Translations under genes and position numbers: made by a program | Shown: positions 1 through 64,000 of the stretch, piece after piece | How positions within the stretch are numbered: the first letter of the stretch is position 1 | Layout of the letters: each line of letters opens with the position of its first letter | The notes under the pieces: model-generated | Database searches by the model: none | Seen by the model: the letters and a program-made list of their open reading frames with translations, nothing else | Told to the model about the DNA's origin: nothing | IMG/VR virus record: IMGVR_UViG_2645728028_000002 | Coordinates: 1-64,000 of that record | Origin: a virus | Lineage: Duplodnaviria; Caudoviricetes | DNA: 64,000 nt | Reading direction: 5' to 3' (one strand)

Positions 1-327
1 TTATTTATTTTTCAGTTTTCCTACGCCATTTTCTATTCCAGCAATTACTTCATCCCTGCTAACTTTGATTCCTTTTTGCTTTAGAATGGCAATAGCCTTA
101 TCTACTGCGAAATCCCGTTTAGCTATACCCTTAGCACCTTTTAATTCTTGCTCTGTATATTCTGCTGCTAAATCAGTGATCATATCAATAATCCCCAGTT
201 CATCTTTCTTCCTGAGTGTGTTGAAATAAGATTTTACTTTATTTACTGCAACAGATAGCAATGTTCCAAGAATGATAACGACTAATTCAATTCCATATTG
301 AGTTAAAGCATCTAATATTACTTCCAT
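1..327 (-). CDS. Phage holin (LL-H-like)
   Basis: 108 aa, single N-terminal TM segment followed by a charged region, directly downstream of the endolysin. Confidence 0.75.
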   Translation of the reverse strand: MEVILDALTQYGIELVVIILGTLLSVAVNKVKSYFNTLRKKDELGIIDMITDLAAEYTEQELKGAKGIAKRDFAVDKAIAILKQKGIKVSRDEVIAGIENGVGKLKNK

Positions 328-348
328 ACTCTTTCACTCCTTATTTGA

Positions 349-1218
349 TTATTTGTTTTTAAGCTCTTCAACTTGTTTCTTTAGTTCATCAATTTGTTTT
401 TGGTAGTCATCTTCAACTTTATTTATGTCTGTATACACCACACGAATAACTTCACTTACAATATCCCATACATAAGCGTTATTCACAGACTTTGTAGGAT
501 TTTGTCCGTCAGTAATTTTCAAGTTTACAAGTTTTTTAACTTTGTCACTCATAACATATTCCTCCTTTGGTTTCTGTTCAGGATTAGGTTTAGATTCTTG
601 TTTGCTTTCTTGCTTATCTTCAATTTCAAACTTAATTCCATACCAACGGCACACAGACTTTGCGTTAACTAGAGCGCAGCGTTTTCTATAATCACTAGAC
701 TTAAGTAATTTTAGAGCATCAGGATTTGTCATGAATTCCCATTCAACAAGAACAAAATTAGCATGAGTTTCCCGACACATATGTAAATCAGTCCATGTCT
801 TTGGAACGGATGGAAATAATCCTGAACCCCATATAGGATATTTCTCACGATCAGGAAATTCTTTTTTATATTCATCTAAGATGATTTCTGCTAACTTCTT
901 AGCTTCCTTGCTAGTGTGCCAATAAAATACACCGAAACCTCGCACAGAAGACTTTCCATTTGCATTAGCATGATTTGAAATACCAATAGCATCTCTGTGT
1001 TTTGCATATTGCGCATTGTATAAATTTGTTCTTTTTGCTAATGGAACGTCTAAACCATCGAAAGGCTGCGCTTCATAAGTGGGAACTTTTCCTTGAAGAA
1101 GTATTTTTGTTTCTTTACCAACTGCACTATTGAACTCAAATTCAGCCATAGTAGGAACGCCTTTACTTGGAGGGTATGTATTCCTTCCATGTCCAACATC
1201 ATTTTTTAATAACGGCAT
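349..1218 (-). CDS. Endolysin, N-acetylmuramoyl-L-alanine amidase (Amidase_3)
   Basis: Zn-amidase motifs DVGHG, E (MAEFEFN), SNHANA, LVEWEFMTN; linker and C-terminal coiled coil; located between two holin-like genes. Confidence 0.9.
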   Translation of the reverse strand: MPLLKNDVGHGRNTYPPSKGVPTMAEFEFNSAVGKETKILLQGKVPTYEAQPFDGLDVPLAKRTNLYNAQYAKHRDAIGISNHANANGKSSVRGFGVFYWHTSKEAKKLAEIILDEYKKEFPDREKYPIWGSGLFPSVPKTWTDLHMCRETHANFVLVEWEFMTNPDALKLLKSSDYRKRCALVNAKSVCRWYGIKFEIEDKQESKQESKPNPEQKPKEEYVMSDKVKKLVNLKITDGQNPTKSVNNAYVWDIVSEVIRVVYTDINKVEDDYQKQIDELKKQVEELKNK

Positions 1219-1241
1219 TGTAATTCACCTCTTATAATTAT

Positions 1242-1538
1242 TTATTTATCGAATTTCTCAATTTTTTCCCATACATCATTAAATCCGTCATCCATACGTT
1301 TTTCTAATGAATGTAGACTTCCCTCAATTTTTTCAAGTGTTCTAGAGGTTCTTTCTTGAGTTTCGTTTGACTTTTCTAAATGAACCATTAATTTATTTTC
1401 ACGTTCTTTTGAGTCTGCCTTATGTTCGTCATAATTTTTATTGATCCATTTGTAAAATACGTACAATACAATGATGAACAGTAAAGCAAATGTATACTCT
1501 GATGAAACAATACTCTCAGCAATTTTGAATTCTGGCAT
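1242..1538 (-). CDS. bhlA: BhlA/UviB-family holin-like protein
   Basis: FALLFIIVLYVF TM segment followed by SKERENKLM coiled coil; lysis cassette position as in SPbeta. Confidence 0.8.
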   Translation of the reverse strand: MPEFKIAESIVSSEYTFALLFIIVLYVFYKWINKNYDEHKADSKERENKLMVHLEKSNETQERTSRTLEKIEGSLHSLEKRMDDGFNDVWEKIEKFDK

Positions 1539-1571
1539 CTTAAATCAACGCTCCTAAAATTTATTTAATTA

Positions 1572-1600
1572 TTTACATTTCACCACCCCCATGTTATAAT
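1572..1600 (+). promoter_or_regulatory. SigA-type promoter antisense to the late operon
   Basis: TTTACA-17bp-TATAAT with extended -10 TG. Confidence 0.6.
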
Positions 1601-1606
1601 CAGAGT

Positions 1607-1668
1607 GTGGTACATACTGCCATGACAAAAAGGACTGCTTCCTCAACCGTTGCAGTCCTTTTCCTTTT
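1607..1668 (+). ncRNA. Putative ~60 nt small RNA
   Basis: Lies between the promoter at 1572-1600 and hairpin AAAAGGACTGC...GCAGTCCTTTT plus T-run; no ORF. Confidence 0.4.
1627..1668. terminator. Bidirectional intrinsic terminator
   Basis: 11-bp stem AAAAGGACTGC/GCAGTCCTTTT with A/T runs on both sides. Confidence 0.7.
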
Positions 1669-1834
1669 GTTCAATTGTCAGAACTTTTATTTCCTTCTAT
1701 TTACTCTTTCATTCTCTTGTTTTTGTTTGACTGTTTCGTATAAAAGACATCTTTTATAGAGATTTAACTATTACATATTTTCATCCAATACTACATTTAG
1801 ACATTAAAAATACACCTGCATGTTAATGGTGTTT

Positions 1835-3187
1835 TTAATCAAATATTTTTATATTCCTAAAAGTGACATCCGTTAAAGTTAAAGGTACATCAGAAACATA
1901 AGCATGATATAACTTATTGTAAGGTGTACTTCCTTCTGCTTGCCTTATAAAAGTTTTGGATCTAGCAAGATTAGTAGTAAGAATTGTCAAAAGGGTTGTT
2001 AATGTTTGTCCTGTCACTGGGTTTCTTTGTACCACTTCCTGCGCTCTTGGAATATCGTAATCAATCGTATTAGGCGTTGTCGGAACAGACCAACGCTTTG
2101 GGAAAACCAATTCATTAAAAGCTCTATTCGTACAAGTCATATTTATGTAAAGGGTAGATATGTTCATGCTGCCGAAAAGTCGAGCAGTGAATGAATAAGT
2201 ACCGTCATATGTTAAATCTGTAATTGTTTCAGAAGTTAGTTTATTACGAAGATTAGTTTCTTGAATAAGAATGATCTTCTTAGCAGATTTAAACTCACCG
2301 ATATTCAAATTGGTTTCAACATTATCACATGCCCATTTAAGACTTATGCGTGTTTCCCCACCGTGATAAGAACCAGTTAATTTATAATCATCCTCATCCC
2401 TCATGGCGTAATCATTTGCACCTGGATTTTCAATGTAATGGGTTGTAGTTTGTCGAAAACGGAAATAATCATATTCTCTGCCTTCTACCTTGTTTTTTAG
2501 TTCCGTGGTATTTACACCGATAACATTGAACTTCTTAGCATTTGCAGAGGAAACAACTTTTATGGTATGAATACCTTCAGATGCAAAAGTTATCTTATGA
2601 TCAAACAATTCGTTACCACTTGCTATATATAAATTTAGTGTAGCAACTTGAACATTATCTACAAATATATTTGCAGCACTATCAGATTGGGAAGATTTAA
2701 TAAAAGAAATAACGCTTGTAAGATCACTTTTTTCAACTGTTACTTCAAACTCTATAAAATCTCCTGCTAAAGTAGATCCACTATCATTAACCCAAAACTT
2801 ATTGGTCATTCCGTTAAATATGGCTGTGCTTTCTCTAATATTAGCACTCGCACTTTTGTAAGCTCGTTTACTCAGATAAACTTTGTCACATTCCCAAACA
2901 GTAGTTAGACGCATTAATTCTCCGGGCTTTCCAGCATCTCCACTTCCCGATACGGCCTGATCATCTCGAAAACGCAGTGTTACATATCCTGCGCCCGTTT
3001 GCTTAGGAGAAAGTATATTGTATTCAGTTGCTGATATTCGTGTAATTATTTTTTCGTTAATTCTACCACCGAATTGAGGGAGAATTGATGGTATATCAGC
3101 CAACTGCGCATTAATTTGTGGTATCTGATTTAACTCATTTTGTACGCTTGAATCTAACATTTGCTTTTGTATTTTTGTTAAAGCCAT
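1835..3187 (-). CDS. Putative tail fibre / accessory receptor-binding protein
   Basis: 450 aa; short N-terminal helical anchor (QINAQLAD), beta-rich body; follows the tail spike gene. Confidence 0.5.
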   Translation of the reverse strand: MALTKIQKQMLDSSVQNELNQIPQINAQLADIPSILPQFGGRINEKIITRISATEYNILSPKQTGAGYVTLRFRDDQAVSGSGDAGKPGELMRLTTVWECDKVYLSKRAYKSASANIRESTAIFNGMTNKFWVNDSGSTLAGDFIEFEVTVEKSDLTSVISFIKSSQSDSAANIFVDNVQVATLNLYIASGNELFDHKITFASEGIHTIKVVSSANAKKFNVIGVNTTELKNKVEGREYDYFRFRQTTTHYIENPGANDYAMRDEDDYKLTGSYHGGETRISLKWACDNVETNLNIGEFKSAKKIILIQETNLRNKLTSETITDLTYDGTYSFTARLFGSMNISTLYINMTCTNRAFNELVFPKRWSVPTTPNTIDYDIPRAQEVVQRNPVTGQTLTTLLTILTTNLARSKTFIRQAEGSTPYNKLYHAYVSDVPLTLTDVTFRNIKIFD

Positions 3188-3347
3188 TAAATCACTTCCT
3201 TTACGTGATTCCTCTATATATTAAAAAGGTTTGTAAAAAATGAATTATTTAAACCACTTAATATCAAGGTTTATTAATCAGAATTCACAAACTTAAATAG
3301 AAGATAGAGGAAAGCTGATCCCTCTTTGTTGAGCAGTTTCTTCCTAC

Positions 3348-5867
3348 TTATGATCCAAATGGACTTACTATATGCCAAGCAAATTGAGCATTGATATTTG
3401 GATCAGCATTCACATTAATTCTGAACGATGTGCTAGTTACATTATTAATCCAAAATTTATACGCTGCCCCCATACCGTCAATAGACACTACAGAAATATT
3501 TCTTGCTGCAGGCGTTACATCTAATCCGTGTGCAATATCAATAAAGGTTGTACCATTTAATATAGTACCTATCCCATCTGATTCTGTTTTAAAACCATGA
3601 TTATCCTTTATTATTGCATTTGTAGTAAATCCTGCCAGTTCAATTGTCTTACCGATAAAACTACCTGTTGATGATGTTCTAAACCTATTACCAGTAATGA
3701 TCGCCCCTGTACTGTCTGCAAAGTAGAAGCCCTTCGTTGCGACTGCTTGGGCTAATACTGTGTTATCGGTTGTGGTATGTCCCGATCCTACTTTTTGAAT
3801 ATCTAACAATGGATGATTTTGTGCCGTTTCAACTCGAATATCATTATTTGAATATCTTGCGTGTTGCCATCCACCTGTTGCTGTGGAAGGGACTCTAACA
3901 ATCATTCCACCCAAGTTATCTCCGATACTTTTTACTGTTATGTGATTATTCGTAAGTTTAAATGCTTGAATATCCCCATTTCCAGTTTTATCGATGAAGT
4001 GACCTTTATCGAGAAGTACCACGTTATTATCTATTAAATGACCGTTTTGAAGGCTAGTTCCGTTCATTAATATAGCCGCTCCGCTATGCTCACCGTAAAA
4101 TTGATTACTTTGGATTATGGCTTGCCTGCCGTTGATTTTAATTAAACTAGCTCCAGTAGTACCGAAGAAAGAATCTCCCCCACGAAATAGACAGCCTACT
4201 ACACGATTTTGAGTTTGAAGTGTCAATCCAAGCTGTTTATTTTGCCAAAACATACATCCATTAAATCCGCATCGCTCCACAGTACCATTAATACCAATTC
4301 GATTGTAATTGAACTTTGTACCATGAAAATCTACATCCAGTAAAGTGCCATCTAAACCAATGTCGTTATATCGGAAATCGTTAACGCCAAAGTTAGGATG
4401 CTCGTTTTGTACCCACATACCAACATTGTTGTACCAAAAGCGATTCCCATGAACAGGAACATAACGAACATGATTGTTTAATCGGACTGCAATATTTAAA
4501 TAAGCAAAATAGCAATCTTGAATAAAAAATTGTTGTACCCAATTTTCGCCTATTGCTCCAAAATCAATACCATTCACTGTCGCTTTCCCATCAGGCTGAT
4601 AGTTTAAACTGCCCCCATTCCCTATAATAGACATCCCTTTAAATCCACCAAACTCAACTGTTGCAACTTGGCTTATTTGAAAGATTGCCAACCCGTTAAC
4701 AGCATTTGTAGGCGGTTTAATGACAGTTGCCCCTGCTCCTGCCCCTTGCCAATACACGCAAGGGTCAAAAACAACACCTTGCACTCTGTAAGTACCGGGA
4801 GGAATAAGAACTACTCCACCGCCCTTCGACAAAATAAAATCGTGAGCCGCTTGGAATGCTATTGTATCATTCGCAATACCATCTCCTCTTGCCCCGAAAC
4901 TTCTTACGTTTATTGCAATATCAGTTACATGATCTTTAAGAATATTATAATTTTTAAGCTTTGTTACATCTAACTCGTCCTGTCCACCAATTTCATGAAC
5001 GGAATTGTGTTTTTTAGTGATACTTATTGTTCCTTCATACCACTTAGCAAATACAACTGTGCCTGCTGGAACACCTTCAGATAATGTGATAGTAGTTGAG
5101 TTTGTCTCAACATATCCTTGACCACTTACCTGTGGAACCCCACCAACCCAAACCTCAATATTGCTCTCTCCAACAACATAATTCCCATTTGTGATAGTGA
5201 ATACTTTTTGACCTTCAGTGGCAGTCCATGTTCTTTTGTTCATTGTTGCCTGTGGTGAAATAGTAGTCCAATATGTACCATTTAATGGAGTAATGCCAGC
5301 CGCAGCATTTAGAATACAAATGTAATTTATTCCACCATATGTAACAACGTTCCCACTTTTATAGGCTTTGGTTGGATTGTATTCTCCTTTATGTCCTAAG
5401 TTATCTCCCTGCTCTCTAGCGTAATCGCCTGCAGAGATAGCGTCATTTTTAACTTGATCAACTTCAACAAATAACTGCTGAATCAGTGTCATATCCTTAG
5501 AGGTATCTACATCTTTCTCACTGTCTATTAATATTTTCACTTTAAAAGGTCTGGTAGATATTCTATCTCCATCACTATCATGGAACTGGAGAGTAACACT
5601 TAAATCTCCAGTAATTTGCATTTCAGTTGAACCAAAGTTATATACAATTTTTCCGTCTAAAACAGAAGCAAGACCTGAGACAACTAATCCATCAGGTCTT
5701 GTTAAAAGAACATGTACAGTATTAATATTTGTTAAATCATATGGTTTCCCTTCATCGTATATAGAAAACACCAGTTTCGCAGAATCGTTTTGAACAAAAA
5801 CTGGAACTTGAGTAGAAGTCGCTCTCTTGAAATCCAATATGAGGTAATATTCATTCTTTAATGCCAT
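3348..5867 (-). CDS. Tail spike: BppU-like baseplate anchor plus pectate-lyase-like beta-helix (depolymerase)
   Basis: N-terminal FVQND...DEGKPYDL (BppU-like); INVRSFGARGDGIANDTIAFQAA...GGGVVLIPPGTY (Pectate_lyase_3 start); Asn/Gly-rich beta-helix repeats. Confidence 0.85.
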   Translation of the reverse strand: MALKNEYYLILDFKRATSTQVPVFVQNDSAKLVFSIYDEGKPYDLTNINTVHVLLTRPDGLVVSGLASVLDGKIVYNFGSTEMQITGDLSVTLQFHDSDGDRISTRPFKVKILIDSEKDVDTSKDMTLIQQLFVEVDQVKNDAISAGDYAREQGDNLGHKGEYNPTKAYKSGNVVTYGGINYICILNAAAGITPLNGTYWTTISPQATMNKRTWTATEGQKVFTITNGNYVVGESNIEVWVGGVPQVSGQGYVETNSTTITLSEGVPAGTVVFAKWYEGTISITKKHNSVHEIGGQDELDVTKLKNYNILKDHVTDIAINVRSFGARGDGIANDTIAFQAAHDFILSKGGGVVLIPPGTYRVQGVVFDPCVYWQGAGAGATVIKPPTNAVNGLAIFQISQVATVEFGGFKGMSIIGNGGSLNYQPDGKATVNGIDFGAIGENWVQQFFIQDCYFAYLNIAVRLNNHVRYVPVHGNRFWYNNVGMWVQNEHPNFGVNDFRYNDIGLDGTLLDVDFHGTKFNYNRIGINGTVERCGFNGCMFWQNKQLGLTLQTQNRVVGCLFRGGDSFFGTTGASLIKINGRQAIIQSNQFYGEHSGAAILMNGTSLQNGHLIDNNVVLLDKGHFIDKTGNGDIQAFKLTNNHITVKSIGDNLGGMIVRVPSTATGGWQHARYSNNDIRVETAQNHPLLDIQKVGSGHTTTDNTVLAQAVATKGFYFADSTGAIITGNRFRTSSTGSFIGKTIELAGFTTNAIIKDNHGFKTESDGIGTILNGTTFIDIAHGLDVTPAARNISVVSIDGMGAAYKFWINNVTSTSFRINVNADPNINAQFAWHIVSPFGS

Positions 5868-5892
5868 TATCTCAACTCCTTAGTGGCAATTG

Positions 5893-6030
5893 TTAAATTA
5901 TTTGCTCTTGCGGTGTAGCTAAAATCTGTTCAGCTTGTTCCTGTGTAATAAATTTCTTAGCGACATAACTGTTCACTTGCTGCTCTGATAAATTTCCGAA
6001 CACCCACATATTTAAAATAAATTGATACAT
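5893..6030 (-). CDS. xkdX: XkdX-family small protein (not in ORF track)
   Basis: 45 aa MYQFILNMWVFGNLSEQQVNSYVAKKFITQEQAEQILATPQEQII; AAGGAGG RBS; V..K.IT.EQ...I motif. Confidence 0.75.
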   Translation of the reverse strand: MYQFILNMWVFGNLSEQQVNSYVAKKFITQEQAEQILATPQEQII

Positions 6031-6050
6031 TATTATTATTCCTCCTTAAT

Positions 6051-6368
6051 TTACATTGGCATAGAGTCCATTAATGAAATAATAGCCAATTCTGCTATCT
6101 CTAATCTTGATCTAAGTTCTGCATTTTCTTGCGTTAGCCTATCTTTTTCGCTGATACATTCTGATTTTTTATCTGAATTGATAATTTCCTCTGTCATTGT
6201 ATCACCCTTAATTACTTCAACTGTGTCATCGACAATTGAATATTGTACTTTTACTCCTAAAAGAGATCCCTCTACCCAAAAGATATTGTCATCTTCTACA
6301 TATGGCTTTTGTACATTGTCAATTACATCAATAACTGTTTTGTTTGCATCATATAATAATATTTTCAT
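6051..6368 (-). CDS. Tail fibre assembly/chaperone-like protein (XkdW-like position)
   Basis: 105 aa with C-terminal coiled coil, directly upstream of xkdX. Confidence 0.5.
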   Translation of the reverse strand: MKILLYDANKTVIDVIDNVQKPYVEDDNIFWVEGSLLGVKVQYSIVDDTVEVIKGDTMTEEIINSDKKSECISEKDRLTQENAELRSRLEIAELAIISLMDSMPM

Positions 6369-6382
6369 AGGTTTAATCTCTC

Positions 6383-9300
6383 CTACGCATAAGTAATTTC
6401 CAAAGTAGCTGAGATACTAAACTTTGCATAATTGCTTGATGAAGTTGAATCAACATATATTCCAATACCCTTGTAAGTTCCATTTTGGAATCCTGCATAA
6501 AAGCTACTTGGCAGAGTAACCCATTTAGATTCTCCCCATCTAAATGAAGCTGGATATGCTTGAATACTCGGATAAGAAGGTTGACCAGCAGGTAAACTTG
6601 TATAATTGTGCGGTCTAAAATAACAATTTACTGCTCCAGAACTTCCTCCATTATTTAATCTTGTAACTTTAATTCTTATTGACTTTATAGTTTTACCTGT
6701 TACTGTTGAAGAAGGGGAAGAGCCGAATATCCATAATCCACGATATACTCCATATCCACCATAATATCCCTGAACAACTGTATTTCCGTTCAACCAACTT
6801 CCACCAAAATTATCTCTCCATGCATTCCCTGTAGTTGATCCAAATCTTTTTGTTGTCTCAACAGGACTAGGAGGTGAAGGAGGAGTTATTGTAGGATAGG
6901 TATATGTAGCATGAATCTGTCCACCATGAGAAGCAGATGAGTTGGCTGAAGAGCCTAATGGTGCTTTACCTGTTCCAACAGCAAATCCACCTTGAGCATA
7001 GACTCCATACTGTGAAGCTTGACCAGTAGTATCCTCAATCCATGCAGTTGATCCGTATCTTGCACAAATCCCTAGAGTTACATTACGTACATCACAGTTT
7101 ATTATTTGACCAAACCCACTCTGCAGAATATCAAAACCACGTTCTGAATTATTGCCGTATAGATTAATATACTCAAATACCGCATAGTTATTTTGAAATG
7201 ATGATACGACAGAGTAACTGCTAGGTCTTCCGTTAATAGTGAAATTTCTAAACCTAATGTTTATTAGATTTCCACCTGCTGAAAGATTCCCAACAATTTT
7301 AGTGGAGTTTTGCCTTTGACCATCTATTGTGATTGAACCCTTACCTGTATAACCCCTAAGAGCAATATCTTCATATAAAACTGAATCTGCAGCTATCCAA
7401 ATTTGACAGTTACCATCATAAGAAGCAGGTATTCTCCTTAGAGCCTCCGTGATACTTGCTAATGGGGCATACCAACTAGTTCCATGATTTTCATCATCTG
7501 GAGCAACTGAACCTGTATACTCAGTTAAAATTCTATCAGACACATAGAAAACAAGGTTTTCTGCAGAGTAAGTTACAATTGAAGGCGATTCTAACTTAGC
7601 AACATAGAGTTGATCAAATCCTCTTCTTTCAGCATCAAGGTCTACGGAAATCTCTCCAAATTCATTTAATATCTTGAGGTTTCCATTTCCATTTCCTTCT
7701 CCACCAAGAGTAATTTGACCGCCTTTCATTACATCGAAGGCTAGTGTTCCAAGAATAGTGGTGAAAGCACTAAAGTCAATTGTCTTTGTCTCGGCATCAA
7801 TTAATGTGATTGGATTTTCATCACCAGTAATAATTTTTAATCTCTTTGCCACTAAATCATTAGCAGTTAATTTACCGTTTGAATCAACATAAAAAACATC
7901 TGTCCATTCGGAAGATGCTATATCTTTTACTTGTATTTTGATTCCCTCAGTTGCATTAAGAATTGTCTTAACTAAATCATCTGATGAAGTGGCTGTGAAT
8001 CCTTCTTCTGGTGATATTCTAATTCCGTTATCAATATCAGTTGAGTCTGAATTGCTTACAAGTCTAAATGAAGCATTTTCAATTGTGACTCCTTCATTGT
8101 TGAATAGGAATTTACCACTGTCATTTTCAAGAGTCAATAATTGACCAATGAGAATTTTACCGATGATTTGCTCTCCCACGATTCCTGAGCCTGTAATCGC
8201 ATGTTTAAAAGTTAATCCACCATCATCAGACACAGCAAGAATGCCATTATTTGCTCTAAGTACCAATAAAGGATCATCAGGACTTGTAATTGTGATACCT
8301 CTACGATTAATTTCAACTGAATTATTTAATCCTGCTTTTAATTCTCTTGCTGCAGCATCCCAAATATTATTAATTAACTCTTCAACCGAGTTTCCTGTAT
8401 CCGTAATTGTGTCATATTTATGTTTGTTCATTTGCAGTGTAGTGGAAGTGGACATAGCATTTGACAAAATATCTTTTACAATATCATCGGCATTATTAAT
8501 ATCTAGTATGTCGGAAATGACAATATCAATATCTGTATCATCTTCGCCATTTCGATTTACTTCTAGCAACCTTAACTTTGCATCTATTCCAAACTTCTCG
8601 TAGTGTACAGTAATAATGTCGCCAGTTTTTAATTTCTTCCAGTCTTTATGGCATTCTACAACATTTAAGAAATTAACAATATTCATATTTAAAACAGTCT
8701 TAGGCTTCCTTAGCTTTTTAAACTGTTTAATTCCGAATTCATATAAATCTTCAGCATCTACAATATTGTCATCAGTTACTTCTTTTGTAATTTCAAATTG
8801 ATTTCTTTCAATGATTTGCTCAGGAGTAAAGTTTGTTTCTAGAGAAAGGGAAGTTTGCAACTCTCTAATTGAATTCATTACTGCATCTACTTCTGCTTGA
8901 GCAGTATCTACCTCAGCTTTCTTAGCATCAACTTCTCCTTGTTTAATTACTTCGTTATATTTCTTAATTAAGTCTGCTTCATTGTCTGCCGTTTCCATTT
9001 CTTCAGGTGTAATTTGGAATCCAATGAAATCCCAATCTACCGCACCTTTACCCGATACGACAATTTTATATTCTTCTCCACCAGTAAATTTTTCAACTAC
9101 TTGCCATTCTCCAACATTTAGATCTTTAACAACATCATTAAATTTAAATGTTAAATCTGTTTTTGAAGAGATAATTCCCATTAAAACGTAACTTTTATTT
9201 GGAACTATATTACATGGGAAAGTTTCAGGTATAGTGTTTGCTTTACGTGAGTATTTTTGTCTTGTATACGTTCCTAGTGCTTGTTGAGAGACTACAATAT

Positions 9301-10282
9301 CCTGAATACGGATTAATTCTGCTTCAAGAGTATCATATTCATTTTGAATAGTTGTTAGCATTTCTTGTTTCGATTTAAGATCAGTAAGTAAATTACTGAA
9401 TGTATCTCTACTTGCTTCAATTTTATTATTATAGTCAATAATTGCATGACACAAGTCGTCTTCCATATAAGCACTATGACTAATTACATTCCTATTTTCA
9501 TCTCTATCAAAGTCATCTAGGAAATATGAGAAGTCTTCAATATATCCTGAACCTGTAGGATTTACAGTATGTAGAGATAATCCCTCTGAACCATAAACTT
9601 CAAGCTGTGTAACCATTTCATCTGCGTCTTCAGTTTTATTTAAAGACTTAAGATATTTTCCATAACTGATACGAAGACCTTTATCTTCTCCGATATTTTC
9701 TTCTTCCCAAAAATTAATTCTCCTGTTTACTGTATCCCATTCAATCAAAGCTCCAAAAGTTTTTGCTAGTTCGTAAATACCATTCAAGTCAGTACCAGTG
9801 TGTTCAAAGGTGCGAAATTTAGTGAGGAAATATTCGTCAACATGACCTATACTCCAAATTGAATTACTTAATAAGGCATTTCCGATGTCCTCTAAATTTT
9901 CACTTTCTCTTTTAAACTCTCGTACTGTTTTATCATTTAATTCATATCCAAGACTAAAGATTGTAACTTTCTTGAAGTCAGAATCATCCATACTATCCTC
10001 AATTTGACGTATCACAAACCACTCTTCATAATCGCCTTCAACAGCCTTAATGAGAAATCTTGGTCTAATTTTATCTATATTTGGATTTTTAATTATTTCA
10101 TCTTTAACTTGGATATCATAAGGAATCTCAAAATTAATCTCACTGATATGAGAAAATTTAAGGTTAAAGGAAGGGATTTTAGCCTCTTTAAGTGAAGCAA
10201 TAATATCCCTATTCATATTTGGTTTTGCTAAGTACAGCTTTATTTCATTCGGCTTTAAATTTGAATTAATTGCCCCTAGCAT
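6383..10282 (-). CDS. Tail-associated (Tal/endopeptidase-like) baseplate hub protein, YomG-like
   Basis: 1299 aa; prophage tail signature (YGKYLKSLNKTEDADEMVTQLEVYG), coiled coils, C-terminal receptor-like domain; follows Dit. Confidence 0.85.
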   Translation of the reverse strand: MLGAINSNLKPNEIKLYLAKPNMNRDIIASLKEAKIPSFNLKFSHISEINFEIPYDIQVKDEIIKNPNIDKIRPRFLIKAVEGDYEEWFVIRQIEDSMDDSDFKKVTIFSLGYELNDKTVREFKRESENLEDIGNALLSNSIWSIGHVDEYFLTKFRTFEHTGTDLNGIYELAKTFGALIEWDTVNRRINFWEEENIGEDKGLRISYGKYLKSLNKTEDADEMVTQLEVYGSEGLSLHTVNPTGSGYIEDFSYFLDDFDRDENRNVISHSAYMEDDLCHAIIDYNNKIEASRDTFSNLLTDLKSKQEMLTTIQNEYDTLEAELIRIQDIVVSQQALGTYTRQKYSRKANTIPETFPCNIVPNKSYVLMGIISSKTDLTFKFNDVVKDLNVGEWQVVEKFTGGEEYKIVVSGKGAVDWDFIGFQITPEEMETADNEADLIKKYNEVIKQGEVDAKKAEVDTAQAEVDAVMNSIRELQTSLSLETNFTPEQIIERNQFEITKEVTDDNIVDAEDLYEFGIKQFKKLRKPKTVLNMNIVNFLNVVECHKDWKKLKTGDIITVHYEKFGIDAKLRLLEVNRNGEDDTDIDIVISDILDINNADDIVKDILSNAMSTSTTLQMNKHKYDTITDTGNSVEELINNIWDAAARELKAGLNNSVEINRRGITITSPDDPLLVLRANNGILAVSDDGGLTFKHAITGSGIVGEQIIGKILIGQLLTLENDSGKFLFNNEGVTIENASFRLVSNSDSTDIDNGIRISPEEGFTATSSDDLVKTILNATEGIKIQVKDIASSEWTDVFYVDSNGKLTANDLVAKRLKIITGDENPITLIDAETKTIDFSAFTTILGTLAFDVMKGGQITLGGEGNGNGNLKILNEFGEISVDLDAERRGFDQLYVAKLESPSIVTYSAENLVFYVSDRILTEYTGSVAPDDENHGTSWYAPLASITEALRRIPASYDGNCQIWIAADSVLYEDIALRGYTGKGSITIDGQRQNSTKIVGNLSAGGNLINIRFRNFTINGRPSSYSVVSSFQNNYAVFEYINLYGNNSERGFDILQSGFGQIINCDVRNVTLGICARYGSTAWIEDTTGQASQYGVYAQGGFAVGTGKAPLGSSANSSASHGGQIHATYTYPTITPPSPPSPVETTKRFGSTTGNAWRDNFGGSWLNGNTVVQGYYGGYGVYRGLWIFGSSPSSTVTGKTIKSIRIKVTRLNNGGSSGAVNCYFRPHNYTSLPAGQPSYPSIQAYPASFRWGESKWVTLPSSFYAGFQNGTYKGIGIYVDSTSSSNYAKFSISATLEITYA

Positions 10283-10297
10283 ACCTTCACCTCCTAT

Positions 10298-11077
10298 CTA
10301 GGATACATAAATATATTCATATTTGAATTGAATCTTACATTTACCATAAACAATTAAATCATTATGACCTTTTACTAGATCAAGGAAATTTAAATTGAAG
10401 TCCTTCATTCGGTACATATGAGGAATGTCGGTTTCAATTTCTTCACTCTCGTTGTCAATTGTTATGGTTTCGTTAGATGCAAGTCCTGTAAACTTAAATT
10501 CAGAGTTATTGTTTGATTGGTTAACAATACTGATATCTCCCTCAGCAGTAGTGATTAGATTTATAAATGGTTTTGTTTCAATATGACCGCCATTATAAAT
10601 TGAAATGGATACACCTGCTGATGTATTATCTCTCAAATCATATTCAACCGTGTCAAATACAGGTGAATATAAATATGGACTATTTGATCTCATAGTTAAA
10701 GAAAGGTATCCTTCACCGTTTCCGTTATGAAGATGTTTAATTTCTCCAGTAGGCATACAATAAATAATTTTAATTTGCTCAGTGCCCATTACATAGAAAG
10801 GTTGATAACTCATTTGATTAAGCCATTGAATAGCCTCTTCAAATTCTTCATCTGTGTATCCGTGTTCAAAGTAAACATTTATGGGGAATTCCAATGGATC
10901 TTGCTCTACGCTATGGAGATAACTTTTTGCTCTTCCTCTTATTCGTGTTTCATTTATGTTTCTATTTGAAATAGTGGTTTCTTCAAATAACCCACTATCT
11001 GTTTGTATATTTAATGCCCCCATTACTTCAGAGTCAATTCCTGCGTAATGAAAGTGTTCATATTGGTAGATTGCCAT
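10298..11077 (-). CDS. Distal tail protein (Dit), YomH-like
   Basis: Start refined to ATG 11077 (GGAGTGA RBS); Sipho_tail-like sequence ending LVKGHNDLIVYG; between TMP and Tal. Confidence 0.8.
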   Translation of the reverse strand: MAIYQYEHFHYAGIDSEVMGALNIQTDSGLFEETTISNRNINETRIRGRAKSYLHSVEQDPLEFPINVYFEHGYTDEEFEEAIQWLNQMSYQPFYVMGTEQIKIIYCMPTGEIKHLHNGNGEGYLSLTMRSNSPYLYSPVFDTVEYDLRDNTSAGVSISIYNGGHIETKPFINLITTAEGDISIVNQSNNNSEFKFTGLASNETITIDNESEEIETDIPHMYRMKDFNLNFLDLVKGHNDLIVYGKCKIQFKYEYIYVS

Positions 11078-11148
11078 TTCTTTTTCACTCCGATCATTTT
11101 CAAAATGAAAAAGGAATGGCAATAAAAGCCATCCCTCTTACAAAATTA

Positions 11149-14100
11149 TTATTTACCTATTTTCTTTAATCCTTTTACTAGTTCTCCAAAAGCAACTTTC
11201 CCACCTTGTTTATCACCTGTCAATGTATCTATGTTGAAGTTAAGATTATAAACAATTTGTGAATCTGGTGTAGCAAGTTTTAATCCTCCAAGAATACTTG
11301 TTAAATCAGGAATCTTAACCATACTCCTAAGCAACTTAACACTTTCAAGCATGTTCTTAGTGTCTTCCTTGTTTAAAACGAGTTCCTTTTCATGGAGCAT
11401 AGCAAGACCTTCATCATTACCCGTGTAACCGCCCGATTTGAATTGCTGGAACTGAACATGATGAGGCATGTTTGTGACCCAATGGTTTTTACCTACGTTA
11501 AACTGACCGCCCCATTTGTCATCATATCCATATACCCTATAAACTTCACCTGGGTTTAGTCCTCGTACATATTGTAGCTTGCCGTTCTTACGAGTCCAAA
11601 GTTTAATAGGTTTCTTGATGATTATCTTACCCGTTTTATTCTTTTCTGGTTGGTTTGCTTCCTCTTGATCACGATCATTTTCTTTATCTTCTGCATACTT
11701 GTCTTGACCTGAAGTAGTATTGTCAACATCTTGAAATAACTTCTTAATACTTTCAGATATTGCACTAATATTCTCTTTCGCACGATTTAGAGCATCAGCA
11801 ATATTTTTAGATATACTATCACCAAGAATCTTACCATTGTCAGATACATATTTAGCCATTTCAGTAAGTTTATCTTTGTAGTAGTCAATATTACCATTCA
11901 TGATATCTTCCCGAATCTTAGCCCACTCACGCTCATCCTCTAAAAGATCTTCATAGAATTGCTCAATTTGTTCACGCTGCTTGTCAAGTTCTTCTTGTCT
12001 CTTCTCCCAAGCGTCATTTTCCATTTCACGCTCTTTGTCAAGTTGCTCTTGTTTAGCATCACGCTCATCTTGCAAAGCCTGTCTTCTTAATTCAAGCGCG
12101 CGATCATTTTTAAATTCTTCAATATCTTCCAATTGCTCGGCAAGCTCTTCTTCAAGTCTTAATTTTTCTTTCTTAGCCCACTCGCTATCATCCATAGCAA
12201 GTGCATTAATTTTATCTTGAAGTTTTTGTGCTTCAGTCTGTTTCTTACCTAATTCTTTTTCGTAATCATCCGATGCTTCTTGATCATCTAAGGCTCTTAG
12301 TTGTTTGTCATATTGTTCATCTATTGCCTTACTCTGCTCATCAAGTTCCTTCATCTTGTCATTATGAGCTTTTTCTTCTTTCTTGCGTATATCGTCAAGC
12401 TGCTTTAATTTAATTTCACGTTCGGCATCATATGCCTCTTTCATAGCTTCAATATATGAATCGGCAATACTTTCATATATTTCTTCTATGGATTCTTTTT
12501 GGTCAAAGATAGATACATCAATATCGGATAATGAATCTTTCCACTTTTGGATTTCCTCAGCATTTTGTTGTAAGGCTTCATCATTACCTGCTAGTTCTTT
12601 TCGAATTGCATTTAAGCTATCAATGTTTTCAAGGATAGCTTTACGTTGACTCAATAACACATCTAGCCGATCTCTATTCAATTGAAGAATTGCTTCTTCG
12701 TCTTCAGGATCAGCCATATGAATACTGTCGTCAATTTTATCTAACTGTTTGCTAATTTTCTCAGAAACTTTTTCAATTTGCTTTAGAACATTATCCAATT
12801 TCAACTGAGAAGCTTCGTTTGCTAATTCTTGCATAGCATCTTGTGCTTCTAATATAGAAACTTTTAATTCTAAATACCTATCATTCAATTCCTTCTTTTG
12901 TTGTTCGTCTAGATTCTGACTAGCACGAACTTGATCAATCATTGCCTTTTCTCGTTCCATTGCAACAATTTTTTCATGATGATAGCGTTTTTGATGATTT
13001 TGTAGGTCAATATATTCTCGACTTGCTTTGTTGTATAATTCCTGTTGCTGCTTAGAAAGTTGAAGCTTATAATCCAATTTTTCTACTTCATCACCATATC
13101 TAGCTAAACTAGCAAGAGTCTTTTCCCACTCTAAAGCATTTACCTGAGTATGAACATCGTAGAAAGCATCACGAACGTCTAATAGTTTTGCTTCTAATTC
13201 TGACTTTTGTGCTTCAGTAAGACCTTTATTAAGTCTGACTTGATCAGAAATAAATTTCATTTCATCTTGGTAAACTTTACGTTGGCTAGTTAGCAGATTG
13301 ATTTGACTTTGCAAATTACCCTTGTAATATTCACTTTGACTTTCAAGATATTTATTCTGATTCGCTTGATAAATTTTTAAGTGAGATTGAATCTGCCTAA
13401 CAACCAAGTCATATTGTGCAAGTTGAGAATTGATTAACTCCATTTGTAATTGAGCAATTTGATTCTCAATATCCAAGGCATCCATTTTCAGGTCAATTAA
13501 TTCTGATTTTGCTTGATCTATAAGCTGCATTTGATCTGCAACGGAAGAACTTGTTACTGCACTCAATTGTTGCATGTACGTCTGAGGATCTACAGGTTTA
13601 CCACCTGACTCAATTTGAAGATGAAGATGCGCACCAGTGGATTGACCAGTGTTTCCAACTTTGCCAAGTTGTTGTCCTGCAGAAACTCTTTGACCTGCCT
13701 TAACATTGAGTCCTTTTTGCATATGCATATATTTAGCAACAGTTCCATCGTCTTGTTGAACAACTACCCAATAACCTGCGGATTTACTGTATGCAGCAGT
13801 AATAACCTTACCATTGTTTAATGCCTTTACTGGATCACCTTGTCTACCGTTTGCCAAGTCTAAACCTTTGTGATTATAACTACCTCTGTCTTCATTGAAG
13901 CTAGAAGTTACTCTGAAGTTTTTTAGGTAGTAATCAGCAACACTTTTAGAGGCAGAACTTGCAACCGAAGCTCCTACAGAATTAACCGTTCCTGTGAACT
14001 GTGACCAGAATTTATTTACACCATTGACCCAGTTCTTGTTAAGTCCAGTTGGATCATTTGCAACACCAACAGGAGCATATTTCTTTTGGATAGCCTCAAC

Positions 14101-16950
14101 TGATGTCAACCCTTTAGAAGTATAGAGCCTTCTTAGCATATCTGCAGTATACTCAATGCTCTCTGCAACAGATGAGAAGGAGCGCAGTCCACCTTTAGAA
14201 CTCATAATACCAAATGCATTATTTTTAGTTCTAATTGCATTGGAACTACCATTTCCAGTTTCATGCATTGCAATTGCAGCTAAGAATGCAGGATCAATTC
14301 CATTAGCCTTACCTGCAGCAATTAAAGCATTACCCATTCCTGAGAGTTTACCTTTTAGGTATTTATTCAAGTCTGCAGCAGATACATTCGAAACGTTTGT
14401 TACTGATCCAGTTGAGTAACTGGATGACCCACCACCTGAACCTTTTATAATACCCGTTTGCTGAATGTTTCCTGATCTAATTTGACCGTTCAAGGAACGT
14501 GCTTGATCTTCCAAAAGCTTTTTCTTTTGCTTCATTAATTCAATTTCTTTTTTGATTGAATTCTGATATTGCTTAGAATGCTTAGGAAACTTTGATTGTA
14601 ATTGGTTTTGTTTTTCAAGTTCAAAATTTACATTCTCTATTGCTATCTTGAATTTATCTGAAACGTATGTTGCGTTTTCATATGCTTTTGAGGTGCTGCT
14701 TGCAACATCTTTTATTCCTGAGCTATCTAAATTACCAAAACCCGAACCAGCAGTTATGCTTCTTAATGATTCAGTCAAACTCTTCATGCTTGCTTCATAC
14801 TCTGAAATTGCCCTTAATTGAGGAGAGTTAGCTGCCTCCGCATAGGACATTGTTTCCATCATTTTACGTCCAGCTTCAGTAAATGTACGAGTCTGAACAT
14901 CATAATAAGAAGCCCAATCAGAGCCTAATTTCTTAATCAAGTTAGCATTAATTGAAGCTTTAAATTGTGCAAGAGTTTTTGTATTCGTTAAATCAACGTT
15001 GTAACCCTTGGCAAGAGTATTAACTAAATCATTATTTGCTTTTTTAATTTTGGTGAAATATTGCTCATTTCCTTCAAGTTTCTTTGATATAGCATCAAGA
15101 GCAATATCATTTTCAGCATTGATTAGCTTATTTACTTCTTCTCTTAGTTTAGCTTCATCATCAATGTATGCTAGAAGTTCAGGATACTTCTCCATCATTG
15201 TGGATATTGTGTCTGCTGAAACTGCATGATTTTCATTTAAATCATTAATAATACCATTTAAAGATTCAATGTTGGAAATTGCATCGTCATAGGATTTAGC
15301 GAGTTTATCTGCACTGTCACCTGCACCATCCATTGAAGTTTCCAATGCACCCATACCATCTGCACCAGCATATGTAGCATTGGCTAATCTGTCATTTTCC
15401 TCTTTAACTTTCTTAAAGGAAATATCCAATGATTCAGCTTCAACTTTGGTTGCTCCCATTTTCTGAGCATATGATGTTAGTGAGTTTCTTGCTTTCTCAA
15501 AACCCGATTTGTCACCTGATTCATAGGCACGTTGCATAGCATCTGCAAACTTACTTATTTCAATTGAATATGCTTCTAACTTAGCAGGATCATCAATATC
15601 GCTCAGATCTAGGGAATTAACAAAGTTTTGTATATTTTTACTGATAGTAGGATCAATATCTAATTTATTGTATGCCTCAGCAACTTTAAGAACTTCATCA
15701 TTTATTTTTAATGACGATTGGGCTAACTCGTTTTCAAGTTGTAATAACTCTTGTTTAACTTGATTAACGTATGATTGTTTAAAATCATGTTTAGCCATGT
15801 CCTGAAGTTGCTTTTTCTTGGCTTCAACCTTTTTCTCTAAGCCTAAGAAACCTTCTCGATCATCAATATTTTCTTCAAATGTGTTTAATGCGTTTAGTCT
15901 AATTTCTTCTCTTTTTAATTCTAGTAATTCTTTAGTTGCTTGAACTTCTTTATCTATTTCTTCAGCATTCTTAATATGGTATTGACCAGTGGCATCCATT
16001 TCCTCAATTAAGTTAGGGAAAATTTCTCCAAGCTGCTGTTGAATCTGAAGATATTCTTTTTCTTTATCATTGCTCCAATTGTCACCATTTCTTTGAGCAG
16101 ATAATTTTTTATAGGAGTCTATTAATTCTTCAGTGCGTTGTTTATTAGAAGTAAGTGCTTCGATATTCTTTTTCTGAGAATCTTCAAATTCTTCCTGTTT
16201 TTGTCTAGCGTCAGAATATAATCCAATTAACTTTTCAATGGCAATACCGATACCAGCGAAGACAAGACCGACACCTGTAGCTGCGACCAATCCTCTTAAA
16301 GCGGCTTTTGCGCCATTTGTTGCAATCCCTAATCTAGTCATACTAGCAGTCAATCCAGCCGATGCAAGTTGTGCACGAGTCATTCCTTGTGTTCCTAAAA
16401 TTAAAGACGCTGCAAAATTTCTGAGTTTAGAACTTAAAAGTACAGTGACAACCCCAAGCGTCCCAAACACGCCCGACAACAAACCAAATGTATCGATTGC
16501 CTTAGATGAGATAGTTGCTAAATCGTTTAATGATTCAACTATGGCTATTAATCCATCTGTCATTACTGCTGAACCTGCAGATAGGGTTAATTTATTCCAA
16601 GCAGTATCTAAACGGTTAATTCTTCCTTCTAATGAATCAGCATACTTTGCTTGTTCTCGCATACTTGAGCCTTGAGAATCCATTGCAACTGATGTTGCTT
16701 CAGTAGCAATAGAGAAGTTGTTCATTAGGGCAAGGAACCTTGATAGTTGGTACCTTCCTGCCAATGTCACGCCTAAGTTTTGTCTCTGCTCATCATTCAA
16801 CCCTGTCCATTTACCAGCCAATTCTTCAAGGATACTGCTTACTGGTCTTACATTTCCACCCATGTCTTTAATGGCTATGTTTACTCCATTTAATGCTGTC
16901 TCAGCTTCGGACATGGTTGTTATTCTACTCATGATCGTTTTAAGACCATT
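11149..16950 (-). CDS. Tape measure protein (CwlP/YomI-like), exon 2, with glucosaminidase-like and M23 peptidase domains
   Basis: Exon begins NGLKTIMSRIT and joins exon 1 in frame; AIAMHETG...KNNAFGI lysozyme-like domain; HKGLD...HLH M23 motif; long coiled coils. Confidence 0.9.
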   Translation of the reverse strand, partial: NGLKTIMSRITTMSEAETALNGVNIAIKDMGGNVRPVSSILEELAGKWTGLNDEQRQNLGVTLAGRYQLSRFLALMNNFSIATEATSVAMDSQGSSMREQAKYADSLEGRINRLDTAWNKLTLSAGSAVMTDGLIAIVESLNDLATISSKAIDTFGLLSGVFGTLGVVTVLLSSKLRNFAASLILGTQGMTRAQLASAGLTASMTRLGIATNGAKAALRGLVAATGVGLVFAGIGIAIEKLIGLYSDARQKQEEFEDSQKKNIEALTSNKQRTEELIDSYKKLSAQRNGDNWSNDKEKEYLQIQQQLGEIFPNLIEEMDATGQYHIKNAEEIDKEVQATKELLELKREEIRLNALNTFEENIDDREGFLGLEKKVEAKKKQLQDMAKHDFKQSYVNQVKQELLQLENELAQSSLKINDEVLKVAEAYNKLDIDPTISKNIQNFVNSLDLSDIDDPAKLEAYSIEISKFADAMQRAYESGDKSGFEKARNSLTSYAQKMGATKVEAESLDISFKKVKEENDRLANATYAGADGMGALETSMDGAGDSADKLAKSYDDAISNIESLNGIINDLNENHAVSADTISTMMEKYPELLAYIDDEAKLREEVNKLINAENDIALDAISKKLEGNEQYFTKIKKANNDLVNTLAKGYNVDLTNTKTLAQFKASINANLIKKLGSDWASYYDVQTRTFTEAGRKMMETMSYAEAANSPQLRAISEYEASMKSLTESLRSITAGSGFGNLDSSGIKDVASSTSKAYENATYVSDKFKIAIENVNFELEKQNQLQSKFPKHSKQYQNSIKKEIELMKQKKKLLEDQARSLNGQIRSGNIQQTGIIKGSGGGSSSYSTGSVTNVSNVSAADLNKYLKGKLSGMGNALIAAGKANGIDPAFLAAIAMHETGNGSSNAIRTKNNAFGIMSSKGGLRSFSSVAESIEYTADMLRRLYTSKGLTSVEAIQKKYAPVGVANDPTGLNKNWVNGVNKFWSQFTGTVNSVGASVASSASKSVADYYLKNFRVTSSFNEDRGSYNHKGLDLANGRQGDPVKALNNGKVITAAYSKSAGYWVVVQQDDGTVAKYMHMQKGLNVKAGQRVSAGQQLGKVGNTGQSTGAHLHLQIESGGKPVDPQTYMQQLSAVTSSSVADQMQLIDQAKSELIDLKMDALDIENQIAQLQMELINSQLAQYDLVVRQIQSHLKIYQANQNKYLESQSEYYKGNLQSQINLLTSQRKVYQDEMKFISDQVRLNKGLTEAQKSELEAKLLDVRDAFYDVHTQVNALEWEKTLASLARYGDEVEKLDYKLQLSKQQQELYNKASREYIDLQNHQKRYHHEKIVAMEREKAMIDQVRASQNLDEQQKKELNDRYLELKVSILEAQDAMQELANEASQLKLDNVLKQIEKVSEKISKQLDKIDDSIHMADPEDEEAILQLNRDRLDVLLSQRKAILENIDSLNAIRKELAGNDEALQQNAEEIQKWKDSLSDIDVSIFDQKESIEEIYESIADSYIEAMKEAYDAEREIKLKQLDDIRKKEEKAHNDKMKELDEQSKAIDEQYDKQLRALDDQEASDDYEKELGKKQTEAQKLQDKINALAMDDSEWAKKEKLRLEEELAEQLEDIEEFKNDRALELRRQALQDERDAKQEQLDKEREMENDAWEKRQEELDKQREQIEQFYEDLLEDEREWAKIREDIMNGNIDYYKDKLTEMAKYVSDNGKILGDSISKNIADALNRAKENISAISESIKKLFQDVDNTTSGQDKYAEDKENDRDQEEANQPEKNKTGKIIIKKPIKLWTRKNGKLQYVRGLNPGEVYRVYGYDDKWGGQFNVGKNHWVTNMPHHVQFQQFKSGGYTGNDEGLAMLHEKELVLNKEDTKNMLESVKLLRSMVKIPDLTSILGGLKLATPDSQIVYNLNFNIDTLTGDKQGGKVAFGELVKGLKKIGK

Positions 16951-18091
16951 CAATCTGTTACTTTCACCCATAAGGTTACTGACCACTAGAAGCAGTGGCG
17001 GAGGAGGTGCTTCTTTAGCAAGTCTGATTACTTGCGACCTCCTCTCTGCACTTTAAAAAACCAAGGGAATATTTGTGCAGTTCAGACTATATCATCATCC
17101 TCGACTTAACGTTAGGATGTCTTGCGTGTAGTCGTTGCGGGGAATATTTCATTCATCATACTATCAATATCGTTATAAATATCAGTTTCCCAAATCTCAT
17201 AATATTTATATCCATATTTAATAAAATCTTTTTTCTTCATTTTATCTTTTTTTATTCTACTAATTTGCTCTTCATTGAGGAGTTTTTTACCATCACCATA
17301 AATTTCAGGATTTCCATGCCAATAATCACCCATTACCTCTATAATTATATTATTTGTTGGAATGAAAAAGTCTGCGAAATATTTCTGGAAGAATCCTTGT
17401 TCTTGAATGAACTCTATATTTCTATCTTCAAGCCAATTCCTAACTAATTTTTCAGGTAATGTTTCTCCTCCTTCTCTTTGGCGGTTTCTGGATTTAGTAT
17501 TCCCTATAAACCAAGCCTTTGAAAATTCAGGATTATGTAGAGTATGCTCAATCCAATATTTATTTTTACATTCCTTTGTGCAGAACTTCCTTGTTCTGAC
17601 AGTAGATGGTTTTTCGCAGCGAAAGTCTTGTTGGCAGTATAAGCATAATTTAACTCTATTACCACCTGTATAACGATTCGCCTTTTCTCCCACTAGATTT
17701 ATAGATTGCCATTTATCATGACATGATTTAGAACATACTACACTTGTTTCTGCACGTGCAGGAATAACCTCATACACTTTATCACATACCTGACAATTCT
17801 TTTTAACTTTATTTACTCTTTCTTTGCCATTGTACTTTCCAAGACAAGTTAAGGAGCAAAAAGCAATCCCTCTGGTAATTTTTTGAGTTTGGGACTTATT
17901 TTTTAGTATTTGCTTATTACATGTTCCGCAGTTAAAAATACATTTGTATTTGCTTCTTGTCACTAGAATCACCTCATTAATTCATAGTGATGAATGAAAT
18001 ATTCTTCCCACAGGATTACCTCTCCCCAGAGGCTTCCCCTGTTATAGCAAGATGTTCCCTAATTAGTTTCCTAATTAGACGGCAATTATTT
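16951..18091 (-). ncRNA. Group I intron (1141 nt) in the tape measure gene, with endonuclease ORF in P6
   Basis: 5' site GGU|AAAUAAUUGCCG gives P1 with U.G wobble; core GCAACGACUA and GAUAUAGUC; terminal G before AAU GGU; removal restores ...ESGNIIG-NGLKT... Confidence 0.92.
17112..17972 (-). CDS. Intron-encoded homing endonuclease (Zn-finger repeats plus Vsr-like/EDxHD nuclease)
   Basis: Three CxxC...CSxxC/CTxxC repeats; C-terminal T.PE...ADFFI...IIIEVMGDYWH; ORF end overlaps the intron core. Confidence 0.85.
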   Translation of the reverse strand: MILVTRSKYKCIFNCGTCNKQILKNKSQTQKITRGIAFCSLTCLGKYNGKERVNKVKKNCQVCDKVYEVIPARAETSVVCSKSCHDKWQSINLVGEKANRYTGGNRVKLCLYCQQDFRCEKPSTVRTRKFCTKECKNKYWIEHTLHNPEFSKAWFIGNTKSRNRQREGGETLPEKLVRNWLEDRNIEFIQEQGFFQKYFADFFIPTNNIIIEVMGDYWHGNPEIYGDGKKLLNEEQISRIKKDKMKKKDFIKYGYKYYEIWETDIYNDIDSMMNEIFPATTTRKTS

Positions 18092-19639
18092 ACCGATGAT
18101 ATTTCCACTTTCACGAGTAGTAGAACCGATTGCAGCTATATATCCAACGAGATCTGACATCTCAACACCGAATGTTTTTGCGGTTGATGCTGATTTTCTT
18201 AATCCGTCTGATAGGTCTTTGGTTGTGACAGCGAAATTATTGTCAATTTCGTTAAGTTGATCAGCAATTGTGATTGAATCTTTAGCAGCAATATTAAAAT
18301 TCAACATTGCTGAAGTAAGCGTATCAACTGCAGCATTTGCATCTAAATCTGAAATATTTTGGAGTACTTGTGCAGTAGATGAGATGTCAATTAACTCATT
18401 CTCCTTAAATCCCATTCTTCCAAAGTCACCCATAATGGATAAAACATCCGTTAACTTAGAAGATAACTCATCACTAACTTGAACGGCATCTTCAAGTAAT
18501 TGAGTAAATTTAAAATCAGGCATATCCATTACACGTTGAATATTTACCATTAATGAATCAATCTCAATTAATCTTGAAGTCATATCTTCCAGTGCTCTAA
18601 TTGGAGCATAGAAAGCTGTAGCTGAAATCATCCAGATCGGAAACTTCGTCATGGCTGTAGATAACATTTCACCAAATGACATTCCAGCTTGTTGAGCTGC
18701 ACCTGCCGCACTTCTTGCATTTTGAGCAACTTGCGTAAACTGAGCAGAAGAACGTTGTAATTGTTGATTAAGATTAGCAGTTCTTGGTGTTAAATTATCT
18801 ACACTTTGTGTATATTGATTTAATGCCGTATTATCTACAAAACCACCATGTGTTGTTCTAATTCTCTGAGCGTTTACTTGAGCTTGTTGTCGAGCCATTT
18901 CTAACTTATGCTCATTATCTCTAATTCTATTGAGGTTTTCTAAATTCTGCTGTAATCTTTGAGTCTGTTGAATATTTTTGGAGTTATCAATAGCTTTATT
19001 TAATTTAGCAAAATTTTCAGCAGAGACTTTTCCTTCATTGTTTAATAACTTTAATTGATCCTTTAATTGTCTCTTTGAATTAGTAAGATTTTCAGTGGCT
19101 TTTCTTTCTTGATCAACATTCTGAACAACTTTCGCCTTACCAGTTTCCGTATTATAAGTAACCTTATTATATCCATCTTTGTATGTTTCTGACTTTAGTT
19201 TCTTTTGACCCTCAGCATCTTGATCATATCGCCTTTTTAATAATTCACCTTGACGCTGTATTGCTTTATTGTTCTCTTCGATAGCCTTAGTTTCTTGCTG
19301 TGTTGCCTTTGTCTTATCATTTGTTCGTTTAATTTCTTTTTCCATAATCTCGCCACTTTTTAAATGTTGGCGAATTTTTTCTCGAATAGTTCCATCAGCT
19401 TCTTTTGTAACAGTTTTCTCTTCTTTGATTACTCTATTTAAATCTTGAGCAATTTTCTTATGATTCTCCATTGCCTTGGAGAAATCAGCAAGTGTTTTAG
19501 ATACTTTATCATCTATTTGAATATTTAGTTTTATAGTGTTGATCTTTTTTTCGATGCCTTTTATGGCACTGTTTATTTCACCAATTGTAGCACCGGAATT
19601 GAGGGTGCCTATTATCCTTATTTTAAGATTGTCAGCCAT
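18092..19639 (-). CDS. Tape measure protein, exon 1 (spliced product about 2449 aa)
   Basis: Phage TMP core (DQLNEIDNNFAVTTKDLSDGLRKSAS...TTRESGNIIG); 1548 nt, intron in phase 0. Confidence 0.9.
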
Positions 19640-19660
19640 TTAACCACTCCTTTCAAATAA

Positions 19661-19690
19661 AAAAAGAAGTGTCAAATGACTGACACTTCT
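19661..19690 (-). terminator. Intrinsic terminator after the membrane moron gene
   Basis: AGAAGTGTCA/TGACACTTCT stem followed by poly-T on the minus strand. Confidence 0.7.
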
Positions 19691-20392
19691 TTAAATAGAC
19701 TGAGTATTTAATTCATTTCTTTTAATCACAATACTAATCCTCTTGTTCCATTTATTCATTTCAGAGAAAATATTTTGATATAAGTCGCTATTTTTACTTA
19801 CTAACATTTTTGAGTTAAGAAAATGTATTTCATGAACTGGATTACCTAAGTCGTCTACAACAATAGACAAGGTAGCCTTGAGGATTTGTTCAGTTGAAGT
19901 TTTACTACCAAGAACTCCACCTGCAATTGCCCCTCCAACTCCTGCTAACAATGTTCCTCCAACCGCTAAACCTTTTGAGGTCTTTGTGGTTGTTTCTCCG
20001 TCTTCCTTAATTCCCACTTCAATAATTTGGTCTAAATTGAATGACTCTAATTTAAAATCTTCATTAACATTATTTCTTTTTAAAATTGCTATTTTATTTT
20101 GTTCTTCACTTATAGCAATTCCTGATAAATAATCATCACTTAGGTAAGAATCGTCAGCTTGAAAATCAAGTTTAATTAATGATTTATCCAATGACTTTTC
20201 CATAATTGAGGAATATTGTTTGTCGTATTGACCATTTGTGTAAATTAAGACACCCAAAAAACAAAAAGCGAGTATAAATGAAACAAACCATATAGAACCA
20301 ACGAAGGGCATTGAAATTATAGATAGAGCGAATCCCGATAATAAAAGGGTAATACGCATATGTCTATCCATTTCAATTAATTTACTAATCAT
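19691..20392 (-). CDS. Membrane protein (moron; YomJ-like position, possible superinfection exclusion)
   Basis: Two N-terminal TM helices, glycine zipper GGTLLAGVGGAIAGG; flanked by terminator-like hairpins. Confidence 0.55.
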   Translation of the reverse strand: MISKLIEMDRHMRITLLLSGFALSIISMPFVGSIWFVSFILAFCFLGVLIYTNGQYDKQYSSIMEKSLDKSLIKLDFQADDSYLSDDYLSGIAISEEQNKIAILKRNNVNEDFKLESFNLDQIIEVGIKEDGETTTKTSKGLAVGGTLLAGVGGAIAGGVLGSKTSTEQILKATLSIVVDDLGNPVHEIHFLNSKMLVSKNSDLYQNIFSEMNKWNKRISIVIKRNELNTQSI

Positions 20393-20559
20393 AATGGAAC
20401 CACTCCTTTAAGAGTTTAAATTAATTCCATTATATCCTTTTCATGGCAAAATTAAAAGTGGACTTTTTGGGGAAGTAACCTCCCTGTATATCCTTTTACA
20501 ATCAAGTTAGCAGCCAATTTGTTTAGCTGCTTAATTCAAGATAAAAGTGTGATTTCCTT

Positions 20560-21549
20560 TTAAAACAACTCATCAATTTCATCATCATTGTCTTTAACTA
20601 TGTAAATCTTAGTGGTATCGGGTGAATTATGTCCGAGTAATGATTGGATTGCATCTATTGATTTATTAGAACTAAGTGCTAAATTTGTTGCTCTACTACT
20701 TCTTAAAAGGTGAGGATGAACACGTCTACCTACAATTTCACTAAATATTTCAGAACACCAATAATTAAATGCTCCAGCCGCTAAAGGTGTAACTTTTCCT
20801 TCTTTAGTTTTCTTAACGAACATGTACTCACAATCATCTTCGCCACGAACTTCATTCCATTTTCTTAATGCCACCATAGCTACATCATCAAATGGGAATC
20901 GTCTGATTTTTCCAGCCGTTCCTCGTCCTTTGCAGCGAATGTCTGAAGTTAAGTAATACCCTTTTTCTTCTTTAGTCTTAGGATCAATTGCTTTCTTATA
21001 GCGAACTGTTTCACGAAGAAGTTGAGCACTTTCACCACGTCTACAGCCAGTAATGTACGTGAATAAAAGATATGCGACCATTTGCCATTCTTCTCTTTGT
21101 TTCAGCTCATCTATTAACATACTAAATTCTTCTTCTGTCAAAGGTTCTTTCTTATGTCTTTTATCGACTGCTGGATTAGGAATCTTTTTATTATAGATAT
21201 TTCTAAAGAGTGGAAATTCGTCACTGTAATACAATTCAATATATCCACACAAACTTGATACAGATGACCTTTTAAATTTCACAGCGCTTGATGATAGACC
21301 TCTTCCCATTAGAAAGTTTTGATACCTAAGAGCATCACGAGGTTTTAAATCAGTTATTGACTTATTCCCACAACTTTCTTTAACCCACCTAAAAAACAAT
21401 TTAAGGCTCGATTTGTACTGGTTAAGAGTTTGTGGACTCAAATGGGCTTGTTGAAGGAATTCATCTGTTATTTCTCTGTTAAATTCATTAACTTCAGACC
21501 ACTCTTGTTCAGTCACTTCTTTTAGTTTTTCCAAACATTTCACCTCCAT
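20560..21549 (-). CDS. Tyrosine recombinase in the tail module (YomM-like)
   Basis: Catalytic R (TGCRRGE), K (KGRG), HLLR, LLGH and Y (TTKIY). Confidence 0.9.
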   Translation of the reverse strand: MEVKCLEKLKEVTEQEWSEVNEFNREITDEFLQQAHLSPQTLNQYKSSLKLFFRWVKESCGNKSITDLKPRDALRYQNFLMGRGLSSSAVKFKRSSVSSLCGYIELYYSDEFPLFRNIYNKKIPNPAVDKRHKKEPLTEEEFSMLIDELKQREEWQMVAYLLFTYITGCRRGESAQLLRETVRYKKAIDPKTKEEKGYYLTSDIRCKGRGTAGKIRRFPFDDVAMVALRKWNEVRGEDDCEYMFVKKTKEGKVTPLAAGAFNYWCSEIFSEIVGRRVHPHLLRSSRATNLALSSNKSIDAIQSLLGHNSPDTTKIYIVKDNDDEIDELF

Positions 21550-21560
21550 ATTAAATTAAT

Positions 21561-21974
21561 TCATTCAACATCAATTCCAATACTTTTTAAATCCTTACGA
21601 AGTGAATCAGTTAACTTGCTACTACCATCGAGAGCCTTTCGTGTGTTCTCGGTGAATGGTCTTGGTTTGCCGTTATATTCAAAATCGTATTGATAACCTT
21701 GACCAGTTTCAACAACCTCAGCAACATATCTTCCATCATCTCTTCTGTCATTAAACATTGCCATTCCATCTGCAGTTTCTTCAGCTTCCCAACTTTCCTT
21801 TAATTCACCAGAACGCTCATAAATACGGGGCGTATAAACGTCATAAACGGTTTCCTGAACTTGTTTCTTACCTTCTTCAATCACTGTATTTTTTACAGCA
21901 TTTCCTTGATTCATTGCTTTCTTAGCCATTTGGTTTACATATTTACGAAGATCTTTTAGATCAATAGTTGGCAT
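21561..21974 (-). CDS. HK97-gp10-like tail/neck component (YomN-like)
   Basis: YERSGELKESW and PRPF motifs. Confidence 0.65.
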   Translation of the reverse strand: MPTIDLKDLRKYVNQMAKKAMNQGNAVKNTVIEEGKKQVQETVYDVYTPRIYERSGELKESWEAEETADGMAMFNDRRDDGRYVAEVVETGQGYQYDFEYNGKPRPFTENTRKALDGSSKLTDSLRKDLKSIGIDVE

Positions 21975-21987
21975 CCATGTTCAACTC

Positions 21988-22524
21988 CTATACTTCAGGA
22001 ATTTGCTTTCTGTCTTTGTTTAAGTCTAAATTTTTGAAGATATCCCCATTCTTCAATTCCAATTTAGCAACTTCATCATGCATCTTCTCAGTCATCTTTT
22101 GTAAATAAGCAACATTCCCACTGATCTTAGCCATTTGATCAAACGCTTTCTGAACCTCAGCAGGTATAAATACCTCATCAATAATTTTGGTGAAATATCC
22201 AGAGTCAATTACTGCATTTAGCTCATTTAATTGTTCTGCAAGAGATTTTCCTTTTAACTGAGATTTAAGGTGGGTGAAGTGTTTAATCATCATGAATAAT
22301 GTGTATTTATGAAGCATATCTTCAGAAATTTTCAATTCATCACCTTCAGCAGAAAGCACAGTTGAAATCTCCTTAATCATTTCTTCAATTAGTGTAGGGG
22401 GGAATATTGGATAGAATTTTAATGTGGTTCCATCCTCAAATTCATATTGCTCTTGTGAATGGTATTGTTTTGCTGCTTTTTTCATTTGTGTAAATTTAAT
22501 TTCTGTGTTTTGTTTCTTAGCCAT
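21988..22524 (-). CDS. Putative tail assembly chaperone (YomO-like)
   Basis: KFYPIFPPT...IKHFT pattern; synteny between major tail gene and TMP. Confidence 0.55.
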   Translation of the reverse strand: MAKKQNTEIKFTQMKKAAKQYHSQEQYEFEDGTTLKFYPIFPPTLIEEMIKEISTVLSAEGDELKISEDMLHKYTLFMMIKHFTHLKSQLKGKSLAEQLNELNAVIDSGYFTKIIDEVFIPAEVQKAFDQMAKISGNVAYLQKMTEKMHDEVAKLELKNGDIFKNLDLNKDRKQIPEV

Positions 22525-22607
22525 TTATTGCTTCCTCCTTTTTATCCCTTTATTTCTAAATAAAACTTTGATTTTATAAAAACTTAAAAAAAAAATACAC
22601 TCACTTT

Positions 22608-23969
22608 TTAGTTAGTGGGTGTAAGGGTTTGTGCAACTTTTTTACTTCTTGCCTCATATGCAGTAATTAATTTGAATTTTTCAGCAAAGTCCTTTATAGA
22701 ATCATACCTTTTCATAACTTCTTTATAAAGAAATTCATGTTCGTTTTCTCTCATGACACCAAAGGAAGGTAATGCTTCTTTATATTTACTAAATTTCATT
22801 ATTTCCTTAAGTAATTCTTCATCAGACATATCATGTAAAGTGAAAGTTGATACAAGTCTATCCTTTACTTCAATAAAGGGTAACTCTAAATATGATGAGA
22901 AAATTGAGTATAATTTCTTTTTTATCATTCCCATAGAATTATAGAAAATATCAGGATTTACAGAAATTAATTTAATATTATACTTATTATATAGACTCAT
23001 TTTTTCTTTCATCACAGAATCATAATCATACAATTTTCTTTGTCCATTAAAAGTTTTCATTCCGCCCCATACTTCAACATGAATTTCATTATTCGGAAGA
23101 TAAAAGGTAAAATCACTTCGATAGTTTAAGTTAGAGTCGTACTTTTTAAATGGGTATTGCTCTCTTTTGTAAGGAATGTTTTGAGCGATTAAATAATTGG
23201 CTGTAATTAATTCAAAATTAGACTTATTTATAAAACCTTTATTATCGACTAAATGTACCTTATTGTTGTAACCCATTGAATCCCTTATTTCATTTAGGGT
23301 TCCATGTTTCTGATAGTCTGAAGTGTGAATTTTCAATTCCTTAGATAGAATTCTCTGATCAGGAAAAAATCCATATTCAGTAATAAATTTTTCAATTTTA
23401 GATTTTATTTCTTCTAGAGGCATAATGTATCCATTAGGTTTTCTTTTCTGGATATCGTTAATTTCATACCCTAACTTATTAACCAGTTGACTCAAATCTA
23501 AATTTAAATTTTTAATAGCCCAAGAAATCATATCCCAATTTTTATTTTGTTCCTTATCATCACTTTTACCTGTAAAGCCATTGAACTTAATATATTCCTT
23601 AAGTTCTTTCTCTATATTTTCAATAATCGACCAGTAACCACGAGCACTAGAATCAACTATTAACTTGTTTTCTATTTTATAATTGGTTATTTCCATTCTT
23701 TTCTTATGCCAACAATTTTTACATGCATCCTTTTTAAAAAAATCATATTTTGTTCTAATGTAATCACAATACCTAATGAAATAGGAATTTGGACAATAAT
23801 CACATTTAACAAATAATTCTTTACCTGAGCTTTTTGGTAAATCATCAATACCTACATCAATACTACTGCCTACTGTTACATTTATATATTCTTTTTCCAA
23901 GTAGATTTTTTTATTTCTTGGAGTTATGTTCACTTTTACTGTTTTAGTCATTAACATTTTCAACACCAT
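22608..23969 (-). CDS. Free-standing homing-endonuclease-like protein (Zn ribbon plus PD-(D/E)XK-like domain)
   Basis: KCDYC...CKNC; SNFE...IPYKREQ...RSDF...VEVWG nuclease pattern; very AT-rich with its own promoter. Confidence 0.65.
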   Translation of the reverse strand: MVLKMLMTKTVKVNITPRNKKIYLEKEYINVTVGSSIDVGIDDLPKSSGKELFVKCDYCPNSYFIRYCDYIRTKYDFFKKDACKNCWHKKRMEITNYKIENKLIVDSSARGYWSIIENIEKELKEYIKFNGFTGKSDDKEQNKNWDMISWAIKNLNLDLSQLVNKLGYEINDIQKRKPNGYIMPLEEIKSKIEKFITEYGFFPDQRILSKELKIHTSDYQKHGTLNEIRDSMGYNNKVHLVDNKGFINKSNFELITANYLIAQNIPYKREQYPFKKYDSNLNYRSDFTFYLPNNEIHVEVWGGMKTFNGQRKLYDYDSVMKEKMSLYNKYNIKLISVNPDIFYNSMGMIKKKLYSIFSSYLELPFIEVKDRLVSTFTLHDMSDEELLKEIMKFSKYKEALPSFGVMRENEHEFLYKEVMKRYDSIKDFAEKFKLITAYEARSKKVAQTLTPTN

Positions 23970-24063
23970 CCCTAGTGTATTATCCCTCTAAAAAGTTAGG
24001 AAGAGAGGTGGGATTTACCTCTCTTATCAGTTGAGTTAATTAGGCTAAACTTATCCTGATTAA

Positions 24064-24092
24064 ATTATATTAAATTATTTAATAATAGTCAA
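24064..24092 (-). promoter_or_regulatory. SigA promoter with 17-bp operator, upstream of the free-standing endonuclease
   Basis: TTGACT-17bp-TATAAT; TATTAAATTATTTAATA at 24068-24084. Confidence 0.75.
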
Positions 24093-24107
24093 TGTCATTT
24101 CGGATTT

Positions 24108-24338
24108 TTATTTAATTTTTTCGAATTTAATTGAATGCGGATCTTTTAAGTCTCCAAAATAGGAAACCTCAATCTCATTTCCGACATGCGCTTTGAAATC
24201 TTTATCAAAGTACACTCTCATTCTCCATCCTTGAACATTAACAATAACTGAGTTTTCTTCTTTATCGTGTACTGCTAATGTTATTTTCTTAATTTCTGGT
24301 TGAACTTCTTTCTTTTCAATATTAATTTCTTTTTTCAA
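24108..24338 (-). CDS. Small conserved tail-region protein
   Basis: 76 aa, GGAGGTG RBS, directly downstream of the major tail gene as in SPbeta-like phages. Confidence 0.6.
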   Translation of the reverse strand: MKKEINIEKKEVQPEIKKITLAVHDKEENSVIVNVQGWRMRVYFDKDFKAHVGNEIEVSYFGDLKDPHSIKFEKIK

Positions 24339-24403
24339 AGTTTAACACACCTCCCATAAAGGGGAGAGGAGGGCATTGTTCCTCCTCTGTATTTGATTAT
24401 TTA

Positions 24404-24516
24404 TTATACAATGGCATTGTCATCGTATACTACAAGTTCCCACATGTCTGTGTTAACTGCTGATTTAAGAATTTCCATGTTCAAGTCAAGAACTGCAGGA
24501 TCTCCATCTGCACTAA
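24404..24516 (-). CDS. Major tail protein, exon 2
   Basis: Encodes (F)SADGDPAVLDLNMEILKSAVNTDMWELVVYDDNAIV*; in frame with exon 1 after splicing (261 aa total). Confidence 0.85.
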
Positions 24517-24792
24517 CGTTATTCTTCATATAGATTCGCTACATCTATACCGTCAAATTATTGACTGCTTTATGTTTCCATAAAGACGAGACTATATCAA
24601 AATCTTCAGCTCGAACTGTTAAGATTTCACCCATTTCCACTACCAATCGCTTGTAGTGTACGGCTTTCGCCTAGTCGTTGCACCTTCCGAATAGTCGGCT
24701 TGGCTCAAGATTGTCCTCAGCGTTATCTGTTAGGAGTTTCCTTGAATTAAGGTGATTTCGATATGATATTTCTATCATAAAGCCCAAAGTTT
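24517..24792 (-). ncRNA. ORF-less group I intron (276 nt) in the major tail gene
   Basis: 5' site UCCU|AAACUUUGGG (U.G pair); AAUUCAAGGAA/AAUCUUGAG P4 region, GCAACGACUAG, GAUAUAGUCU; terminal AACG|UUAGU. Confidence 0.9.
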
Positions 24793-25465
24793 AGGAAAGG
24801 TTAAAGTTGTCCTCGAACTTAGCGTTTGGAATACGTAACTGACCTTGGAATGCTGCTTTAGTGAATTCATCAACTACTAAGCAATCAAGCACAACACGGA
24901 AAGACTTACCGAATTGGTCAGAAGTAACTTTAATTGTTTTAGCATCAGTTGCAGTATTCACTTGGTAATAAATACGGAATTGAGTTCCGTTAGTAACTGC
25001 AGAGTTAAAAGTTAATTCTTTACCAACTACAGAATACGCTTTTGGTTCAGAAGCAGGTGCACCAAGGGTATATTCTTCTCCATTTGTTCCGTCTGGATTT
25101 AATTTGAATACAGATACAATTGCTCCTTGAGGAGTCTTATCAAGAGTGATTTTACTAGAAGTTACTGATCCAACTTCATTACGGTCTACTTTCTTAGTGC
25201 CAGCCACAAGATCATTACCAGTTAACATTGCGATTGCTGCATTGTCAAAAATAGCATCTTGAAGAGTAATTTTCGCTTCACGGTTAGACGAGAAACCAAC
25301 TAATTTAGCGTTACCACGACCACCACGAGCATAAACTGTTTCACCAGTTGTCTCTACTCCAGAAGTCTTAAGAGTTGTTAATGTGACCCTTGCTTTACCA
25401 GTAGTAAGGTCATAGAATGTAGCGATACCGGCTTCTTTTATCGCCCAGCGATTAGGTGTTGCCAT
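24793..25465 (-). CDS. Major tail (tube) protein, exon 1 (YomU-like)
   Basis: LKTSGVETTGETVYARGGRGNAKLV motif; apparent stop at 24791-24793 spans the 5' splice site. Confidence 0.85.
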
Positions 25466-25491
25466 TAATAATCATCCTTTCAAATATTAAA

Positions 25492-26235
25492 TTATTTTAT
25501 TTTAATAACGTTAGCCCAATTAATATCAGGTAACTTTATTTTTGAACCATCAATATTACCTGTATAAATCCCTGTCATGGTTTGCTGATAACTATCAACT
25601 AAGCCTAACCTGTAATAGCCGTCATAGAGTTGATATATCGTTAATCTAAGAATTTTCTTAATTCCATCAGTTCTCCAAGAGACAGCAGACAATATACTAT
25701 GTAAGTTGATTTTTTGTTCTTTTTTCTTTAGTTTTTCTAACATTGCTTTTCTCTTTTTCTGCTCTTCCATGAATTTTCTTGCTCTTTCATTTCCTGCTTG
25801 ATACTCTTCCTCTTTGCTTTCTTCAGGAATAAAGTTTCCTATCCTAATCATCTTCTTTATCAAGTCCCACTTTTCCTGAGTCAAAATAGCATTTTCACTT
25901 AATTCATCAAAATAAATTAATCCATTTTCAAACAACATGGGTTCACTATCAAAGAAGGTTCTTAGTGCATCAAACATTGTTTCTCTGAATGAAGGGTCAT
26001 GCAGCATTAATGAGGCAAGTACGTCCATATCACTATAATCGCTTATGTCTTCACTAGTTGATTCCAATTGACTTTTAGAAAATAGTATTCTAGAAAGGTG
26101 CATATGATATAAGTTTTCGCTCATTCCTATAACCCGTTTAATAGTAGGAAGTTGAAAGTTACCTATTCCTTCAACATAAACAGGAGTATTAGCAAGCAAC
26201 TTTAATTTAATTTCATCTTCATTCATGGTAATCAC
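25492..26235 (-). CDS. Virion morphogenesis protein (YomV-like)
   Basis: LTIYQLYD motif; synteny. Confidence 0.6.
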   Translation of the reverse strand: MITMNEDEIKLKLLANTPVYVEGIGNFQLPTIKRVIGMSENLYHMHLSRILFSKSQLESTSEDISDYSDMDVLASLMLHDPSFRETMFDALRTFFDSEPMLFENGLIYFDELSENAILTQEKWDLIKKMIRIGNFIPEESKEEEYQAGNERARKFMEEQKKRKAMLEKLKKKEQKINLHSILSAVSWRTDGIKKILRLTIYQLYDGYYRLGLVDSYQQTMTGIYTGNIDGSKIKLPDINWANVIKIK

Positions 26236-26238
26236 AAC

Positions 26239-26718
26239 CTAATAATTCTCACTTACAAATTCGTAAATGTATTTATACCCGATGTACCCACTTGGAGGAT
26301 TACCAATTATAAACATTTGATCAGATTTAGTTTTACTAAATCCTGTAATATGTTCATCATGAAGAATTCCATTAAGTCTATCAGCAATCCAAAGCGATCT
26401 AGCATCATTTGAGTCATACTTATCAATGTGACAATAAATATCGAATACTACGTCTTGGTGAGCGAAGTGAGAATTTGACCTACCATTATTTCTATTTCCA
26501 AAATAAACACAGACTCTACAAATCTCTTTATTGGTAATATCATCAGTTTTGGGAGATCTCATGATTCTTTCTTTGCGAATATCAGCATAATCAGGTAAAC
26601 TCTTAACATCCTGTTTACTTTGATTCAAAGGATCAGTAGGGTAATAGAGTAGACGAAGTAGTTCTTCATCATTCCCAACAACTTTGAAAATATCAATAAG
26701 ATTCTTTCGTAACTCCAT
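26239..26718 (-). CDS. Tail terminator/neck protein (YomW-like)
   Basis: NDEELLRLLYY motif; synteny. Confidence 0.6.
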   Translation of the reverse strand: MELRKNLIDIFKVVGNDEELLRLLYYPTDPLNQSKQDVKSLPDYADIRKERIMRSPKTDDITNKEICRVCVYFGNRNNGRSNSHFAHQDVVFDIYCHIDKYDSNDARSLWIADRLNGILHDEHITGFSKTKSDQMFIIGNPPSGYIGYKYIYEFVSENY

Positions 26719-26721
26719 TTA

Positions 26722-27348
26722 CTACACCCTCTTTCCCTTGATGATTACTAATCCAGTTTGATTAATTGCCTTAGTGTAATCAATTCCAATAATTTTATAT
26801 GTGGCATTGTACATTTTAAATTCTTTACCTTCTAAAATGTTTTCACTTTCAGTGTATGGAATTGTAACTTCTATCTGCCCTTCAGGTAAATTAATAGGTT
26901 CATCTGTATTAGCAGACTGCATGCTCGTACTTACTATACAAGGAGAAGTGACCTCTGTTACTGTATCTTCATAAATAGGTTCATCGAACTCATTGTAACC
27001 AATTAAAACACTTGTTTTATTGGAACTGATAGGAAATGTTGAGTTGCAAAGTTGAATCTCTGCTTTTCTATAAATCTTATTATCTTCTGGCAATGTAGTA
27101 ATTAACCAATTCAACTCTCTAACTTTTAATAAGTTTCCTCGTTCGATATCTTGAATTCGCCCAATTACTTTCTTAGTCTCACTGTTGCTATCCCACTTTT
27201 CATAAATTAAAACTTTAGAGTGAATTGAATCATTAATAATAACTTCATATCCTGCAAACCCATCTAATGATTGCTCTAATATTAACAGTCCATCATGAGT
27301 TATTTTGTCATTAGTATTTAAACCATGATAATTACTATAGTCCTTCAT
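26722..27348 (-). CDS. Head-closure protein (YomX-like)
   Basis: Synteny; start refined to ATG 27348 (GGTGA RBS). Confidence 0.55.
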   Translation of the reverse strand: MKDYSNYHGLNTNDKITHDGLLILEQSLDGFAGYEVIINDSIHSKVLIYEKWDSNSETKKVIGRIQDIERGNLLKVRELNWLITTLPEDNKIYRKAEIQLCNSTFPISSNKTSVLIGYNEFDEPIYEDTVTEVTSPCIVSTSMQSANTDEPINLPEGQIEVTIPYTESENILEGKEFKMYNATYKIIGIDYTKAINQTGLVIIKGKRV

Positions 27349-27580
27349 TTTCATCACCACATTCAATATGTAAATGATTAGTTAACTTAGTAATATCAGC
27401 ACTAACTGTCAACAAGATATCTCGGATTTCAGCTAACTGAGGATCATCAAGTAGTTTCTTGTCCAAATAAGACTCAAGTAAATACAGTACAGAATTATTA
27501 CGCTTACTTAATCTAGAACAATGAGTATAAAGGCTCTCTAACTCCTTGGAATGAGGATTTACAATCTTAACTTCAATCAT
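27335..27580 (-). CDS. Small virion-module protein (YomY-like)
   Basis: 81 aa, overlaps both neighbouring genes. Confidence 0.55.
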   Translation of the reverse strand: MIEVKIVNPHSKELESLYTHCSRLSKRNNSVLYLLESYLDKKLLDDPQLAEIRDILLTVSADITKLTNHLHIECGDENEGL

Positions 27581-27972
27581 AAGAAATCCTCCTCAGTGTA
27601 CATAATTAGAGTATCAATTGTTCTTTCTTGCTCTTTCACAGAAGTCTCCAATGATCTAAGTTGAGTACCAAAGTTCCTAAGTCCCACATCAGAACTAAAT
27701 GGCTGCCATAATGACTCAAAGTAAGTTTTTTGGTTAACTAAGAAAAGCAAACGAATATAATGTGCAAGAATCAGTAGACTGTCTTCAGACAATTCTTCAC
27801 TCACTGTTTCAGTAATATCGTCACACATTATTTTCTTACGTAGTCGATTATTAAAATGCATTGTAGCGTTTCTGATTTGCTCATAGATTTTCTCGGGTGT
27901 GTTAGGTAAATCAATATCTGAAACCTTACAATTGTTTAAGAAAGTCTGCCAAATTTGATCATAGGTGGTCAT
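27577..27972 (-). CDS. Head-tail adaptor (YomZ-like)
   Basis: MTTYDQIWQTFL start; synteny downstream of the capsid gene. Confidence 0.6.
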   Translation of the reverse strand: MTTYDQIWQTFLNNCKVSDIDLPNTPEKIYEQIRNATMHFNNRLRKKIMCDDITETVSEELSEDSLLILAHYIRLLFLVNQKTYFESLWQPFSSDVGLRNFGTQLRSLETSVKEQERTIDTLIMYTEEDFL

Positions 27973-27986
27973 AACTCAGCCACCCC

Positions 27987-28451
27987 TTAATCAAACAAAA
28001 TATCAGAATCTACGCCCATCCACTCTGATAGAAAATCTAATTTACCTTTTGTTAGATCATCTTTTAATGCAGACGCAACTTCAATTACAAACTGTTTTTC
28101 TGAATCAACAGTAATTTTCTTAAGTTCAGCCTTCATTTTGTTTATGTTTCCACCAAGTAATTTTTCGATTTCTTCTTTGGAGTGAGTGTTATTCTCATAT
28201 GTTTCAATTTCAACAATTCCATCTTTAACATCTTTTGTGAATTCATTATCTTCAACAATAACTAGTTCACCTTTGTCGAAGCACACACTGTTCATTTGAA
28301 GCCATTCTACAACCTCTTTAGGTACTTCTTTAGTGTCTATTTTTCCATTACGGCTACCAGCCCAAGACCATTGACGATTTGAACCGTCTGCATCATATCT
28401 AACAAAGTAAGAAGTGTTTCTGTGTCTTGCCAATTTAATTTTTTCAGCCAT
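27987..28451 (-). CDS. Virion-module protein (YonA-like)
   Basis: Start refined to ATG 28451 (GGAGGAG RBS); synteny. Confidence 0.6.
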
Positions 28452-28522
28452 TTTTAAATCTCCTCCTAATATCCTAAAAGGTGGCAGATAATCCACCACC
28501 TTCAAATTATTTAATTAAATTA

Positions 28523-29539
28523 TTATAGAGTTACTGCAGCTTGCTCTTCAATTACACCGATTGCTTCACCAAATACAAGGTTGATAGAAACATCTTGAGT
28601 AATCTTCATTTTTACTCGCTCGTCTTCGATATCTTGTTCAGTTTGTTGACGTAATCCACCGTACTCAATTACAGAGAATGGCTTTTGCTCAACTCCACCA
28701 GCAAACATGTAACCTTTGTTTACAGGAAGTTCAACTTTAGAGTTGGAAGCATCAGTAAATGGATTTACAAGGTTAACCGCAGTAGTACGTGCAATACGAG
28801 TAGGGTTAAGAGCAGTAAGCAACTCGTCTTTAATACCATCAGTTAAAAGGTTCTTGAAAGTACTGTCAGTAGCTTGCTGCATTGCAAAGTAGTCAATTAG
28901 TAAAGAGTCACCAACAAATACTGGACGACCACCATAACGCTGAAGAACAGAAGCAACTTTGTTATACTCTTGAATAGTGATGTTAGAACCAGTTTTAACG
29001 TTAGCAGCAGGGATCTTTCCACTTGCAATTGCTTGAGCAGTTAAAGCGTTAATTTTGTCTAGGTATAGACGAACTTTAGCATTAGCAACATCGTTAACTA
29101 ATTTACGGAAATACGTTTCAGATTCTTTTACAAGATCAAGTGGCTCATAGTAGAAACCAGTAGAAAGATGAGCAGGTACAGCAAAGATTGACTTTTTACC
29201 TTCTACACGTACTAGGTCTACGCCAGAACCAGTAGCAGACCAAACAACTTTCGCTTTGTTCTTTTGAGGAATCTTAAGCTCTTTGATGTTTCCACGAGTC
29301 TCAGAATCAACATTTGCAAAAATGCTAAGTAGGTTAGTTACCATAGGTTTTGCAATTTCATCAGCAGTTTCAACTACAAGTTGGTTAAATTGGTGAAGCA
29401 TAGAAGGATCTGGATTAGCAGAACCGTCACCAAATACTTTTGTAATGTATGCTTTAATATCAGCAGAATCAGTTTCTTCCATCTTGCTATTGTATACACG
29501 GCTAAATAAGCCTTTTAATTTCATGCTATCAAGTTTCAT
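28523..29539 (-). CDS. Major capsid protein (YonB-like)
   Basis: 338 aa, codon usage of a highly expressed gene, follows scaffold and decoration genes. Confidence 0.75.
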   Translation of the reverse strand: MKLDSMKLKGLFSRVYNSKMEETDSADIKAYITKVFGDGSANPDPSMLHQFNQLVVETADEIAKPMVTNLLSIFANVDSETRGNIKELKIPQKNKAKVVWSATGSGVDLVRVEGKKSIFAVPAHLSTGFYYEPLDLVKESETYFRKLVNDVANAKVRLYLDKINALTAQAIASGKIPAANVKTGSNITIQEYNKVASVLQRYGGRPVFVGDSLLIDYFAMQQATDSTFKNLLTDGIKDELLTALNPTRIARTTAVNLVNPFTDASNSKVELPVNKGYMFAGGVEQKPFSVIEYGGLRQQTEQDIEDERVKMKITQDVSINLVFGEAIGVIEEQAAVTL

Positions 29540-29575
29540 AATATATTAATCTCCTTTTTATTAAAATAATTTAAA

Positions 29576-30091
29576 TTAAGCTTCAATTACTTCTAAGCGA
29601 ACAAGTGCTTGACCAATAGTGTATTCCATATCATCTTCGTTAGAAACAACTAGGAATTTTGCTTTTGCTGTAGCGTAATCAGCATGAGTACCATCATGAA
29701 TTAAGAATTTCTTAGATGTGGGATCAAAATGAGCAACTTTTCCATTTGTAGGAGCACCAGTGAAAGCAGAAGTGTCGAAACGAGTGTAACCTTCTTCAAG
29801 AATTACGATTCTTGCACGTTCTCCAACTGCATTGTAAAAATCAGCCATTGCTTCGCCAAGATAGCGAGTCTCAGGAGCAGCAACCAAGTATGCTTTCTTA
29901 TCAACCGCAGAAAGTTGCTTTGCAACACGCTCTCCATCAGTATTGAATCCAAGCTCAACAAGTGTAAAGTTATCTACATCTGCACCTTCAATTAATGCAC
30001 CATTTGCTACAGTTTTTACCTTTAAAGAATTTAAGTTCCCAACAGCATGAGTTCCTACTTGTTGTAAAGCTTTTAAAATACGACTTGCCAT
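29576..30091 (-). CDS. Capsid decoration/minor head protein (YonC-like)
   Basis: Lies between the protease-scaffold and capsid genes. Confidence 0.6.
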   Translation of the reverse strand: MASRILKALQQVGTHAVGNLNSLKVKTVANGALIEGADVDNFTLVELGFNTDGERVAKQLSAVDKKAYLVAAPETRYLGEAMADFYNAVGERARIVILEEGYTRFDTSAFTGAPTNGKVAHFDPTSKKFLIHDGTHADYATAKAKFLVVSNEDDMEYTIGQALVRLEVIEA

Positions 30092-30119
30092 TTTATTTTC
30101 CTCCTAATATTAGTTTATT

Positions 30120-31607
30120 TTAGTTTGAATATCTGCTTTCAAAGTCATTACTAGCAGGGATTAAATTTTCACGCTTACTAGATAATTCTCTGATTACAGG
30201 ATCTTCTGTTTTAGGTTCTTGTGTTACTTCTACTAATTCTACAAGCATAGTATTAAGTTGAAGGATAGCTTGTTTACCTTCTTCTGTTTCATCGATTGAC
30301 TTGGTAATTAATTCTTGAACTTCCTCTGAGTCAAATTTTTCAGCAGCCTTAAGAGCATTAAACTTTTTAGAGTAGAAATCCTTCTTCTCATTTAAAGCTT
30401 TTTCTAATTTCTCTTGCTCTACTTGGTTTCTAAATGGTTTCAACTCTTCAACTTGTGTACTCAAAGTAACCACTTTTTCACTAACTTCATTAAATTGTTT
30501 TTCAACACTTTCTTTTTCAGTTGTAACAGTGTTAAGTTGAGTTTCTAACTCTGTTAGTTTTCCTTCTTTCTCGTTTAACTGAGTTGTCAACTCTTCAACT
30601 TTAGTGCTTTTTTCTTCAAGTTCATTTTGCACAGACTGGAACTGAGAAACCTCAACCCAATCACGCTTAACCATAACCTCTGTCTTCGATTCTAAATCAA
30701 CTGAAATTGCTTCTCCATCTTTTGAATAGTTGAATTTGAAATATTTATCAAATTCATTTCCTTCCGCATAACTATAAACATTCGCTACAAAATAACTTTC
30801 GTATACATCTGAAATCCAAGAGTATTCGTTTTGATTTAATGATGGATCTAGTTGACCATACAATAGAGAACGGATATCACTATGGGAGAGTTCATTGATT
30901 TTTTTAAAGAACTTCATATTCTCTTTCTCCTCCTTATCTTCTTGATTAATTGCTTGCGCAACCAATTTATTAAACTTATTTATTTCATTAAAACTTAGTA
31001 GCTTTGAAGATTCATAAGCAGGCAAAACTAAGCTTTGATCTCCTCTATTTTCACTAGCCAATACTGCATGACCCTCAAAATATATTGGTGAATGATGATA
31101 TTCAATACCGTCCTTTAAGGTGAAATTAGAATATAAGTACTCACAACTAGTATTAATGGTAATCCCACTGTTAAACCATTCCAATAATAGGTCACAGGCA
31201 TCTGAAAATCTAGTCTTCCATAAAACAGCATCAGCTGCCATTACTTCTTTTTCTTCACCATTAATATTAATTGTTAATTCATAGCCCTCAGTGGTGAAAA
31301 CTCCAATTGGTACAGTATCGGATTTAACTGTTAAATTTCCATATCTATCTTCGCCTAAATATTGCTCATGACCACCAAAATTGTCCGTTTTTGTATTTGG
31401 TTCTTCAACCTCATTGTACTTAGCCACAATTGGCTTATTAATAAGTGTTTTACCACCTTCAAGGGCAACATCTTTATCAACTATTACATTGTTACCTGAA
31501 ACATCATAGTCAAGGACTATAAAAGTACAAGGTATAATTGTTGGATCTTCACTTTGCTTAATTTCATTTAGAACCAAATTTAATCTGTGTTTCTTAGTCA
31601 ATTTCAA
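30120..31607 (-). CDS. Prohead protease/scaffold (YonD-like)
   Basis: N-terminal globular domain (FGGHE, TSCE) plus acidic C-terminal coiled coil; follows the portal gene. Confidence 0.7.
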   Translation of the reverse strand: MKLTKKHRLNLVLNEIKQSEDPTIIPCTFIVLDYDVSGNNVIVDKDVALEGGKTLINKPIVAKYNEVEEPNTKTDNFGGHEQYLGEDRYGNLTVKSDTVPIGVFTTEGYELTININGEEKEVMAADAVLWKTRFSDACDLLLEWFNSGITINTSCEYLYSNFTLKDGIEYHHSPIYFEGHAVLASENRGDQSLVLPAYESSKLLSFNEINKFNKLVAQAINQEDKEEKENMKFFKKINELSHSDIRSLLYGQLDPSLNQNEYSWISDVYESYFVANVYSYAEGNEFDKYFKFNYSKDGEAISVDLESKTEVMVKRDWVEVSQFQSVQNELEEKSTKVEELTTQLNEKEGKLTELETQLNTVTTEKESVEKQFNEVSEKVVTLSTQVEELKPFRNQVEQEKLEKALNEKKDFYSKKFNALKAAEKFDSEEVQELITKSIDETEEGKQAILQLNTMLVELVEVTQEPKTEDPVIRELSSKRENLIPASNDFESRYSN

Positions 31608-31637
31608 TTCTCACCTCCTTCAAGCAGACAAATTAAC

Positions 31638-33164
31638 CTACGATGGAGTATTATTACCATCTGTAGTCTTAGATTTAATGGTATTATCATTGTCAGGGTT
31701 TTCGCTGTTTGGTCTACCTGCTTCATCACTATTCAATGTATGACTTGTACGATAAGGCTTAATCTTATCTTGAAGATTAAGAACCTCTGTCTCATACATT
31801 GTTTGTTCAAGGTAAGATTCCCAAGAAACACCTGCAATATTATCAACGACATGTTTAATTGACCAACCCTTATCATTCAATTTAGATAAGATATCAATCT
31901 TTTCTTTATGAGTGAGAGGGGTCTCTTTGTCGTATTCCATTCTAAAGTTGTCTTTTTGATTAGAAGGTAATATTAAATTAAATAATTTTTGATATACTTC
32001 TTGTTCAATATCTTCAAGCATAACTCCTAGACGTTTGTATACAGTGTCAAGGTTTAACTTAGCACTGGCAAAGTTTCCACCAGTACCATTTAATAAAGAT
32101 CCTGATAAACCATATGCAGACTGAATATCTCCATTGATATGCTCAAACTTTTTACCATCTAACCCATCAGTCTGGATATCTGGGAACTCTAATTTTGCGA
32201 AGTCAGGAATTGTTACAACAGTTACACCTTTTTGATTACTCTTTTCTAACGCTGTCTTGACTCCTGTGTGAATTTTTTGTTTTACGGGTTTAGGTAATTT
32301 TAGATTTGTTAAAGAGTCATATTTTTCATTTCCGTTTACACCGACAGTTAACACCGCAACTGCATTTATGATCTTATTTGCAATTGAGTGCTCCACATCT
32401 TTTAGTTTCTTTTTATGTAGTACATCATATAAACCTGCAGTTACCCATGAAGTGCCTAAGCCTTGGTTTCGTTTTAAAGTTCCAGTCCTTAAAACAAATG
32501 TCCTGTCTTGAGGCAGATATTTCAATTTATACTTATCAGGGTCACTAACAAAATTATCATAGTCTTTTTGAGTAATATGAGGTGATAGGTTATCCAATTG
32601 CATTTTACGGTAATCATCCGACATCTTCTTAAACCAATTCATATCAATTACACATAACCATTCTCCGTTTTTTCTGTCAGCTGGGAAAATGTGTTGTATA
32701 TCATCAAAGATGTAAGGGTAAGCATTGGTTTTATCTCCTAACCAAATACCAACCAAAGTTCCTGCCGTAGAAGTTTGTTTTAATAAGTCACGGGTTAATC
32801 GCTTATGCTTAACTCTATGTAAAGTCTTATTAATAGTACCAATGTGTTTATCACCAGTCTTACTCTTTTCAAAGGAATCAAGTTTATAATTTAGGGTTGG
32901 AAGTGATTCGATTAACTCAAAAAGCTGATGAACTTCTCCTGAAGAAATGTAGTAATACTGTGCTAAATCTTCAATTTCCTTCTGAAATTTATCAGGGTTA
33001 GCAAAGTATTCCTTGAGTTTTTCTTTTTCAACTTCATCAATAATTCCATGAGAGAACATTTGAGTAATATAGCCAGAAGCGAATGTTGAAACATAATCTG
33101 AATAGTCATTTACCATCCTTTGGTATTCTTCTGAATCTTGATCAATTTTCACTATATCTGTCAT
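31638..33164 (-). CDS. Portal protein (YonE-like)
   Basis: 508 aa directly after the terminase; GRP-containing C-terminal tail. Confidence 0.75.
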   Translation of the reverse strand: MTDIVKIDQDSEEYQRMVNDYSDYVSTFASGYITQMFSHGIIDEVEKEKLKEYFANPDKFQKEIEDLAQYYYISSGEVHQLFELIESLPTLNYKLDSFEKSKTGDKHIGTINKTLHRVKHKRLTRDLLKQTSTAGTLVGIWLGDKTNAYPYIFDDIQHIFPADRKNGEWLCVIDMNWFKKMSDDYRKMQLDNLSPHITQKDYDNFVSDPDKYKLKYLPQDRTFVLRTGTLKRNQGLGTSWVTAGLYDVLHKKKLKDVEHSIANKIINAVAVLTVGVNGNEKYDSLTNLKLPKPVKQKIHTGVKTALEKSNQKGVTVVTIPDFAKLEFPDIQTDGLDGKKFEHINGDIQSAYGLSGSLLNGTGGNFASAKLNLDTVYKRLGVMLEDIEQEVYQKLFNLILPSNQKDNFRMEYDKETPLTHKEKIDILSKLNDKGWSIKHVVDNIAGVSWESYLEQTMYETEVLNLQDKIKPYRTSHTLNSDEAGRPNSENPDNDNTIKSKTTDGNNTPS

Positions 33165-33196
33165 TATTTCACCTCCTGTTTGTTAGATTATATTAT

Positions 33197-34981
33197 TTAG
33201 AAATAAACTAGTGAATCATCCTCATCATATACTTCCTCAACTTCCTCTTTCTCAAGAAATAGAAAGATATAATACAATGCATATGCTAATGCAGAGTATC
33301 TATCTTTATCGATTTTCTTTAAAACTTGCTTAACTGTTATAGATTTTTGAGTTGATTCTAATTTTAAATTTGAGATTTCGTCAATTAGATATTGAGTGTG
33401 GATTCTAGCTTTATCTTCTTCTAAATTTACATTTGAATTGACTGACTTTCCTTTAATTTCATCATTGATTTTAAGTAATTTTAATTTTTCTGTTTCTACA
33501 TAATCGATAAATGTACGGATGATCTCACCGTTGATACCTTGTGCAGTTAAATCATAGACTACTTCTATCGCTGGAGTTACATCTGGTTTTTGATCGGTAT
33601 TAATTGTATCAAAACAACCAAGTTCCTCATTCGTATCAGGGTCAGTCAAATCTTCCAGTAGCCTGTCTATTAAGCCTTTACCTATAACGTTACCATCCAC
33701 AACGATAGCTTTAACCCTTGATTTAAGGATGTCTGAATGTCCACCATAAGCATAAAACAATCTTTTGACAATTAAACTTTGTTCCTTAAAGCTAAGACCA
33801 TTAGGTGGCTCAACAATGTTTACAGCTTGAATTTGTCTTATTGTCCCAGTTTTATTCCTAATTATCTTCAAAACGACAATAGCTGTTTTATTATTGCTTT
33901 GAGAGTTACTTCTAGCAACGTCAACTCCGAATATATACTCATTTAGTTCGAAGTTGCCACGTTTGTCTTTAGGACAGTTTAATTCAGGCTTATCTAAAGT
34001 TCTTATCTTTAGCAACTTTGATATATTAACAAGTGCACCATCAGTTGCACCAACCCACTTACTTTCATAGTTCATGGCAAAAGCAGTGGCAGATGTAGTA
34101 GGATCATTCTTCTTAGCTAATAACTGATTTCTTGTCTCTCCACGACCATAGTGACAAGGTAATTCCCAACTTGCACCTAGAACCATTTTACCTTTTAGGT
34201 TAGCTGTTTCTTTGATCATGTTCAGAATTCTGTTAAATTCATCTGAACCTCTGTAGCCTGATGTGGTTACGAAGTTAATCATCCCGTTCAGTTCAAATGG
34301 ACTTATTACCGACATTTCCCCAATAGTTCTTCGTGGTACGTTTACTACAGGCTCAAGAGCATCTTTAAATAATTCATTATTTAATAATGCAGATTCTTCA
34401 ATATTTAATCTGTGTCTACGTTGACCTTTGGTGCTTTGTGCATTTGCTAAGATCGAATAAGTAGCTCCTGATTTAAAAATTACTTCAGCATTATCTTTAG
34501 AGAAACTGGCTTTGACTATTTCGTTTTGAAGTAGTGGGAATTTTTTAACCAGTTCTTTATGTTTATCCTCGCTTATTGATGCAGCGTTTTCTTTAGTCTG
34601 AGCTGACATAGCAATGTTAATGTCCGCAAAAAAGATACAAGAGTGATAAATAGACATTAATTCAATCATGGTTTTACCAAATCCACGAGGGAAAACTCCA
34701 TATGTGCTTATGAATCTACTCATACATCGTAAAAAGACTCGCTGATCCAAATCTAATCTCATTCCACCTTTTTCTGGCTTAATGAGGTCATAAAATAAAT
34801 CAGGAAACCATCTAGCCCATTGTAAAAACTCAACCCATGATTCAAAATTTTCATCAAAACTATCCTTTTTTAAATCACTTACCTTTACTTGACTATTAAA
34901 TGCTGGATTATCGGCTATCGTTCTCGAAGATTCCCTTGAGTATTTGAAATTGTCATCTTGAAAATGTTTATAACTACTCAT
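33197..34981 (-). CDS. Terminase large subunit (YonF-like)
   Basis: Walker A PRGFGKT, Walker B LNIEES, nuclease motifs GVDVAR and KDRYSA. Confidence 0.9.
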   Translation of the reverse strand: MSSYKHFQDDNFKYSRESSRTIADNPAFNSQVKVSDLKKDSFDENFESWVEFLQWARWFPDLFYDLIKPEKGGMRLDLDQRVFLRCMSRFISTYGVFPRGFGKTMIELMSIYHSCIFFADINIAMSAQTKENAASISEDKHKELVKKFPLLQNEIVKASFSKDNAEVIFKSGATYSILANAQSTKGQRRHRLNIEESALLNNELFKDALEPVVNVPRRTIGEMSVISPFELNGMINFVTTSGYRGSDEFNRILNMIKETANLKGKMVLGASWELPCHYGRGETRNQLLAKKNDPTTSATAFAMNYESKWVGATDGALVNISKLLKIRTLDKPELNCPKDKRGNFELNEYIFGVDVARSNSQSNNKTAIVVLKIIRNKTGTIRQIQAVNIVEPPNGLSFKEQSLIVKRLFYAYGGHSDILKSRVKAIVVDGNVIGKGLIDRLLEDLTDPDTNEELGCFDTINTDQKPDVTPAIEVVYDLTAQGINGEIIRTFIDYVETEKLKLLKINDEIKGKSVNSNVNLEEDKARIHTQYLIDEISNLKLESTQKSITVKQVLKKIDKDRYSALAYALYYIFLFLEKEEVEEVYDEDDSLVYF

Positions 34982-35900
34982 CTTCTTCAATCACCTGCAT
35001 CTCAGGAGATGAGTCTAATTCTTGGGACTCATAATCTTGTTTTCTCACTTCATAAAAGTTATAAATATCTTTATACTCTGCTTTGGGTAATCCTTCAAGA
35101 TCACGTATGTAGTTAACGTAAAGCCATAAAGTAACATCAACTTTATCTTTGGGTTGCTCTGTAAACTTTGGTAGTAGAGGAATTATATCTCGATGTTCTT
35201 CAACCATTCTGGACAATTGACCAAAACCATCTAAGCCTTTTGATAAGTCAGCTTTACTCATTTGAGAAGGTTTTAATTTTCCTGCTTCTGCAGCTTCTTT
35301 TGCCATTATCGACCATTCTTTTGCCTCTTTGAATTCACCTTTTGATTTGGCTAATGTCTCTTTAACTTTATTAACGCAATACTCACGTAAATATTCTTCA
35401 TGCATTGTTGTTGGAAGCTGAAAACTTGGTTTTAACTTCCTGAATTTCTTTTCAAAAAGTATATATTCTTCATCAGGATAACCATGCCCATATATTTCTT
35501 TTAACTCTTTCAATTCATCTAAGGGAACATCGATATTTACATTATTAGTGTTAGAAATAGGTTCTTTTATTTCTAATGATTGTTTCGATTCATTTTCAAA
35601 CATACTATCTGCCCATGTCATGTGTCTGAAATCTTTCATACTGATTAACTTAAAATATTCACCTACAGGATTACTGTGGCTTAACGCAGTATCCCAAAGG
35701 TGAGAAACAAAAGCCTTATCCAGCATTCGCAGCGTATTTTTTACACTTTCTAAATCCCTGATGTCAGTCATATCTCTTACACAGAGTTTGCAAACTCTTA
35801 ATCTTTCATCAGCGTCTAATATTGCATATGACTTATAGAAATCTTCAAGTCTTTTTTCTTTTTGACATTTAGAACAGATCTTTTTCGTTACTTTAGTCAT
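34974..35900 (-). CDS. Putative terminase small subunit (YonG-like)
   Basis: N-terminal CxxC...CxxC; overlaps the TerL start. Confidence 0.55.
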   Translation of the reverse strand: MTKVTKKICSKCQKEKRLEDFYKSYAILDADERLRVCKLCVRDMTDIRDLESVKNTLRMLDKAFVSHLWDTALSHSNPVGEYFKLISMKDFRHMTWADSMFENESKQSLEIKEPISNTNNVNIDVPLDELKELKEIYGHGYPDEEYILFEKKFRKLKPSFQLPTTMHEEYLREYCVNKVKETLAKSKGEFKEAKEWSIMAKEAAEAGKLKPSQMSKADLSKGLDGFGQLSRMVEEHRDIIPLLPKFTEQPKDKVDVTLWLYVNYIRDLEGLPKAEYKDIYNFYEVRKQDYESQELDSSPEMQVIEEDE

Positions 35901-36015
35901 TATGATTCACCTCATTGTTTTTTCGACATTGAAAAAACCTCTTATTCAACGCTCACTTAATCTTAGAAAAAGTGAACGCTGTGTAAGAAGTTCTTGATAA
36001 AATCAGTATTTTAAA

Positions 36016-36279
36016 TTACTCTTCATCTTCAAAATCAGAAGCTTCGGACATTTCCATTTCATGAAGATTCTCTAATTCTTGTAGACTCTGTTTAGCAGAA
36101 TCAATTAGGAATTGTTTACATGACCAACGATTAATCTCTGTGAAGAAGTCCCAAAGAATTTCCTCTAACGGGATATTTCTTTCGAGGTTGTAGTGGATCA
36201 TCTCAACATAGTCCTCAATCATTTCTTCTGGAGTTTCATCGTTTTCTGGCACAATCATTACATTTGGATAATTTTCCAT
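36016..36279 (-). CDS. Hypothetical acidic protein
   Basis: 87 aa, GGGAGG RBS, very D/E-rich. Confidence 0.6.
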   Translation of the reverse strand: MENYPNVMIVPENDETPEEMIEDYVEMIHYNLERNIPLEEILWDFFTEINRWSCKQFLIDSAKQSLQELENLHEMEMSEASDFEDEE

Positions 36280-36346
36280 TTAATAACCTCCCATATTTGG
36301 AAGGAAGCGCATGGTTAAACCATGATACCCGCTGTATAATATTTGA

Positions 36347-37570
36347 TTATTTTAGTTTAAAATCAAAAACAGTTGTTCTTCCTAATCCTCTTTCAAATAC
36401 CATCATGTTTGCACCAGCATTAGCTGTCTTTTTCAACTTAACGCTATACTCATCAATTCCACAAATTGAAGGGGCTTGATAGAACTCAACATTTTGCAAA
36501 CCGTCCATTCCAATTGTTTTATTATGTGTGTTATGCAAGTGACCTGTTTTAAGCATATGTATTTGTTTACCATAAACATTAACATAATCTTTAATTGAGT
36601 TTTCAAGGTTCTTTTCATCTTGCCCATGTGTGGCAAGAATTTTAGTACCAACAACATCTACATAAACAAATGCTTTATTATCATGAATAGTGATATTTGG
36701 GTTATCTTTAAGATCTTTCTTAAGAAGCAATGTGATAATTCTCTCCATGTTTTCATGAGGGAAATCACCTTTACTTGAACCTAAAGGTCTAATTTCCATG
36801 TGATTACCTTGGCAAGAATGGTAATCAATATATGTATAATTAGATAGTTCATTTAACCAAGTAGCCATGAAATCCGCATATCCAACGGCTGAATCAAGTA
36901 TGCCAAGTTGAAGTATTTGTAATTGAGACATTCTTAAAATTCCATCAATACTATCCGATAAATTGAAGAGATGTAAATGTTTAATTTTTTCTTTTTCGAT
37001 TCTTGTGATTAATTGATTTAATAGATTCCACATACGTCTTTCAAAGATTTCAACGCTGTACTCATTGATAATTTCATCATCAAAACCACGAATAACCACT
37101 TTCTTACCATAGTGACTATCTGCAATGTCAACAGTATACCCAATATCGCTTACAGTTCTTTCAATTCGATACTTTGGAACTTGAATTCTTGGACGATTCT
37201 CAACTGCTAAAATAAGTTTTTCATAGAAATTCTCTGAACGACCTTGTTCACGAATCCATCTATTAATCTCATTTTTCTCTGCTTGAAGTTTAACTCTTTC
37301 TTTCTGCAGTTCTAATTTTTTCTGAGTTAACTTATCTAGGAATTCATCATCCTCAACAGACTCCAATTGTTTATTATCAATGTTCTCAGACATTTCTTTA
37401 TATGCATAAGATAATTTCCTTAGATGATCAGGCGAACACTCAAGCTTCAGTAAGTCGATTATCTCCGACCAATCTAAATCAATTTCTTTATTTAATTTTG
37501 CAATACAGAGTCTAACCTTATAGTCGAATTCGGATTCACTGTCACGTTTAGTTAGAATAGGGTTAGTCAT
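36347..37570 (-). CDS. yonJ: Calcineurin-like metallophosphoesterase
   Basis: ADSHYG, SDSIDG, GNH, THG and GHLH motifs; synteny with SPbeta. Confidence 0.8.
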   Translation of the reverse strand: MTNPILTKRDSESEFDYKVRLCIAKLNKEIDLDWSEIIDLLKLECSPDHLRKLSYAYKEMSENIDNKQLESVEDDEFLDKLTQKKLELQKERVKLQAEKNEINRWIREQGRSENFYEKLILAVENRPRIQVPKYRIERTVSDIGYTVDIADSHYGKKVVIRGFDDEIINEYSVEIFERRMWNLLNQLITRIEKEKIKHLHLFNLSDSIDGILRMSQLQILQLGILDSAVGYADFMATWLNELSNYTYIDYHSCQGNHMEIRPLGSSKGDFPHENMERIITLLLKKDLKDNPNITIHDNKAFVYVDVVGTKILATHGQDEKNLENSIKDYVNVYGKQIHMLKTGHLHNTHNKTIGMDGLQNVEFYQAPSICGIDEYSVKLKKTANAGANMMVFERGLGRTTVFDFKLK

Positions 37571-37578
37571 TCAATCAC

Positions 37579-37788
37579 CTACTCTTGTACAGAAGGAGTC
37601 AGGTTAACAGATTCTTTAATTGTGATACTAAAGCGTCTATCTTCTCCTTGTAACTGTTCAATAATATCAGAAAGAGTATAAGTTTTAATTTCTTCATCGT
37701 TCTTTTTGGTCGGGTACTCTACAATCTCGTTGTCCTCTAATGAAATTGTGCAATTGCTAAATGAAATAGAAAAATCTTTCTTAGCCAT
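37579..37788 (-). CDS. yonK: YonK-family protein
   Basis: 69 aa, MAKK..SISF...I.E.TK...KTY.L...SITIKE pattern; directly upstream of yonJ. Confidence 0.75.
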   Translation of the reverse strand: MAKKDFSISFSNCTISLEDNEIVEYPTKKNDEEIKTYTLSDIIEQLQGEDRRFSITIKESVNLTPSVQE

Positions 37789-37815
37789 ATTGTAAATCTC
37801 CTCCTTGAATTCCTT

Positions 37816-37959
37816 TTATCCTTTTTTTATTCCTAGTTCACTTTCAATTGAAAAGATGGCTGCTGCTATTTCTTTATGATAATTTCCTTCTAGTCTAGAA
37901 AGAGTGCTCAAGTAATCAACTAAAATTCTCAATTTGTCTTCATTCATCTTCATCGTCAT
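37816..37959 (-). CDS. Small hypothetical protein (47 aa, not in ORF track)
   Basis: GGAGG RBS; MTMKMNEDKLRILVDYLSTLSRLEGNYHKEIAAAIFSIESELGIKKG. Confidence 0.5.
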   Translation of the reverse strand: MTMKMNEDKLRILVDYLSTLSRLEGNYHKEIAAAIFSIESELGIKKG

Positions 37960-38026
37960 CGTCCTCCAAAATTTTTATTGTGAGAGTATGACGCTGCTAT
38001 GTGGTATAGTGTTTGTCATACCATCC

Positions 38027-39247
38027 TTACATTTTATCTGCAATATCTGCCAAACGACTTCGCCATACATTTTGCAGTTCAATTTCACCGTACAATTCAG
38101 TTCCTCTGAAAACCTCGCTCATTCGCTTCATTCCATTGTCAGTGATATATACATCTTTATCTACTTGTTGGTGATAGTCACCGTCCACTATTACTTTTGA
38201 ACCTTCTCCAACCCTCTGCAAACCTAGTTTCATGAGTTCTTTTGTTAAGTTTTGGGCTTCCAATATCCAAGCGATTGTTTTATCACCTGTGTCAAAACCA
38301 CGTAAATCCACAAATGGCAATATATCCAATGTTCCATCTTGAATTTGTCTTGTAATTTCAACTTCATCGCCAAATTTTGCTTTTAACATTGTTCCTACTG
38401 ATGATTGAAGTAATTTTTCTAACTTATCTCCTTTGTAGAAACCTAACTCTTGCGCATGTAGTGATGGTACTGGATTAACGAAGATTACTAATTTATAACC
38501 TTTCTTTTCTACTAAATACCATGCAGTATTCAATGCAATTAATGATTTTCCACTGCCAGCCCGACCTCGAAGAGAAGTGATCTGATTATTTAATATACTA
38601 TCTACTGCCATTATCTGCTGTTCATCACGAGGGACAAAATCATCAAATTGAAATGTTTTAAAGCCTCTCCCTAATTTTCCCTTACTATCACGAAGAGACA
38701 CTAAAAACTCACCATTCCATTTTAAGATATCAAGTAATTCACCATTATCCTTATCATTAAGGATAATGTACTCATTTGTAATTAAATTAAACTGATTCAC
38801 TCCAAGATTTTGATGAATAATTTGCAATTCATCCTTAGAAATTGACTTTTCTAAGAAACCTTTGTAGTCAGTGAAATTTGATTGTTCAATATTTTTAAAA
38901 GGAATATTAAATTGACGACATTTTCTTCTAAGTAGTCTATCATTAGTTATAATGCCTAATCCCTCATCATGCGCAACTTGCAATAAAATGTTGTCAGTGT
39001 ATTGAGGATCAAGTTCATCATCTAAGGTGAATTTATAGTCTTTGAGATTCACATAGGTATTATTAGTTTCATCACATTTCTTTTTAAATCTTCTAATTTG
39101 CCACTGCAAAGTTCTATCTTGTTTCCGAGTCAATTCTAAATGTTCAATTTCTCTATTTACGTGAGAAGGTATTATCACATCATATTCATCTAATACTTCA
39201 GGATTATTTAGAAGTACATTAGTATCGACAATCCATTTATTAGTCAT
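38027..39247 (-). CDS. phoH: PIN domain plus PhoH-family ATPase
   Basis: IVDTNVLL PIN start, TND; Walker A GRAGSGKS, ELGFYKG, LRG, EAQN, GDYHQ; start refined to ATG 39247. Confidence 0.9.
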   Translation of the reverse strand: MTNKWIVDTNVLLNNPEVLDEYDVIIPSHVNREIEHLELTRKQDRTLQWQIRRFKKKCDETNNTYVNLKDYKFTLDDELDPQYTDNILLQVAHDEGLGIITNDRLLRRKCRQFNIPFKNIEQSNFTDYKGFLEKSISKDELQIIHQNLGVNQFNLITNEYIILNDKDNGELLDILKWNGEFLVSLRDSKGKLGRGFKTFQFDDFVPRDEQQIMAVDSILNNQITSLRGRAGSGKSLIALNTAWYLVEKKGYKLVIFVNPVPSLHAQELGFYKGDKLEKLLQSSVGTMLKAKFGDEVEITRQIQDGTLDILPFVDLRGFDTGDKTIAWILEAQNLTKELMKLGLQRVGEGSKVIVDGDYHQQVDKDVYITDNGMKRMSEVFRGTELYGEIELQNVWRSRLADIADKM

Positions 39248-39378
39248 ATAATATCCCCTTAATTTATATTTGGTACTTCCAAGACAGGGAGTGATGCGAG
39301 GGGTAGTGATGACCTGTCTTTTATTGCAAAAAAATAGAGCAGAATAAACCACTCTTAAATTTATGTATATTAGATTAA

Positions 39379-39498
39379 TTATTCTTTAATAAAATATTTA
39401 TTGGAGGTAGTGTGAACAACTCCAGATTTGTCAAAGTATATGTAAACTTTCTGATTATCCTTTTCAGTTAACTCCTTGTGGTTTTCCTTTTGATTCAT
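39379..39498 (-). CDS. Small hypothetical protein (39 aa, not in ORF track)
   Basis: GAGGAGG RBS; MNQKENHKELTEKDNQKVYIYFDKSGVVHTTSNKYFIKE. Confidence 0.45.
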   Translation of the reverse strand: MNQKENHKELTEKDNQKVYIYFDKSGVVHTTSNKYFIKE

Positions 39499-39682
39499 GA
39501 CACACTCATTCCTCCTCGATATCCTTTTGTTTGATTATTTAATAAATAAAGAGGGGGAGGTCAACTCTTAAACTTGTACATTAGTATTTTCCTTCCTTAA
39601 GTGGGGATTAACGTTTTTAGAATTTAAAACCTTAATAACCCCTTATATACCAACACTTTCAGAAGATTTTACTGAGAAAATG

Positions 39683-42205
39683 TCACGCTGAATACGATCT
39701 TTCTCTCTGTTTTTGCTTCCTCATTCTTGCATTTTCTCTGTCTTTAATTTTCTGACATGAGGCGCACCTTGTTTTGTTTTTGGTTTTTCTGAATTTGCTT
39801 TCACAGTTTTCACAGCTTAATGAGTCATTTATATTTTCTTTAAGGTTCCGCGTTATTACTTCACCGAAGCAATCCCACAGAGTATCTTTATTTTTGCTAT
39901 CTTTAATATTATAAAGATATTCAACTAGCACATCAGTTATATAGGTTTCATCTGGATTAATCTTTAAAAGTTCTTTTTTAATAATTTCATATATGTAAAG
40001 CTTACTTTTTTTCTTTGTGTCATTATATTTTCCAATTAGAATTTTCTTCTTTTTTTCAAATTCCATGTATTTCGAGATAATAGAGTCGTCTATCTTCACT
40101 TTTTTAGAATTCATTAGCATTTTGTAGTCAAAGGTTCCAGCAACTTGTTTAAAATGGATTCTCTTATTAGGTATTATATACTCAAGCCTATTAACTACAC
40201 TATTGTTAACCTCTTCTACTTGCTTTTTTTCCTTATCTTTAGCGTATATGAAAAAGTGTGGCAATTTTGATTTAGTATATTTTTGTATTTCCGCTTTTAC
40301 GTGCTCAGGAAATTCAGGTAGAAATAATGTCTTAGCATAATCGATCACAAAATTATTATATAATGTTAAAAAACTAATTGCCTTTAAAGAAACATTACTA
40401 CTATTCCATATTTTTGTAATGTCGTTGCTTATTATCCCAATATTAGCCTTATATGCGAGGGTTAAGCTTCTGTAGATATTTTTACTATTGATTTCCTCAG
40501 CTTCTGCTTTAGCCATCTCATAATACAAAGGAACTATACCTTTCATGTTTCTTTCTGCCGCAGTAACCAATGTTTGATCTGCTACAACTAAAGCCTTATC
40601 ACCGTCCACATCGAATTGGAGTATTTTACTAATGGTGTCATAAATACTAGTGTAAACCCCCTTTGTTATAAACCATTTACTCTTTTCCTCATCCACGGTA
40701 TTCTGTCGTATAGCATGTTCACGGTACAAGTGGGGGGAACGTAAACAGTCCAGCTTTATATTGTCGAATAAACTACAATATATTTCCTTATCCTTAAGCA
40801 GACCTTTTGGATTAGTTCTCCCTAAAAACAAGAATTCACAAAAGGCGAATAAGTCAGGAATAATAAAGGTGTATTTACCATTTATTTTGAATTTTGCCGC
40901 TTTAGCATCTCTAACCATACTCTTCTTTTTTGCTTTAATTACCTCTTTCGCATGGGCGTCATTTAAAAGTTCCGGATATATTTCTAATGATTGCTGAAAT
41001 AGATTCTTATATCTGTTATCTTCGGTTGCACCTAAAATCCTCAGCATTGTTTCTTCATCGCTACCAACTCTTATGATATCATCAATGGTTTCTTGGCTAA
41101 TTATTTGCAATTCTTCATCACTCATATCCGTCAGAGATTGAAGCATTTGATAGTTCAAATATGAGTCAAGAGATACGTCTTCTTCATTTAATCTAGCAGC
41201 TTGACAATTGAATTTAATAAATCTACTTTGATAGTCTTTCCAGTCATTATAATATTTGTGCATTTTGAATTGGGATTTAGTAAAAATTATTTCGATTTTA
41301 TCTTTTTTTATATCCCATTCCTTACCATAGATGTCTTTAACAACGTAAGATTTGTTTTCTTCTGCAAACTTATCATAAGGAAACGGGACTAATAGCCCCT
41401 TCACAAATGGCAGCCTGCACATAAAAGCTTTATCAGAAACAGACTCAAGGATCATTCCGCACCCATCAGTGTGCTCTATTGGAATGTTCATTTTCTTCCT
41501 TTCAATTTCAAATGTATCACGATCTATAAAATCGACTTCTGAGAATACATTAGTTTCTAAGTCATTTACTACAATGGCACGATTAATATCAAAATTACTC
41601 CATTCATCTGATGCACTATTAGATAAAGCAAGATAAGCTTGGTATTTATTAATGTTTATACCACCCTTGCTATTTATCTCATCGACACTAAGTCCACATG
41701 TTAAAGTGTTTTTATGTTTTTCCCAAACAGATTCCTTCAAAAACACGGATTTTTTCGTGCGTATTTGTCCAGCACTCGAAGAGAAATAAATATACTTTTC
41801 TCCATTGTAAATAAACCCATTATGTATTATATCCTCTAGAACCTCGAAGAAAAATGCTTGAACAACTATTATGTCCTTAGATAATTGATCCTGTTCGGCT
41901 CCAATTGTTCGTGTAAGAGTGGAGTCAAAAAGTGCTATAACCTTATTGTCCCTCAGACTAACATTTCTTAAAATCCTTGTTTCCTCGTTTTTATCAAATA
42001 AACTATACAATTCATCTTTTAATAAATTTATCTTAGTATTTATCTTCTTTTTATATTTCGGATAATCTTTTTTCATCTTTTTAAGATAGTTTCTGTATTT
42101 ATAATACTTTAGAAGTTTATTATGTATTTTCTGTTCCTTTTCATTGTAAAAACATGAAGTATCTACAGAGTAAATATAGATTTGACGATTTAACTTAGTT
42201 ACCAT
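39683..42205 (-). CDS. yonO: YonO-type single-subunit DNA-dependent RNA polymerase
   Basis: 840 aa; HTDGCG, RLPFVKG, LRSPH and catalytic QFDVDGD; heads the late operon as in SPbeta. Confidence 0.93.
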   Translation of the reverse strand: MVTKLNRQIYIYSVDTSCFYNEKEQKIHNKLLKYYKYRNYLKKMKKDYPKYKKKINTKINLLKDELYSLFDKNEETRILRNVSLRDNKVIALFDSTLTRTIGAEQDQLSKDIIVVQAFFFEVLEDIIHNGFIYNGEKYIYFSSSAGQIRTKKSVFLKESVWEKHKNTLTCGLSVDEINSKGGININKYQAYLALSNSASDEWSNFDINRAIVVNDLETNVFSEVDFIDRDTFEIERKKMNIPIEHTDGCGMILESVSDKAFMCRLPFVKGLLVPFPYDKFAEENKSYVVKDIYGKEWDIKKDKIEIIFTKSQFKMHKYYNDWKDYQSRFIKFNCQAARLNEEDVSLDSYLNYQMLQSLTDMSDEELQIISQETIDDIIRVGSDEETMLRILGATEDNRYKNLFQQSLEIYPELLNDAHAKEVIKAKKKSMVRDAKAAKFKINGKYTFIIPDLFAFCEFLFLGRTNPKGLLKDKEIYCSLFDNIKLDCLRSPHLYREHAIRQNTVDEEKSKWFITKGVYTSIYDTISKILQFDVDGDKALVVADQTLVTAAERNMKGIVPLYYEMAKAEAEEINSKNIYRSLTLAYKANIGIISNDITKIWNSSNVSLKAISFLTLYNNFVIDYAKTLFLPEFPEHVKAEIQKYTKSKLPHFFIYAKDKEKKQVEEVNNSVVNRLEYIIPNKRIHFKQVAGTFDYKMLMNSKKVKIDDSIISKYMEFEKKKKILIGKYNDTKKKSKLYIYEIIKKELLKINPDETYITDVLVEYLYNIKDSKNKDTLWDCFGEVITRNLKENINDSLSCENCESKFRKTKNKTRCASCQKIKDRENARMRKQKQRERSYSA

Positions 42206-43435
42206 TTAACCCCTCCTCATGATGAACTTCTCATATTCTTCTTCATCGATTGACTTAAATTTATATCCACCGTAAAACTTATCACTATCTAGCAGACTGT
42301 TAAACTGTGAAGTTGAAAACCTAGTCGTCATAGTTAATCCGCTATCCACTAACCACTCTCTTGCCTCATACTTATATTTAAAAACATTTATTAACTCATT
42401 TTTTTCATTTACAGCCGAACAGTAATGTTCAATTTTATTACTAACCGAATTGTTCCTTTTTATTTTATAACCCCATTCAGTTAGTGCTTTTTTTAAAACT
42501 TCATTAGTAACTCCTTCTATATTTATTAGTTTTACTATATTACTTATCGAAATTTTATCCTTGGTGTAATGTTTGATTATTTCATCTTTTAGATCAATGA
42601 GTTGACTAATTTTATCTTTGGTACATTTTCTAGGTTTATATGTTTTCTTTTTCCTTTTACATATTTTAGCTGATTCCTTCGGTGGCTTTTTAATTTCTTT
42701 CTTACCGAATTCTTTTAACTTATCTTTAGTCCATTTATCGTTTACTTCATAGTGATGTATCCCTTTTTTCTCGCTTTTTATGAAATCATGATTTAGAATT
42801 AATATAAGGTCATCTTCGCTCTTCTTATTTAAACACCTCTTACACATTATTTGCTTACTCCGTAATCGTTCAAAGTTATTTCCACAAATGCAGCAAAGTT
42901 TCCTGCGTAACTTCAAGTGACTTAGCGGACGAAAGATTAATTTTTCATGTGGATTATTAAACTTATGTTTTTTAGAGAAACTTTTACTAATAGTTAAAGC
43001 CGTATATCCTGACCAGATAGAAGCATCGGCAATTGATTTAAAGACAAAGTTATTGTCTATACATATAACTGGCACAGAATTTCTTTTGGATAAAGAATCC
43101 TGCACATTTCCACCTTCAATCATATTATAAAAATCCTCATTATTAACTGCATCATAGAAACTTATCCAATATTCCTCTTTTTCATTTAACTCAACTTCAG
43201 AAGATGATAGGTCAATAATTCTCCTCCTGAAATTCTCTTTTCCATACTTTTTTATTGCATTATTTAAATGGTGTCCGCTACCTAAGTATGATTTCCATCT
43301 TGATCCATTGTCAATTTTTTTCTGACCTATGTATTTCTTATTATTTATCATGTTAGTTGTAATATAAATAAAGCCATATGCACCATTAAAATCTTCAATA
43401 CAATTGTAGTTCGTTTCTTCTAAGAATGTTGCCAT
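42206..43435 (-). CDS. Free-standing GIY-YIG (Seg-like) homing endonuclease
   Basis: GFIYITTNMINNKKYIGQK...YLGSG...FYN; NUMOD1-like VICIDNNFVFKSIADAS. Confidence 0.85.
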   Translation of the reverse strand: MATFLEETNYNCIEDFNGAYGFIYITTNMINNKKYIGQKKIDNGSRWKSYLGSGHHLNNAIKKYGKENFRRRIIDLSSSEVELNEKEEYWISFYDAVNNEDFYNMIEGGNVQDSLSKRNSVPVICIDNNFVFKSIADASIWSGYTALTISKSFSKKHKFNNPHEKLIFRPLSHLKLRRKLCCICGNNFERLRSKQIMCKRCLNKKSEDDLILILNHDFIKSEKKGIHHYEVNDKWTKDKLKEFGKKEIKKPPKESAKICKRKKKTYKPRKCTKDKISQLIDLKDEIIKHYTKDKISISNIVKLINIEGVTNEVLKKALTEWGYKIKRNNSVSNKIEHYCSAVNEKNELINVFKYKYEAREWLVDSGLTMTTRFSTSQFNSLLDSDKFYGGYKFKSIDEEEYEKFIMRRG

Positions 43436-43439
43436 TTAA

Positions 43440-43634
43440 TCAACTCCCATCATATACTCTCCTCATCTTTCTCAAAGCTAGTTTATATGTATTAAAATAT
43501 TTTATTTTATTAAACTTTTGATTCCATATGTAATCTTGGTACATTTCAATCTCCATATCACTTGCTTCCTCTGAACTTATCATATCTTCAAGGAACGCAA
43601 CGACCTCCTCAACTGTCCAATGCAACTTCTCCAT
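43440..43634 (-). CDS. Small hypothetical protein
   Basis: 64 aa from ATG 43634 (GGAGGTGA RBS); first gene of the yonO transcript. Confidence 0.65.
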   Translation of the reverse strand: MEKLHWTVEEVVAFLEDMISSEEASDMEIEMYQDYIWNQKFNKIKYFNTYKLALRKMRRVYDGS

Positions 43635-43705
43635 ACACTTCACCTCCATTCTATGATGTTATTAATTTATTTAAACTGGTACAAATATGTAATTTGTATA
43701 TATGT

Positions 43706-43734
43706 ATTATATTAAATTATTTTATATTAAGCAA
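43706..43734 (-). promoter_or_regulatory. SigA promoter of the yonO operon with 17-bp operator
   Basis: TTGCTT-17bp-TATAAT; TATTAAATTATTTTATA at 43710-43726. Confidence 0.7.
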
Positions 43735-43800
43735 TAGGTTTTTTAAAGAATAATAATTTTTCTTTTTATTTTTTAATTGTGGACTTGCAAACAATTGTTC

Positions 43801-43882
43801 TGTCATACATAGATATGACTATGGTAATAAAACCTCAGTAAAATATCTTGTCTGTCTACAACTGTATGACAACTGCATGACA
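43801..43882. repeat. TGTCATAC/GTATGACA repeat cluster upstream of parM (operator/centromere candidate)
   Basis: TGTCATAC 43801, ATATGAC 43813, TGTCTAC 43853, GTATGACA 43864, GCATGACA 43875. Confidence 0.55.
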
Positions 43883-43906
43883 CCAGTAATAAGAGGAGGG
43901 AATTGC

Positions 43907-44740
43907 GTGAAGCTTGGAGTCGATTCTGGAAATTATCGTGTGAAAATTTGTTCTGAGGACGGACTAATGGACTTTCATTCAGCAATAGGGGAGGGGAGGG
44001 AGTTAAAACTTCAGCAAGTTCATGGGGAAGATGATATGTGGTTTGAGTATGAGAGCGAGTATGGATTTGCTGGATCACTTGCGCTTTATGAATCAGAGTT
44101 TGGAGGAAGTATACTTGGTGACAATAAAGCCCACAGAGACACACTACTCAGAGTTCTTATTGGTATCAACAGATATTGTCAAAGGTATCAAATAGAAGAA
44201 ACCGTATTTGACATAGTTATTGGTCAGCCTATCTCAAGCCACACTATAGAAGCAAAAGAAAAATTAAAGAAGATGATAAAAGGTCAGCATACAATTTCAG
44301 TGAATGGGATTGAAAAGACTTTTAGTATTAATAAGTGTGAGGTAGCTGCAGAAGGAGTTTCTTCTTATTGGAGTGGTAATAGACCAGAGGGCTTAATAAG
44401 AATCTTAGATATTGGTTCAGGAACAGTAAATTTCTCAACTGTTCTAAATGGAAAGTTTATAGATAAGGACTCAGGTACATTACCTTTCGGTGTCAATACA
44501 AATAAATCAAATAACCTTAACGCCCTATGTAGGGGAATAGTAACTCACACATCAAAGAAATGGAATTCCAGCGATAAGGTATTTATTGTTGGAGGTATTG
44601 CAGAAACCATCCTTCCACTTCTAAAAGAATACTTCCCACAAGCTGAAATACTTTATCCAATATTTAATCAGCAATATGTATCCCCAATTTATGCAAATGC
44701 AATTGCATTCCATATGATTGCGGTGAACATCTATGAGTAG
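43907..44740 (+). CDS. parM: ParM/StbA-family actin-like ATPase
   Basis: Phosphate-1 GVDSGN, AEG, phosphate-2 ILDIGSGT, adenosine VGG, terminal ANA; GTG start with GAGGAGG RBS. Confidence 0.88.
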   Translation: MKLGVDSGNYRVKICSEDGLMDFHSAIGEGRELKLQQVHGEDDMWFEYESEYGFAGSLALYESEFGGSILGDNKAHRDTLLRVLIGINRYCQRYQIEETVFDIVIGQPISSHTIEAKEKLKKMIKGQHTISVNGIEKTFSINKCEVAAEGVSSYWSGNRPEGLIRILDIGSGTVNFSTVLNGKFIDKDSGTLPFGVNTNKSNNLNALCRGIVTHTSKKWNSSDKVFIVGGIAETILPLLKEYFPQAEILYPIFNQQYVSPIYANAIAFHMIAVNIYE

Positions 44741-44960
44741 AAAAGTTAAGTCCGTTTCTTTCAACTTAAATGACCCTTGGGAATTGGAGATATATGAATA
44801 CACATTAAAGTATCCCAACTTTTCGTCCTTTGTTAAGAGGCTGATTCAGAGTTCAGTCGGTGGAGTTGCACCTCAGAAGACAAGTGCTAATACGCCATCT
44901 AATCATAACTCAATTATACAACCAGAAGTAAACAAAGACTATATGAGACAACTAATCTAA
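44733..44960 (+). CDS. Ribbon-helix-helix-like adaptor (ParR-like)
   Basis: KVKSVSF beta-strand, NFSSFVKRLI helix, flexible tail; overlaps the parM stop. Confidence 0.7.
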   Translation: MSRKVKSVSFNLNDPWELEIYEYTLKYPNFSSFVKRLIQSSVGGVAPQKTSANTPSNHNSIIQPEVNKDYMRQLI

Positions 44961-44983
44961 ATTATATTTCTATATCATTTTAT

Positions 44984-45124
44984 TATTACCCGATTCTTAC
45001 CCGTTCGTTACCACATGATTGTCTAAATCGTTACCCAGATGATTACCCGACTGATTTTACGCCTTGGGTAATTACCCGATTCAATGGGTAAGCAAGAAAT
45101 GGATGGTTTGATATTTGGGTAACG
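44984..45124. repeat. TTACCC/GGGTAA short-repeat array
   Basis: TTACCC at 44986, 44997, 45031, 45043, 45072 (variants 45008, 45057); GGGTAA at 45066, 45086, 45117; palindrome GGGTAATTACCC. Confidence 0.8.
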
Positions 45125-45165
45125 AAACAAAATTTAATTTTACTAAAAAAGTGAGTTGAGATTAC

Positions 45166-45735
45166 GTGTATAAAATTACATCTAGATATCTGCAGCAAGA
45201 ATCTTTCCGTTCTTCTCCACATAAAGGAATAGATTTTAAAATGGAAATTGGTGAGCCGATTCGATCAATTAAATCTGGTCAAATTCATCTTGCTGATTAT
45301 GGCAATACGAATGCAGGGAAAACGGTTTTTGTAGAGTGGGAAGATGGAAGAACTGCAATATATGGTCATTTGAATGAGTTTGCGGTAAAAGAAGGTCAAC
45401 ATGTAAATGCGGGAGATTTAATTGGATATGCAGGAAATACAGGCTTTTCAACTGGCAGTCATCTTCATTTTTCAGTAAAAGAAGGATCTAAACATATAGA
45501 CCCTTCTCCATATATGAACGATATCCAGCATATGAATGATCCGTCTTATTTTGCGCAAGTATCTTCAGATGTCAAAGTTTCATTCTTTGATTATTTTCAG
45601 CAGCATATGGACTTAATTGGAACTCAACTAACTGACCTTAAAGTAAACTTTGTTCACTTTCTAGCCTTATCTGATTACTCTCCAATCATAAAGTTGCTGC
45701 AAAATGTCATACAATTTATCTTTTTCAATATTTAA
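45166..45735 (+). CDS. M23 (LytM) metallopeptidase with hydrophobic C-terminus
   Basis: HKGID, YGH and GFSTGSHLHF motifs; no N-terminal signal peptide. Confidence 0.88.
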   Translation: MYKITSRYLQQESFRSSPHKGIDFKMEIGEPIRSIKSGQIHLADYGNTNAGKTVFVEWEDGRTAIYGHLNEFAVKEGQHVNAGDLIGYAGNTGFSTGSHLHFSVKEGSKHIDPSPYMNDIQHMNDPSYFAQVSSDVKVSFFDYFQQHMDLIGTQLTDLKVNFVHFLALSDYSPIIKLLQNVIQFIFFNI

Positions 45736-45813
45736 ACGGTCAAAGTCAACCTTTGTTAATTTATCAAATTCAACTTGCCAAGCTAGTCTATCATCAGTTG
45801 TCCATCCAAACAT
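45667..45813 (-). CDS. Small hypothetical protein (48 aa, not in ORF track)
   Basis: GAGGTG RBS; MFGWTTDDRLAWQVEFDKLTKVDFDRLNIEKDKLYDILQQLYDWRVIR; convergent overlap with the M23 gene. Confidence 0.5.
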   Translation of the reverse strand: MFGWTTDDRLAWQVEFDKLTKVDFDRLNIEKDKLYDILQQLYDWRVIR

Positions 45814-45818
45814 TATGC

Positions 45819-45911
45819 TCACCTCTTAGGATTTCTGTTGTCATTTGCACTTTCAATTATTTCATCATAAAGTTCATCTGCTTCATCTTTTTTTGTAACG
45901 TATATGAGCAT
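45819..45911 (-). CDS. Small hypothetical peptide (30 aa, not in ORF track)
   Basis: AGGAGG RBS; MLIYVTKKDEADELYDEIIESANDNRNPKR. Confidence 0.4.
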   Translation of the reverse strand: MLIYVTKKDEADELYDEIIESANDNRNPKR

Positions 45912-45970
45912 TTGTAGTCCTCCTGTGAGTTATTTACTCATATCATTTACTAAAGGGGTGATTTGTATAC

Positions 45971-46393
45971 ATGGAAAAACATAACGAAGTTGTCATTTAC
46001 CTAAAAGACAGTGTTATCACTGATATAACTAATTATATCGAGTATCAGAAGTTAAAAAAACTGAATTTCGATGGAAACTACAATCATACAAACATGGAAG
46101 AATTTATTGTTGGTTGCGTTTGTCATTATCTAAGACAACTAAAGTATCAGATTGATCTTTCTGGTATTAATGACCTTGGCAAACCTTACCGACTTAAAAA
46201 CCGATTTAAGGAGTATATGGATAAACATGGAATAATACCTGCAGACTTAGCGAAGCAGACAGGGATTGGAGCTTCCAATATTAGTTTGATATTAAAAAAT
46301 AAAAATCAGCCAAGTCTTGATTACTTCCTTCGCATATGGATGGCTTTAAAATGCCCACCCTTAGATAAGATTCTCTATCGTGAAGAGGAATAA
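45971..46393 (+). CDS. XRE-family HTH regulator
   Basis: C-terminal LKNRFKEYM...ADLAKQTGIGASNISLILKNKNQPSL. Confidence 0.85.
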   Translation: MEKHNEVVIYLKDSVITDITNYIEYQKLKKLNFDGNYNHTNMEEFIVGCVCHYLRQLKYQIDLSGINDLGKPYRLKNRFKEYMDKHGIIPADLAKQTGIGASNISLILKNKNQPSLDYFLRIWMALKCPPLDKILYREEE

Positions 46394-46487
46394 AAAGAAA
46401 AGTTTTTAAAACTGCATAGGACAATTTTCAACGAGAATATCATCTGAATACAATACAACATACACAACAAACAAGGAGGAATACAGC

Positions 46488-46670
46488 ATGGGAACAACGT
46501 TGATTGTAGTGTCTGCTTTGAAGATTGCTGGAGCATGTGGGGTGGGGTTAGGTGCTTCTGCATTAATGAAAGCTTTTCATGAGTATGAGTTCAATTTTAA
46601 AAAGAAAGGTGATAAAAATGACAACAATATCGGTAAATCTCTGCGTGAAAGAGCCGAAGGATTACGTTAA
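46488..46670 (+). CDS. Small membrane protein
   Basis: AGGAGG RBS; hydrophobic Gly/Ala-rich N-terminus, basic tail. Confidence 0.6.
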   Translation: MGTTLIVVSALKIAGACGVGLGASALMKAFHEYEFNFKKKGDKNDNNIGKSLRERAEGLR

Positions 46671-47136
46671 TTATCACCTTTCTTCTTTTAAGGTGAATGA
46701 AAATTTTCCGAATCAAATTGTAAGGGAGGTGATGAATCTTTCTCAAAAAGAAAAGAGGAAATTTGGGAAGGTAGTAAAGGTATTTGTTGCAACAACAATA
46801 AGTTTTCTGAAATTGTCATCCGTATCAATGGCAAATGCATTGAACAATACTCAATCTCAAACAGTAATTACATCAGGAATCCCCACAGACCTGCTCGAAC
46901 CAATAATGGAATTAATCAAACTGGCTTTAGGAGGATCATTACTGCTTTCAGTAATACTTTTAATAGCAGCAGGAACAATGAGACAGTTCAGGAAGAAGAA
47001 GGAAGCAAGCGAATGGACGACAGATATAATCAAGGGTTTTCTGCAAGTTCTAATCGCAACGCCTTTAATATTTCTTCTATATTACGTAGTTACTTTACTC
47101 CTCGGAAACTTCACTCAATTTCTAAAGCCATTCTAA
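46618..47136 (+). CDS. Pilin-like (VirB2/TrbC-like) membrane protein
   Basis: Signal-like segment ending SMA-N, then two TM helices separated by RKKKEASEW...IKG. Confidence 0.55.
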   Translation: MTTISVNLCVKEPKDYVNYHLSSFKVNENFPNQIVREVMNLSQKEKRKFGKVVKVFVATTISFLKLSSVSMANALNNTQSQTVITSGIPTDLLEPIMELIKLALGGSLLLSVILLIAAGTMRQFRKKKEASEWTTDIIKGFLQVLIATPLIFLLYYVVTLLLGNFTQFLKPF

Positions 47137-48263
47137 TTCCAGTTACAGCAATTTCATCAACATTCTTGTTTACTAAATTAGCACATGCAGAGTCATTAAA
47201 AGATATTGTATTCCAAAAGAAAGGTGTCCTCACAAATGATTTTTCCGGTGCAGATCAAACTACATGGTTTGGAATAGGAGAAATAGTAAAAAATATGTTA
47301 GCAGCAATAGAATGGTTAAAAGATATTAAACAACATATTTATGACTTTTCAATTGATATATTTTCATTTGTTTTTGAAATGCTAATGCTAGTTGGATTAC
47401 AGACGCCCAGTTTTTTATTCAACAATAGTTACACAGTCAATACCACCATGACATTCTCAATGATTTCAATAAGCATTGTCATTTTACTTACAATTTATGA
47501 ATCTATTATGCAAATGTTAAATAAAGTATCTAAGCAAAGATATACTAAGTTTTCTGATATTATTAAACGTTTTCCTATTGCAGTAGGAATAACTGGATTT
47601 ACGCCATTTTTATTTCAACAAGGTTTTCGATTAATAAATAAACTAACAAGAGGGATTACTAGTCTAGGTGGGAATTTATTTAAAGAAAACAATTTAAACC
47701 AAGTCATTTCATTGAGTGGTATTGATGTATTGGGAATGATTCTGTTTGATGTTGTGGCATTGGGATTGCTTATTCCTATTTTGCTACAGGGAGGGCGCAG
47801 GTGGTTCGATCTATTTGCATTGTGTACGGCTGCCCCTTTAGCGCTTACAGCATGGATATTTGACCGCCACAGACATTTACATGCTCAATGGTGGAGTAAT
47901 GTCAAAAGACTTTCTATTATTCAACTGGTAATAGCAACTTTCATTGTACTGATGGGTATTTTCTTATATGGAGCAAGATTTATATCAGCAGAAATGTGGG
48001 CTTATAAAGTCTTGGTGATCCTCGGAGCACTTTTCCGCATCGCAAATCCTCCAAATTTTGTTAAGTCTTATACAAGAGGAGAAGAAGATGTTGTTGGAAT
48101 GTTCGACACTTATAAGAAAACATTTGCAGGAGTATACAATACAATTTCATTAAATAATTTCAAACCACTCAATTTTTATAGGAGTCAAAAAGCAGTGAAC
48201 ATCCAAAGAACAGCTTTAAGAGCAAAGCATGGTAAAAGATTCGTAGATAATTTATTAAAGTAG
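47013..48263 (+). CDS. Polytopic membrane protein, VirB6/TrbL-like
   Basis: About 6-7 TM segments; RWFDLFALCTAAPLALTAW...QWW motif; start codon uncertain. Confidence 0.6.
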   Translation: MDDRYNQGFSASSNRNAFNISSILRSYFTPRKLHSISKAILIPVTAISSTFLFTKLAHAESLKDIVFQKKGVLTNDFSGADQTTWFGIGEIVKNMLAAIEWLKDIKQHIYDFSIDIFSFVFEMLMLVGLQTPSFLFNNSYTVNTTMTFSMISISIVILLTIYESIMQMLNKVSKQRYTKFSDIIKRFPIAVGITGFTPFLFQQGFRLINKLTRGITSLGGNLFKENNLNQVISLSGIDVLGMILFDVVALGLLIPILLQGGRRWFDLFALCTAAPLALTAWIFDRHRHLHAQWWSNVKRLSIIQLVIATFIVLMGIFLYGARFISAEMWAYKVLVILGALFRIANPPNFVKSYTRGEEDVVGMFDTYKKTFAGVYNTISLNNFKPLNFYRSQKAVNIQRTALRAKHGKRFVDNLLK

Positions 48264-48271
48264 GTGAAGGA

Positions 48272-50518
48272 ATGTCGTTCAGCAGGATTATAAATAAGAC
48301 TCCTTTAAAAAATGAAAAGTCGAATGTTTACTATGTGGATGAAATCAATTCTAAGGTGATTAACGAAGTCATACAGTCGAGATTTATCTCAGAAGGGGTT
48401 TACACTTTAGAACAATTATCTCTATCAGAATACAGCGAAAGATATGTCATATCACCTTCTTTTGATAAACTTCCACTAACAAAATCTGAAAAAGATTGGC
48501 AGTTTGATTATAAGGAGGTGACTGCCTATGAGTTAGAATTATCTAAGCCTTTCTTTCATCCATTAGATACTAAACAAGTTGTTAATCTATTCGAGTTTAT
48601 ATCTAACTTAAAAAATATAACCGTATTAACTCAGGCATTAATATGCAAAAGATGTGATAACTGGCGTGAAATAGCAATCTCAATGTATGAGGATTTCTTA
48701 AAAGGAAATAGCACAGTATCAGAAATCAAATTAATTAGAAATATCCAAGCTAAAACATTGAGCGTGTTGAATAAAATCAGCAATTATGCTATTCAAAAAG
48801 ATCCAATTGAGGAAGTTGAAAATAAAATACTGCAGAACGCATACAGGTTTGAGTGCAGATTTTTATTGCCAGAAGAAAAGCATAGCAATTACTTTGAGAA
48901 AGAGTTGAACAAACAGTTAGATAAAATTGGATTATTTAATGAATTAGTTTTAAGAAAGGTGAACAATAAGAAGCAATTTGTCAAATTTATTGAATATAGA
49001 GAATTTCAGACAGAACTGGTAAATCAATTATTGAGTGAAAGTGAGATATTCAGTTTACTATGCGATACACAAACTAACCCTGTAGCTATAAATGCAAATC
49101 TCAAGCAATCTAAACCAACAAGTATCATTAAAACAATCCAAAAAAATCATTATCTTAATTCAGCCATATCCTTAATGCCAACAAAGCAAAGAGAGGAGGA
49201 GAATGTAAATTCAGAAACACTTGATCAGTTACAGTTTGCTTTTAAGCGTGTAAAGATTACGGATAAGAAATTAAAGATATTAGATGTGTTTCAGGGAACA
49301 ACTTTAATTAAGGTGCAAATGACCATTCCCCAAGATGTGAACTATTCCAGTATTCAAAAAAACCTAAAGAACATTCAGGCTGCATTAGGCAATGAGAATA
49401 TTAGCTTGGAAATTGGGGATAAACCAGACACAATTAACTTTTATCTTCCTAGAGAGAAACGAGATATTTTGTGGCTTAGGAATATTTTAGAGTCAGAGCA
49501 ATTCCAAAAGCATTGTGAGAATGTGGAATTACCATTCATTATTGGTGAGAATACGCATGGGGAATTGTTGTTAGGTTGTCTTGCTGATTTGAAACATATA
49601 TTAGTAGCTGGTGCAACAGGATCAGGAAAAAGCGTATTCCTAAATATATTGTTGATTTGCTTATTAACGTCAGTGCCTCCTGAATTATTAAATATTGTAT
49701 TAGTTGATCCTAAACAAGTTGAATTTACTCAATATGAAGGTTTTCCACAGGTAAGTAAGATTGTTACAAATCCGAATAAAGCAGTTGAGTTAGTTCATTC
49801 TTTATGCGAAGAAATGGAAAAGCGATATAAAATATTGGCAGAGGCAAAGGTGAAGAATATTATCCAATACAATAATAAAAATGAAACTAAGATGCCCTAT
49901 GTAATTTGCATTATAGATGAGTATGCTGACTTGATGATGACAAATAACGAAGTGGAGAATTATGTAGTTAGGCTGAGTCAGAAAGCGAGAGCTGCAGGAA
50001 TTCACTTGGTATTAGCAACACAGAAACCACTGAGCACAATTGTAACCAGTGTATTGAAAGGAAACTTACCCTCAGCAATTAGTTTCAGGTTGAAAACTTC
50101 ATCTGACTATACAACAGTATTTGGTAAGGGGATTCCTTACACATTATTAGGAAAAGGAGATGGGGTGTGTAAGCTAGAAGGGCAACAAAGAGAATATGAA
50201 CGTTTCCAAACTCCTGTAATGACATTAGATGAAAATGAAGAAGAGGAAATTTATGAAAAGCTGAAGGATATGTTTAAAGATGCTCCTGTAATGGATTTTG
50301 AAATTATCAAGGAGGAAAGTCAGATTGATCAATTGAAGAGAATCATTGCTACTCATAATGAAGCCAGAATATCCGAGCTGCAAAAACTAATGGGTATAAG
50401 AATCAATGCCGTATCTGATTTAGTGAAAGAACTGGTTGAAGAAGGCTGGCTTGAGAAACAGGGGAAGCGATATGAAATTGTAGCAGGTGAAGATGAGTTA
50501 TCCAAGTGGAGAGAGTGA
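48272..50518 (+). CDS. FtsK/SpoIIIE-family DNA translocase with C-terminal winged helix
   Basis: HILVAGATGSGKS, VDPK, EMEKRY, IIDEYAD, RAAGIHLVLATQKP, LLGKGDG; C-terminal ARISELQKLMGIRIN...LVEEGWL. Confidence 0.92.
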   Translation: MSFSRIINKTPLKNEKSNVYYVDEINSKVINEVIQSRFISEGVYTLEQLSLSEYSERYVISPSFDKLPLTKSEKDWQFDYKEVTAYELELSKPFFHPLDTKQVVNLFEFISNLKNITVLTQALICKRCDNWREIAISMYEDFLKGNSTVSEIKLIRNIQAKTLSVLNKISNYAIQKDPIEEVENKILQNAYRFECRFLLPEEKHSNYFEKELNKQLDKIGLFNELVLRKVNNKKQFVKFIEYREFQTELVNQLLSESEIFSLLCDTQTNPVAINANLKQSKPTSIIKTIQKNHYLNSAISLMPTKQREEENVNSETLDQLQFAFKRVKITDKKLKILDVFQGTTLIKVQMTIPQDVNYSSIQKNLKNIQAALGNENISLEIGDKPDTINFYLPREKRDILWLRNILESEQFQKHCENVELPFIIGENTHGELLLGCLADLKHILVAGATGSGKSVFLNILLICLLTSVPPELLNIVLVDPKQVEFTQYEGFPQVSKIVTNPNKAVELVHSLCEEMEKRYKILAEAKVKNIIQYNNKNETKMPYVICIIDEYADLMMTNNEVENYVVRLSQKARAAGIHLVLATQKPLSTIVTSVLKGNLPSAISFRLKTSSDYTTVFGKGIPYTLLGKGDGVCKLEGQQREYERFQTPVMTLDENEEEEIYEKLKDMFKDAPVMDFEIIKEESQIDQLKRIIATHNEARISELQKLMGIRINAVSDLVKELVEEGWLEKQGKRYEIVAGEDELSKWRE

Positions 50519-50745
50519 TGCAGATTTAACGTGTCACTCTTTTCTGTTTTAAGATGTCTTATGGTTCGATACAGTAGAGTTTTAGAGTTGCGAGTGTATT
50601 TGTTAGGGTTGATGGGAAAACACTTAATTTCGTATTATATGGAGTTAAAATAATTATATTAAATTATTAACTTTTATATTGACTTATAATATTAAATAAT
50701 TTAATATAAAAGTAAGTTAAAATTTTAACGGAAGGAGGGGATAAA

Positions 50746-50919
50746 GTGTTGAGTGGAATGGAATTAAAGTTGAAGCGAATTATGAAAGGCATCAAAGCCT
50801 CAGAGATAGCCAAGCTGTTAGGAGTATCAAATGCTTTTGTTACATATATGGAGCAGGGAGAAAGAAAAATACCTAATGATAAATACATACAATGGGTAAA
50901 TTATTTAGAAGTTAAATAA
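50746..50919 (+). CDS. Cro/XRE-like HTH protein (57 aa, not in ORF track)
   Basis: GGAGGGG RBS, GTG start; LKLKRIMKGIKASEIAKLLGVSNAFVTYMEQGERKIP; operator copies upstream. Confidence 0.8.
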   Translation: MLSGMELKLKRIMKGIKASEIAKLLGVSNAFVTYMEQGERKIPNDKYIQWVNYLEVK

Positions 50920-50937
50920 AAATAGGAGAGTGAGAGA

Positions 50938-53121
50938 ATGGAAGAAATTATTGAATTGAAAATTGTCCCTGTCAGAGAGTTTTTCCACAACAATGATTAT
51001 GGTATTTATGTTTGCGAAACTGATGAGCCGAATAAAGTAATGCTTAATAAATTCCATAATAATTTTTCAATGAAGGGCAATACATTCAAGTTAAAGTTAG
51101 ATAAAGAATATAATGCAAAATTGGTTGAGCGTGAGGATAAAAAATACGGCACATATTATGAAATTGTATCTATCTTTGAGAATATGCCAACAGGCAAGGA
51201 TCAGCAAAGAGGATATTTGTTAAGTGTCCTAACTGAGAAACAGGTTAATGCTATTTATAAAGCATATCCAGACGAGGATATTATTGAACTATTCAAGACA
51301 GACAAGTTTGATGTGAACAGGGTAAAAGGAATTGGAGAAAAATCTTATGTGAAGGTTAGGGATAAGATTATTGAAAACTTGGAGTTTCAGCAAGCTTTTG
51401 AATTCCTCAGTCAATATGGAGTTACGAATAACCTGATTATCAAACTGGTAAAACATTTTAAATCTGCAGGATTGTTAATAAAAAAGATGAAAGAGAATCC
51501 TTATTCGATTACTGATATATCGGGAATTGGATATAAAAAAGCTGACACTATAGCAATGAGCATGGGTTACGATCCAAGTGGTGAATTCAGAATTGACGCT
51601 GCTATCGAATATGTAGTTGAAGAAGAAAGCAATAAAGGTAACACTTATGTAACTACAGACAAATTAGTTTTCCAAGTAGAGGACTTGATCAGTGTTGCGG
51701 AGTCATTAATAAATAATCAAATAAAAAATACTTCTAATCTAATTGTATCAGGTGATAGAGTTGCATTAAAGAAAAATTACGATGCGGAAAAGTTTATCTC
51801 TAAGAAATTGAAATCAATTTTAAAAAACAGCTCTTCTCTTAATTTTGATGTTGAGAAATTCATCTTAGATCAAGAAGAGAAAAGAGGTATAAAATTAACA
51901 GACCAGCAAAAATCGTTTTTCTATAATATTAAGGATCATAATGTTAACTTACTTGTTGGTTACGCTGGAACTGGTAAAAGCCAATTAACTGCCTTACTTA
52001 TTGACTTATTAGAGCAATTGAAAATTGGTTATAAGCTCACAAGTCCAACCGGAAAAGCAGCTAAGGTAGTTAGCAATTATACAAATAGAACGGCTGAAAC
52101 CCTTCACAGAGCAATAGGCTTAGGGCGTGAAGGAAGAGAAGATGAAATTAAGTATATTGAAGAAGAATTTGTAATTGTTGATGAAACATCAATGGTTGAT
52201 GTCCAATTGTGCTCAAAACTATTAAAAAAATGTAATAATGAAAATTTAAGAATTTTGTTTATTGGGGATGATTTTCAAATCGCTTCAATTGGGGCAGGCA
52301 GGTTACTATATGATCTGATACAAAGCAACAGGATTCCAACTACCAAAATTGATATCGTTTTCCGTCAAAAAGAAAATAGCATACTCGATATAGCAACAAA
52401 AATCAGACAAGGTAAGAAGTTTCTTAATAATAGTGATGAAGGAATATTTAAGTTTAGTGAAAATTGCATAGTAGCAAGTGTGCCACAAGATAAAATGGAG
52501 GGCGGATATAAGTACTATCTTAAAGAGATGCTAAATTCTTTCTCCAGTGATGAGATTACTATTACTACCCCTACTAAAAAGTCAAAGTTGGGTACAGTTG
52601 AAATAAATAAGCATACTCAGGAATCTGTAAATCCGAATGATGGATCTAAGATAGAAAAACAATTTGGATATGATGGTGTTGTGTTTAGAGAAGGAGACTT
52701 GGTTATTAATGCAAAGAATACCTATAGAATACAAGATATTCACTCAAATGAAATTGATATAGTTAACGGTGATGTTGGAAAAATAATAAAGATTGATCTA
52801 GAAGAAGAGGAAATATGGGTTGATTTTGATTTTGCTACAATCCCATTTGACTACGCCATGTTAGGGCAATTGCTTCATTGTTGGTCTATGACGATACACA
52901 AAATGCAGGGATCTTCTAATAAAGCCATCTGTGTAATTGCGGATAAGGCGCATAAATTTCAATTAAATGCAAACCTACTTTACACTGCTGTCACAAGAAG
53001 CGTTGATTATCTTGTAATATTAAGTCAAGCATCCACTATCAATTTCGCATTAAAGAAGATTGCTAGTTTACAAAGAGATACATTTTTAGGTGAATTTTTA
53101 AGGGAGGATGGAGATGCCTAA
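50938..53121 (+). CDS. recD2: RecD2-like SF1B helicase
   Basis: HhH VKGIG, GYAGTGKS, SPTGKAA, VDETSM, GDDFQ, FRQ, TIHKMQG, LYTAVTR. Confidence 0.9.
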   Translation: MEEIIELKIVPVREFFHNNDYGIYVCETDEPNKVMLNKFHNNFSMKGNTFKLKLDKEYNAKLVEREDKKYGTYYEIVSIFENMPTGKDQQRGYLLSVLTEKQVNAIYKAYPDEDIIELFKTDKFDVNRVKGIGEKSYVKVRDKIIENLEFQQAFEFLSQYGVTNNLIIKLVKHFKSAGLLIKKMKENPYSITDISGIGYKKADTIAMSMGYDPSGEFRIDAAIEYVVEEESNKGNTYVTTDKLVFQVEDLISVAESLINNQIKNTSNLIVSGDRVALKKNYDAEKFISKKLKSILKNSSSLNFDVEKFILDQEEKRGIKLTDQQKSFFYNIKDHNVNLLVGYAGTGKSQLTALLIDLLEQLKIGYKLTSPTGKAAKVVSNYTNRTAETLHRAIGLGREGREDEIKYIEEEFVIVDETSMVDVQLCSKLLKKCNNENLRILFIGDDFQIASIGAGRLLYDLIQSNRIPTTKIDIVFRQKENSILDIATKIRQGKKFLNNSDEGIFKFSENCIVASVPQDKMEGGYKYYLKEMLNSFSSDEITITTPTKKSKLGTVEINKHTQESVNPNDGSKIEKQFGYDGVVFREGDLVINAKNTYRIQDIHSNEIDIVNGDVGKIIKIDLEEEEIWVDFDFATIPFDYAMLGQLLHCWSMTIHKMQGSSNKAICVIADKAHKFQLNANLLYTAVTRSVDYLVILSQASTINFALKKIASLQRDTFLGEFLREDGDA

Positions 53122-53905
53122 ATTTATTGATTTGACTGGAGAAAAGTTTGGGAAACTGACGGTGAAATACAAAATTGATACTGACTCGAACCGCACGTTC
53201 TGGTTCTGTGAGTGTGATTGCGGTGGAAAGAAAGAGGCTAGGTCAGATGCATTAAGGAATGGAACAACTACTCATTGTGGATGTGTTGGTTTAGGTACAC
53301 ACAATAAAACGGGTCATAGGTTGTTTAATATTTGGCAAGGTATGAAGGATCGTTGCTACAATACAAACAGTAAAGATTACAACAGATACGGTGGTAGAGG
53401 AATTGAAGTGTGTCAAGAATGGATAGATGACTTTATGAACTTTTACAATTGGGCAATGGAGAATGGTTATAATCACTCTTTGTCTATAGACCGAGTTAAT
53501 GTCAATAGAAATTACGAACCTAACAATTGTAAATGGGCTACTCCAGAAGAACAAGCAAACAACACAAGAAAAAATAATTTAATCAAGGTAAACGGAGAGG
53601 TTAAATCAGTATCTCAATGGGCAAGAATTTCAGGTGTTTCAAGATATGTAATTAAGAAAAGGTATGCTGAAGGTGTTAGAGGTAGTGATTTGTTTCTCCC
53701 AGTTGAGGAAATAAAAGCTCAATATCAATCGGGAGTACCTTATATTAAGTGGGATAAGAAAAAGGAGAGATGGAGAACAGAAGTTAAATATAATGGGAAA
53801 AAGCATTTTGTTGGAAATATTAAAGACCTAGATGATGCAATTAATAAGCAAAATGAATTCAAAGAAAGATTAATTAAACAAAGGGAGGAGGGAGAGGTTG
53901 AATGA
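53108..53905 (+). CDS. HNH-type homing endonuclease with AP2-like C-terminus
   Basis: DLTGEKFGKL..CECDCG; YGGRGI..W; SIDRVNVNRNYEPNNCKWAT; SGVPYIKW..RWR. Confidence 0.85.
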   Translation: MEMPKFIDLTGEKFGKLTVKYKIDTDSNRTFWFCECDCGGKKEARSDALRNGTTTHCGCVGLGTHNKTGHRLFNIWQGMKDRCYNTNSKDYNRYGGRGIEVCQEWIDDFMNFYNWAMENGYNHSLSIDRVNVNRNYEPNNCKWATPEEQANNTRKNNLIKVNGEVKSVSQWARISGVSRYVIKKRYAEGVRGSDLFLPVEEIKAQYQSGVPYIKWDKKKERWRTEVKYNGKKHFVGNIKDLDDAINKQNEFKERLIKQREEGEVE

Positions 53906-54683
53906 TTTTAGAAAATACCTTCAGGTAAATGAATATCAAAATAAAATATACATACCTAATGAAATATTCAATGATCTAAGAGTGCTGCATAATAAAGGAA
54001 GTAGTCATGTAGCATTTACTTACTCATATTATTATTTGATCAGTTGGCTGTATAGGTATGCTAAGTATGGTGAATTGAATATTGATGTGAAAATGATTAA
54101 GCAATTGTTAGGATATAGTCCAGAAAATAAAAAGGTTAACTATTTGATAAAGAAAAATGGATTCCTTGATGAGATTGGCTATACCTGCACAGATACAGAT
54201 TATCCTTTAAGTTGGAATTTTAATGGTGGAGATATTAATTTTATGATGCTTAGTGATATGGATGAGGATGTAAGGAATCTCCTGATTAAGCAGAAGGGTA
54301 AAAATTATAAAGTTAAAGTTCCAGTTAAAGGATTATGGAGAACAGTAGATAGTGAGAAAGAGAATGTATGGGATGGAACATTCTATGATATTGAATATAC
54401 ACATGAGTTGAACTTTGATGTATTTGTAAAATGTATAGAGAATGATCAGTTAGGAGTAAGTGGGTTTTACCTTTATGGTTATTTGAAATACAGGTGTGAT
54501 AAATTTAATGAGTATCATGCTTCAATTGAACGAATTTCGGAAGAGGTAGGAATGAGTAAAAATACTGCAGATAAATATTTAACTAAACTATGCTTATCTG
54601 GATTATTAAAATATAAAGAGAATGATTGTGTAAAGGTTGAAGGTGAGTATAAGAAACAGGCTAATAGTTATTCTATTGCCTGA
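53898..54683 (+). CDS. Winged-helix DNA-binding protein, possible replication initiator
   Basis: C-terminal SIERISEEVGMSKNTADKYLTKL..GLL...NSY; followed by an AT-rich inverted repeat. Confidence 0.5.
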   Translation: MNDFRKYLQVNEYQNKIYIPNEIFNDLRVLHNKGSSHVAFTYSYYYLISWLYRYAKYGELNIDVKMIKQLLGYSPENKKVNYLIKKNGFLDEIGYTCTDTDYPLSWNFNGGDINFMMLSDMDEDVRNLLIKQKGKNYKVKVPVKGLWRTVDSEKENVWDGTFYDIEYTHELNFDVFVKCIENDQLGVSGFYLYGYLKYRCDKFNEYHASIERISEEVGMSKNTADKYLTKLCLSGLLKYKENDCVKVEGEYKKQANSYSIA

Positions 54684-54700
54684 TTTATTTTATGAAAATT

Positions 54701-54803
54701 AAAAAGGTTATCTTTTTGGGTGATTAAAGAATATAGTTAATAATAAATATATTAATAGTTATATAAATTATATTATAAGATATCCCAAATTGTTAACCTT
54801 TTT
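54701..54803. repeat. Inverted repeat flanking an AT-rich spacer (origin-like)
   Basis: AAAAAGGTTA..TTTGGG ... CCCAAA..TAACCTTTTT around about 60 bp of mostly A/T. Confidence 0.55.
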
Positions 54804-54859
54804 GAAAATTGAATTATGAGCGTAAAAAAAATAAGGGTAATTTTTGGGTAAGAGGTAGC

Positions 54860-55900
54860 TAATATGCTGCCTTTTTTGTTTTGGATTAAAAATATGCCCC
54901 CTATAGGCATGTGGGAGGGCAAATTAGGGTGAAATTTGTGTAGTCGTAGTGTGAATTTTGAGGTTGGATGATAAAAGTGTACGATTGCTGGATTGTCGTG
55001 AGAGTGTGTAGGAGATTGATATAAGGGTGTGAAAATAGGGGATAGAATTAGATGTATCAAGGGATTGGAAGGTGTTATATGGATTGATATGGGAGTGTGA
55101 TGATGTGTGTAGGGTAGGTGTAATCGTGTAAATGTAGATGGGATAAGGGATTGAGGGATGGTAAGGATGGATTATAGGTATTATTGAGTGAAAATGAGTA
55201 TGAATAGGATAAGGAGAGGAATCCAGTATTATCAAGGGATTGAGTCGTGTCGGGACGATTGATCAGACGAGTGAAAATTAGTGAGAAAATGGAATATATG
55301 GATAATCCATTATCGGGAAAAATACTGTGGTGTGGAAATGGAAGTGCTAGGCTTCAGAATGAGAACGGGTGTACGCATTTAGATGTAAAATAACCCCCCC
55401 CTTAATTGCCTATATAAGATTCATTCCACCGTTTTAGTTTGTAATTACTGCTATTTTTACCTATTTCTACCCAATACACTAGCAATCCAGCCAATTAAGC
55501 AGCTATTCAAAAATTTAAACTATAATTTATCCATATTTTAACCAGTGTTTACCGTTCCTTCCTGCTTAATCATTAGATAACATAACATTATGACACGATG
55601 TCATTATATAAGTATTTGATTATATGTTTATCATTATCACTTTACATAGTTTTTAATACTACATGTAACTATGCAAGATTCTTCATACTGTCCAATATAG
55701 TCCTATTCATACCATGCAATATTTTTCATACTCATTCAGTTGCTCATAATTATTTTATATTCACCTAATCACACCAATACAAATTAATCAATCATTCCTA
55801 CTTATCCACAACTTACTAACAATTGTTAACAACTATCTGCTCACTATCTACCCTAATCATTTATATTTAATCCTATACACTCATATATTAGCGGATAAAA
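54860..55900. other. Non-coding region with abrupt G-rich to C-rich strand switch at ~55390
   Basis: The + strand is strongly C-poor over 54900-55380 and G-poor after AAAATAACCCCCCCC (55387-55401). Confidence 0.7.
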
Positions 55901-55936
55901 TAAACTTGTATTTCTCCAAATTATTTTACATATTTA

Positions 55937-55967
55937 TATTGAATTATTTCATATTGTGTGCTATAAT
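55937..55967 (+). promoter_or_regulatory. Early SigA promoter with operator over the -35
   Basis: TTGAAT-17bp-TATAAT with TG extension; TATTGAATTATTTCATA. Confidence 0.7.
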
Positions 55968-56001
55968 TAACTTAATCAAATAAATACATATACTTTAAGG
56001 A

Positions 56002-56490
56002 GTGAATACAATGTATAAAATACCTTGTAAAAACTGCAAAGGACATGGGGTACTAAACAACTTTAAACATGTTCAAGACGGTATTTGTTTCAAATGTTCT
56101 GGGTCAGGTTATCAGGAAGCAAGCAAAGAAGAATATGAGAACTATAAACAGTTTGAAGAAATGCAGAAACAAGGAAAATACATTGTATTCAATAATGGTA
56201 AAACTGAATTATTCCAAAATGAAAAGAAAATTTTCGCACAATATGGAAACTTTTTCACTGGTGAATATGGTAACTATTCAGTAAAAATTAATTACAAAAA
56301 TGAAAACATTATCTATACAAGACATACAATAAATTCAGATGAATTTATAAGAGCAGTAAAGAATGAATACAACAATAAGTTAAATAAAAAGATAATTAAA
56401 TTTAAAAAACAATTAGAAGATGAGTTAGATCAAGAATGGATTGAATTATTAAATAAAAAAATAAAGCAGCTTGAAAGCCAGCTAATATAA
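56002..56490 (+). CDS. Early hypothetical protein with CxxCxGxG zinc finger
   Basis: CKNCKGHG...CFKCSGSG. Confidence 0.7.
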   Translation: MNTMYKIPCKNCKGHGVLNNFKHVQDGICFKCSGSGYQEASKEEYENYKQFEEMQKQGKYIVFNNGKTELFQNEKKIFAQYGNFFTGEYGNYSVKINYKNENIIYTRHTINSDEFIRAVKNEYNNKLNKKIIKFKKQLEDELDQEWIELLNKKIKQLESQLI

Positions 56491-56536
56491 ATTAGTTAGG
56501 CTTTTATTTTTTCTTTATATATATTTATCGTTTTTT

Positions 56537-56567
56537 TATTGAATTATTTTATATTAAATGTTATAAT
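56537..56567 (+). promoter_or_regulatory. Early SigA promoter with operator
   Basis: TTGAAT-17bp-TATAAT; TATTGAATTATTTTATA. Confidence 0.7.
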
Positions 56568-56617
56568 GAGTGTAACGATAAGTTAATCAAATAAGCAACT
56601 TTAAAGGAGCGGATATC

Positions 56618-57889
56618 ATGACAACTTCAACACCTGTTTACAACCTTTCAACAGTCACTTTCACTCAGGACTCTAACCAGCCATACATACTAAACATTAC
56701 AGCGTTAAACGACTTTTATAATACTATTAAGATAGGATCTTTCAACTTTTATCACAAAGCTGGTTATATCAAGTTACCAAACGGCACAACAAAGGAATAT
56801 AAACAATTCAACTCTTTACTAAACGCATTCTTTAAAATTGATCCTATGTTTGGCTACACTATTACAGGTATAGAGGCAGCAAAGGCAGCAGGAAATAAAA
56901 TGATTAAAGAAGAAAAGAAGCAAGCTGAAAAGGATTTTAAAGAACTTCAAATAAATAAAGCAAATGATTACTTAAACAAAGTAACTAATAAAGATAAAAC
57001 AACTTTAAAGAACTTAAGGATCTTTGCAGATAAAACAGACTCCGAACTATTAGAAGTAATTAATAATACATTTAAAAATGCTATTTCTAAAAAGTTAGCT
57101 GCAGATATCCTAAACGCAATCAAAGAAGCATTACAACCAGTTGAGGAAAATATTCCTGCTGAAACAACTAACACAATAGAAAATAATCAAACAACTGAAC
57201 AAAAAGAATCTTATGTAGTTGCTAACCGTTCATTCACTTCTTATGATGCAGCTTATCAGTATTGTATAGAATCAGACTTCGAACCAGAAACAATGATAAT
57301 AAAGGAGGTTGCTACTCAGCAACCTTCCCAAACTAAACCAGATCAAACAAATAAACCTGCTGAGCCTGTAACATACCATTTCTACAAACAAACGTTTAAT
57401 ACTTACATGGAGGCTTATAATTACGCTTTAAATAATATGTCACCTGTAACTATGGTTATTGCTTCAGTTCATCCATACATGACTAATGAGAGGCTTCAGC
57501 AGCTGGAAAAAGAATATATCTTTAGTAAAATGAATATGTCTCTAGAGGACATGAAAGAGTATTTTAAATATATATCTGAATTACCCGATACACTTGATAA
57601 GGAAGACAGATATTATAAACTAAAGTCATGGATAGAGAGAAAAGAAAATAAAATAAAATCAATTGTAGCAACTAAACAGAGGCAAAAAGAACAAGCAATA
57701 GAAATAGATAACATGTTCAATGATTTGTATTCAATAGGAATGAATAAGAAAGAGTATTCAGATCTAGTTGTTTACACTTTAAACGGTGAAAAAATATATA
57801 GCTGGTCTTCAGGTATAGCAATAGAGAAAATGTACAATGAGCTATTAGAAGTACATTCTAAACACTTTAAAAAGCCCGCAACGGCTTAA
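56618..57889 (+). CDS. Early hypothetical protein with an internal duplicated module
   Basis: 423 aa; F.SY..AY.Y repeat occurs twice; own promoter and terminator. Confidence 0.7.
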   Translation: MTTSTPVYNLSTVTFTQDSNQPYILNITALNDFYNTIKIGSFNFYHKAGYIKLPNGTTKEYKQFNSLLNAFFKIDPMFGYTITGIEAAKAAGNKMIKEEKKQAEKDFKELQINKANDYLNKVTNKDKTTLKNLRIFADKTDSELLEVINNTFKNAISKKLAADILNAIKEALQPVEENIPAETTNTIENNQTTEQKESYVVANRSFTSYDAAYQYCIESDFEPETMIIKEVATQQPSQTKPDQTNKPAEPVTYHFYKQTFNTYMEAYNYALNNMSPVTMVIASVHPYMTNERLQQLEKEYIFSKMNMSLEDMKEYFKYISELPDTLDKEDRYYKLKSWIERKENKIKSIVATKQRQKEQAIEIDNMFNDLYSIGMNKKEYSDLVVYTLNGEKIYSWSSGIAIEKMYNELLEVHSKHFKKPATA

Positions 57890-57975
57890 AATAACCAAAC
57901 TAATACAATTATATAGAGGAGGTTGTAAAGCCTTCTCTATATCCTAAACAACTAATAAGAAAGGAGACACATCAC

Positions 57976-58068
57976 ATGTTAAAACAACTCATCCAACAAA
58001 ATACATACACTTTCACTATTGCAGCTCTAGCCATTGCAGCCCAAACATTCCTATATTTCACACTGTAA
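57976..58068 (+). CDS. 30 aa hydrophobic peptide (not in ORF track)
   Basis: AAGGAG RBS; MLKQLIQQNTYTFTIAALAIAAQTFLYFTL. Confidence 0.5.
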   Translation: MLKQLIQQNTYTFTIAALAIAAQTFLYFTL

Positions 58069-58206
58069 TATTAACCTTATCCATATCAAAATAAATTAAT
58101 CAAACAACACAAAAATACTATACAAATTATTCTAACCATGTTATAATAAAGATAGTTAAAAGGTAGCCAAAATTACATACCCTTTGAGGGTTCGGGAGGA
58201 ATTCAC

Positions 58207-58437
58207 ATGTTAACTATTAAAGGTTTATCACCTAAACAAAATGAATTAGTAAATGCATCTCTAAACTTTAAAGAATCTGATCAACCTAAAAGAATTTTCC
58301 CTTATTGCCTTGGTACTGTAATTATTGAAACTAATAGCGAAAAATATTTCACAATTAAATATGACGGAACTATTAATAATACTACAAGTAAAATCTTAGC
58401 TGACTTTCATGATTTACCTTTATATACATTCTGCTAA
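58207..58437 (+). CDS. Hypothetical protein
   Basis: 76 aa, GGGAGG RBS. Confidence 0.65.
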   Translation: MLTIKGLSPKQNELVNASLNFKESDQPKRIFPYCLGTVIIETNSEKYFTIKYDGTINNTTSKILADFHDLPLYTFC

Positions 58438-58462
58438 AGATAAGAAAGGAGTAAAATTTTTA

Positions 58463-58573
58463 ATGAGTTACTATAACGATATTCACTGTTCTGAATGTGG
58501 TCAACAAGTTTGCTATTCATGTGGATGCTGCTGTAATGAATCATGTGATAATAAAAGTTGTCCAGAATCCTAG
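58463..58573 (+). CDS. 36 aa Cys-rich peptide (not in ORF track)
   Basis: AAAGGAG RBS; MSYYNDIHCSECGQQVCYSCGCCCNESCDNKSCPES (9 Cys). Confidence 0.6.
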   Translation: MSYYNDIHCSECGQQVCYSCGCCCNESCDNKSCPES

Positions 58574-58603
58574 TATGTTTTACGAATAAAGGAGGCTATC
58601 CAA

Positions 58604-58741
58604 ATGATTAACCTTAAAACGCTTTACAACCAGTTAGAAGTAGCACAAACAACTTCAGAACGTTTTGATATCTGGAAACAAATTAAGCAATTAGAAAAGG
58701 AAATAGAAAACGCTATTGACCACGATACACCAGCATTTTAA
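58604..58741 (+). CDS. 45 aa helical peptide (not in ORF track)
   Basis: AAGGAGG RBS; MINLKTLYNQLEVAQTTSERFDIWKQIKQLEKEIENAIDHDTPAF. Confidence 0.6.
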   Translation: MINLKTLYNQLEVAQTTSERFDIWKQIKQLEKEIENAIDHDTPAF

Positions 58742-58830
58742 ACTAATTTAATAATAATTTTTTGATCAGCATTTTCGCTGGTCTTTTTCCCTTTTCTGCT
58801 CACTCACAAATTAAGGAGGAATATATTTAA

Positions 58831-59940
58831 ATGAATTTATCTAATATTGAAGTAGGAAACATATATAAAAATTATAAGGCTTTATGTGAAATACTAGAGG
58901 AAAAGAATAAGACAGGTAACGCAAAAAAGGCACAACTTAAAGAATGGGAAAGGTTTTTCAAATATGAAAAGGAAGGGAATAAATTTATAATTACTCATGT
59001 ATATGCTATTCCTTTACCCGAAAACAACAATAAGACTAAATACATACCAACAATTGAAAAATTAATACTTGATAAAGTTGTTCAATTCGGCAATAAAGGA
59101 AAGGTTTTTATTTCAAAAAGCCAGCTAATGCAAGAATTAAAAATGATCAATGAAAATTATACTTTTGCAAAATATAAGCAATTAAGATTAGCAAAGCATA
59201 TGAATATATCATTAGAAGAAGTTGAAGAATTTTATATGACTTCTGACGACTTACTGAAAAGAAATATAGAAGCAGCTTTAAACAGTTTGCGTAATCAATC
59301 ATTAATATTCTGGACTAATGCAATGACTTTATGCTTTATTGAAACCCATGCAGAGACAAATAATACAAACAATATTAAAGCAACTAAAGAGGAAAGAACA
59401 AACGAATACAACGAAAATACAGTATCATTTTCTGCAATTAAACCAGTAAGCTATCAAACATATAGGAAAGCCACAGAAGAGGAAATAGAGTATATTTTGC
59501 AAGTTGAAAAGGAAGTATTAAATAAATATAATTGTGATAAAATTAGTGAAACATTTAAAAAAGGACTAAATAATAAATTTTACAAAGAAGTAAAAGAAAT
59601 ACTTTTTGATACTGCGAATATTTATTATTATTTTAATTCCTATGAGATAATAGCAAATGAAAAATATATTTATTCTAAATGGGAAGAATTAGAGGAATTA
59701 CAGTTAGAACTTGATGAAAGAGAAACATATAAAAATACTTTAAATTATGATGTTATAGATAGAATTAATCATAATGCAGAAAGAAGGCATTTAAAAGCAA
59801 TTGAAACTCTAAATGATGATGCACCAGAAAGAATAAAAAACAGATCAAACGAAAACTATTTAAGCAATAGTTATAAATTAACTGATACACTTATTAATAA
59901 AAATGCATTATCTTTAAAAAGAGAATTCAATATAAAATAA
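58831..59940 (+). CDS. Hypothetical DNA-binding/Rep-like protein
   Basis: 369 aa; YKNYKALCEIL...GNAKKAQLKE N-terminus; followed by an inverted repeat with AT-rich spacer. Confidence 0.55.
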   Translation: MNLSNIEVGNIYKNYKALCEILEEKNKTGNAKKAQLKEWERFFKYEKEGNKFIITHVYAIPLPENNNKTKYIPTIEKLILDKVVQFGNKGKVFISKSQLMQELKMINENYTFAKYKQLRLAKHMNISLEEVEEFYMTSDDLLKRNIEAALNSLRNQSLIFWTNAMTLCFIETHAETNNTNNIKATKEERTNEYNENTVSFSAIKPVSYQTYRKATEEEIEYILQVEKEVLNKYNCDKISETFKKGLNNKFYKEVKEILFDTANIYYYFNSYEIIANEKYIYSKWEELEELQLELDERETYKNTLNYDVIDRINHNAERRHLKAIETLNDDAPERIKNRSNENYLSNSYKLTDTLINKNALSLKREFNIK

Positions 59941-59942
59941 TT

Positions 59943-60009
59943 AAAAGTTGTCCGTTTGTTCCTATATAATATATTAATACTTATATATGGGAAGATATGG
60001 ACAACTTTT
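59943..60009. repeat. Inverted repeat flanking an AT-rich spacer
   Basis: AAAAGTTGTCC ... GGACAACTTTT with inner TATATAA/TTATATA. Confidence 0.65.
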
Positions 60010-60144
60010 TAAATTTCATTTCAAAACGGTTTATCTTGAAATGAAGCCAAGGAACTTTTGCGTTCTTTGCAAAAGTGGGCTGGCAAGCCAAATCATTTAA
60101 TCTTTTGCTATTTTAAATAAAATTGTACATTTATTTAAACTTAT

Positions 60145-60175
60145 TATTGAATTATTTTGTATTAAATGTTATACT
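60145..60175 (+). promoter_or_regulatory. Early SigA promoter with operator
   Basis: TTGAAT-17bp-TATACT with TG extension; TATTGAATTATTTTGTA. Confidence 0.7.
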
Positions 60176-60221
60176 TTAGTTAATCAGTTAAATACATATT
60201 CACTTTAGGAGGAAAATAAAA

Positions 60222-60797
60222 ATGACTAACTTAATCGGCTTAAAATTAAAAGGTACTCAGGGATCAGAAATTGAAGTTGTTTCATTCTTTGAAAAGTTTA
60301 ATATGTACCAGTGTAAAGAAACTAAAAATAATATTATTACTTCTCCTTTGCTTTCAGAATCAGAAATAAATGAATTAATTAAAAGTCAATCTAAAATAAT
60401 CGAATCTGAAAAAGTTGTTTCTTCATTAAAGGAAAGTCAGGATCAGGAGCAAAAAGAAATTAAAGACGCTGAAAGCATTGGAGAATTTAAAAAGCATGAT
60501 CCAAAACAACATGCAAAAGCTAAAGCAGCATTAAATAAACAATTTAAATACAATGATAAATGGTACACTAGAAAAGAATATGTATTAGAAATTCTAAATA
60601 ATGAAGACATTCAGCCACTATTCCATAAAAAGAAATGGTACTTTGAAAACATCAAAAAGAGTACTGCAGTTCAGGCAACAAAAACAGAAATTGAATTTTA
60701 TATTTATCTTAAAGCTAATTATCATCATGATAATATTTTACCTGAAGCAACTAAACAACAATTAATTAAACAATATATTGAAGAGTTAGCAGCCTAA
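60222..60797 (+). CDS. Early hypothetical protein
   Basis: 191 aa; AGGAGG RBS; terminator AGCAGC...GCTGCTTTT. Confidence 0.7.
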   Translation: MTNLIGLKLKGTQGSEIEVVSFFEKFNMYQCKETKNNIITSPLLSESEINELIKSQSKIIESEKVVSSLKESQDQEQKEIKDAESIGEFKKHDPKQHAKAKAALNKQFKYNDKWYTRKEYVLEILNNEDIQPLFHKKKWYFENIKKSTAVQATKTEIEFYIYLKANYHHDNILPEATKQQLIKQYIEELAA

Positions 60798-61080
60798 TAA
60801 GCTGCTTTTCTTTTTGTTCTTGCATTTCCTTATACATTCCCTTTATATGCGTTTGTTCTTCCCTTCCTACCTTTACACCAGATAAGCAGCTAAAAGCCTT
60901 ATATAGCCATTCTGAACGGTTTAAACGATTGTTAATGTGATTGATCTAATACACGATAAAACTGGTATTTTAAGCTGATATACAGAGTGAAAATGTTTAA
61001 TAAATTATTGCCAAAATTAGTTGTAATATTAATTAATTTAATGTAGAATAAAGATAGTTAATAAATATTAATTAATTGGA

Positions 61081-61431
61081 GTGATTATTATGTCTAAGCG
61101 TTTATCATTCTCAACAATTGAAACTAAGTTTAAAGAACTAAACCCATTCGGGCAGATCACTAAACAATCAAATAATACTTATTGGATATATTTTGATGCT
61201 AGAGACAACAGGAGCGAAGCAGAAAAAGAGCTTGAAACATGGGGAACAAAAACAGACAAAAGGAAAATATACACTTATAAAGCAAGTAGTTTAATCCAGT
61301 TAGCGCATAAATTAAAACTAGATATATCAGAGTATGAAGAATATAAACTAAGCAAAGTGAATCAGGAATGGGAAGAAATGCTAAAAATTCCATATATAGA
61401 AAATGATGAAGATCCTTTATTCTTTGAATGA
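61081..61431 (+). CDS. Early hypothetical protein
   Basis: 116 aa; promoter TTGTAA-17-TAGAAT upstream; terminator at the 3' end. Confidence 0.65.
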   Translation: MIIMSKRLSFSTIETKFKELNPFGQITKQSNNTYWIYFDARDNRSEAEKELETWGTKTDKRKIYTYKASSLIQLAHKLKLDISEYEEYKLSKVNQEWEEMLKIPYIENDEDPLFFE

Positions 61432-61537
61432 GGGTTCTTTTTTTTTTTGCTTTTTACCGGACATATTAACATTTACTCATTGTATTATGAATTAATTTAT
61501 TATATAATTTAAGTACAATTAATTAGGAGTTGTTAAC

Positions 61538-61837
61538 ATGATAACTATTAATAAAGTCTTGTTACATGATAAGAAGCGTTTAAAACACTTTTCTCAAGTT
61601 CTTTTGTATTATAAGGATATACACTGCAATTCAATTGTAGAAACGAATTTAAAGACATTAGAAAGCAAAATCAATTATGTAATGGTACTTCATGGAGGAT
61701 CAGAAGAAGCAGACAAGGAAATAAGAGCAAAGGGATATAAACCAGATCAGAACATATTAGACGAATTGCAGCAGGAAGAAAAAGAAATGATTTTAGAAAC
61801 TATTAGACAATCAGAAATATTAAAGAAATACCTTTGA
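61538..61837 (+). CDS. Early hypothetical protein
   Basis: 99 aa; promoter TTGTAT-17-TATAAT; terminator GCAGC...GCTGTTTTT. Confidence 0.65.
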   Translation: MITINKVLLHDKKRLKHFSQVLLYYKDIHCNSIVETNLKTLESKINYVMVLHGGSEEADKEIRAKGYKPDQNILDELQQEEKEMILETIRQSEILKKYL

Positions 61838-61923
61838 GCAGCTTATAATAGGCTGTTTTTCTTTTCTCTGGGAGCTGCTCAGCAACGGTAAAAAAAAAAT
61901 TTAAAATAAATTAATTAAATGTA

Positions 61924-61952
61924 TTGCAATATTAAATAATTTAGCATATAAT
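61924..61952 (+). promoter_or_regulatory. Early SigA promoter with operator as spacer
   Basis: TTGCAA-TATTAAATAATTTAGCA-TATAAT. Confidence 0.75.
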
Positions 61953-62001
61953 AACATTAAGAGTTAAGCAATTACATAAAACCTTTAAGGAGTGTTTAAT
62001 T

Positions 62002-63885
62002 ATGACAGTAGCAATGAAACTTAATGAAGAACTAAACGGGATCGAATTATATTTTAACACTAAGCCTCAACAAACGGTATTAAGTGAATTAAAATCAAAT
62101 GGTTTCCGTTGGTCTAACTTTAAAAAATGCTGGTATACTAAACAATCTGAAAAAGCTTTTAAAGTTGCTAACAGTCTAACGAACGGGGAAGAATTAACCG
62201 TAGCACCTGAAGCGGCAACTAAAGTTAAAAAAGCAAGATCCGAAAAGAAAAAAGAATCTGCTTTGAGCCTTTGGGACGCTGCACAATGGGAAGGTTTAAC
62301 AGTAAATCAAAACACAAAAGATCAAGATTGCAAGGAAATTGCAAAGGAAATACGCTCACACATTAAGAAGCGTTTTCCACAATGTAAATTTTCCGTAAGA
62401 GTTCCTTACTATGGAAAAATCAACTTTGAAATAAAATCAAGTCCGTTTGAAAAAGGATCTTTATACTTAAATGCAATTAAAGGGTATTGCGAAAGCCTTC
62501 TAAACGCTTATAAGCATACTTATAGTGAAGCTGATCCATATACAGACTATGCAGGAGTTCATAATTTTTATGGTTATGTCGAGATTGATTGGGAATACAC
62601 ACAAACAGAATTAACAGAAGAAATGAAAAAAGACTTACTTATTTTTGATTCTAAATTCGCTGAAGCTGAAAAAGCAGAAGAAGAACGCAAAGAGAAAGAA
62701 TATCAGGAATATGTAAAGGAACAAGAGGCAAGAAATGCAGAATATAAAAAGCAGCAGGAAGAAGAAAAGAAACAAATTGAAAACATTTACAACAGTATTG
62801 AAGTTAAAGAGCTAGACGAAAATGGTCAATATTTTGTAACAGACGCAGAGTTTGCAGACTTAAACAAAAATAACACAATAGAGCAGTACATGGAAGAAGT
62901 AGAAAAAGGTAAATACTCTTTAGAAAATGTAAAAATCACTAAAGAGGTGCATTTCAGCAGTCTAGAGGCATTAACAAACTTTTCTAATATGCTGCTAAAT
63001 GACTTTGATTTTCTTACTAATACTGGCGGCAGCTTCACAGAAGACAATAGAATCAATTCAATGACTGACTTCTATAACATGGATGAAGATAAACAAACAG
63101 TACAATGGAATCGTTACGGGGTAGCAATATACTTTAATAACGAACTACAATTTGTTGCGGATGCTCAGGGATATTCTTATGCTCGCTATGTAGGCTTAAC
63201 AGATAATGCAAAGATTGAAAAGTCTATAACATTTGATCAAGTGATAAGCGAAGAGGAAATAAACGAATTAAAACATCAGGCAGACCGACTAGAGGATATT
63301 TCAACTAGTGTTATCAGTGAATTAGATATCTTTAGTACTTGGAGAAAAGAAAACTGGAAAGAGTATAAAACAGCTATTAAAGATAAATTAAGCAAATATA
63401 ACTATAAATTAACAAAAGAGATTATCCAGCAGCTAGACATTGAAGAACTAAAAGAATGTATGTATAAGATCTTACAGGAAGTTGACGGAATACAAGACCA
63501 GTTTACAAATGCGAATATACAACAAGGTGAAAAAGTTACACTGTTCTATATTTCTGATTGGGGATCAATCGTGACTAATCGCATTACTTTTGACAGTGTA
63601 ACTAATTCCAGTTATGCACAATATGACAATGCAGTTAAATTAACTTTTACACCAGAGAAGAAAAGGAAGCTGCATTATAAATATTTTTACTCAACAATGT
63701 TACTTTATAAAGGCTGGCACAGTCTACCGGAAACAGTTTTACACCATGTGGAAGAAAGAAACGGTATGAGAGTTACAAGAAGCAAATATCATTCATGCGA
63801 TAACAGACAATATGATGAGATTTTAAGCCATTTTGAGAAGCAGGACATAAAGCCTATTATCAATACCTATAAACCTAGATTTTAA
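62002..63885 (+). CDS. Large polyvalent-type early protein (LPD29-like domain)
   Basis: N-terminal NGIELYF..KP....LK.NGFRW...KCWY module; KEIAKEIRSHIKKRFPQCKFSVR. Confidence 0.6.
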   Translation: MTVAMKLNEELNGIELYFNTKPQQTVLSELKSNGFRWSNFKKCWYTKQSEKAFKVANSLTNGEELTVAPEAATKVKKARSEKKKESALSLWDAAQWEGLTVNQNTKDQDCKEIAKEIRSHIKKRFPQCKFSVRVPYYGKINFEIKSSPFEKGSLYLNAIKGYCESLLNAYKHTYSEADPYTDYAGVHNFYGYVEIDWEYTQTELTEEMKKDLLIFDSKFAEAEKAEEERKEKEYQEYVKEQEARNAEYKKQQEEEKKQIENIYNSIEVKELDENGQYFVTDAEFADLNKNNTIEQYMEEVEKGKYSLENVKITKEVHFSSLEALTNFSNMLLNDFDFLTNTGGSFTEDNRINSMTDFYNMDEDKQTVQWNRYGVAIYFNNELQFVADAQGYSYARYVGLTDNAKIEKSITFDQVISEEEINELKHQADRLEDISTSVISELDIFSTWRKENWKEYKTAIKDKLSKYNYKLTKEIIQQLDIEELKECMYKILQEVDGIQDQFTNANIQQGEKVTLFYISDWGSIVTNRITFDSVTNSSYAQYDNAVKLTFTPEKKRKLHYKYFYSTMLLYKGWHSLPETVLHHVEERNGMRVTRSKYHSCDNRQYDEILSHFEKQDIKPIINTYKPRF

Positions 63886-64000
63886 TTGTAAATAAATTAA
63901 CAGGTAAAGAGTGTATGAATAGACTCTATACTCTTTACCTTTCTAAAAAATCCCTATAACAAAAATTCTAAAATATCACTGGAGGTTTTACACTTGTTTA

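Follow-up and report, generated by a model that had tools for sequence, protein, structure and literature searches.

The td, nrdB and nrdD (sunY) introns of bacteriophage T4 are the textbook IA2 introns of phages, and are removed by guanosine-initiated splicing. IA2 is also the commonest group I type in the phages of Gram-positive bacteria. The introns of the Twort-like phages and Kayviruses of Staphylococcus are small and often lack an open reading frame (ORF), and the orf142 gene of Twort has three of them. In the SPbeta lineage, group I introns are present in the ribonucleotide reductase genes bnrdE and bnrdF. Collaborative homing is known for the psbA intron of cyanophage S-PM2 with F-CphI, and for mobE and I-TevIII in the T-even phages. 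In prophages of the Bacillus cereus group, IA1 and IA2 introns occur at three sites in the tape-measure gene, in terminase genes and in a tail-tube gene, the last of these in KBAB4 BwK1 and in B4264 (Tourasse and Kolsto 2008, PMC2504315). They lie in frame, many of them starting with or adjoining a stop codon, and they have relatives in Staphylococcus phages (PMC2504315).

We have analyzed 64,000 nucleotides of viral DNA (IMG/VR record IMGVR_UViG_2645728028_000002, positions 1 to 64,000), to which we refer as the window. Here the tail-tube gene of an SPbeta-like prophage is split by a 276-nt group I intron at 24517-24792 on the minus strand. We estimate a probability of about 0.9 that this is a selfish, ORF-less intron of the IA2 type that interrupts the gene after the first base of codon 225 and is spliced out of the transcript. 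The Rfam group I intron family RF00028 matches the RNA at 24568-24813 (-) with 84.2 bits (E = 6e-20, against a gathering score of 50 bits) over the full length of the model, positions 1-253, and it is the sole Rfam family above threshold within the window. This match, taken with the covariation described below, is far beyond chance. The only frames listed inside the 276 nt are of 33 and 38 aa, so that the intron is ORF-less and has no homing endonuclease of its own. Thus the 276-nt ORF-less group I intron of the original prediction is borne out, and its ends could be fixed by protein alignment, as follows.

Exon 1 (24793-25465 (-)) comprises 224 codons and the first base of codon 225. It appears in the list of ORFs as a 224-aa frame at 24791-25465 (-), the stop codon of which, U|AA at 24793-24791, straddles the 5' splice site (...TCC|TAA) just as had been proposed. 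The T is the last base of the exon and AA are bases 1 and 2 of the intron, which is therefore in phase 1. At the other end the terminal G of the intron is 24517, a boundary fixed by the protein junction. Exon 2 (24404-24516 (-)) completes codon 225 with its first two bases and continues in the same frame for another 36 codons to the stop codon; the frame is open throughout, and the encoded sequence has 92% identity to residues 226-261 of P0002, an intron-less relative of 261 aa to which exon 1 is 87% identical. Joining the exons by script (24793 to 24516) gives exactly the predicted protein of 261 aa, in which 37 residues, beginning FSADGDP, have been added to the 224. The joined product aligns without gaps to the C-termini of its counterparts in Sundance, FADO and Thrax5, phage proteins encoded by intron-less genes and annotated as major tail or tail tube protein. 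We also carried out the proposed alignment with intron-less homologues, and found NLS-F-SADGDP running across the predicted junction in P0002, P0003 and P0004, each of which is likewise 261 aa long and matches exon 2 in its last 36 residues.

In placing the boundaries we applied the rule that a U precedes the 5' splice site and a G precedes the 3' splice site. No other pair of sites obeying this rule reproduces the length of the relatives, and the intron is therefore 24792..24517. Alternative 5' sites, after AACCU or after CUUU, yield either a stop codon or a product that is 1-5 residues shorter than every relative.

Protein families also indicate that the 224-aa frame is incomplete. PHROG 2729 (virion structural protein) matches it at profile positions 4-216 of 252, and thus about 36 C-terminal positions are missing. 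The best 119 relatives of exon 1 in a large protein collection, the window's own protein excluded, are 60-87% identical and mostly exactly 261 aa long, and do not in general end at about 224 aa. In a tally of lengths about 84 of these 119 are full length (260-272 aa, mostly 261). At least seven other protein clusters end at the same 224-aa point (P0013, P0018, P0020, P0026, P0027, P0038 and P0065), and fifteen are of 230-240 aa. It might be supposed that the protein is made in two pieces that assemble without splicing, comprising the 224-aa product and a 41-aa ORF at 24404-24529, where an ATG at 24529 opens a frame running into exon 2. Yet no ribosome-binding site is found before this ATG, which is part of a conserved motif shared by the 3' ends of related introns inserted elsewhere, and the interruption itself is a full-scoring ribozyme. 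We consider such a split protein extremely improbable.

The interrupted gene belongs to the family PF27173 / PHROG 2729, of the SPbeta YomU type. An AlphaFold model was calculated on an alignment of intron-less relatives with P0002 as the first sequence, with a mean pLDDT of 75.9, which is moderate. When the PDB was searched with this model using Foldseek, tail-tube proteins were returned first, these being 8ygm_A, 8xkn_B and chains of 9jgh. The match to 8ygm_A, which is the tube protein of SPR, an SPbeta-like phage, extends over about 260 columns, the full length of the model, with E = 1e-12 and a TM score of 0.69. The gene order in the window parallels that in Sundance, FADO, Thrax5 and SPbeta yomU...yomI, and within the tail module the gene is flanked by the head-tail joining genes on one side and by the chaperones and tape measure on the other. 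From the structural matches and the gene order we conclude that this is the tail-tube protein, in agreement with its earlier identification as the major tail protein. Strands 233-240 and 251-255 of the model fall in the part encoded by exon 2. On this model a 224-aa product of unspliced RNA would be two strands short, and would probably be unable to assemble.

The closest structures include the SPR tail-tube protein both alone and in complex with the defence protein DSR2 (8ygm, 8ygc and 8yln), and by analogy the prophage tube protein may be a trigger of DSR2. Immediately past the stop codon of the tube gene there is a stem-loop with a 9-bp GC-rich stem (24365-24388), which could be a partial terminator setting the ratio of tube protein to downstream product. 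The gene that directly follows is a 76-aa ORF (24108-24338 (-)), found with 35-56% identity in about 40 related loci.

We turn now to the structure of the RNA. The helices P1, P2, P3, P4, P5, P6/6a, P7, P7.1, P7.2, P8/8a, P9, P9.1 and P9.2 were taken from the Rfam alignment, and every pair in them is standard in the window sequence. All coordinates that follow are on the minus strand. P1 (24783-24795) is formed by pairing of CCU of the exon and the first two bases of the intron with UUGGG. It is short, with five pairs, three of them exonic and two intronic, the last U of the exon pairing with G. P2 (24763-24778) is a hairpin with a GAAA loop. The 5' strand of P3 (24750-24755) is paired with 24627-24632, with all six pairs formed in all ten of the introns compared below and four of them changed on both sides. 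The P4-P5-P5a domain occupies 24704-24746, in which P4 is formed by 24746-24741 with 24709-24704 and P5 by 24735-24732 with 24717-24714; P4 is 95% paired in the comparison, with four pairs changed on both sides. This is followed by P6/P6a (24683-24703), the motif of which is present in 37 viral contigs too. The 5' strand of the guanosine-binding helix P7 (24672-24676) is paired with 24590-24594, generating a pseudoknot with P3. Two hairpins intervene between this strand and the 3' strand of P3, namely P7.1 (24662-24671; 90% paired, with all three pairs covarying) and P7.2 (24638-24658; paired in 100% of lettered cells, with four pairs covarying). P8/P8a (24602-24625) separates the 3' strands of P3 and P7. 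The remainder (24529-24585) folds into P9 (24585-24568, with a GAAA loop), P9.1 (24565-24552) and P9.2 (24549-24529), which are 94%, 77% and 90% paired respectively, and in P9.2 all seven pairs covary.

Covariation was analyzed in a MAFFT alignment of ten related introns, comprising that of the window, the same-site copy from Fictibacillus nanhaiensis, a divergent same-site intron (L080), four from a site nearer the start of the gene (site A, below), one from a tape-measure-like gene (L124) and two others. In the named structure 87.5% of cells are paired, compared with 35-43% (about 41%) when the 3' partners are slid, and none of 500 shuffles reaches the observed pairing. Changes on both sides are found in 57 of 74 pairs. 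All helices from P1 through P9.2 are supported, among them the P3/P7 pseudoknot and the P7.1 and P7.2 hairpins. P3, P6, P7 and P7.2 are 100% paired, and L124 differs on both sides in three pairs of P7. Unpaired cells cluster in the P1 and P2 regions of distant introns, which MAFFT misaligned. A thermodynamic minimum-energy fold of the window RNA alone (z = -2.3) recovers P1, P2, P4, P5, P6a, P7, P7.1, P7.2, P8, P9, P9.1 and P9.2.

P10 is weak, with at best three pairs that are offset by two bases. The short P1 and weak P10 are the weakest part of the intron anatomy, and could be read as the mark of a decaying remnant, a ribozyme that no longer splices within a tail-tube pseudogene of a defective prophage. 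Every core helix is, however, intact, and the Rfam match is full length. The differences from the 90%-identical Fictibacillus copy preserve pairs, exon 2 has kept its open frame and its similarity to the intron-less relatives, and the ORFs of the neighbouring head and tail genes are intact. We therefore think decay very unlikely, although the prophage itself could be defective.

Subgroup IA2 was reportedly defined by Michel and Westhof in 1990 by a pair of additional hairpins (P7.1 and P7.2) that come after the 5' strand of P7 and ahead of the 3' strand of P3. The window intron has both, at 24671-24662 and 24658-24638, and both covary. It is thus IA2-type, an assignment made on the textbook definition. 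The extra helices after P7 to which attention had been drawn are consequently real hairpins, but they are the ordinary signature of IA2 and no peculiarity of this intron.

The structure suggests how the intron would be removed. In the late transcript the RNA would fold into the usual group I core, with P1, formed by CCU of the exon and GGG of the intron, presenting the U.G pair at the splice site. The P3-P8 core with its P3/P7 pseudoknot would bind free guanosine, and the terminal G (24517) would mark the 3' splice site. Two transesterifications would then join 24793 to 24516, generating the mRNA for the 261-aa tail-tube protein. Ribosomes on unspliced RNA would stop at the UAA straddling the 5' splice site, releasing the 224-aa product that lacks the two C-terminal strands.

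To see how such introns are distributed, P0002 was mapped onto about 110 fetched loci. At least one insertion is found in about a fifth of them, a rough frequency because retrieval was pattern-based. The insertions lie after residues 42, 48 (site A), 63, 72 (site B), 224/225 (site C, that of the window) and 229 (site D), and so the tail-tube family has group I introns at six sites; these belong to two RNA families. The IA2-type family of the window intron scores 63-90 bits with RF00028 in loci L105, L113, L009, L080 and L043. The second family consists of ORF-less insertions of roughly 260-300 nt with conserved motifs of their own, at residue 42 and at sites A, B and D (L008:4688-4957; L009:3738-4000 and 4073-4330; and in L087, L112, L113, L043, L107 and L115). 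It reaches the gathering score of RF00028 only with lax filters, in Metabacillus arenae (52.4 bits), and RF00028 missed the Fictibacillus insertions at sites A and B altogether. As the other members are missed, scans based on Rfam under-count introns of this kind. At site A, related introns do encode DUF7487/DUF559 or LAGLIDADG ORFs. For two site-A insertions (L113:452-815 and L105:121-475) we found no pair of sites with U at the 5' and G at the 3' end that restores the invariant G-G-R-G-N motif; perhaps a G precedes the boundary there, or the intron has shifted by one base.

The tail-tube gene of Fictibacillus nanhaiensis (L009, NZ_JARMFC010000006, 3594-5173) is interrupted after residues 48, 72 and 224/225. 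RF00028 recognizes the third insertion only; we nevertheless count three introns in this gene, those at sites A and B being assigned to the second family by shared motifs read by eye. The site-C intron is 89.9% identical to that of the window, as against 76-83% (DNA level) for the exons on either side. This suggests that the two introns share an ancestry more recent than that of the gene, although the higher conservation of the intron could in part reflect constraint on the ribozyme rather than recent transfer.

A related intron lies outside this gene. In IMGVR_UViG_3300037467_000853 (L124), an intron at 8223-8485 (-) interrupts a tape-measure-like gene in phase 1 after TCCT. It has compensatory changes in P1, P3, P4, P7, P8 and P9, and the A-U pair of P1 beside the splice site is U-A in this RNA. 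The family appears to re-target sites ending in CCU. Site C is located between the conserved FEDNF and GDP blocks, and only alleles with an intron have the CCU that pairs in P1. In an intron-less allele (L068:3200-3250) the 3' flank TTAGTGCAGATGG is identical to that of the intron-bearing window allele, and this may be a former or a potential homing site.

Beyond these loci, a comparison of the intron DNA with 269 genomes of the same bacterial family showed that only the window's own genome carries the intron. Among phage records it has 71-74% identity over about 76% of its length to annotated group I introns (intron_gpI) of Staphylococcus myoviruses and to a Bacillus cereus phage, and many phages of Staphylococcus and Bacillus have relatives at this level. 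A megablast search with the locus gave no match in a collection of phage records from which near relatives may be missing, and none of the B. cereus-group plasmid records matched more than 36% of the query. A Clostridium tetani plasmid gene, 66% identical in a match stopping at residue 223, proved to be an intron-less CDS of 278 aa.

The tape-measure gene of the prophage is also split, by a group I-like intron of roughly 1.14 kb at 16951-18091 (-). This intron contains an ORF of 286 aa (17112-17972) with weak matches to Vsr/DUF559/MTES_1575 and to zinc fingers, flanked by sub-threshold matches to RF00028 of about 30 bits each at 17830-18102 and 17064-17230 (-). When aligned to SPbeta YomI, the 150 aa that end before 18092 and the 150 aa that start from 16950 meet at adjacent codons (7731|7730 in L161), and SPbeta yomI is a single continuous CDS. 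A third match to RF00028 in the genome (G000:C19:3363041-3363168, L007; 22.5 bits) is fortuitous, since it falls within an uninterrupted aldehyde dehydrogenase ORF of 512 aa; that ORF belongs to a microcompartment cluster. In the Rfam alignment the tape-measure intron passes straight from P7 to the 3' strand of P3, without P7.1 or P7.2, and blastn finds no sequence similarity between the tape-measure and tail-tube introns. From these two differences it is reasonable to suppose separate acquisition, as the original prediction proposed, and it is plausible that the two introns entered the tail module independently.

With the tube and tape-measure genes each split, and the halves of the latter abutting exactly on YomI, it had been proposed that two self-splicing events could serve as a timing, ion or temperature checkpoint for tail assembly. 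The in-frame stop codon at the splice site would make full-length tube protein strictly dependent on splicing, and the splicing of T4 introns in vivo varies with translation and growth state. We find nothing in the sequence that supports the proposal, however, and no sensor-like element is seen in the intron RNA. About 70% of the close relatives make the same protein from a gene without any intron, and the remainder have introns at six positions and from two RNA families, which is the pattern of selfish invasion and not of a conserved regulatory feature. Nor does any other of the 269 genomes of the bacterial family have the window intron. Given a distribution this patchy, selfish and near-neutral elements fit better, and we consider a checkpoint unlikely. 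The intron would instead be a selfish, horizontally moving member of a widespread family of introns in phages of Gram-positive bacteria, and no regulatory device.

Because the intron has no endonuclease gene, we infer that its spread must use either recombination between related phages or an endonuclease acting in trans. A candidate for the latter is a free-standing endonuclease-like ORF of 453 aa at 22608-23969 (-), about 550 bp downstream of the intron. Between it and the upstream 76-aa gene there is a promoter-like site (TTGACT-17-TATAAT, 24092-24064) and a terminator-like hairpin (24025-24001). If there were collaborative homing, this protein would cleave tail-tube alleles that lack the intron, at the insertion site or close to it; alleles with the intron would be protected, and repair would copy the intron into the others. 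Several observations are consistent with such a scheme. The ORF is an insertion relative to the syntenic phages, with no counterpart at this place in Sundance, FADO, Thrax5 or Metabacillus. A nuclease-core motif is common to it and to the Vsr/DUF559-like ORF within the tape-measure intron (E = 2e-4). At its N terminus it has a domain homologous (E = 2e-9) to a DUF7487/DUF559 ORF of 317 aa (L111:3373-4326), which in the tail-tube gene of another phage lies within an intron at site A belonging to the same RNA family as the window intron. Look-alikes in the Atlas are viral clusters with HNH_repeat, DUF7487, DUF559 and zf-FCS, and a homologue is present in both of the site-C intron loci that have enough flanking sequence, occupying the same position in Fictibacillus (L009) as in the window.

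Against this, the ORFs of the window and L009 are just 30% identical where the introns are 90% identical, indicating that the two have not been co-inherited or recently moved as a unit. Homologues lie at the same place beside intron-less tail-tube genes in at least seven loci (L055, L057-59, L061, L062 and L071), and also beside introns at other sites, and thus strict linkage of the ORF to the site-C intron can be rejected. The ORF matches no curated family, of nucleases or otherwise, and a sequence search of the PDB gave no match. Collaborative homing is therefore possible but doubtful as an addition to the reading of the intron as a selfish element. Put more broadly, and just as tentatively, a single endonuclease family might exist in both intron-encoded and free-standing form at the SPbeta-type tail-tube gene, with the window intron retained as immunity against the free-standing enzyme and spread by it. 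If true, this would be a natural intermediate in the proposed pathway for the formation of mobile group I introns, in a genetically tractable lineage of Bacillus-type phages.

The most immediate consequence is for annotation. The tail-tube gene has been mis-called publicly, with the window's protein on record as the 224-aa ORF, and an essential tail protein is therefore under-reported where SPbeta-like prophages are annotated. The loci also make up a compact data set on the invasion of an essential phage gene by selfish introns and endonucleases and their cycling through it, with six insertion sites in one gene of 786 bp, two ribozyme families, and an endonuclease family both intron-encoded and free-standing. 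As a group I intron the window case is sound but ordinary, and leaves what is known of these RNAs unchanged.

This can be seen by comparison with the known systems. The td, nrdB and nrdD introns of T4 share P7.1, P7.2 and a stop codon close to the 5' splice site with the window intron. Endonuclease ORFs are, or once were, present in the T4 introns, and their host genes are those of nucleotide metabolism, whereas the window intron is ORF-less and interrupts a tail gene. The introns of the Twort-like phages and Kayviruses are of the same RNA family, and the several introns of Twort orf142 are paralleled by the three in the Fictibacillus tail-tube gene; they are found in other host genes and in lytic myoviruses, and the window intron in a temperate SPbeta-like prophage of siphovirus type. 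The bnrdE and bnrdF introns of SPbeta come from the same phage lineage but have different host genes. Like the S-PM2 and T-even pairs, the ORF-less intron lies close (~0.55 kb) to a free-standing endonuclease-like gene, here one with intron-encoded relatives. Unlike them, the putative partners in the window differ greatly in their conservation between the two informative genomes (30% against 90%), and the ORF also adjoins intron-less genes. The nearest parallel is in the B. cereus group, where introns in the tail-tube and tape-measure genes of Bacillus prophages have been known since 2008 (PMC2504315). The window intron is likewise in a late structural gene of a Bacillaceae prophage, in frame and at a stop codon; what is new is that it lies in what appears to be another family of tube proteins (PF27173 / PHROG 2729), at another site and in another host genus.

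Follow-up and report, generated by a model that had tools for sequence, protein, structure and literature searches.

The pump-like gene cluster that we describe here in a SPbeta-like prophage of spore-forming Bacillaceae is real and strongly conserved. The genes for a TrbC/VirB2-like protein, a TrbL/VirB6-like protein and an FtsK-type ATPase follow one another in the same order and on the same strand in 61 of 61 loci, an arrangement far beyond chance, and these three core genes are inseparable across the set. At roughly even odds, in our judgement, the module acts as a sequence-targeted dsDNA translocon that sits on a membrane complex of T4SS origin and receives its DNA from a filament. In the window (the whole 64-kb stretch of DNA analysed), all cluster genes listed in an earlier note on this DNA were present and co-oriented on the plus strand, together with the two repeat arrays that it described; a yonO-like gene lies to the left and a RecD-like helicase gene to the right, matching its placement of the cluster between yonO and the recD2 block. 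The module adjoins early and anti-defence-like genes. The features are as follows.

39683-42205, minus strand: yonO-like gene (phrog_8308) of the left flank, which also holds a GIY-YIG endonuclease gene
43801-43882: upstream repeat set, four GTATGAC-like units in both orientations surrounding the promoter of the actin gene
43877-44740, plus strand: actin-like (ParM/Alp) ATPase (Pfam ALP_N, E=1.7e-17; phrog_691 'partition protein', E=5e-46)
44733-44960, plus strand: 75-aa ParR-like adaptor candidate (phrog_8966, E=4e-13)
44984-45124: TTACC(C/G) array, nine units, five forward and then mixed inverted
45166-45735, plus strand: M23 peptidoglycan endopeptidase (PF01551, E=4.5e-29, full profile; phrog_7767, E=2e-57)
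45971-46393, plus strand: XRE-family HTH regulator (HTH_26/HTH_3; conserved N-terminal domain)
46488-46670, plus strand: DUF7394 single-pass membrane protein, 60 aa (PF24126, E=2.6e-8; phrog_3796)
46579-47136, plus strand: ORF of the TrbC/VirB2-like pilin-type protein (phrog_3528, E=8e-29)
47013-48263, plus strand: TrbL/VirB6-like polytopic membrane protein, about six membrane helices (phrog_3750, E=2e-71)
48272-50518, plus strand: FtsK/SpoIIIE ATPase, 748 aa (PF01580, E=1.7e-42)
48272-49072, plus strand: ATPase N-terminal domain, residues 1-267, VirB4-N-terminal-like/DUF8128-like fold
49169-50221, plus strand: FtsK alpha+beta dsDNA motor, residues ~300-650 (Walker A GATGSGKS; Walker B IIDE)
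50321-50479, plus strand: C-terminal winged helix, gamma-like (MarR/IclR HTH Pfam matches, residues 690-730)
50938-53121: RecD-like helicase gene of the right flank

The 61 loci comprise yonO-type prophages, Spbetavirus Goe14, lytic Bastillevirinae, B. cereus megaplasmids and a plasmid of the same genome, and co-occurrence and synteny of the genes across Bacillaceae phages and plasmids, proposed earlier as a check, were borne out. Full-length ATPase homologues and TrbL-like homologues were found on exactly the same 13 plasmids, and the two genes were adjacent in every phage record present in both match lists. The distribution is sporadic, with the module present in 8 of 268 genomes in the family, and its carriers are all large replicons (>120 kb), the phages among them having 125-165-kb genomes. 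The module characterises strictly lytic Bastillevirinae as well as megaplasmids, and its function must therefore serve large replicating elements generally. The prophage itself is integrated in a 5.54-Mb chromosome contig; thus positioning of an episomal prophage, as the earlier note had proposed, is not the resting state, and the module acts after induction. In the literature FtsK/SpoIIIE and ParM were noted only singly, and the papers call the function unknown (PMC3853049, PMC3601020, PMC4528723). What is new is the chimeric nature of the ATPase, the tracking of its winged helix by the TTACC array and the pairing of the GTATGAC repeats with the small adaptor. The same pump is kept in more than 150 lytic phages of Bacillus and in some megaplasmids, so that large elements of this kind may transport their own dsDNA.

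Three parts make up the chimeric ATPase: a VirB4-N-terminal-like (DUF8128-like) domain, a dsDNA motor of the FtsK alpha/beta type and a winged helix. A search for membrane segments in its 748 residues found none. For the N-terminal domain (AF2 model, pLDDT 90.7), the best VIA-align match was TrwK/VirB4 (7o42_A; Z 12.3, rmsd 3.2 over 210 residues), followed by an ESX component (Z 9.4), and the best eight Foldseek rows were all TrwK/VirB4. In ESM Atlas, DUF8128 domains that form part of T4SS ATPases matched with a TM of 0.70-0.73, and hhalign against the VirB4 of the same genome gave no match, the VirB4 likeness being structural only. The N-terminal domain is presumed to serve in docking. The motor matched 2ius by phmmer (E=8e-51) and FtsK 6t8o by Foldseek (E=1.8e-32, TMt 0.86, rmsd 2.5-2.9), a much better fit than to the coupling protein TcpA (0.66), and its motif residues were invariant in the alignment; the FtsK-type dsDNA motor recognised previously is thereby borne out. 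In the model the winged helix consists of H684-723 plus a hairpin, with helix 3 beginning IRIN.

The membrane proteins encoded upstream agree with the VirB6-like and pilin-like partners that had been suggested. The pilin-like gene likely starts at ATG 46732 after AAGGGAGG, giving a 134-aa protein with a signal peptide and two membrane helices; it has an ESM Atlas lead to T4SS_pilin and is 34% identical to a paralog on C20, a separate 108-kb plasmid contig, which scores 35.7 bits against PF04956 TrbC (gathering threshold 27.9). The TrbL-like protein scored 20.3 bits with TrbL_4, under the threshold of 27; its close homologues match PF19597/PF19590, and it resembles TrbL clusters by ESM Atlas feature score (0.93) and by structure (TM 0.5-0.7). 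The DUF7394 protein has one N-terminal membrane helix, and its assignment as a VirB3-like component is speculative. The M23 peptidase was rightly called intact: all catalytic residues (H19/D23, H68, H99/H101) are kept, and its C-terminal extension is hydrophobic. Its gene occurs in about half of the 61 loci, and the XRE gene is found in the prophage and plasmid versions and is missing from those of lytic phages.

A relaxase (PF03432, PF02486) was not found in the whole genome, as the earlier note had it for the window, and the module lacks a VirB8-like, full VirB4 or VirD4 protein. VirB4 (PF12846) was likewise not found within the 64-kb window; however, the claim that VirB4 is absent calls for a reservation, as one domain of the ATPase is VirB4-N-terminal-like. 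A relaxase/VirB4 set elsewhere that completes a standard T4SS had been named as refuting the proposal. C20 does carry a full Gram-positive T4SS, yet this does not complete the prophage module: a coupling protein, a VirB4, a VirB8-like protein and a hydrolase of its own are encoded there, as is a second copy of the FtsK module.

We assign the TTACC array to the translocase rather than to the actin adaptor, as the better reading of the sequence comparisons. Exact TTACCC occurs 8 times in 44986-45122 versus 19 times across the remainder of the 64 kb, where it is at chance level and without strand polarity. The position and orientation pattern of the array are the same with actin, tubulin or no filament, and arrays of the TTACC class accompany three unrelated types of adaptor and are also present without an adaptor (C20) and without XRE. 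Persisting as it does with TubR/TubZ, without a filament and without XRE, the array goes with the winged helix of the ATPase and not with the actin adaptor. The sole DNA-binding protein common to all TTACC-class loci is the ATPase winged helix, and the helix-3 signature goes with the array motif (I[RK][IM]N with TTACC, IKAE with AATTCC, [ML]GNN with TTACT[CG]A and IK[GT]T with GGAAAC), one exception being locus L033, which pairs TTACC with VKQD. Four of five phylogenetically independent contrasts agree with this covariation and none is opposite, which is not significant (sign test, p=0.125). The array is a candidate clt-like recognition or loading site of the winged helix, in line with the short repeats read by the TraB wHTH, to which the earlier note pointed.

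The slot upstream of the pump is filled by actin plus adaptor (two types, ~44 loci) or, in 10 loci, by TubR and TubZ (Tubulin PF00091, 41-74 bits). In the prophage, the actin-like gene likely truly starts at GTG 43907, directly after the ribosome-binding site AGGAGGG. Two features of the 75-aa adaptor are conserved, a basic strand at the N-terminus and an LxQLI tail at the C-terminus; its profile had no match among solved structures, and its RHH fold is putative. Its N-terminal strand stays constant while the downstream array motif changes. GTATGAC units also stand upstream of the actin gene in four other loci (L009, L013, L014, L020), and in L011 the upstream unit is a variant and the adaptor's N-terminal strand differs too. 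These repeats are a candidate parC/operator of the adaptor.

In the proposed mechanism two devices would work together. The first would be a ParMRC-type cassette of GTATGAC repeats in the promoter, an actin-like filament protein and the small adaptor, whose N-terminal strand would read the repeats while its tail holds the filament. The second would be a T4SS-derived dsDNA translocon made of the M23, XRE, single-pass, VirB2/TrbC-like and VirB6/TrbL-like proteins and the soluble chimeric ATPase. The winged helix would recognise the TTACC array at the operon head, as Streptomyces TraB does clt, so that the motor loads only on the element's own DNA, and the N-terminal domain would attach the ATPase hexamer to the membrane proteins in the manner of the VirB4 N-terminus in T4SS. 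DNA would be brought to the membrane site by the filament, which is actin in this prophage and tubulin in sister loci, the M23 enzyme would open the wall and dsDNA would be pumped through the membrane-plus-wall barrier. That barrier would most likely be the septum, with the forespore or sister cell beyond it; a neighbouring cell is a less likely destination. The earlier reading is partly supported overall, its destination for the DNA, forespore or neighbour, being purely conjectural. As a counterpoint to export, the carriers include strictly lytic phages without evident need to export DNA. Another is the passage of circular or concatemeric dsDNA through a hexamer, a problem that TraB poses too.

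The motor's closest match is chromosomal FtsK and the ATPase is soluble, as is SftA, which would also suit purely intracellular DNA handling, in which a membrane- or septum-tethered ATPase clears, decatenates or segregates filament-positioned element DNA that never exits. The constant coupling to partition filaments, the large size of every carrier (>120 kb) and action after induction of an integrated prophage are consistent with this as well. A mere tether, however, needs no VirB2-like pilin, VirB6-like channel protein or, in half of the loci, wall hydrolase; the N-terminal domain is of T4SS ATPase type, and the putative recognition motif forms a single local array, in contrast to the genome-wide polar motifs KOPS and SRS. 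We consider this reading unlikely. A role in protein secretion by way of the TrbL-like channel, on the model of EssC in type VII systems, would fit the EssC/EccC matches of the ATPase (E=1e-27 to 1e-31) and the ESX component as second structural match of its N-terminal domain, but is very improbable given a complete alpha+beta dsDNA motor that fits DNA-bound FtsK and a single ATPase domain with a DNA-binding winged helix and a cognate array.

A self-specific array that co-varies with the winged helix, and coupling to the element's own partition filament, are not expected of a conflict system that excludes or expels rival phage or conjugative DNA (superinfection exclusion) or manipulates host DNA. 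This is a decidedly improbable reading, even though the ATPase falls in the PHROG category 'moron / host takeover', early and anti-defence-like genes are neighbours and the module is sporadic and mobile among elements. The carrier genomes of 125-165 kb could point to an early motor that pulls in the remainder of a very long genome in a second-step transfer; we give this very little credence, as the same core sits on non-phage megaplasmids and plasmid C20, and neither a pilin-like protein nor a partition filament is needed for entry.

Among known systems, the DUF8128-ATPase/TrbL_3/T4SS_pilin sets of Saccharimonadota, other CPR bacteria and Bacillota (ESM Atlas clusters) resemble the module, by fold or features, in the ATPase N-terminal domain, the TrbL-type protein and the pilin-type protein. 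The likeness is structural only, and their ATPases are of VirD4/TraG/HerA type in contrast to the FtsK motor plus winged helix of the module. SpoIIIE, SftA and FtsK share its motor fold, motor sequence and gamma-like winged helix, and SftA also its solubility, whereas the N-terminus differs, the predicted recognition site is a single local array instead of dispersed polar motifs, and the module is encoded by mobile elements alongside T4SS-type membrane proteins. ParMRC and Alp7ARC (type II) likewise combine an actin-like ATPase, a small adaptor and promoter-region repeats, and TubZRC (type III) corresponds to the tubulin-type replacement in sister loci. A difference from these is that a membrane DNA-pump operon constantly accompanies the filament cassette described here, whose carriers include strictly lytic phages without a plasmid state to maintain. 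CGP3 AlpAC is a phage example of actin-type partition. For TubZ, a phage example is that of Clostridium phage c-st, as cited in PMC7824862.

The minimal Gram-positive T4SS compared (ICEBs1 Con, pCW3 Tcp with the FtsK-like TcpA, pELF tra (PMC13492992) and pXO16 tip (PMC9673590)) also place a VirB6-like protein, small membrane proteins, a wall hydrolase and an FtsK/VirD4-superfamily ATPase in one operon, and the relaxase-poor pELF tra and the pXO16 tip locus resemble the module in having no recognised relaxase. However, all keep a separate VirB4 ATPase and most a VirB8-like protein, whereas the module has only the VirB4-N-terminal-like domain fused to its motor; their hydrolases are lysozyme-like/NlpC rather than M23, and the motor fits TcpA of pCW3 worse than FtsK. 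A canonical T4SS and a module copy coexist on C20. In Streptomyces, TraB, clt, TraR and the Spd proteins (pSVH1, pIJ101) form a dsDNA transfer and intramycelial spreading system that carries dsDNA through septal cross-walls, and homologues of SpdB2 have been reported from actinophages (PMC4447253). That system and the module both rely on one FtsK-like hexameric motor for dsDNA that ends in a winged helix. In both, a short array of ~8-bp repeats acting in cis adjoins the gene, a repressor is dedicated to the system, the membrane partners are polytopic and pore-type, some proteins interact with the wall, and there is no relaxase. The motors are non-orthologous (59.5 bits with NF041214 plasmid_TraB, cut-off 800); in contrast to TraB, that of the module has a VirB4-N-terminal-like domain in place of a membrane domain, VirB6/VirB2-type partners instead of Spd proteins, Bacillaceae hosts, mostly phage carriers, and coupling to an actin or tubulin filament.

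We annotated the region with Pfam and PHROG and found that eight genes, all on the + strand, fill 43.8-50.5 kb of the window, which bears out the co-oriented cluster described in an earlier note on this DNA. In order, they are:

most likely from GTG 43907, which follows a strong ribosome-binding site, +, actin-like protein
44733-44960, +, 75-aa protein (the candidate adaptor), its gene overlapping the actin gene
next, +, M23 peptidase, intact
next, +, XRE regulator
next, +, DUF7394 single-pass protein
next, +, 185-aa membrane protein (TrbC/VirB2-like), most likely 134 aa from ATG 46732, which also follows a strong ribosome-binding site
next, +, 416-aa polytopic protein (TrbL/VirB6-like)
last, +, 748-aa FtsK-type ATPase

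The last three genes form the core of the module, or pump. The 75-aa protein belongs to a phage family without known function (PHROG). A scan for sigma-70 promoters and terminators gave signals not above those of shuffles and was uninformative. The remainder of the window is an SPbeta-like siphophage with portal, terminase, a YonO-like RNA polymerase and a tape-measure protein that contains an M23 domain. This phage sits in the 5.54-Mb chromosome contig of a 5.67-Mb genome in which Spo0A is present, so the host is a spore former and the prophage is integrated, not episomal as the earlier note had envisaged. A megablast search of the region against phages gave no match, and relatives were detectable at the protein level only.

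Several features of the surroundings were also recorded. A GIY-YIG homing endonuclease gene lies between yonO and the module (42206-43435, - strand), an HNH endonuclease gene lies 3' of the RecD-like helicase gene (53108-53905, + strand), and in phiNIT1 an HNH endonuclease gene is inserted between the M23 gene and the actin cassette; the module region seems to be a target of homing endonucleases. The M23 domain of the tape-measure protein (11149-16986, - strand) belongs to phrog_7767 (E=1.7e-29), the same PHROG as the module M23, and is ~31% identical to this stand-alone protein, C-terminal extension included. At a second chromosomal locus of the genome (C19:4122771-4123916), an M23 peptidase (33%) has as its neighbour a protein homologous to the 75-aa adaptor (47% identity over 40 aa), without a pump; this locus is possibly another prophage.

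The membrane proteins of the module resemble secretion-system parts. The polytopic protein itself scored 20.3 bits against TrbL_4, below the Pfam threshold of 27; its homologues (59-73% identity) carry TrbL_4/TrbL_3 (PF19597), and it fell among TrbL/VirB6 clusters in the ESM Atlas (features 0.93, structure TM 0.5-0.7). The 134-aa TrbC-like protein has a signal peptide and two membrane helices. It had no match in Pfam and gave a lead of 0.89 in the ESM Atlas, and its 34% identical paralog on C20, a separate 108-kb contig of the same genome, matched TrbC/VirB2 (PF04956) with 35.7 bits against a threshold of 27.9. The earlier note had reported neither a relaxase nor VirB4. The absence of relaxase families PF03432 and PF02486 extends to the whole genome (100% complete). 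As to VirB4, the gene list agrees, as no PF12846 match was found in the window, but the motor itself bears a domain resembling the VirB4 N-terminus. Furthermore, the module's proteins include no VirD4-type coupling protein and no VirB8-like protein, both of which occur only in a separate type IV secretion system (T4SS) on C20.

The ATPase, as modelled, is a chimera of a VirB4-type N-terminal domain, an FtsK motor and a winged helix. It matched PF01580 with 145.8 bits (Pfam threshold 24), and in ATPase alignment A2 little or no variation is seen at the Walker A and B residues G447, G452, K453, S454, D549 and E550. Residues ~300-650 correspond to the FtsK alpha+beta motor, both in sequence (E=8e-51 against E. 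coli FtsK) and in Foldseek comparisons with 6t8o/2ius (E~1e-32, TMt 0.82-0.87, rmsd 2.4-3.3 over ~390-400 columns); the fit to DNA-bound FtsK (TMt 0.86, rmsd 2.5-2.9) was clearly better than that to the conjugative coupling protein TcpA (TMt 0.66). A membrane-segment scan found no hydrophobic segment beyond the ATPase core that could anchor the protein, and SftA likewise has no N-terminal membrane anchor. Instead, residues 15-265 are predicted to form a soluble alpha/beta domain, and residues 1-274, folded alone, were modelled with confidence (pLDDT 90.7). Out of 48,161 solved chains, the best match of this domain was the N-terminal domain of TrwK/VirB4 from R388 (Z 12.3, rmsd 3.2, 210 residues), followed by a second match at Z 9.4 and others near 6. 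The best eight Foldseek rows were all TrwK/VirB4 chains, with weak E-values, and in the ESM Atlas the domain resembled DUF8128 (TM 0.70-0.73), the N-terminal domain of T4SS coupling-type ATPases. The VirB4 likeness has no sequence-level signal: residues 1-300 matched nothing in Pfam, and a profile of the domain gave no signal against the genome's own VirB4 (hhalign). In solved T4SS structures the N-terminal part of VirB4 sits on the inner-membrane complex. The C-terminal winged helix is seen in MarR/IclR Pfam matches and in the predicted model, with no Pfam match to Ftsk_gamma. Whatever its function, this architecture links secretion ATPases with chromosome pumps and is of evolutionary interest.

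We compared 61 loci carrying the core genes. All three genes were present, with identical order and strand, in 61/61, so that co-occurrence and synteny, which the earlier note had proposed to survey, hold across phages and plasmids. Near-full-length matches in phage records numbered 159 for the ATPase and 136 for the TrbL-like protein, almost all in Bacillus phages of the strictly lytic Bastillevirinae (Herelleviridae), and the two genes were adjacent in every phage record present in both match lists. The order from actin through ATPase is the same in phiNIT1 and CAM003, and it recurs in the Spbetavirus Goe14, whose genes there all bear the annotation 'hypothetical'. The TrbL-like protein was found in 13 plasmids and the full-length ATPase in exactly the same 13: B. 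cereus-group megaplasmids (188-491 kb, typed as 'non-mobilizable'), a plasmid from Niallia and one mislabelled as 'Arthrobacter'. Homology with pXO16 was rejected, as no pXO16-type record was among these 13 matches. Two host labels look doubtful: 'Xanthomonas phage Xoo-sp15' (MN364664) carries a Bacillus Bastille-type module (37% identity), and the 'Arthrobacter citreus NEB 577' plasmid (CP053689) carries the core module together with a small acid-soluble spore protein gene. Within the host family the module is a sporadic, mobile trait, the ATPase N-terminal domain occurring in 8 of 268 other species genomes. Bacillus phages account for 160 of 162 TrbL-like records, the TrbL-like protein is missing from phages of Firmicutes that do not sporulate, and the hosts, where named, are all endospore-forming Bacillaceae. 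The XRE gene is restricted to temperate and plasmid versions and absent from lytic-phage loci, which suggests separately regulated expression in the former.

The TrbC-like and TrbL-like genes are also linked through their reading frames: in 61/61 loci the TrbL-like frame is -1 relative to that of the TrbC-like gene. Across the final 130 codons of the TrbC-like gene this frame contained 0 stops in 55/55 unique loci, compared to ~20 in the +1 frame and 11-15, never <4, in the -1 frame of neighbouring coding regions. The open frame spans nearly the whole TrbC-like gene (397-487 nt; 46701-47136 in the window) and points to either long dual coding, as in Rz/Rz1, or a -1 frameshift fusing both proteins. 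Pilin-TrbL fusion proteins occur naturally (ESM Atlas); a slippery GGGTTTT is present at 47034, and such sites are not universal among the loci.

The genome's second copy of the module, on the plasmid-like 108-kb contig C20, comprises XRE, small protein, TrbC-like, TrbL-like and ATPase genes (L007:8256-12777). About 30 kb away lies a complete canonical Gram-positive T4SS (L006:4791-14539) encoding a coupling protein, a TcpC/VirB8-like protein, VirB4, a 675-aa protein and a CwlT-like hydrolase. The earlier note had allowed that a relaxase/VirB4 set elsewhere in the genome might complete a standard T4SS; the C20 system is self-sufficient and stands beside its own module copy. The module therefore coexists with a T4SS and does not complete one.

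Upstream of the pump, the loci carry different filament genes in the same slot.

Occupants of the slot upstream of the pump
Window-type actin and 75-aa adaptor: 8 loci
Bastille-type actin and its own adaptor: about 36 loci
Small winged-helix protein and tubulin/TubZ-like GTPase (PF00091, 41-74 bits): 10 loci
Actin gene on the opposite strand: 4 loci
Nothing adjacent (plasmids, two viral contigs): 5 loci

The window's actin-like protein matched ALP_N with 64.5 bits (Pfam threshold 26.3). Its adaptor is conserved in an N-terminal strand and a C-terminal tail, and the adaptor profile gave no ribbon-helix-helix match among solved structures. In the tubulin loci (L008:6498-7939, L012:6758-8157 and eight more) PF00091 scored above threshold, and the downstream TTACC array and pump were unchanged. 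The swap of actin for tubulin in the same slot argues that a cytomotive filament of either type works with the pump, and their repeated exchange is a clean case of non-orthologous replacement.

Two sets of repeats accompany these genes, GTATGAC units in the actin promoter and, downstream of the adaptor gene, an array of nine TTACC units (44984-45124). In most loci, arrays of 5-10 units occupy the same position and have much the same pattern of orientations. A KOPS/SRS-like polar motif was rejected for TTACC, since copies elsewhere in the window occur at chance level and are unpolarised. An XRE operator was likewise rejected, since arrays of the TTACC class are also present in lytic-phage loci without XRE; on C20, three copies lie upstream of XRE. 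Nor does the array fit a centromere of the actin adaptor: it persists with TubR/TubZ and, on C20, without filament genes, and loci with different downstream motifs share one and the same N-terminal adaptor strand, RKVKSVSF. As TTACC is thus found with all three adaptor types, without a filament and without XRE, the winged helix of the ATPase is the sole DNA-binding protein common to all.

The opening residues of helix 3 in this winged helix track the motif class of the array.

Opening residues of helix 3 and array motif
I[RK][IM]N: TTACC
IKAE: AATTCC
[ML]GNN, IGI[NG]: TTACT[CG]A, CGTTAC
IK[GT]T: GGAAAC
IKQN: AATACC
VKT[AT]: ATTTCC

Independent contrasts on a tree built without the winged helix (n=5) gave four in agreement, none opposite and one, L033, without change (sign test p=0.125, not significant), so that the covariation is suggestive. 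L033 (IMG/VR UViG 2974555129) breaks the rule, with seven GGTAAT units and a helix 3 beginning VKQD. The RKVKSVSF strand goes with conserved GTATGAC units, and in another compared locus, L011, adaptor strand and upstream units both vary. On these pairings, read from sequence, we therefore assign the upstream repeats to the adaptor, as a candidate parC-like site, and the TTACC array to the translocase, as a candidate clt-like site.

There is, in our estimate, an even chance that the ATPase acts as a dsDNA translocon which is self-addressed, sits docked on a membrane complex derived from a T4SS and receives its DNA from the filament. More tentatively, large phages of Bacillus, both lytic (Bastillevirinae) and temperate (SPbeta-like), and megaplasmids might move their own dsDNA genomes without virions by such a T4SS-derived, FtsK-driven, sequence-addressed pump, across a septum or envelope into forespores, sister cells or neighbouring cells, with the actin or tubulin filament as delivery track. 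The forespore as destination would explain the entrapment of phages in spores; the bias towards Bacillus phages and endospore-forming hosts fits spore entrapment, though limited gene flow alone may account for it. Rival readings would have the module act in intracellular segregation only, in exclusion, in genome entry or in protein secretion. Goe14, phiNIT1, Grass and SBSphiJ infect laboratory B. subtilis, which opens the system to direct tests. If phage or plasmid dsDNA is pumped across septa or envelopes, phages would have a way to spread, or to be inherited through spores, that needs no virions, and the view of lytic phages and of megaplasmids typed 'non-mobilizable' would change.

Published accounts of Grass, Bc431v3 and the Bastille-like group comment on FtsK/SpoIIIE or ParM one at a time, and either call the function unknown or link it vaguely to sporulation (PMC3853049, PMC3601020, PMC4528723). 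A paper on SPbeta relatives does not mention the module, and a full-text literature search returned none that connects TrbL with FtsK in Bacillus phages. Relaxase-poor Firmicute systems such as pELF and pXO16 keep VirB4 (PMC13492992, PMC9673590). The closest working analogue is TraB of Streptomyces, an FtsK-like motor that recognises 8-bp repeats in clt through its C-terminus and is accompanied by a repressor; its polytopic, pore-forming Spd partners carry dsDNA across septal cross-walls, and SpdB2 homologues have been noted on actinophages (PMC4447253). However, the module ATPase is not a TraB orthologue (NF041214, 59.5 bits against a cut-off of 800), and the module, unlike the Streptomyces system, is built from T4SS parts. 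If the proposed transfer is real, the module would be a Firmicute counterpart of TraB transfer in Streptomyces.
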